Of a DNA stretch of 24,000 nt, positions 1-24,000 are shown piece after piece. A program made the translations under genes and the position numbers. The DNA is taken from positions 1,377,520 to 1,401,519 of the forward strand of contig NZ_CP073748.1 in assembly GCF_024398035.1 (NCBI RefSeq). The letters run 5' to 3'. Source of the stretch: Kordiimonas sp. SCSIO 12603. Its GTDB lineage: Bacteria > Pseudomonadota > Alphaproteobacteria > Sphingomonadales > Kordiimonadaceae. How positions within the stretch are numbered: position 1 is the first letter of the stretch; each line of letters begins with the position of its first letter. A model generated the notes under the pieces. It saw only the letters and a program-made list of their open reading frames with translations. It was not told the origin of the DNA and ran no database searches.

Positions 1-1215
1 AAGCTTGCAGAAGCGGATGACCGGATTGAAGCAACATATCAGTTCCCGTTCCTTGCTCACGCACCGATGGAAGCACTGAATGCAGTTGCTCATATTCATG
101 ATGGTAAGTGTGAGATTTGGGCGGGCTCTCAGTTCCCGACAATTGAACAAGCAACTGCCGCCGCTATCACCGGTTTGCCGCTTGAGAAAGTGGAAATCCA
201 TACGGTTTATGCGGGCGGCAGCTTTGGTCGCCGCGCTACACCAAACGCTGATTATATCGCCGAAGCAGTGGAGATTGCACACCGCCTTGGAGATAGCACA
301 CCAGTACACCTAGTGTGGTCTCGTGAAGACGATATTCGTGGTGGTCGTTACAGGCCTGTTGCTGTGCATAAAGTATCAGCATCCGTGGGTGCTGACGGTA
401 TGCCAGAAGCGTGGGAACATACGATTGTTACCCAATCGATATTGAAGGGTACACCGTTTGAACCAGTGCTTGTGAAAGATGGCATTGATTCCACATCAGT
501 AGAAGGTGTGGGTGATACGCCGTATCCAATACCAAATCTTGATGTGAGCCTGCATTCGGTTGAATCCAAAGTGCCAGGCCTGTGGTGGCGTTCTGTAGGG
601 CATACGCATACAGGGTATGTGATGGAAACCATGATTGATGCCTGCGCAAAGAAGGCGGGTGTTGATGCGCTTGATTATCGTATCAAGCTGCTGAAAGATC
701 ATAAGCGTCACAGTGATGTGCTGGCGGAACTCAAGGCAAAATCTCGCTGGGGTAAACCGCTTGGGAAAAATAAAGCGCGCGGTGTTGCTGTGCATGAAAG
801 CTTCGGCACTGTTGTTGGGCATGTGGTTGAAATCAGCCGAGATGGTGATGGTTACATCAGCATTGATCATGTCACCAGTGCTGTGGATTGTGGCCTGGCG
901 GTGAACCCGGATGTGATTGAAGCACAGGTGCAGAGCAGTGTTGTTTATGGTCTAAGTGCCGTAATGCAGTTGCAGATCACGCTTGATGAAGGGCTTGTGG
1001 AGCAGGACAACTTCCCAAGTTATGAACCTATGCGTATTTCCCAGATGCCAGAGGTTGAGGTGCATATTGTGAAAAGCAGTGTGCCAACACCGACGGGTAT
1101 TGGTGAACCGGGTGTGCCGCCAATTGGCCCGGCATTTGTAAACGCACTTACTAATCTCACAGGAGAAACCTATACCAAACTTCCGCTTGCGGAGCATGGT
1201 GTGGATTTCGCCTAA
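1..1215 (+). CDS. Xanthine dehydrogenase/aldehyde oxidase family molybdopterin-binding subunit (IorB-like beta subunit); 5' end cut by window edge
   Basis: Frame 1 is open from nt 1 (KLAEADDRIEATYQFPFLAHAPMEALNAV...), so the ORF-track start at 67 is internal. Family-typical motifs are FLAHAPME, GGSFGRR and C-terminal GIGEPGVPPIGPAFVNAL. Stop at 1213-1215 is followed by a hairpin terminator. Confidence 0.85.
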   Translation, partial: KLAEADDRIEATYQFPFLAHAPMEALNAVAHIHDGKCEIWAGSQFPTIEQATAAAITGLPLEKVEIHTVYAGGSFGRRATPNADYIAEAVEIAHRLGDSTPVHLVWSREDDIRGGRYRPVAVHKVSASVGADGMPEAWEHTIVTQSILKGTPFEPVLVKDGIDSTSVEGVGDTPYPIPNLDVSLHSVESKVPGLWWRSVGHTHTGYVMETMIDACAKKAGVDALDYRIKLLKDHKRHSDVLAELKAKSRWGKPLGKNKARGVAVHESFGTVVGHVVEISRDGDGYISIDHVTSAVDCGLAVNPDVIEAQVQSSVVYGLSAVMQLQITLDEGLVEQDNFPSYEPMRISQMPEVEVHIVKSSVPTPTGIGEPGVPPIGPAFVNALTNLTGETYTKLPLAEHGVDFA

Positions 1216-1239
1216 ACTCTCTCATGTAAGTGGGATATC

Positions 1240-1267
1240 AAACGCGGCTTTCGGGCCGCGTTTTTTT
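1240..1267. terminator. Rho-independent terminator between convergent genes (probably bidirectional)
   Basis: Stem cgcggc (1243-1248) pairs with gccgcg (1255-1260), flanked by AAA upstream and a T7 run (1261-1267). It sits between the + strand oxidoreductase and the - strand K+ channel gene. Confidence 0.6.
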
Positions 1268-1739
1268 ATATGATGGGGTCATCCCAGCTTTTGGGGTTAC
1301 TGCTAAAGGACATTTCATGCACAGATTTCGTACGAAGTGCAGTGAGGAATTCAACCTGAAATGCAGTTGACCAACCAAATACAAGGAAACCGTTGGCAGC
1401 GGTAAGGCCAGAAAGCAGGCGCCAGTTATCGGGTAGGATGATATCCCCGAAACCGAGGGTGGTGTATGACACCAGCGCAAAATAAACGGCAGTTTCGAAA
1501 GTATCGAATATATCAAGCCCGATATAGACAAAACTCCACAGAACTACTTCAATCAAATGTGCTGCCATTACCCAGATAACAGAAACTGCAAGTGCGATAG
1601 TCGTCGACCAGAAATGAGGGTTGTTTTGCGCCCAATCTGTCAGCTTTTTATTGCGTTTAAGCGTGATGGATAGAACGCCGGCATGGATGAAGGCAGTTGC
1701 CACAATAACCGCAAGGCCGATTAATATCTGTATCAGCAT
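1266..1739 (-). CDS. Two-TM potassium channel family protein (Ion_trans_2 type)
   Basis: Canonical K+ selectivity filter TTLGFGD (VSYTTLGFGDIILP) lies between hydrophobic helices. ATG at 1739 is preceded by AGGGAAAAG, 11 nt after the stop of the upstream DUF1289 gene, suggesting an operon. Confidence 0.85.
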   Translation of the reverse strand: MLIQILIGLAVIVATAFIHAGVLSITLKRNKKLTDWAQNNPHFWSTTIALAVSVIWVMAAHLIEVVLWSFVYIGLDIFDTFETAVYFALVSYTTLGFGDIILPDNWRLLSGLTAANGFLVFGWSTAFQVEFLTALRTKSVHEMSFSSNPKSWDDPII

Positions 1740-1750
1740 ATCTTTTCCCT

Positions 1751-1972
1751 TCAGGCCTGTTTAGCAGCTTTCCTCGCACGGATTTCAGCAAGAATACGCT
1801 CTGAGCGCTCTGTGGCACTGTCGATAATTTCCTGCTTTTCAGCATTACTTGCCCGTGACCAGCGGCCAATATCATCGCGTGTTCGGAAACATCCCATGCA
1901 GAATTCACGTGCACGGTCCAGTTGGCAAACACCCATGCACGGACTTTTGATTTCTTCAACGGTAGTGTTCAC
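1751..1972 (-). CDS. DUF1289 domain-containing protein (small Cys-rich, YdhL-like)
   Basis: Motif SPCMGVCQLD...CMGCFRTRDDIGRW matches the DUF1289 signature (SPC-GVC-LD / C-GC-RT-EI-W). 73 aa with a basic C-terminal tail. Confidence 0.8.
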   Translation of the reverse strand: MNTTVEEIKSPCMGVCQLDRAREFCMGCFRTRDDIGRWSRASNAEKQEIIDSATERSERILAEIRARKAAKQA

Positions 1973-2194
1973 GCCATACTTTCCCTGGAACGTTTTCTCT
2001 TAAATGCTGTTTAGCAGGATTGGCGCATAAAATCAGCTAGTAACATGAGCGTCACTTTATTGTGTGGAATTTATATCAAATTGTAAGGTTAAGGATTTGA
2101 TAATAAACAGTATATAGAAAACCTATTGGGGCCGGATTGCATCGTGTGGCTTGGCAGCAGTCACGATTGGCAATTTGTATGTTGAGGTAAAAAG

Positions 2195-2905
2195 ATGTCC
2201 GAATTTCTCGGCTTCTCTCTGGCGTTGGATCTGCTTTTCAATGGTCAGAATATGGATTATTGCGAAAGGCCGCTCAGCCTTTCTGCGATGGATAAATTCA
2301 ATATCATTGATGATATCCGTGAAGGTGGCCATGTTGCGGTAATCGCGCCCGGTGGCGGCCGTTTGGTGCGTAACCTTGTTGAGCGCGGTTTCCGTGTGGA
2401 TGCCTTTGAAGGGCGTGAGGAATGCCTTAGCCACCTGAAGGACCGTTTCGCAAACTTTCCTCGGATTGAATTAAGTAACATGACCCGGCTCGAGGATCCG
2501 TTTAAGCGGGAAAAGATGCATTATGATGCGATTTTCTGCATGGATGATCTTCGTTCTTTCCGTGAACGTGCTGGCTGGACAGAACATGTGCACCGTATCA
2601 TGAAGCCTGAAGGGCATTTCATTTATTCGCAGGTATCAAACAAGCTTCCTGCAAAGAAAAATACTTTGGGTAAATATTTTAATCTGGTTGGTAGCCATAA
2701 TGTAACGGAAGATACCTCTAAAGAGATCAGAGATAGTTACTTGAATCTGGATTACTGGCGGCCCACGGAAAAAGATATCAAGATGGCGAAAAGCACACTT
2801 GATATGGTTAAATCTGCTTCAGGCCTGCGCCGAAATATCATGAGTGGTGTGGAAGTTCGTTATGTTGTGTGGCAGAAGAAAAGTCTGACTGAAAGCATTT
2901 CATAA
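2195..2905 (+). CDS. Hypothetical protein, possible class I SAM-dependent methyltransferase fold
   Basis: Glycine-rich motif-I-like segment VAVIAPGGGRLVRNLVERGFRVDAFEG is followed by DAIFCMDDL and MKPEGHFIY (motif II/III-like). RBS GAGGTAAAAAG precedes the ATG. The motif I is divergent, so function is uncertain. Confidence 0.45.
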   Translation: MSEFLGFSLALDLLFNGQNMDYCERPLSLSAMDKFNIIDDIREGGHVAVIAPGGGRLVRNLVERGFRVDAFEGREECLSHLKDRFANFPRIELSNMTRLEDPFKREKMHYDAIFCMDDLRSFRERAGWTEHVHRIMKPEGHFIYSQVSNKLPAKKNTLGKYFNLVGSHNVTEDTSKEIRDSYLNLDYWRPTEKDIKMAKSTLDMVKSASGLRRNIMSGVEVRYVVWQKKSLTESIS

Positions 2906-2994
2906 ACCTTTTTCTATAATTGTTGCTTCATCAAGGGTTAAGTTAGCTGGTATATTATTGGAACCAACAATAGACAGCGGACGGAGTTGGTTAA

Positions 2995-3429
2995 ATGATG
3001 AAAGCACTTGGAACAGCACTGGTTTCCTGCGCGTTGGTGGCCACTGCTGCAGCAGCTTCCGACAAAGGTAGAGATCCAGAAAAGGTAACAAAAGAACTCG
3101 CTAAATATGAGCAAACTGGCGAAACCAAAGCATGTATTAAGGTTTCAAGAATTAGAAACACTAAAGTTCTTGATGATTATACAATTATCTTTAATGGCCG
3201 GAATAAAACCTCTTATTTGGTTAATCTGGAAAACAGGTGTCACGGCTTAGGCTTTGAAGAATCTATCGCTTACACGGTTCGAGCAGGTAGTTTGTGTAGA
3301 AGTGATATCTTTAGTGTTATCAACAGGGGGGGCGGTTTTATTCGTTCAACCTGTGGGTTCGCTTCCTTTGAGGTGATGAAGAAGTTACCAAAAGATCAGC
3401 AGAAAAATCAGCCGGCCCAATCAGAATAG
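2995..3429 (+). CDS. Secreted small protein, DUF6491-like
   Basis: N-terminal signal peptide MMKALGTALVSCALVATAAAA. The spaced-Cys pattern (C-I..SRIRNTKVLDD.TIIF...YLVNL..RC.GL...IAY....GSLCRSD......C) resembles DUF6491 periplasmic proteins. GGAG RBS upstream. Confidence 0.55.
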   Translation: MMKALGTALVSCALVATAAAASDKGRDPEKVTKELAKYEQTGETKACIKVSRIRNTKVLDDYTIIFNGRNKTSYLVNLENRCHGLGFEESIAYTVRAGSLCRSDIFSVINRGGGFIRSTCGFASFEVMKKLPKDQQKNQPAQSE

Positions 3430-3449
3430 GCCGATCGGATACTCTTAAT

Positions 3450-3487
3450 AAAAAAAGCCGGAGCAGCGTTATGCATCCGGCTTTTTT
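3450..3487. terminator. Bidirectional rho-independent terminator
   Basis: A7 run, then stem gccgga (3457-3462) pairing with tccggc (3476-3481), then a T6 run. It lies between the convergent DUF6491-like gene (+) and the autotransporter gene (-). Confidence 0.7.
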
Positions 3488-3507
3488 AGTGAATATCTTT
3501 AGAAGCT

Positions 3508-6500
3508 TTAGAAAGCCAGGCCGAAGTTGAAGCTCACTGAATGTGCGCGCTGTTGATCAAGCTTTTCGTACGCATAGTGAATGCGTGCGGTCGAATCGAT
3601 ACCGAAGATATTGAAGGCACCACCGATTTGTTCCACTGATTTTGCTGTCCGGTCTACTTCCGCTAGGAAGCTGGTGTCGCCGCCTACAAAAATTGCTTCG
3701 AGTGGTTCTGCATCAGCACCTGACAGGTTTTGAGTGTAGGAATAGAAAATCTCAGGCCGTACAATGCGTGTTTCATTTCTTGTTTTCCAATTGAAGTCGT
3801 AGCCGAGAGCCGCGCCAACTGTACCGTCTACCCGTGTGAAAGATGTACTTTCCACTGTTAGGTTTGCGCTATCGCCACCTTCTTCGGTGTAACCACCTTC
3901 TGAATAATTTTGCGCAGCAATACGGCCAAACGGCTTGATGCTTAATTTACCAACAGAAAGATTGTATCCCGCCTCGGCAGTAGCAACAAAGTTCCATCCA
4001 TTTGTGCGGCTTGTTACAAGGCGGTCAACGGTACCAAACTCGATATTCCGTTCACGGCGAATAGCAACATATTGCACCGTTGCCTGACCACCAAGATAGA
4101 AGCCACCAGCGCGTGTAAGGGCATAAACGGATGTAAACGGTGCGAAGGTTGATAGTTCGCTATCAATCGTATCATCTTTACCGGAAAGGCCGTTCAGCGT
4201 GAAGCCAGCGTTTACACCAACCACCAGATTTTTATTCACCGGAGCATCATAACCAAAAGTCAGGCCAACTGTTAAAAGACTGGCATCAAAAGCACTGATT
4301 TGGCTGGTGCGGTCACCGATTGAAGTTACCTCACGTGCCCATCCGCCGCTTGCGAAAGATTTGCCTTCTACATAGTCACCAAGCCGGTTTGATAAGTGGT
4401 TTGCCAACTGGCGTCTTGAAGCCTGTGCAAGGTAGGTAGAACCACCTGTGATATCAGGTAACAGAGCATTCAAAGCCGCTTCGGTTGTTTCCTGAGTTGT
4501 TAGACCAGATAGGCTGGCTTCCAGAACGTTATCCAGGTCAAGGCCACTGGTTACGATGTTGTCGTATAACCCTGTGGCTGCTGAATTGACATTAAGTTCA
4601 GATGCATCTTTGGGGCGTACATTCAGTGTAATTGTGCTGCCATCAGTGCCATCATTTTGTGTAAGTGAAACATCAAACAAGTACGGCGTGTTTGAAAGCG
4701 CAAGAGAAGAACCTGCGTCAGCCAGTGAAATATTGTTCGCTGTAATCAGATCAAAAGACTGCTGAGAATTCGTGAGGCGGGTAATAACTGGCACAATATC
4801 CACATCAGATGATGCAGTGAGTGTATCTGTAATGATCAGCTGGCCGTTTTGACCCGCTTCAGGGTTTACAATAAAGCGTAGTTCCGCATCGCCAGAAAAA
4901 TCAGCATTGGTGAAGTTCAATTGGCTAACGGAAGCAATTTCAATATCTGCATCATTCACTGAAAGGTCAAGTGTACCTTCAAAGCTTGAAGAGCCGCTGA
5001 AAACAGCTTCGTTGCGAATATTAAGCTGGTTGTTACCAAGCCCAAAGGAAAGGTCGCCTTCCAGTGTTCCGCCCTGAAGCGTAACGGTGTCATCACCGTC
5101 GCCCATTAGAACATCACCTACAAAAGTACCAGAGTTTGTAAGGTTGAAGCCGCTGGTGTTTGCTCGTACATCAAGGGCAATCGTATCACCACCGCCATTA
5201 CTGTCTGTGGCGATCAGGAAATTGCCTGTGTTTGTGAAGGTTGTAAGAGTGCCAGAGAGGTCCCGAATACCGTATGCGTTTTGACCTTCACCCAAGGAAT
5301 TTACCTGAATTGTATTGTTGTTGGTAAATTCAGAAAGTGAACCATCTTCACGGATCAGAATAGCTGTTGCCACACCACCGGGGCCGCGTGTTTGTGTACC
5401 ATCACTGTTATTGGTGATGAGAGCGTTGGTGCCGATGTTGATGATGCCCTGATTAAGGAACGTTGGTACGGTTACATTATTGCCAATAATTACACCCGTG
5501 GAATTATTATCCTGGGCAATAAGAGAAATGGAACCTGTATCAAACCAGATGCCACCTTCAAAGGTAACCGGGGCATCAGCTGTACCCTTGAATTCTACGC
5601 CTGTTGATTCAAGGCCATTGGAACCGCCGAGTGTTTCAATACGGCCTTTATGTACCCAGCTAAAGCCTGTGTCGCCAACTTCACCAAGTACAATATCATT
5701 GCCGCTTTCAGTAGAATCTACCAGAAAAGCAGGAGCCCCGCCTGTTGAGATAATAACGGAATCTGTTGCCACATCCGGATTGCCGTCATCATCCACATCA
5801 TTGTTTTGGCCTACGCCTTCAAACAAAACACCGCCAGTGATGCTATCTTCGATAAGAACCACGGCCTTCGCAGGTTCGGCTGCATTATCCGAAGTTGCAA
5901 CATCACCTGCTGTAAGGTTGCCTGCAATAGTGAATGAACCGTCAATGCGGTCACCTACACGAACAGCAACAGCGCCTTCATCATCAGTGTTCACGCTGCC
6001 ATCAATGGTTACATTGCCTGTTACCGGGCCATTAATATCAATACCAATGGTGTTAACGCCGATAACGTTGATATCACCATCGTAATTGATGTTGCCTTCA
6101 AAAGCGGTATCAATCGCAAAACCGCGGCCACCGCTGCCGTGTACATCGAACACGGCAGTATCTTCTATAGTAATATCACCTGCGTACCCTTGGTCGCCAT
6201 CAATAAGCAGGCCTACAACAGTTGTGTTGTTGGATTCGTTAAAATCACCAGCAGCCTGTACAGCTACAGAAACAGAACCAGCAAGAGTTAGGTCAGCCTG
6301 AATACGTTGATTGGAGGTATCAACAAGAAGGCCGCGCCCTGCCGCAATATCATTTGATGTAATGGTGCTGGAACTTTGGAGCGCAATATTATGGTTACCA
6401 TCCACGATAATCGCTGTCCCGTTTCCAACAGTCACCGATCCATCGGCGGTTACAGTAAGCGTGCCGTTATTGCCAATATTGAAACCACTTGTTCTTAGTG

Positions 6501-6615
6501 TTGTGGTGCGGGCTTCTCCCAATGTCGCATCCTGTGCGAAAGCTGGTGCTGATGCCAGAACGGCAAAAAGAGCAAGGGCTGAAACCTGTTGGCGGCGTGC
6601 AATACTACGAACCAC
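3508..6615 (-). CDS. Autotransporter outer-membrane protein (repetitive beta-helical passenger plus C-terminal beta-barrel)
   Basis: The C-terminal ~280 aa show alternating beta-strand pattern ending in the ...SVSFNFGLAF terminal-aromatic signature. The passenger is full of G/N/T/D-rich imperfect repeats (GNVTIDGSVNT..., GTLxxxxN). Sec signal is RRQQVSALALFAVLASAPAFAQDA. The ORF-track start at 6729 is a TTG without RBS; I prefer GTG at 6613-6615, preceded by AAGGA with a 7-nt spacer. Confidence 0.85.
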   Translation of the reverse strand: MVRSIARRQQVSALALFAVLASAPAFAQDATLGEARTTTLRTSGFNIGNNGTLTVTADGSVTVGNGTAIIVDGNHNIALQSSSTITSNDIAAGRGLLVDTSNQRIQADLTLAGSVSVAVQAAGDFNESNNTTVVGLLIDGDQGYAGDITIEDTAVFDVHGSGGRGFAIDTAFEGNINYDGDINVIGVNTIGIDINGPVTGNVTIDGSVNTDDEGAVAVRVGDRIDGSFTIAGNLTAGDVATSDNAAEPAKAVVLIEDSITGGVLFEGVGQNNDVDDDGNPDVATDSVIISTGGAPAFLVDSTESGNDIVLGEVGDTGFSWVHKGRIETLGGSNGLESTGVEFKGTADAPVTFEGGIWFDTGSISLIAQDNNSTGVIIGNNVTVPTFLNQGIINIGTNALITNNSDGTQTRGPGGVATAILIREDGSLSEFTNNNTIQVNSLGEGQNAYGIRDLSGTLTTFTNTGNFLIATDSNGGGDTIALDVRANTSGFNLTNSGTFVGDVLMGDGDDTVTLQGGTLEGDLSFGLGNNQLNIRNEAVFSGSSSFEGTLDLSVNDADIEIASVSQLNFTNADFSGDAELRFIVNPEAGQNGQLIITDTLTASSDVDIVPVITRLTNSQQSFDLITANNISLADAGSSLALSNTPYLFDVSLTQNDGTDGSTITLNVRPKDASELNVNSAATGLYDNIVTSGLDLDNVLEASLSGLTTQETTEAALNALLPDITGGSTYLAQASRRQLANHLSNRLGDYVEGKSFASGGWAREVTSIGDRTSQISAFDASLLTVGLTFGYDAPVNKNLVVGVNAGFTLNGLSGKDDTIDSELSTFAPFTSVYALTRAGGFYLGGQATVQYVAIRRERNIEFGTVDRLVTSRTNGWNFVATAEAGYNLSVGKLSIKPFGRIAAQNYSEGGYTEEGGDSANLTVESTSFTRVDGTVGAALGYDFNWKTRNETRIVRPEIFYSYTQNLSGADAEPLEAIFVGGDTSFLAEVDRTAKSVEQIGGAFNIFGIDSTARIHYAYEKLDQQRAHSVSFNFGLAF

Positions 6616-6909
6616 GTGTGCGTCCTTTATAATTCTTTGTCTGCTGTCTGATACGTGCCAGACCGCAGTTTCCTCCGAGTGCTGTATAGTGCTTTTGCAA
6701 GCTGAATGTTTGCTGAACAACCCCACCAAATACAGCCAGCCTATAATTCAGTTGAAAAATAGGGCAGATATAAGGCGTTGGTAACAGAAAAACCGCTTAG
6801 GGCAAAGCGCTATTCAGTGCCAGTGCAGATGTTTTCTGCCACTAGCATAAATAAGCCACACCCATGCTTAAGTTTATTCCCTGATTAGAGAAAATTTTAG
6901 ACTTTGGTT

Positions 6910-7620
6910 CTACAGTTCCCGAACCAGTTTTACGGCGCGGGATGTGAACTCGCGGCGGGTCAGTACAAACACCACAGCAAGCGTTGCGCTCATGAAAACA
7001 AGGGGGCCAACAAACCATGTAAGCCCCGCAAGCGCGAAGAAATAGGCCCTGATGCCCCGGTTGAAATGGTGCCCGGATGCAGAAGAAAGTTTGGCAGCCA
7101 CTGAGGCACGTTTCATACGCGCGGCTTTATCTTCATCATAACGGCTGTCGCTCATGCCGCCGATCACAATGGCACAGTAATTGGCAATGCGGAATGCCCA
7201 TGCAAACTTGAAGAAAGCATAAATGAAAATCCCTACCAGCAGGCCAACCCGCACCACGAAACCATCTGCGGTTAAGGGTTTCGCCAGTGGAATATGGGCA
7301 AAAGCTACTGCCAGCTGTTCGCTATAGCCCATCGCCGCAATAAGCCCACCCAGCACAAGGATAGTGGAGGACGCAAAAAAGCTGATACCGGTAACAAGAA
7401 TTTTAAGAACGCCCGTATCAATCATCCGCATCTCGCGGTTCGCGGCTTCTGTTAACCAGCGAAGTCGCTGCCCATCCATAAGGTGGGAAATTGCTCGGGT
7501 TTTATATTTGCTATGGTCTGCAAGGAATGTGTAAAGCGCCCAGAGAAGCAGGAAAAACAACAGCGCCATCATATCCATATCGCTGAAGTTCAGGCTTTCA
7601 GTGAATGTGGTGAATGTCAT
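6910..7620 (-). CDS. DUF599 family integral membrane protein
   Basis: Multi-TM profile and the segment RLRWLTEAANREMRMIDTGVLKILVTGISFFASSTILVLGG resemble DUF599 proteins. ATG is preceded by GAGAGGGGAAG. Confidence 0.6.
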   Translation of the reverse strand: MTFTTFTESLNFSDMDMMALLFFLLLWALYTFLADHSKYKTRAISHLMDGQRLRWLTEAANREMRMIDTGVLKILVTGISFFASSTILVLGGLIAAMGYSEQLAVAFAHIPLAKPLTADGFVVRVGLLVGIFIYAFFKFAWAFRIANYCAIVIGGMSDSRYDEDKAARMKRASVAAKLSSASGHHFNRGIRAYFFALAGLTWFVGPLVFMSATLAVVFVLTRREFTSRAVKLVREL

Positions 7621-7699
7621 ACTGATCTTCCCCTCTCGGCTTGGTTCCCTCTAGCTCAATACCCATAAAACATGCTGTTGGCCGTTTCTGCAACGTATT

Positions 7700-7951
7700 G
7701 TTTTTATGCGTGAAAACCACTGGTCTATTTTTGCATTGGGCCTTTGCAATAATCGTCACTTCCAGTCTGAAGATCCATCCCCATCTCTTGAACGTAGAGA
7801 TATGAATTCTTCGGGAAATAAGCCCCCAGCATTCCCAACCTGTGCCTCGCCCTACACAAAGCGCAGGTTTCCTCACCTCAGCTATCATTCCCGTAAGCTG
7901 ATGGTCTAAGCCCGCAACAGTCCCCTGATTTACTGTTGCGGGCTTTTTTTT
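7700..7951 (+). ncRNA. Candidate small RNA or structured leader ending in a strong intrinsic terminator (5' end undefined)
   Basis: No plausible CDS on either strand. Local hairpins are atctct/agagat (7783-7788 with 7796-7801), cctgtgc/gcgcagg (7839-7845 with 7861-7867) and tcagct/agctga (7878-7883 with 7896-7901). C-rich unpaired tracts include CCTCACCTC at 7871-7879. The stretch ends in an 11-bp GC-rich stem plus T8. Confidence 0.3.
7910..7951 (+). terminator. Strong rho-independent terminator with no upstream + strand CDS
   Basis: Stem gcccgcaacag (7910-7920) pairs perfectly with ctgttgcgggc (7933-7943), with a 12-nt loop and a T8 run (7944-7951). Confidence 0.8.
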
Positions 7952-8024
7952 ATTAAGAGGTTCACTTTTGGGGTGTGTCTCCCATATAGTGAAATAAGAA
8001 TGGTTCGCAAAAGGAAGATAGCTT

Positions 8025-8405
8025 GTGCGCTATATTTGGATGGCATGTGGGTGGATAGCATTTGTGCTGGGGGTGATTGGTGCCTTCCTGCCACTTTTAC
8101 CAACGGTACCCTTTCTTTTGCTGGCAGCTTTTTGTTTCTCACGCGGCTCGGATAAACTTCATAACTGGCTGTTGAACCACGAAAAATTCGGTCCGCCTAT
8201 CGCCGAGTGGCGCAAACACGGCGCCATTGCCACGCGCGTGAAATTTATGGCCATGGGCTTTATTCTTTTCTCAATCGGATTGAGCTTTCTCTATGATGTA
8301 CCCACACGCGGTTTCATCATCCAGATCGTGGTACTGTCCTGCGTTTCCCTCTTCATCCTAACCCGTCCTGCGCCCCCTAAAGAGGCCACTGAAGAGGGCG
8401 AGTGA
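8025..8405 (+). CDS. ybaN: YbaN family inner-membrane protein (DUF454)
   Basis: Signature GAFLPLLPTVPFLLLAAFCFSRGSDKLHNWLLNHEKFGPPIAEWRKHGAI is typical of DUF454/YbaN. GTG start at 8025 is preceded by AAGGAAG at 7-8 nt. Confidence 0.85.
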   Translation: MRYIWMACGWIAFVLGVIGAFLPLLPTVPFLLLAAFCFSRGSDKLHNWLLNHEKFGPPIAEWRKHGAIATRVKFMAMGFILFSIGLSFLYDVPTRGFIIQIVVLSCVSLFILTRPAPPKEATEEGE

Positions 8406-8420
8406 ATTTGCTCTTAATAA

Positions 8421-8448
8421 TTGAAAAATAGTCTTTAATGTATATCTT
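8421..8448 (+). promoter_or_regulatory. Candidate sigma70-type promoter for the KAP NTPase gene
   Basis: TTGAAA (8421-8426), 16 nt spacer, TATCTT (8443-8448), about 35 nt upstream of the GGTGGGGG RBS. Pattern match only. Confidence 0.3.
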
Positions 8449-8481
8449 GAGCACCTTGCTGGAATAAAGCGTAGGTGGGGG

Positions 8482-10809
8482 ATGTATATGTTGTTCGAGT
8501 ATTTTTGGTTAGGGTTGTTTCCGACGCTACCATTCAAGTTTTTTTTATATGTGTTGCAAAGTTTTTTGCAAATCGGTTGGGAGCTTTGGCTGGTTTCGCT
8601 GATATTGTTTAGTTCATCTTATTTGTTTTGCAAATCGTTTGTTGATGAAGAAAGTGATACGGCTGAGACCGATGGTTTTAAGATTTCCAATAAAACTATG
8701 GTGCACTCAGCTAGTGTAAACATATCTGAAGATAGGCTAGGCTATGCACTGTTTGCAAAAAAGATAGCTAGGGCACTTGAGAGGCCTGATAAAGGTGATG
8801 GTTTTGTAGTTGGAATTGAAGGAGGTTGGGGGATTGGAAAAACCACACTTATAAATTACGTAAAATTGTCATTTAAGTCAGAGACGAAGCATATCTCTTT
8901 CTCGCCTTGGTTGATAAGCGATAGAGATAAATTGATATACTCTTTGTTGATGGAGCTAGAGTATAAAATTCAAGAAGACAAACTTCTCCCATATAAAGAT
9001 ATTCAGTCGTTGAGGGATTATTCTCGACGTTTTTCGGAGCGTGTTGGGCCGATTGTGAAACTGATGGATACATTGAAAGCTTTGCCTTTCAGTATGGTGT
9101 CTTTTGATGCATTTACTAGTCTTTTGAAATCTGATCAAAAACCACTCGAAGATTTAAAGTCTGATGTTGTCTCCGGGTTACAGAAGTTACCAAATCATTT
9201 TATTATCTTTATTGATGACCTCGATCGTTTGGAACCCTCTGAGGTTGTTGAAGTTTTAAGAATGGTTAGGGCTGCCGTCGAGTTTCCAAACATAACATAT
9301 GTGTTTAGCTATGATGAAGATAACGTAGCAAAGGCGGTATCTAATCATTTCCAAATTGATAACGGTTACGATTATTTAGGGAAGATTATCAATGCAAAGT
9401 TTGTGGTGCCTAAGCCTGAACAAGATGATTTGCTGACTTGGTTTTTTGACGAATGTTATAGTTTGTATGAACAGGTGCTCGGCCTGACAAATCTTAGAAT
9501 TATCCGAACTGATTTGCTTGCGATAAGGAATTTAGTGAATTTAGAAACGCCTAGGCAGGTGTTGACACTAATAAACTCAATTAAAATGAGGTGGCCATCC
9601 GTAGCTGAAAATGTAAGTTTTCGCGATTTTATATGGTTGGAAGCAATTAAGTATGACAACCCAGTTTTATACAAAGCGATTGAATATTATGTGACAAGTT
9701 ATTTTAGAATTCAGGATACTAAGCACAAACGGATATGGATGGATCGGCTGAAAGATCAGGTACAAAAGGCATTTGATCCAGAACGTAGAACAGATGACTA
9801 TAGTAATGCCGCTCTCAGTATGCTTCTTCCGGGTTCTTCAGGAGGGAGCACATTACAGTTATTTGAGAATGAGAGCGAAACGAAAATTGTTGAAAATAGA
9901 CAATTTAAAAGACTAGCCAGTGTGAATTATTATAAGTATTTTTTCCTTCACGATGCAGGAATTGGTCATCTTTCCGATAGAGAATTCTCCGACGCTTTGA
10001 ACGCTCTGGAAACACGTGAAGGCGCGATAGAAGTATTACGCTTTTTAGGTGATGAAGTTCGCTCTAATGGTTCGACTAAGTTAGATAGTTTTTTGTACCG
10101 TATTCAAAACGAAGATATCAACCTCATCTCAAAAGATGTTGCGTGTAATATGATAATCGGACTGGCCGACTACATGGACGAATATCTCCTGAAGGATGGG
10201 AATGAGCATTGGGGGCGTATCCTTATATGGAGTGTTGCCACGGTTATCCTATCGAGGTTTATCAAGTTAGTTCAGGGTATTGAGCGTGGAAACTTATTGA
10301 TTGATATATGTAATAATCTTAAAGCAAAAAGTTGGTTTACTATAGATTTTCTGTGGAACGAAATGATAGCTCATGGTGAAACGGAGCATGCAAGTAAGCC
10401 TGAAGATCAGTGGTTGCTAAACTCTGAGGAGCTAAACTCGTTAAAGTGTTATCTGATCGATAACGTATACGAAAATATGTCCGAATCTATAGCAGATGTC
10501 CCACAGTTTTTTGACTATATCTACACTTGGTGGGAAATTCACCACCCATCTCTAAAAAAATGGTGGAATATGGTTTCGGTATCAGATGAAAAGGTTTTAG
10601 AAATATTATTGAGGTTACGTAATCTATCTACAGCAGAAATAAGGCCATTAGATATAGATCAAGTAAGAGCGTATTTCGATATACATGTAGGTCATTTACT
10701 CATAGGTATTAGCGATAGAAATCCTGGAAATCAGGAAATTCATAGAAAAATTAATATCTTAGATGCGGCTATAGAAGCCGGAAATAACCGAGTTTATAAA
10801 AAGAAATAA
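8482..10809 (+). CDS. KAP-family P-loop NTPase with N-terminal hydrophobic (2-helix) region
   Basis: N-terminal DRLGYALFAKKIARAL lead-in. Walker A GGWGIGKT (8821-8844). KAP-type Walker B IIFIDDLDRLEPSEVVEVLRMVR (from 9202). ETPRQVLTLINS (from 9544) matches the KAP NPR..KR.iN motif. About 400 aa of helical C-terminal region follow. The first ~55 aa (FWLGLFPTLPFKFFLYVLQSFL, WELWLVSLILFSSSYLF) are hydrophobic. A strong SD GGTGGGGG lies immediately upstream of ATG 8482/8488. Confidence 0.85.
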   Translation: MYMLFEYFWLGLFPTLPFKFFLYVLQSFLQIGWELWLVSLILFSSSYLFCKSFVDEESDTAETDGFKISNKTMVHSASVNISEDRLGYALFAKKIARALERPDKGDGFVVGIEGGWGIGKTTLINYVKLSFKSETKHISFSPWLISDRDKLIYSLLMELEYKIQEDKLLPYKDIQSLRDYSRRFSERVGPIVKLMDTLKALPFSMVSFDAFTSLLKSDQKPLEDLKSDVVSGLQKLPNHFIIFIDDLDRLEPSEVVEVLRMVRAAVEFPNITYVFSYDEDNVAKAVSNHFQIDNGYDYLGKIINAKFVVPKPEQDDLLTWFFDECYSLYEQVLGLTNLRIIRTDLLAIRNLVNLETPRQVLTLINSIKMRWPSVAENVSFRDFIWLEAIKYDNPVLYKAIEYYVTSYFRIQDTKHKRIWMDRLKDQVQKAFDPERRTDDYSNAALSMLLPGSSGGSTLQLFENESETKIVENRQFKRLASVNYYKYFFLHDAGIGHLSDREFSDALNALETREGAIEVLRFLGDEVRSNGSTKLDSFLYRIQNEDINLISKDVACNMIIGLADYMDEYLLKDGNEHWGRILIWSVATVILSRFIKLVQGIERGNLLIDICNNLKAKSWFTIDFLWNEMIAHGETEHASKPEDQWLLNSEELNSLKCYLIDNVYENMSESIADVPQFFDYIYTWWEIHHPSLKKWWNMVSVSDEKVLEILLRLRNLSTAEIRPLDIDQVRAYFDIHVGHLLIGISDRNPGNQEIHRKINILDAAIEAGNNRVYKKK

Positions 10810-10821
10810 TACGTTATTGAT

Positions 10822-12000
10822 TTACCCCAAAAACGTCTCAAGTCGTGCGGCGATGTTCTCACGCAAGTTCATATAAAACAGCGCCATATCCAGGTTATGG
10901 TAATTGCCGCCGAAAATGCCTGCATTGAGGGGCGCTTGCTCGGGTTTTGAGATTTTCAGGAAACCATGCTCATCAAGCTGGGCATCTGTGCCCGGCAGCA
11001 TGGGGCCGATAAGCCCGCTGCACTTAAGGCCGAGCGGAGTATCTGCACCTGCAGCGTACAGCTTTGGCAGCAAGTTCATATCATTTGGCACTGGTGTGCA
11101 GATGCCTTTGTGCAGGCTTTTATCTGCGTGGGCACCATCCGCTTTCCAGTTAAGGGGATTAATAGCTTTTACAGGCGTCGCCGCACGGCGGAACCAGCCT
11201 GATTTAGCCCAGTGTTCAGCCGCATCGGGTTGATGAAGGGCATCTGTGCCTTCAAGGAACGTGTCGTATGCCACAAACACGCCCGTATCATCCGCAGCTG
11301 TTGCAGGTGCAGCAATATGGGCCATATCTTTTACGTTTTCGTCTGTCACTTTAAAGCCGATCAGGTAGGCGGCGATAAAGCGTTCCTTAAGCGCGGGATC
11401 ATCAAATTCTTCTGCAAGCAGCCGCATAGCCATGGCGCAGCCCTGGCTGTGGCCCGCAATGAAAAACGGCCTGCCGCCATTTTCAACGTCAATGAAATGT
11501 TTGAATGCCCGGCGCACATCACGGAATGCGAGATCAAGGGCTGCGCGCCCGCTTTCACTTGGGTTGAAGAAAACTGAAAGGGTTGCCTGCCTGTAGCGCG
11601 GCGCGAAAATGCGGCAGCTGCCGTTAAAGATGCTGGCTTGCCCCGGCATGATTACATGGTCCACCACTTCATCAGCGCGGTTGCCGCCAATGGCTGCGTT
11701 CCATGTGCGGGTGCCTACATAAGTGGTGGGATGAATATAAAACACATCCGCCAGTGTATCTTCCGCGTTAGTGCGCTCAATACCTTCTGGCGTTAAGGCG
11801 GCGTTGCCTAGCTTGCCGGGTTTTGCGGCCCACATATCATCATCTGTATAGTCTGGCTCAAGTGGTGGTGTTTTTTCATCGAACGTATGGTTCGGGTGGA
11901 TGGCTTCCAGCCACAATTGCAAACTGGATTTACCGGATGCCTGAGTAGAAGATTTATGAGTAGAAGAATTACCAGAGGAAGTAACAGAAAGATCGTCCAC
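10822..12000 (-). CDS. DUF3089 domain-containing alpha/beta hydrolase (lipase-like)
   Basis: DUF3089 hallmarks are DVFYIHPTTY, FAPRYRQATL and the nucleophile elbow FFIAGHSQGCAM (GHSQG). GTG start. The N-terminal ~30 aa are Ser/Thr-rich with no obvious signal peptide, so the start is uncertain. Confidence 0.8.
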   Translation of the reverse strand: MDDLSVTSSGNSSTHKSSTQASGKSSLQLWLEAIHPNHTFDEKTPPLEPDYTDDDMWAAKPGKLGNAALTPEGIERTNAEDTLADVFYIHPTTYVGTRTWNAAIGGNRADEVVDHVIMPGQASIFNGSCRIFAPRYRQATLSVFFNPSESGRAALDLAFRDVRRAFKHFIDVENGGRPFFIAGHSQGCAMAMRLLAEEFDDPALKERFIAAYLIGFKVTDENVKDMAHIAAPATAADDTGVFVAYDTFLEGTDALHQPDAAEHWAKSGWFRRAATPVKAINPLNWKADGAHADKSLHKGICTPVPNDMNLLPKLYAAGADTPLGLKCSGLIGPMLPGTDAQLDEHGFLKISKPEQAPLNAGIFGGNYHNLDMALFYMNLRENIAARLETFLG

Positions 12001-12081
12001 AAGAATACCCCAACCGAAAACGAATAAATGAATATTTGTCCATATAGGATGGAAAGCTTAAGATTCCACCCTCACAATGGT

Positions 12082-12636
12082 TTAAATTTTAATGGCCTGC
12101 ATGATAATGCGCCGATCTGTCTCGCCTACGCTACGGAACGGGTAACAGCTGACTAGCAGGATTTGCTCCGCCGCTGATTGCGGCACCGAAAGCGCATCTT
12201 TATGTGCCACCCACGCGCGGGTGAGACGAAAGCTTTCTTCAGCACCATCAAGGGTTTTAAAGGTGAGGATATCCCCGTCCTCAAGATGCTCTAGGAACGC
12301 GAAATGGGTATCCCGGTGCCCAAATACGATAGGGGTGCCGCTCACCTCAGCCATTACGGGGCCAAACGCGAGCGCGCGCATATTATCCCCTGCCAGCACA
12401 TAGTGGGTGATGCCTTTATCCGGCAGGCTGAGTTTCGCCACCGGGTGTGTGTCCGCCCATGACCACGGCTTTAGGGGCTTGCCCGTTTTCAGGCTTTCTT
12501 CCCATGCGGATTTCACCAGCACTGGGGCGAGGGCGGCCTTGGCAGCGATGATCGCACCGCCGCCAAGTTGCCACAGGCCAAGCGCTGTGAGGAGGGCAGC
12601 GCCAGCCATGATGGTTTTATGTTTCCTACGCTTCAC
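12082..12636 (-). CDS. Sortase, proteobacterial (class GN / marine proteobacterial type)
   Basis: N-terminal membrane anchor MKRRKHKTIMAGAALLTALGLWQL, catalytic His context VFGHRDTHF, Cys context ILLVSCYPF, and a downstream Arg (TDRRII). GTG start overlaps the 3' end of the upstream substrate gene by 11 nt. Confidence 0.8.
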   Translation of the reverse strand: MKRRKHKTIMAGAALLTALGLWQLGGGAIIAAKAALAPVLVKSAWEESLKTGKPLKPWSWADTHPVAKLSLPDKGITHYVLAGDNMRALAFGPVMAEVSGTPIVFGHRDTHFAFLEHLEDGDILTFKTLDGAEESFRLTRAWVAHKDALSVPQSAAEQILLVSCYPFRSVGETDRRIIMQAIKI

Positions 12637-14743
12637 GGCGTGCCTCCCGGCGTAGCCACAAGATAAGCTCGGTGGCGAACAGCAGCAGGATAAAACCAGT
12701 GATCAGCTTCAGGTCTTTCATCGTGGCTGTTTGTGGGCCAGAGAAGTTTGACTGCGCCATCATTTGCGGTGCGCTAACACGGCGAAGTTTCATACCTTTC
12801 GGCAGGTTTTCAGGAACGATACTGTCTTGCGCTGAGGTGCCTTGCGGGCGGCTGATTTTTTCCTCTACTGCTACAAAGCTTGTATATTTGCTGACAATTT
12901 GGTGCGTGAGCGCTGTTTTCAGAATTTGTGCTTTTGCTTCTTCCTGCGGTAAGCCCCTGAGTGCGGCATCAGAAATGGCTTCCACTTTCTTGCGTGCCCA
13001 CAGTTTGCTGATACCTTTCCCGTTTTCCATGCGCTTTAGGCGTTCGCTGATCTTCCAGCGTTTGCTGTTTACGCTTTCGCCTTCAAGCCGGATTTTGCTG
13101 TCATCGGTTTTCACCACAAATACCGTTGGGCGGTTGCCGTATAAATCAGGAAGGCGTGTGGGATAAGCTTCAAACATACCGTTTCCTGAAAGCGTGAGTT
13201 TTTGAACGCTTGGGGCGGCCATGTTGCTGAACAACTCTTCCAGTGTTTTCTCCGCTTCCAGTGGATTATCAATTTGCGTGTGGATACCGCGGCCAAATTC
13301 AGCTGCCTTGCGCATAAACCAGCCGTTTGGTGCATTCCCGACACCAACAGTGAACAGGCGTGTGGTACCAAGCTTTTCTTCTACCAGCTTGAACATAGCT
13401 TCTTCGTAGCCAATAGCACCGTCTGTCAGGAACATGATCTGCGGTAGGCTTTTTTCATCGGCGGGAGCTGTTTGGTTCAAATCCAGTGCGTTCACAAGAG
13501 CGGGCATCATTTCGGTCCCACCATCTGCTTCCAAACCCAAAATATAATTTCTGGCTCGATTTACGTTTTCAGCGGTTGCTTGTTGTGTAGCACCAAATAA
13601 ACGACTGTAATCGTTATTGAATTTTATGATATCGAACCTGTCTTCCGTGCGCAGGCGGTCCACCGCTTCAAGAAGGGCACGTTTGGCCTGAACAATAGAG
13701 TGCCCATGCATAGAGCCTGATACATCAATGATAAATTGAATATCTCTTGGTGGTGATTTCTGTAGGCTTTCTTCCTTCTTTGGTGGAATAACTATGCCGA
13801 GAACATATGTGCCACTTTCGGTTTCTTCTTTTATAAACAGCGGTTTGGGTTTGCCCGCAGGTTTATACTCCCAGCGCAGGATAAAATCCCGGTCAGCTGG
13901 TTCGGTATCAGCCCGGAGCGTAATGTGATAGCGGTTTTCTTGCTCGGCAATCCGAATATCATGGCTGGGGCTGGTGAGTTTCTGAACAGCTGCACCAGGC
14001 GCCAAAAAAATATCAAAAACCGCCAAATTCCCAGCGTTTTGAGGATGGCGGTAAATGCCGTGTTTTTGGTGATGCGTAGCGAGCGCGCTTTTGGGTTCAG
14101 GTGTGGGTACCATATCTTCAAGTCGGTGGTACCGAGGTGTAATCGCCTGCGGTAGTTTCCAACTGAAAGTAAGGCCATTTTGCTCCGCATGGGTAATGAA
14201 GGAAATCTCTACCGTAATCACCGCACCCGGCGCCACATTCCCTACCTTTGAACTGAACATGTTTGGCCTTATCTGGCTGAGGAGGGCAGCTTTCTTGCCT
14301 TCTTTCACAGCCTGTTCGTAAATGCGTTTTGCTTCCTGCTTTTCCTTGATTTTTCCTTTGATACGTTTTTCGCCTACCAGCATTTCAAATGCATCAATAG
14401 CGGCAGTATCAGGAAGCGGGAAACGGTATGTGCCGTTAACCCACTGGTCGGTGGTATTCCTGAAGGATTGTTTGACGGTGGTGTAGGCGATGAAGCCGTT
14501 GATCTCTGTTTTCACCTCGCTTGAAAGCTGGAGGGCATCAAGCCATAACTGCGGCATGCCTTCATGCGGGATCGATTTTATTTCAAACCCACCTTCCTGC
14601 CAGCTTCTAAGTTGTTTCTGGTCAGAGCTTGCAGTTGGCGGTGATGTTTCATCCGCGAGTGCAGGTCGGGTGTTTAGAACAAGGCCGAAGGCGAGTGCGG
14701 CGGCTGTATAGGCATAGAGGAGAGGCTGTGAAAAGCGTAGCAT
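12626..14743 (-). CDS. Marine proteobacterial sortase target protein (VIT domain plus von Willebrand factor A domain plus C-terminal sorting signal)
   Basis: Signal peptide LLYAYTAAALAFGLVLNTRPALA. The VIT-like N-terminal half includes TEINGFIAYTTVKQSF..TYRFPLP. The vWA MIDAS motif is FIIDVSGSMHG...GGTEM...FLTDG. The C-terminal signal is GPQTAT (12722-12739), then a hydrophobic helix, then RREARREA. Architecture and the adjacent sortase match the known dedicated sortase-substrate pair. Confidence 0.85.
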   Translation of the reverse strand: MLRFSQPLLYAYTAAALAFGLVLNTRPALADETSPPTASSDQKQLRSWQEGGFEIKSIPHEGMPQLWLDALQLSSEVKTEINGFIAYTTVKQSFRNTTDQWVNGTYRFPLPDTAAIDAFEMLVGEKRIKGKIKEKQEAKRIYEQAVKEGKKAALLSQIRPNMFSSKVGNVAPGAVITVEISFITHAEQNGLTFSWKLPQAITPRYHRLEDMVPTPEPKSALATHHQKHGIYRHPQNAGNLAVFDIFLAPGAAVQKLTSPSHDIRIAEQENRYHITLRADTEPADRDFILRWEYKPAGKPKPLFIKEETESGTYVLGIVIPPKKEESLQKSPPRDIQFIIDVSGSMHGHSIVQAKRALLEAVDRLRTEDRFDIIKFNNDYSRLFGATQQATAENVNRARNYILGLEADGGTEMMPALVNALDLNQTAPADEKSLPQIMFLTDGAIGYEEAMFKLVEEKLGTTRLFTVGVGNAPNGWFMRKAAEFGRGIHTQIDNPLEAEKTLEELFSNMAAPSVQKLTLSGNGMFEAYPTRLPDLYGNRPTVFVVKTDDSKIRLEGESVNSKRWKISERLKRMENGKGISKLWARKKVEAISDAALRGLPQEEAKAQILKTALTHQIVSKYTSFVAVEEKISRPQGTSAQDSIVPENLPKGMKLRRVSAPQMMAQSNFSGPQTATMKDLKLITGFILLLFATELILWLRREARREA

Positions 14744-14834
14744 GATGATATCCCGTTCTGATCTGTTGGGATAACTCTGCCTATAGAATAGGGTGGTTGC
14801 CTGCCGAGATAGTGGCAGGCTTGAGAAACATTAA

Positions 14835-14866
14835 GGCGAACTCATGCCGAAGAAACGCAGTTCGCC
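14835..14866 (-). terminator. Possible terminator hairpin downstream of the PEP-CTERM gene
   Basis: 8-bp stem ggcgaact (14835-14842) pairs with agttcgcc (14859-14866). On the - strand it is followed by TTAATGTTTCTC, only a moderately T-rich tail. Confidence 0.4.
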
Positions 14867-14875
14867 CTGTTTGCC

Positions 14876-15610
14876 TTATTTATGAATACGGCGATTTGTT
14901 TTCACACGAACAAGAGCAGGGCGCTGTTGACGGAAATATGCAAGACCAAACATAAGCGGAAGTAGAAGCAGGATCGCAGATGGTTCAGGCACTGCTGCTG
15001 GTTCAACCGTAATGGTGGTGGTTGCAAAACCGGTATCCCGTGCGCCGTTAATCTGTGGCTGATTACTGTTTGGAATAATCGTACAACCCGCTGGCTGGAA
15101 CGTAATCAGTGACGTGATTAAACCACAGTCGCCGCCCGGGGTAACAATATCGCCGTTTGCAAGTGCAACAAGCTCACCCTGAGGCAAGGTAATCGCCAAA
15201 CCAAGCAGGTAATTCCCCGGTGAAGAAAATACGGTACCGGCACCTGTTGCGAAGGTTGTTGTAAGGCCACCTGCAACATCGGCACCGCTGAATGTTGCAA
15301 TAATGTTCGCTGCCGTTAGTGCGGTTGCAGATGCTTCTGACGCATAATAGGTAAGCTCAAAGCTTGAAAGATCAGGGATGTCGCACAAACTCCAGCGAGG
15401 TTGCGTGCCAATGTTTGCACCTGTCACGGGGCCTTGAATAAGAGCGGAACCACAAGCGTTGATGGTAAGATCTTCACCAAGACCTACAGGCGCATATGTT
15501 CCTACATCAGAGAAGGTATCGGTGTAGAAATCAAATGTTCTTGCTTGTGCTGTTTCACCACTGAGGGCGAAACCAAAAAATGCAGCTGCAATAGCAATCT
15601 TCTTAAACAC
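14876..15610 (-). CDS. PEP-CTERM sorting domain-containing secreted protein
   Basis: Signal peptide MFKKIAIAAAFFGFALSGETAQA. The C-terminus VPEPSAILLLLPLMFGLAYFRQQR... (14879-14992) is a canonical PEP-CTERM motif (PEP, TM helix, basic cluster). GTG start is preceded by AAAGGA with a 7-nt spacer. Confidence 0.8.
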   Translation of the reverse strand: MFKKIAIAAAFFGFALSGETAQARTFDFYTDTFSDVGTYAPVGLGEDLTINACGSALIQGPVTGANIGTQPRWSLCDIPDLSSFELTYYASEASATALTAANIIATFSGADVAGGLTTTFATGAGTVFSSPGNYLLGLAITLPQGELVALANGDIVTPGGDCGLITSLITFQPAGCTIIPNSNQPQINGARDTGFATTTITVEPAAVPEPSAILLLLPLMFGLAYFRQQRPALVRVKTNRRIHK

Positions 15611-16069
15611 GATAGTATCCTTTAGTTACTCGTGACCGTATGAATAAGTTTCACATCTTTAATATTTCTAATCTACATAGGTTGTATAAAGAAAAAGTAA
15701 AGAGCGTATTTGCAGAGATATAGGCGTTTTGTCTGGGAATGTACCGCGAAAAAAAGTGCCTAGCGTAAACGTGAGGTTATAGAGGGTATTACTAAACGGG
15801 TTTAAGCTATAGTTATGAAAGAGGTTTCTCTGCGATTTTCAGTTGGCCGCACTTTGAAAACATTTTACCGCAATTTCCACCTTTCACCGGAAAAGTATGG
15901 CATCAGCATCTCAGGGAAAGTGCAATAGTATAACCTGAACGGCATTATGCTTAAGTTTACAGAAGGGGTGAACTTAGGTTTTGTCCAAAGATAATATACA
16001 GGCCATCGCAAATCCGCTGTTTGAGTAAGGGCAAACAGCAAACTGTAATGATGCGAGAGCGAGGAAATA

Positions 16070-18172
16070 ATGAACCTACTTTTAGGTGGGGAGCGTAAGA
16101 ACGCTTTAACTGTGCTGAAATCGGCGACAGCGATTTTGGCGATAACGGCATGCACCACTATGTCGTATGCGGTGGATAACGCCGCAGTTGATGATGATGG
16201 AGATGTGCCTGTAGCCAATTCGGCAAACACGTATCCAGCTTCATTCTTTGATCAGTATAACCCTCAAAATGCCTTTGAAATGATCCAGCGGTTGCCTGGC
16301 TTTTCATTTGATGGCGGTTCAAATGCGCGGGGTTTTGGGGGTAACGCTGGTAACGTGTTGATTGATGGTGCACGACCTTCTTCAAAATCAGCAAGTTTGC
16401 GTGAAGTTCTTATTCGTATTCCTGTAGCGCAGGTTGAACGGATTGAGATCGTGCGCGGTGGTACAAGTGCTGGCGATACCGCAGGCCAATCCGTTGTTGC
16501 GAACGTTATTAAGAAAGCAGGCGGCACCAGTGGTACCTGGGTTGCCAAATTGCGCCGTCCACCTGATGGGCGTGTACTACCAAATGTTGAAGGCTCACTT
16601 GCAACGAAAATTGGAGGGTGGGATACCACAAGCCGGTTTGATGTTGGTTGGAATGGTGGCAATCGGGATGCGCTTCTTCGTGATGTAGATGCCGAAGGAA
16701 ACCTGATCGAAAGTGAGGATGAAACTTTCGAAAACCAGTTTAACTTCCAGGTGTTCTCTGTTGAGGCAATCCGAGATGCTTTTGGTGGTAAGCTAACTGT
16801 AAACGGCCAATTTTTCCGCGATAGATTTAAAGGCGACTTCTTCCGTGAAGGATTTAATGGCCGTTTGCCTGATGGCGGAACGCCGGATTTTACATGGCAG
16901 AACAACGAAAACGGTGGTGGTGAAGAATATGAACTGAGCGTTGATTGGAAAAAAACGTTCAGCAATCAGTGGAAACTTCATTCTATCATACTTGGTACCA
17001 TCAATAATTTTGGTTTTGAAAGCCGCACTATTGAAAGCGAACCAATTGATGTTGTGAATGATATTACGGATTTTGAACAAAACCGTAAGCGAAAGGAATT
17101 CATTCTCAGAACCACCTATGGTGATGCAGGTTCGAACAAATTCAAGCCAGAGTTTGGTTTTGAAGTAGCGCGTAACAGTCTGGATTCTGATCTGTCGATT
17201 GTATCAAACGGTGAAGCAATTGATCTAAGTTCAGCCAATGCGAGCGTTCGAGAAATCCGGGGTGAAGCATTTGCTAACTTTAACTGGGCAGCTACGAAAA
17301 AGCTTTCCGTGGATGGAGGCCTGACCGGCGAAATTTCAGAGATTGAAGTATCAGGTGACGCTGGTAACAAACAGACATTCAAGTTTTTGAAACCACGCCT
17401 TACCGCAACGTATAACTTCAGTGATAACATTCAGTGGCAGTGGCAGATTGAACGGACGGTTGGGCAGCTTAACTTCCGTGATTTTGCCGCAAGTGCACAG
17501 ATTAATGATGACCGTACAACGGCTGGTAACCCTGATCTGGCACCAAACAGTGCTTGGGAGCTTTCTACAACATTTGATTGGAAGTTCAGCGAGCGTGGCT
17601 CATTGAGTGTTAACGCTTTCCACGAATGGCGCAGTGATATTCTTGAACAGATTATTCTGGCAAGCGGTGACCCGGGCCGTGGTAACGCGGGTAACGCGCG
17701 TTTTTACGGTGTGGAAGCGGAACTAAATATCCCGCTTGATTTCATTCTGCCGGGTGGCCTTCTTGAAATTGAAGCAAACCTAAGGGATGCAAGTTTTGAT
17801 GATCCCGTAACAGGGCAGAACCGCCGTATCAGTGGCTTTAATCCATCTTTCCTTGGTTTTGATTTCCGTCAGGACCTTGTTAAAGCGAAGGTTTCATGGG
17901 GTATTAGATATAATGGCATCTTCAGGGAAGAAGTATTCCTCACTGATCAGATTATCAGCTTCCGTGGTAACCGTCGGGTTAATGCCTTCATTGAAACAAC
18001 ACGTTGGTTTGGTGTGAAAACCCGTTTTGCTGTGGATCTGATTAACACTGGTAAGTTCCGCAGACAGCGTGATTTCTTTGATCCCGCCCGCGGAGGTGCT
18101 TTCACTGGTTCTGAGATTTCAGACCGTACCAGAAAGCCGGAATTCCGTATCGAAGTGTTTGGTCAGTTCTAA
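16070..18172 (+). CDS. TonB-dependent outer-membrane receptor
   Basis: Plug-domain motifs are EMIQRLPGFSF, GNVLIDGARP and VERIEIVRGG. A long beta-barrel follows with the C-terminal aromatic ending ...FRIEVFGQF. There is a signal peptide, and RBS GAGGAA precedes the ATG. Confidence 0.85.
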   Translation: MNLLLGGERKNALTVLKSATAILAITACTTMSYAVDNAAVDDDGDVPVANSANTYPASFFDQYNPQNAFEMIQRLPGFSFDGGSNARGFGGNAGNVLIDGARPSSKSASLREVLIRIPVAQVERIEIVRGGTSAGDTAGQSVVANVIKKAGGTSGTWVAKLRRPPDGRVLPNVEGSLATKIGGWDTTSRFDVGWNGGNRDALLRDVDAEGNLIESEDETFENQFNFQVFSVEAIRDAFGGKLTVNGQFFRDRFKGDFFREGFNGRLPDGGTPDFTWQNNENGGGEEYELSVDWKKTFSNQWKLHSIILGTINNFGFESRTIESEPIDVVNDITDFEQNRKRKEFILRTTYGDAGSNKFKPEFGFEVARNSLDSDLSIVSNGEAIDLSSANASVREIRGEAFANFNWAATKKLSVDGGLTGEISEIEVSGDAGNKQTFKFLKPRLTATYNFSDNIQWQWQIERTVGQLNFRDFAASAQINDDRTTAGNPDLAPNSAWELSTTFDWKFSERGSLSVNAFHEWRSDILEQIILASGDPGRGNAGNARFYGVEAELNIPLDFILPGGLLEIEANLRDASFDDPVTGQNRRISGFNPSFLGFDFRQDLVKAKVSWGIRYNGIFREEVFLTDQIISFRGNRRVNAFIETTRWFGVKTRFAVDLINTGKFRRQRDFFDPARGGAFTGSEISDRTRKPEFRIEVFGQF

Positions 18173-18204
18173 GCAATTTGAACACACTTCCGTTAGGTAA
18201 CTTG

Positions 18205-18245
18205 AAAGACCCTGTCAGCTTTGGCAGGGTCTTTTCTCGTTTTAG
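18205..18245 (+). terminator. Rho-independent terminator after the TonB-dependent receptor gene
   Basis: 10-bp stem aaagaccctg (18205-18214) pairs with cagggtcttt (18225-18234), followed by the T-rich tail TTTTCTCGTTTT. Confidence 0.75.
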
Positions 18246-18255
18246 GGAGAGGGCA

Positions 18256-19641
18256 ATGAAACAGATATTGGGCATTTTTGCACTGGCGGCGTTGAGCACA
18301 GCGGCCACCGCGCAAGACAGAGAAACATCCACAACAATGAAAGCCTATGCTGCGGGCTATAAGGCAGCATTTACTTGTAGTGCCACATTCAACGGCGGCA
18401 AAACGCCTGAAATGATTGCGGCACAGGAACTTACTGGTATTTATCAAGGCTTCAGAGCACCAATGGCGGAACTGCCCGATGCAGTGATAGACCATAAAAA
18501 CAAGCGTGTGAGTGTGAAATTTAATGATGGTCTGCCGCCGCGTATCAGCCAGTGGCGCGAGGGGCTTGGCTGTACGCAACTTCCTGTTGGTGCTGATTTT
18601 GCCGATGCACAGTATTTGCCAACCGTTGATATAACCCGGCCAAATACTGGCGATAGCCAGCCTTGGAAGAAACTGGATACAGGCAGTGGCGCACTGAAAG
18701 CCAAGCTCAAGAGCATGATGACTGATCCGTATTACGGTAAGGATGCACTCACCACAGCGCTGCTTGTGGCAACGCCTGAAGAATTGCTCGCTGAAGAATA
18801 TATCGAGGGTTACACGCCAAAAACCAGCCAGCGGACATGGTCTGTGGCGAAATCAATTGCAGCTTCAGTAATTGGGGCGGCGGTTGAGGACGGCATGATT
18901 GATGTCTCAAAACCAGCGAATATCACTGAATGGCAAAGCCCGATTGACCCGCGCAAAAACATCACGCTTGAAAACCTGCTGCATATGGCATCAGGCATTG
19001 ATAGCAACCGGGCAGGGAACCGTACTGACCGCCTATACGCGGGTGGTGGCCGAATGAGCGATGGCGCGACAGAGCATTCGCTTGATGTAAAGCCGGGCAC
19101 ACGATTTAAGTATGCGAACAATGATACCTTGCTGGCCGTACGTGCCTTAAAGAACAGCTTTGAAAGCACAAAGGCATATAACGAATATCCGTTTACAGCA
19201 CTTCTTAATAAACTCGGTATGAATGATACGGTGCTGGAAACAGACTGGGAAGGCAACTTCGTGCTTTCCAGTCAGGTGTGGACCACAAGCCGCGATATGG
19301 CGCGCCTTGGTATCCTTCATTTGCAGGATGGTGTTTGGAAGGGTGAACGCATTTTGCCTGAAGGTTGGGTAGAGTATATTGCCACCGCTAAAGGTCCGCA
19401 GCCTGCACCACGTAGAAGTGGAGCCAAACCAATGGGCTACGGTGCACAGTGGTGGCTCTATGATAAAGATTTTGATGGCATTCCAAATGATGCATATGCA
19501 GCTCGCGGCAACCGGGGGCAATATCTGGTTGTGGTGCCGTCTCGGAACCTAGTCCTGATCCGCCGAGGGCATGATCCGGCGGGTGGTGAAGGTTTCAAAC
19601 TTGATCTTTTCGTTCGTGATGTATTGAAGCTAGTGAAATAA
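18256..19641 (+). CDS. Secreted serine hydrolase, beta-lactamase/transpeptidase fold (class C-like)
   Basis: S-x-x-K motif in TWSVAKSIAAS and a Y-x-N motif in KYANNDTLLA. Signal peptide MKQILGIFALAALSTAATAQ. I place the start at ATG 18256 (RBS GGGAGAGGG), because the ORF-track start at 18178 would run through the terminator hairpin. Confidence 0.8.
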   Translation: MKQILGIFALAALSTAATAQDRETSTTMKAYAAGYKAAFTCSATFNGGKTPEMIAAQELTGIYQGFRAPMAELPDAVIDHKNKRVSVKFNDGLPPRISQWREGLGCTQLPVGADFADAQYLPTVDITRPNTGDSQPWKKLDTGSGALKAKLKSMMTDPYYGKDALTTALLVATPEELLAEEYIEGYTPKTSQRTWSVAKSIAASVIGAAVEDGMIDVSKPANITEWQSPIDPRKNITLENLLHMASGIDSNRAGNRTDRLYAGGGRMSDGATEHSLDVKPGTRFKYANNDTLLAVRALKNSFESTKAYNEYPFTALLNKLGMNDTVLETDWEGNFVLSSQVWTTSRDMARLGILHLQDGVWKGERILPEGWVEYIATAKGPQPAPRRSGAKPMGYGAQWWLYDKDFDGIPNDAYAARGNRGQYLVVVPSRNLVLIRRGHDPAGGEGFKLDLFVRDVLKLVK

Positions 19642-19642
19642 C

Positions 19643-20989
19643 TTACAGATGATCAAACACTGAGCCCACTCTCGGGCTCAGTAATCTTTCATACATTTGC
19701 ATCAGATAATTATCTGTCATACCGGCGACATGGTCACAAATCTCGCGCAGGCTTTCGCCGTGTTCCACATATTTTCCGTATGCTTCAGAAGGCAGGAAAC
19801 GCCGTGGTTCATGAGCGATAATCTCAAACACATCCACTACCATCTGTTGGCCTTTAAATTCAAGGTGCTGCACGCTCGGTTTCTGGATGAGTTTATCATA
19901 AACAAAGGCTTTGAAATCCAGCATCAATTGCCGTGCGGCGGGCGCTAGATCAAGGTTATATTTCAGCATAGGGTTACTGAAGCCCTCCACCTCATGCATC
20001 ACCAGATGATCAAGGAAATAGGTAACCAGCATGCTGATGTTCATTTTACGGCGGGATGCATCACGCGCAAACATGCCGCTGATAAAGTTATCATAGGCAT
20101 TATTGCTGCCGAAATATTTAGGCCGCTCGCGCTGCTGGTATTCAATATAATTCCGGCACCGATCAACGGTGAAAAAGGCGCGGAAATCTTCACTGTCTAC
20201 AAACTTGAGCGAGATTGCGTCCTCGAGATCATGTACCGCGTTTGAAATATCGTCTGCCAGTTCCATGATTGAGCAATCAAGTGATTTATATCTGGGTTTG
20301 CCGTGTTCACCTTCTTTGCCGGGCGCAACACTTGTGAAGCGTGCCAGTTCTTCATCGCTAAACACGCTTAGTACCCAATCTACCACCTGTTTTTCTGTAT
20401 CCAGATAACATTTGGGTGGCTTGCAGCTGTTGCGGTCCAAAAGATGAAGGCTGCCTGAGCTGTCACCTTTAGACGGCATAATATCCTTGTTTGCCACGCG
20501 GCTATATGGTGCTGGATATTTAAGAATACCAAGCAAGCTGCGGCGGGTGAGGTTCGCGCCCGCATCTTTGGAGAAGTGCTCAAGCTTCGAAAGAATGCGG
20601 AGTGATTGTCCATTGCCTTCAAAACCCCCGCTGTTTCGCATGCAATAATTAAGGGCAACTTCACCGCCGTGTCCGTAAGGCGGATGGCCAAGATCATGTA
20701 CAGAACAGATGGTTTGCATCAGTGTGGTGGTGGGGAGGTGTATTTCCAGATCAGGAAACTCGGTTCTCGCACGCTTCATCAGCCCTACACCAAGTTGGGA
20801 TACCTCAAGCGAATGGGTAAGCCGAGTGCGGTAAAAATCACTATCCCCCAAATTCAGTATCTGGGTTTTCCCCTGTAGGCGGCGAAAAGCAGCAGAGTGA
20901 ATAACACGGCCATAATCCACATCATAGGCGGTACGTGCTTCTGATGCACCGCTTGTGCTCGTTTCAAACCGTTCTTCCCAAATATTCAT
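19643..20989 (-). CDS. dgt: dGTPase-family HD-domain dNTP triphosphohydrolase (Dgt-like)
   Basis: DYGRVIHSAAFRRLQGKTQI, RTRLTHSLEVSQLG, HDLGHPPYGHGGE (HD codons at 20693-20698) and GFEGNGQSLRIL are all characteristic of the deoxyguanosinetriphosphate triphosphohydrolase family. RBS GGGGAG is present. Confidence 0.85.
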   Translation of the reverse strand: MNIWEERFETSTSGASEARTAYDVDYGRVIHSAAFRRLQGKTQILNLGDSDFYRTRLTHSLEVSQLGVGLMKRARTEFPDLEIHLPTTTLMQTICSVHDLGHPPYGHGGEVALNYCMRNSGGFEGNGQSLRILSKLEHFSKDAGANLTRRSLLGILKYPAPYSRVANKDIMPSKGDSSGSLHLLDRNSCKPPKCYLDTEKQVVDWVLSVFSDEELARFTSVAPGKEGEHGKPRYKSLDCSIMELADDISNAVHDLEDAISLKFVDSEDFRAFFTVDRCRNYIEYQQRERPKYFGSNNAYDNFISGMFARDASRRKMNISMLVTYFLDHLVMHEVEGFSNPMLKYNLDLAPAARQLMLDFKAFVYDKLIQKPSVQHLEFKGQQMVVDVFEIIAHEPRRFLPSEAYGKYVEHGESLREICDHVAGMTDNYLMQMYERLLSPRVGSVFDHL

Positions 20990-21075
20990 GATGGCTCCCC
21001 AGTTGGATTAGTATCATGGTGATACCACAAATTCCTGCCGGGAAAACCAGTTAGTAAGAGACAGTTGATGAAAAA

Positions 21076-21681
21076 CTAGTGAGACAGGATCATATTTGCG
21101 CGGGATTCCAGGTCTGCTTCAATACGGGCTGATGGCAGATCTGCTCTGGCTCTGAGGACATGGCCCTGACGAAGATCAAACATAAGGCGCGCACGTTCTT
21201 CTGATGGGAAGTCTACGGGCAGGCTACCACGGGATTTTTCCTCTTCAAACCGTGCTGCGAAAAGGCTGTCTGCCCCTTTGATAATATGTTGGAGTTTCTC
21301 TGTTGCACCTTCCACGTGGCCTGCGCTGGTGGGTACACAGCTGCTGATAAAGCACCCTTTTGGATGTTCAGGCGTACTGTCATCTTCTGTGATGCCGGTT
21401 TCAAGGAAAGCAATGATTGCTTTTTTGATATCAGTTTCATCGTTGAAGGCGCTGATCGGGCTTTTACCAAAGTTTTGGGAATAATGGTCAATGGCAGCCA
21501 TAAAAAGCTGCTGCTTATCCCCAAAGACAGAATAAAGGCTGGGGCTGTTAATACCCATGGCATCTGTCAGGTCACGCATAGAAGTGCCGTCATAGCCCTT
21601 TTCCCAAAACACCGTCACCGCAGCATTCAGAGCTTGTTCTCTATCAAAGCCTCTTGGGCGCCCAACCTTCTTTTCTGGCAT
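21076..21681 (-). CDS. TetR/AcrR family transcriptional regulator
   Basis: N-terminal HTH GRPRGFDREQALNAAVTVFWEKGYDGTSMRDLTDAMGINSPSLYSVFGDKQQLF is canonical TetR_N. RBS GAGGTT is present. Confidence 0.9.
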   Translation of the reverse strand: MPEKKVGRPRGFDREQALNAAVTVFWEKGYDGTSMRDLTDAMGINSPSLYSVFGDKQQLFMAAIDHYSQNFGKSPISAFNDETDIKKAIIAFLETGITEDDSTPEHPKGCFISSCVPTSAGHVEGATEKLQHIIKGADSLFAARFEEEKSRGSLPVDFPSEERARLMFDLRQGHVLRARADLPSARIEADLESRANMILSH

Positions 21682-21706
21682 TTCTCAAAACCTCAAACAT
21701 ACATCA

Positions 21707-21733
21707 GTTATTATATTAATAACGTTTGTTACA
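21707..21733. promoter_or_regulatory. Candidate TetR operator 1 (ATAAC-GTTT-GTTACA), overlapped by a 7-bp inverted repeat
   Basis: TAAC (21720-21723), N4, GTTA (21728-21731). Just upstream, GTTATTA (21707-21713) and TAATAAC (21717-21723) form a perfect inverted repeat. The site lies 39-50 nt upstream of the tetR ATG. Confidence 0.5.
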
Positions 21734-21820
21734 AATCTCAAGAAGGCATGAATAGTTATATGGTGTGTGCTCTCCAACTATCTGGTGTGGCGGTGAATTC
21801 AGGTGGTAACTTTTATTTGA

Positions 21821-21832
21821 TAACGGTCGTTA
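21821..21832. promoter_or_regulatory. Candidate TetR operator 2 (TAAC-GGTC-GTTA)
   Basis: Second copy of the TAAC-N4-GTTA(CA) palindrome in the tetR/prx divergent intergenic region. Confidence 0.45.
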
Positions 21833-21841
21833 CATAATTGG

Positions 21842-21870
21842 TTGAAAATTATGCATAAGCTAATTAAATA
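21842..21870 (+). promoter_or_regulatory. Candidate promoter of the peroxiredoxin-like gene
   Basis: TTGAAA (21842-21847), 17 nt spacer, TAAATA (21865-21870). Operator copy 3 overlaps the -10 element and predicted start site, as expected for repression. Confidence 0.35.
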
Positions 21871-21880
21871 ACAATCGTTA
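21869..21880. promoter_or_regulatory. Candidate TetR operator 3 (TAAC-AATC-GTTA)
   Basis: Third copy of TAAC-N4-GTTA(CA), 21-32 nt upstream of the ATG at 21901. Confidence 0.45.
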
Positions 21881-21900
21881 CAAAATTAAAGGAGTGTTCG

Positions 21901-22434
21901 ATGTATAGTAAAAAATTAGCTGCTGGAACTGAGTTTCCAGTGTTTTCTCTGAAGTCTACCAGCGGTGAAGACTTAACCCTTGGCAAGGCATCTGAAGGAT
22001 TTGATTGGCAAATGATTGTGGTTTACCGCGGCAAGCATTGCCCTTTGTGTACACAGTATCTGCAGCAATTGAATGCGAAGCTGGATGATCTTCATGGTCT
22101 CGGTATTGAGGTAATTGCTGTTTCTTCTGATCCGCTTGAGAAAGCGACAGTGCAGATGGAGCAGGTGAACCCGAATTTCCCTGTTGGTTACGGCTTGACC
22201 ATTGAGCAGATGCAGTCACTTGGGCTTTATATTTCCAGCCCGCGTTCTCCCGAGGAAACAGATGCACCGTTTGCCGAGCCAGGCATGTTTATTGTGAACG
22301 AAGAAGGCTTGTTGCAGGTTGTTGATTATGCAAATAGCCCGATTATTCGCCCGGAACTGGGTCTTCTTGTTGGTGGCCTTGCGTTTATTAAGAACCCGGA
22401 AAACAACTATCCTATCCGTGGTACTTTTGAATAA
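21901..22434 (+). CDS. Peroxiredoxin-like / AhpC-TSA (redoxin) family thioredoxin-fold protein
   Basis: FPVFSLKSTSGEDLTL...MIVVYRGKHCPLCTQYL (C-P-x-C in peroxiredoxin-like context) and VIAVSSDP. RBS AAAGGAG is present. The gene is divergent from tetR. Confidence 0.75.
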   Translation: MYSKKLAAGTEFPVFSLKSTSGEDLTLGKASEGFDWQMIVVYRGKHCPLCTQYLQQLNAKLDDLHGLGIEVIAVSSDPLEKATVQMEQVNPNFPVGYGLTIEQMQSLGLYISSPRSPEETDAPFAEPGMFIVNEEGLLQVVDYANSPIIRPELGLLVGGLAFIKNPENNYPIRGTFE

Positions 22435-22455
22435 ACCAATATAGTGATTGAAGTG

Positions 22456-22490
22456 AATCCCGTGATCTATATGAGGCACGGGATTTTCTC
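22456..22490 (+). terminator. Rho-independent terminator after the peroxiredoxin-like gene
   Basis: 9-bp stem aatcccgtg (22456-22464) pairs with cacgggatt (22477-22485), followed by TTTTCTC. Confidence 0.6.
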
Positions 22491-22664
22491 AATTAATCAG
22501 AAATTTAAAACCTGCTTGCCAAGTGCCGGCTTACTTACACGTGCCTTGATGAGTTTAATGTTTTTTAACTCTTTACGCCCACACTTATAACGTTGGTTTG
22601 GGAGGAGCCAGCCTGGAGTTTGTGTTTTCAGTATCGTTTGAAGTGCGCAAAAAAAGGCAGGGCA

Positions 22665-24000
22665 TTGTTCACCAAAAATATATTCTTCCGCCAAACTTCA
22701 TCTGTATCCACCCGCTTAAACCTTCTTAACCTTTTGGTGTTGCTTTCGGGTTTGTTAAGCATCGTTGGTGTTTATGAAATTCAGCTGGGGGCGCAGCTTC
22801 ATAAATTAAATTACCAGCACCAAAAATATATCGATCAAGTTTATAAAGCCGTTGATCAGTTTGAACAAACGTCTGGCAATATTGAACCCGTTAAAGATTA
22901 CGTAATTCTTGTTAGAGAACAACCGATCGAATGCCTGAATATGGTAAGTGCGTTCGAGAAATTCATGATGAAAATCATAGGAACCGGTGAAGCTATTGCC
23001 CTGTGCGAGCAGGATAAACTTCTTGCGGATGATATTCTGGATGAACTGGACCAGTATTCCCGTGGTGAAATAAGCAAAGAGGTTGTGGTTTCAAAGCTTA
23101 AAGTTGGCCTGGAGGGGTTATCTTCACACGGTGCACAATTTCAGCCGTTTGTCGCGAAAACGGTATCTACAATGTATATCATTGTGATTTCCATGGTTAT
23201 TACGAAAGCAATCATTGTCCCGTTTTTAGGAGTGATTTTATCATCTAGTGTTTCACGAGATTACAGGACCCTCAACAACACGAAAAAGCAGCTTATTAAT
23301 GAGCAGGAACGGAATGAGCTTATACAAAACGAGCGCATGAATGCATTATCTACAATGGTTGCAGGTGTTGCTCATGAAATAAATACACCTGTTGGCGTTA
23401 GTGTTACTGCGGCATCCCATGCCCGCGAACGACTTATGCAAACTGAAGAAGCTTACCAAAATGAATTGCTCTCGGAAGAAGATCTTCAAAGCTATTTCGT
23501 TGATTCAAAAGAAGCTTTCAGAATTATTCAAAATAATTTAAGACGTACGTCCGAATTGGTGAAAAGTTTTAAACAGGTGTCTGTGGATCAGACCGAAGAT
23601 ATTGTTCGAACCTTTAGTGCCAAAGAGTATCTGAAAGATATCATCATCAGTTTAAAGCCGATTGTGAAAAAGCCTTCTGTGGAAGTGGTTCTGGATGATG
23701 TTGAAGATATTTACATCGAAACATACCCAGGGGTTTTAAGTCAGATAATTACCAATTTAATCACTAACTCTCTTTCTCATGCTTTTGCAGCGAACGACGG
23801 TGGCGTCATCAATATTGCTTTGTCGCCTTTATCGAACAAAAAAGTTCAGATTGTTTTTTCTGATAATGGTTGCGGCATTAGCAAAGAGAACCTCAGGCAT
23901 ATTTTTGATCCATTTTTCACAACAAAACGCGGTCAGGGTGGTACGGGCCTTGGTTTGCATATCCTTCATAACTTAGTGGTCGATAAACTGGACGGTGAAA
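22665..24000 (+). CDS. Membrane sensor histidine kinase (HisKA plus HATPase_c); 3' end cut by window edge, start uncertain
   Basis: Absent from the ORF track because it has no stop in the window. Hand translation of frame 3 gives two TM segments (LNLLNLLVLLSGLLSIVGVY, MYIIVISMVITKAIIVPFLGVIL), H-box MVAGVAHEINTPVG (His codon 23373-23375), N-box NLITNSLSHAF, G1 DNGCGI and G2 GGTGLGL. The frame opens after a stop at 22566-22568 and has no ATG before TM1. TTG 22665 (AAGG 7 nt upstream) is my best guess. Confidence 0.8.
   Translation, partial: MFTKNIFFRQTSSVSTRLNLLNLLVLLSGLLSIVGVYEIQLGAQLHKLNYQHQKYIDQVYKAVDQFEQTSGNIEPVKDYVILVREQPIECLNMVSAFEKFMMKIIGTGEAIALCEQDKLLADDILDELDQYSRGEISKEVVVSKLKVGLEGLSSHGAQFQPFVAKTVSTMYIIVISMVITKAIIVPFLGVILSSSVSRDYRTLNNTKKQLINEQERNELIQNERMNALSTMVAGVAHEINTPVGVSVTAASHARERLMQTEEAYQNELLSEEDLQSYFVDSKEAFRIIQNNLRRTSELVKSFKQVSVDQTEDIVRTFSAKEYLKDIIISLKPIVKKPSVEVVLDDVEDIYIETYPGVLSQIITNLITNSLSHAFAANDGGVINIALSPLSNKKVQIVFSDNGCGISKENLRHIFDPFFTTKRGQGGTGLGLHILHNLVVDKLDGE

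Follow-up and report, generated by a model that had tools for sequence, protein, structure and literature searches.

A distant, horizontally acquired member of the PifA defense family occupies the ybaN/DUF3089 slot of Kordiimonas sp. SCSIO 12603

KFE96_06285, a gene on the chromosome of the marine alphaproteobacterium Kordiimonas sp. SCSIO 12603, is a distant, horizontally acquired member of the known single-gene PifA defense family. PifA of the F plasmid aborts infection by phage T7 and is among the oldest known abortive-infection proteins. To our knowledge, no structure of PifA has been solved and no molecular mechanism has been described, and nearly all work on the protein concerns enterobacterial plasmids. 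In the window analyzed here (24,000 nucleotides), KFE96_06285 belongs to the PifA family over both its NTPase and C-terminal domains, retains intact motifs, has a foreign composition, is strain specific, and is not accompanied by pifC. We consider it probable that the gene encodes a divergent chromosomal PifA-family NTPase, that it entered the slot between ybaN and the DUF3089 gene by horizontal transfer as single-gene cargo, and that its product acts by a PifA-like mechanism. The features of the locus are as follows.

8025 to 8405, forward strand: left flanking core gene ybaN, DUF454 inner-membrane protein (Pfam DUF454, E 4.8e-39)
8406 to 10817, no strand: strain-specific AT-rich cargo segment of 2,412 nt, unaligned with K. 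laminariae
8421 to 8448, forward strand: sigma-70-like promoter match TTGAAA-16-TATCTT, a consensus match only (9 of 12 positions)
8473 to 8478, forward strand: Shine-Dalgarno-like AGGTGG, with the G-run continuing to 8481
8488 to 10809, forward strand: PifA-family KAP NTPase gene KFE96_06285, 773 aa, start as annotated by NCBI
8488 to 8646, forward strand: clade-unique hydrophobic N-terminal extension, residues 1 to 53 of the 773-aa form, candidate membrane anchor
8647 to 8697, forward strand: acidic linker (DEESDTAETDG...), predicted to be disordered (AF2 pLDDT 43 to 47, residues 51 to 70)
8743 to 9588, forward strand: KAP P-loop NTPase domain, residues 88 to 369
8821 to 8844, forward strand: Walker A GGWGIGKT, with invariant G114, W116, G117, G119, and K120
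9202 to 9228, forward strand: Walker B IIFIDDLDR, with invariant D245, D246, D248, and R249
9547 to 9576, forward strand: TPRQVLTLIN motif (TPR at 9547 to 9555), with near-invariant T356 and invariant P357 and R358
9589 to 10806, forward strand: all-helical C-terminal domain common to F PifA
10810 to 10821, no strand: 12-nt spacer between the convergent stop codons
10822 to 12000, reverse strand: right flanking core gene, DUF3089, alpha/beta-hydrolase-like (Pfam DUF3089, E 9.9e-62)

The open reading frame extends from 8482 to 10809 on the forward strand and comprises 775 codons from its first in-frame ATG, at 8482. The likely start of the protein is the ATG at 8488, which gives 773 aa; residue numbers below refer to the 775-aa form unless the 773-aa form is named. 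A first-pass annotation of this DNA had described a 775-aa frame with Walker A, Walker B, and TPR motifs, and all three motifs were confirmed, each on invariant or near-invariant alignment columns. The GC content of the cargo segment is 0.372, compared with 0.473 ± 0.021 (minimum, 0.413) in equal-sized windows elsewhere, and the GC3 of KFE96_06285 is 0.357. The AT richness that had been noted for the gene thus stands, whereas the value of 58% GC that had been given for the DUF3089 gene was too high, the actual value being 52.7%. The gene had also appeared to carry its own promoter. The TTGAAA-16-TATCTT sequence is present, but such matches are not more frequent than expected by chance, with 10 in the region and 8.6 ± 2.9 in shuffled sequences. 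As had been stated, the gene fills the gap between its neighbors, and no terminator was found in the 12-nt spacer before the opposing stop codon of the DUF3089 gene.

The assignment to PifA is based on matches along nearly the whole protein. The PADLOC PifA model (PDLC02361) matched residues 77 to 734 over profile positions 10 to 689 of 720 with an E value of 3.8e-140 and a score of 466.7 bits, whereas the runner-up models, PDC-S20 and QatA, scored 66 and 48 bits, respectively. BLASTP against authentic F PifA (WP_000698737.1, encoded downstream of pifC on both F and R64) aligned residues 70 to 733 with residues 9 to 708 at 26% identity (E value, 2e-56). All 46 aligned homologues also matched the PifA model. 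The PifA-like family comprises 436 representative clusters at an E value of ≤1e-30, and relatives occur in 1,112 plasmid records. In 5.8 billion sequences and in 1.84 billion representatives, the nearest protein was 28 to 30% identical to KFE96_06285.

In both KFE96_06285 and F PifA, a KAP NTPase domain that lacks a transmembrane (TM) insert precedes an all-helical C-terminal domain, the two together spanning about 660 residues, and both are single-protein effectors on horizontally mobile DNA. They differ in that KFE96_06285 is chromosomal in a marine alphaproteobacterium while F PifA is encoded on an enterobacterial plasmid and lacks the 72-residue hydrophobic-plus-acidic N-terminal extension of KFE96_06285. 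In addition, the pifC repressor gene lies immediately upstream of pifA in F and R64, whereas the gene upstream of KFE96_06285 is ybaN, and no pifC partner turned up when the window and six homologue loci were searched with PifC by tblastn (best E value, 0.52). Since the alphaproteobacterial and metagenomic homologue loci also lack pifC, the pifC-pifA operon looks specific to enterobacterial plasmids.

The NTPase domain scored 153.4 bits against Pfam KAP_NTPase (PF07693; gathering cutoff, 20; E value, 1.1e-44). Its TPRQVLTLIN sequence is a candidate for the sensor/arginine motif of KAP NTPases. The KAP-family TM insert is absent from the NTPase domain, an exception that is shared with F PifA, which has been reported to be without TM helices (PMC13001434). 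No hydrophobic window was found between Walker A and Walker B (residues 121 to 241), so that the hydrophobicity scan upheld an earlier statement to this effect. The C-terminal domain had been called uncharacterized; instead, it is the conserved domain of the PifA family and not a new appendage, because it aligns to residue 733 (BLASTP) or 734 (PifA profile) and contains residues that are invariant in the homologue alignment throughout its length (P450, R477, S480, D566, and W618). This domain is a candidate phage-sensor/effector domain.

The AF2 model of the protein has a pLDDT of 85.5 and a pTM of 0.77, and the C-terminal helices mostly have pLDDT values of 85 to 97. The best matches of this model among solved structures (Foldseek) were RdrA of RADAR, ORC/Cdc6, and Avs3/4. 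RdrA (PDB 8hr8 and 8fnu), a defense ATPase that functions as an oligomeric ring, was the best of these, aligning over the whole chain with an E value of 1.6e-6. However, the identity was 9 to 13% and the TM-score only 0.26 to 0.29, and no RdrB adenosine deaminase gene adjoins KFE96_06285; it was therefore not identified as RdrA. The nearest solved folds, those of RdrA and Avs, belong to ring-forming or oligomerizing defense ATPases. QatA and PDC-S20, which gave the weak matches listed above, resemble KFE96_06285 in their KAP-type NTPase cores. QatA was rejected since the NCBIfam QatA score was 37.4 bits against a cutoff of 600 and the flanking genes are ybaN and DUF3089 rather than QatBCD; PDC-S20 was ruled out by its score relative to that of PifA.

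Single-gene KAP NTPases from Enterococcus and gut metagenomes are validated defenses that depend on Walker B as well as on the C-terminal region (PMC13552941). By description, these proteins are also stand-alone KAP NTPases followed by a region of about 300 to 400 aa without known domains; their C-terminal regions are, however, diverse and unlike known proteins, whereas that of KFE96_06285 is the PifA domain. One of them, EF_KAP, has been modeled with an N-terminal TM helix and reportedly does not work through abortive infection (PMC13552941). It differs further from KFE96_06285 in having an extra TM helix inside the KAP domain.

The genome of K. laminariae is collinear with the window at 93 to 94% identity on both sides of the slot. 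In blastn, window positions 1 to 8405 aligned with the K. laminariae locus (L003) at 93.1% identity, with the alignment stopping at the ybaN stop codon (8405), and collinearity restarted at 10818. YbaN is identical in the two genomes, and the DUF3089 orthologues are 97% identical. In K. laminariae, the slot holds 1,354 nt of unrelated AT-rich DNA with two open reading frames (171 and 249 aa) without detectable homology. Because the flanks are collinear and the cargo is unrelated, KFE96_06285 is cargo specific to this strain in a hotspot of variable content, within a small synteny sample in which an exact-match look-up of YbaN returned the K. laminariae contig only. No KAP gene was found beside a DUF3089 relative that is 76% identical. 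These results bear out the proposal that a single gene was acquired horizontally, since the slot is swapped in K. laminariae, where the gene is absent from the same position, and the composition is foreign. The boundaries first proposed for the insertion (8406 to 10821) are close to those of the segment unaligned with the sister genome.

The slot borders contain no tRNA or Rfam family. Neither a target-site duplication nor flanking repeats, whether direct or inverted, were found in convincing form, and such repeat families as were detected are short two-copy matches. The cargo borders of the two Kordiimonas genomes have no common sequence. Given the unrelated borders and the lack of mobile-element hallmarks, the simplest reading is that the cargo would have been exchanged by homologous recombination in the flanks. 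The homologue loci that could be retrieved all lie (3 of 3) in mobile, prophage, or restriction-type neighborhoods: one with integrase/excisionase, one with a transposase and prophage ERF, and one with MTase/Mrr/HNH/IS genes. The phage collection yielded only two weak partial matches and no sign that KFE96_06285 is phage borne, and PHROGs gave one match, to a family of unknown function. No known defense gene adjoins KFE96_06285 in the window.

The sole unusual feature of KFE96_06285 would be its putative extra hydrophobic N terminus. Two hydrophobic helices had been described here. A hydrophobic stretch is present, but it is marginal, and AF2 predicts a short helix and one long helix (residues 18 to 55, 38 residues, pLDDT 60 to 77) with no hairpin. 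The best 19-residue window of the extension scored +3.1 on a Hessa-type scale (Kyte-Doolittle [KD], 1.5), compared with −1.2 to +2.1 (KD, 1.8 to 2.5) for real TM helices in the window (YbaN, DUF599, a channel, and a vWA anchor). The mean KD value of the extension was 1.10, compared with 1.31 ± 0.33 in shuffles of its 48%-T DNA. Since this hydrophobicity is no higher than that of the shuffles, it is explained by the T-rich composition, and the hydrophobic N terminus was dropped as evidence of a TM anchor.

None of the best-scoring PifA-like representatives that were inspected, 138 of which have a recognizable Walker A, carries the extension. Because it occurs in no relative, conservation offers no support for an anchor; when only the first 70 residues were used as the query, there was no match, not even to P0001, in which that query is contained, and this negative result is therefore uninformative. 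In 14 distant relatives, hydrophobic segments do precede Walker A as TM segments ahead of the KAP domain (P0041, P0055, P0060 to P0062, P0064 to P0069, and P0071 to P0073). Unlike KFE96_06285, these are proteins of 830 to 1,020 aa that matched only in the NTPase part (about 28 to 44% coverage; E values, 1e-11 to 1e-28), and their one to four segments are strongly hydrophobic (about −4 to +0.8, with one at +1.3) relative to the value of +3.1 here. The suggestion of an undescribed variant is weak: the extension is unique in the PifA clade, but its hydrophobicity is below that of real TM helices and attributable to T-rich composition, and N-terminal TM segments before KAP domains are known from these 14 relatives and from EF_KAP (PMC13552941).

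The 72-residue extension is probably translated. The alternative, which we consider rather unlikely, is that this PifA-family gene starts at Met73 (ATG 8698), just after the end of the acidic linker, and encodes a canonical protein of about 703 aa without an anchor, with 8482 to 8697 being an untranslated T-rich leader that is open by chance. In agreement with a start at Met73, all inspected homologues begin 10 to 25 residues before the DRLGF motif, a starting position that coincides exactly with Met73; Walker A lies at a median position of 50 in PifA-like representatives, compared with 112 here; and no homologue match aligns before query residue 62. Furthermore, any frame of this T-rich DNA gives hydrophobic character, T content is nearly equal across the codon positions (0.44/0.43/0.40), and when the 159-nt hydrophobic part was shuffled, 5.3% of the resulting sequences were stop free. 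However, all 72 codons upstream of Met73 were stop free in only 0.6% of shuffles, and the codon log-odds of the extension were +0.11 in frame, compared with −0.41 and −0.49 in the other frames, a pattern of signs that the remainder of the gene also shows. In addition, AGGTGG lies 9 nt before ATG 8488, while the sequence before ATG 8698 ('ccaataaaactATG') contains nothing like a Shine-Dalgarno sequence, and the long form is the one annotated by NCBI. A broader proposal is tentative, and we lean against it: a PifA-family abortive-infection protein may have gained a lineage-specific N-terminal anchor when its frame was extended 5' into T-rich DNA, turning a peripheral sensor-effector into an integral one, and the ybaN/DUF3089 slot may be a previously unrecognized exchangeable defense slot in which the K. 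laminariae cargo is possibly a new defense pair.

The first-pass annotation had attributed the gene to the Tmn class, for which PifA has to be substituted as the right family. Tmn is a YobI-family NTPase that is phylogenetically distinct from KAP, has its two TM helices inside the P-loop domain, and acts by Mg2+ export and plasmolysis without depolarization (PMC13001434). Its likeness to KFE96_06285, as a single-gene, membrane-associated P-loop NTPase defense with hydrophobic segments, is superficial only: KFE96_06285 has no intradomain TM segment, and no Tmn model was among its PADLOC matches at an E value of ≤1. PADLOC v2 presumably includes a Tmn model, and we give a Tmn identity virtually no weight. 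A mainly non-defense role, in membrane-associated signaling or assembly or in a mobile element, with phage exclusion being incidental, is improbable. KAP NTPases have been suggested as regulators of membrane-associated complexes (PMC8594841; PMC13552941), and the authors of the BASEL study noted that the target range of F PifA is very narrow and that immunity was possibly not the main reason for its evolution (PMC8594841); the window, moreover, contains no recognizable defense island around the gene. Against such a role, the gene is strain specific and compositionally foreign in a slot swapped between sister genomes, its homologues have mobile or restriction-type surroundings, and the only characterized activities of the PifA family and of related single-gene KAP proteins are antiphage (PMC13001434; PMC13552941). 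Even less probable, to a marked degree, is that KFE96_06285 is a decaying, nonfunctional remnant of a transferred gene. It is a singleton without close relatives, packed without a terminator against a convergent gene; however, no interruption occurs in its 773 codons, every family-invariant residue is kept over the full length, AF2 gives a confident model, and the codon-usage signal stays in frame along the whole gene.

We return to a PifA-like mechanism. F PifA causes membrane depolarization and nucleotide leakage and senses T7 gp1.2 and gp10 (PMC13001434; PMC8594841; PMC11990801). By homology, KFE96_06285 would act alone as an abortive-infection sensor-effector, which is uncertain because homology to F PifA is being extrapolated at 26% identity. 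The helical C-terminal domain would recognize one or more phage proteins, as F PifA does T7 gp1.2 and the capsid protein gp10, and the KAP domain, by binding or hydrolyzing NTP, would in turn bring about a conformational or oligomeric switch. The active form would produce a lesion in inner-membrane permeability, with depolarization and nucleotide leakage, and phage development would stop. If translated, the extension may constitutively tether the protein to the membrane, whereas F PifA is peripheral and has no TM helices; this anchoring is the least certain step. The earlier idea of a stand-alone phage-defense or abortive-infection module is thus credible, given the near end-to-end match to a curated defense model, while its membrane-anchor part is weak. 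The trigger and effector chemistry may differ from those of F PifA at this level of identity.

KFE96_06285 does not overturn current understanding. As a very divergent chromosomal homologue, it shows that the PifA family, with its 436 representative clusters, reaches well beyond F-like plasmids, and it provides a second, distant reference point for defining the essential residues of PifA. If the extension is a membrane anchor, it would lend independent support to a membrane site of action for PifA. The ybaN/DUF3089 slot, a small variable site with clear-cut borders, could be mined in Kordiimonadaceae for other cargo.

The KAP NTPase reading frame was recovered as claimed in the first-pass annotation, without interruption, together with one translation signal.

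8482-10809, + strand: KAP NTPase ORF, 775 codons, uninterrupted
8473-8478, + strand: SD-like AGGTGG, 9 nt upstream of the second ATG (8488)

The public annotation starts the gene at ATG 8488, giving 773 aa, and the strong Shine-Dalgarno sequence proposed earlier is the SD-like element ahead of this second ATG. The Pfam KAP_NTPase domain covers residues 88-369 (E, 1.1e-44). Its quoted motifs are intact and lie where they had been placed, on columns that are invariant or nearly so in alignments with 35 and 45 homologues (Walker A, G114, W116, G117, G119, and K120; Walker B, D245, D246, D248, and R249; and T356, P357, and R358). The AT-rich insertion was borne out: GC was 0.372 in this segment versus 0.473 ± 0.021 (minimum, 0.413) in 335 equal-sized windows from the rest of the 24 kb, and GC3 was 0.357 in the gene versus 0.40 to 0.63 in surrounding genes. 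This gene is of foreign origin. The value of 58% previously given for the DUF3089 gene was an overestimate; it measured 52.7%. As described, the gene stops 12 nt short of the stop codon of the convergent DUF3089 gene, and that spacer holds no terminator-like hairpin. The promoter proposed for the gene fared less well: TTGAAA-16-TATCTT does occur at 8421-8448, yet matches of this kind are not enriched here over shuffled sequence. A weak terminator-like hairpin was also seen on the minus strand at 10722-10736, inside the 3' end of the gene and downstream of DUF3089, so DUF3089 transcripts could end within the foreign gene.

KFE96_06285 of Kordiimonas sp. SCSIO 12603 (Alphaproteobacteria; order Kordiimonadales) has exactly this protein sequence, and the gene is chromosomal, as it lies on a 3.85-Mb contig. 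The protein belongs to the PifA family. The PADLOC PifA model covered nearly all of it (E, 3.8e-140), pairing residues 77-734 with profile positions 10-689 of 720, and the remaining KAP-type defense models reached at most 66 bits (PDC-S20) and 48 bits (QatA). F-plasmid PifA (WP_000698737.1; 741 aa), whose gene directly follows pifC in F and R64, aligned over residues 70-733 with 26% identity (E, 2e-56). The approximately 400 C-terminal residues taken to be uncharacterized, and possibly novel, are therefore the conserved PifA-family C-terminal domain, which carries the family-invariant residues P450, R477, S480, D566, and W618. An earlier attribution to Tmn was wrong: Tmn proteins are of the YobI family and have transmembrane (TM) helices within the P-loop domain, whereas this protein, as had been correctly noted, has no TM insert there, and no Tmn model was among the PADLOC matches at E <= 1. 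We regard the gene as a new addition to the PifA family: it is highly divergent, chromosomal, and pifC-less, and it occupies a small variable slot. Existing tools, PADLOC among them, would label it PifA.

A confident AlphaFold2 model built from 46 sequences (pLDDT, 85.5; pTM, 0.77) showed an alpha/beta NTPase followed by an all-helical domain. A sequence search of the PDB returned no PifA structure, and the nearest solved folds were RdrA of RADAR, ORC/Cdc6, and Avs3/4, all with low TM-scores. The highest Kyte-Doolittle 19-residue window of the protein (1.66) was ILIWSVATVILSRFIKLVQ (10219-10275; residues 580-598 of the 775-aa form). This segment falls in the C-terminal domain, within the confidently modeled helix 577-594, and is probably buried in the protein core, although it could insert into the membrane if PifA-like proteins themselves produce a lesion.

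The protein is isolated in sequence. The next-best match in 5.8 billion clustered proteins was 28% identical. A HMMER search of 1.84 billion representatives gave 15,019 matches at E <= 1e-3, 7,200 at E <= 1e-10, and 436 at E <= 1e-30, with the best non-self match ~29 to 30% identical. All 46 aligned homologues matched the PADLOC PifA model. Relatives were found in 1,112 plasmid records, chiefly from Klebsiella and Escherichia, and were essentially absent from the phage collection. Homologues elsewhere occupy mobile or defense-type contexts: one adjoins an integrase and an excisionase (L005), another a DDE transposase beside a prophage-like ERF/repressor block (L007), and a third lies among N6/N4 methylase, Mrr, HNH, and IS genes (L009). 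No pifC homologue was detected in the window or in these three loci (best E, 0.52).

Comparison with Kordiimonas laminariae 5E331 defined the slot. That genome is collinear with the window at 93 to 94% identity over 1-8405, 10818-15064, and 15759-22095. The ybaN stop codon ends at position 8405, and 10818 lies four bases before the DUF3089 stop codon; therefore, the nonalignable interval coincides with the insertion boundaries first assigned, 8406-10821. In K. laminariae, the slot holds different cargo.

L003 (the K. laminariae locus) 11184-12537, equivalent to window 8406-10817: slot cargo of 1,354 bp, unrelated, AT-rich (GC, ~0.39 to 0.43)
L003 11186-11935, + strand: 249-aa ORF
L003 11939-12454, - strand: 171-aa ORF, convergent with the 249-aa ORF

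Neither ORF matched Pfam, PADLOC, or PHROG; they are possibly an uncharacterized defense or toxin-antitoxin pair. In the metagenome-assembled genome GCA_041156585.1 (locus L011), whose DUF3089 protein is 76% identical, two S9 peptidases and a GST separate DUF3089 from DUF599 (L011 7297-12690), with no KAP gene and no ybaN called. The entire DUF3089-to-DUF599 interval is plastic in this family, and synteny is gone in more distant relatives. Thus, the gene is strain-specific cargo of a variable slot rather than a core gene, which disposes of the first refuting condition named in the first-pass annotation. The slot borders were free of tRNAs, Rfam elements, integrases, and convincing flanking repeats. 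Neighboring genes are unremarkable: DUF454/ybaN, DUF3089, a sortase and its VIT/vWA target, DUF599, and an autotransporter.

The N-terminal extension is the sole atypical feature of the protein. No alignment with the 39 closest homologues inspected or with the 150 best representatives reached upstream of query residue 62, and Walker A lies at residue 112 (773-aa numbering) versus a median of 50 in 138 representatives. The extension is likely translated: only 0.6% of shuffles leave the 72 codons upstream of Met73 free of stops, codon log-odds favor the reading frame (+0.11 versus -0.41 and -0.49 in the other two frames, the pattern seen in the rest of the gene), and the SD-like element has suitable spacing to ATG 8488, whereas nothing SD-like precedes ATG 8698. 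That it is a genuine membrane anchor is possible, and we are slightly more doubtful than confident of it. The DNA that encodes the extension is 48% T. Shuffling this DNA gives a higher mean hydropathy (1.31 ± 0.33) than the peptide itself has (1.10), and the peptide is also exceeded in hydrophobicity by one out-of-frame translation. On a Hessa-type scale, the best 19-residue window of the extension scored +3.1 versus -1.2 to +2.1 for bona fide TM helices in the window (YbaN, DUF599, a channel protein, and the vWA anchor). These sequence measures count against a selected TM anchor. AlphaFold2 placed a short helix at 2-9 and a 38-residue helix at 18-55 (pLDDT, 60 to 77), followed by a disordered acidic linker, and predicted no two-helix hairpin. 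To take the two hydrophobic helices of the first-pass annotation as established TM helices would be an overstatement. The few other extensions within the clade are hydrophilic. Nor is an N-terminal anchor an undescribed architecture for KAP proteins generally, because 14 distant relatives (830 to 1,020 aa) carry strongly hydrophobic segments N-terminal to Walker A and EF_KAP, an experimentally validated defense protein, was modeled with an N-terminal TM helix (PMC13552941).

Stand-alone defense is a sound candidate function, and the mechanism can be proposed by homology. F PifA is a KAP NTPase without TM helices that nevertheless acts at the membrane; upon T7 infection it causes depolarization and nucleotide leakage, and sensitivity depends on T7 gp1.2 and, to a degree, on the capsid protein gp10 (PMC13001434, PMC8594841, PMC11990801). 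In other single-gene KAP proteins, defense requires Walker B and the C-terminal region (PMC13552941). In the most likely working model, the helical C-terminal domain would sense a phage protein, the KAP domain would turn sensing into an NTP-dependent conformational or oligomeric switch, and the active form would compromise the inner membrane and abort infection; if the extension is real, it would place the protein at the membrane in advance. RdrA and Avs, as the nearest solved folds, point to such a switch without establishing it. The model may transfer imperfectly, as identity to F PifA is only 26%. Moreover, the range of F PifA is narrow, doubt has been raised about its primary role (PMC8594841), and EF_KAP did not behave as an abortive-infection system (PMC13552941).

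Several other features of the window were recorded.

19643-20989, - strand: HD and HD_assoc protein, dGTP-triphosphohydrolase-like
12082-14743, - strand: 184-aa sortase with an 11-nt overlap with a 705-aa VIT/vWA protein
14876-15610, - strand: 244-aa ORF, no Pfam match
3508-6729, - strand: autotransporter ORF, 1,073 aa (TTG start as listed)

F PifA is triggered by T7 gp1.2, which inhibits dGTPase; the tie to the HD protein is probably coincidental, since that gene is kept in K. laminariae and lies 9 kb away. The sortase and VIT/vWA genes look like a proteobacterial sortase/target pair, with a TM-like C-terminal segment in the VIT/vWA protein (residues 680-698), and are conserved together with DUF3089 in relatives. 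A second patch not aligning with K. laminariae, 15065-15758 (694 nt here, 598 nt there), takes in the 5' part of the 244-aa ORF and the AT-rich region upstream of it (GC, ~0.37 to 0.41). Further AT-rich stretches (GC, ~0.39 to 0.42) lie at 2600-3200 and 22435-24000; the latter is beyond the end of the K. laminariae locus, and no complete ORF of at least 110 aa is listed after 22434. The autotransporter is called at 1,035 aa in K. laminariae, which may reflect a start-site or length difference.
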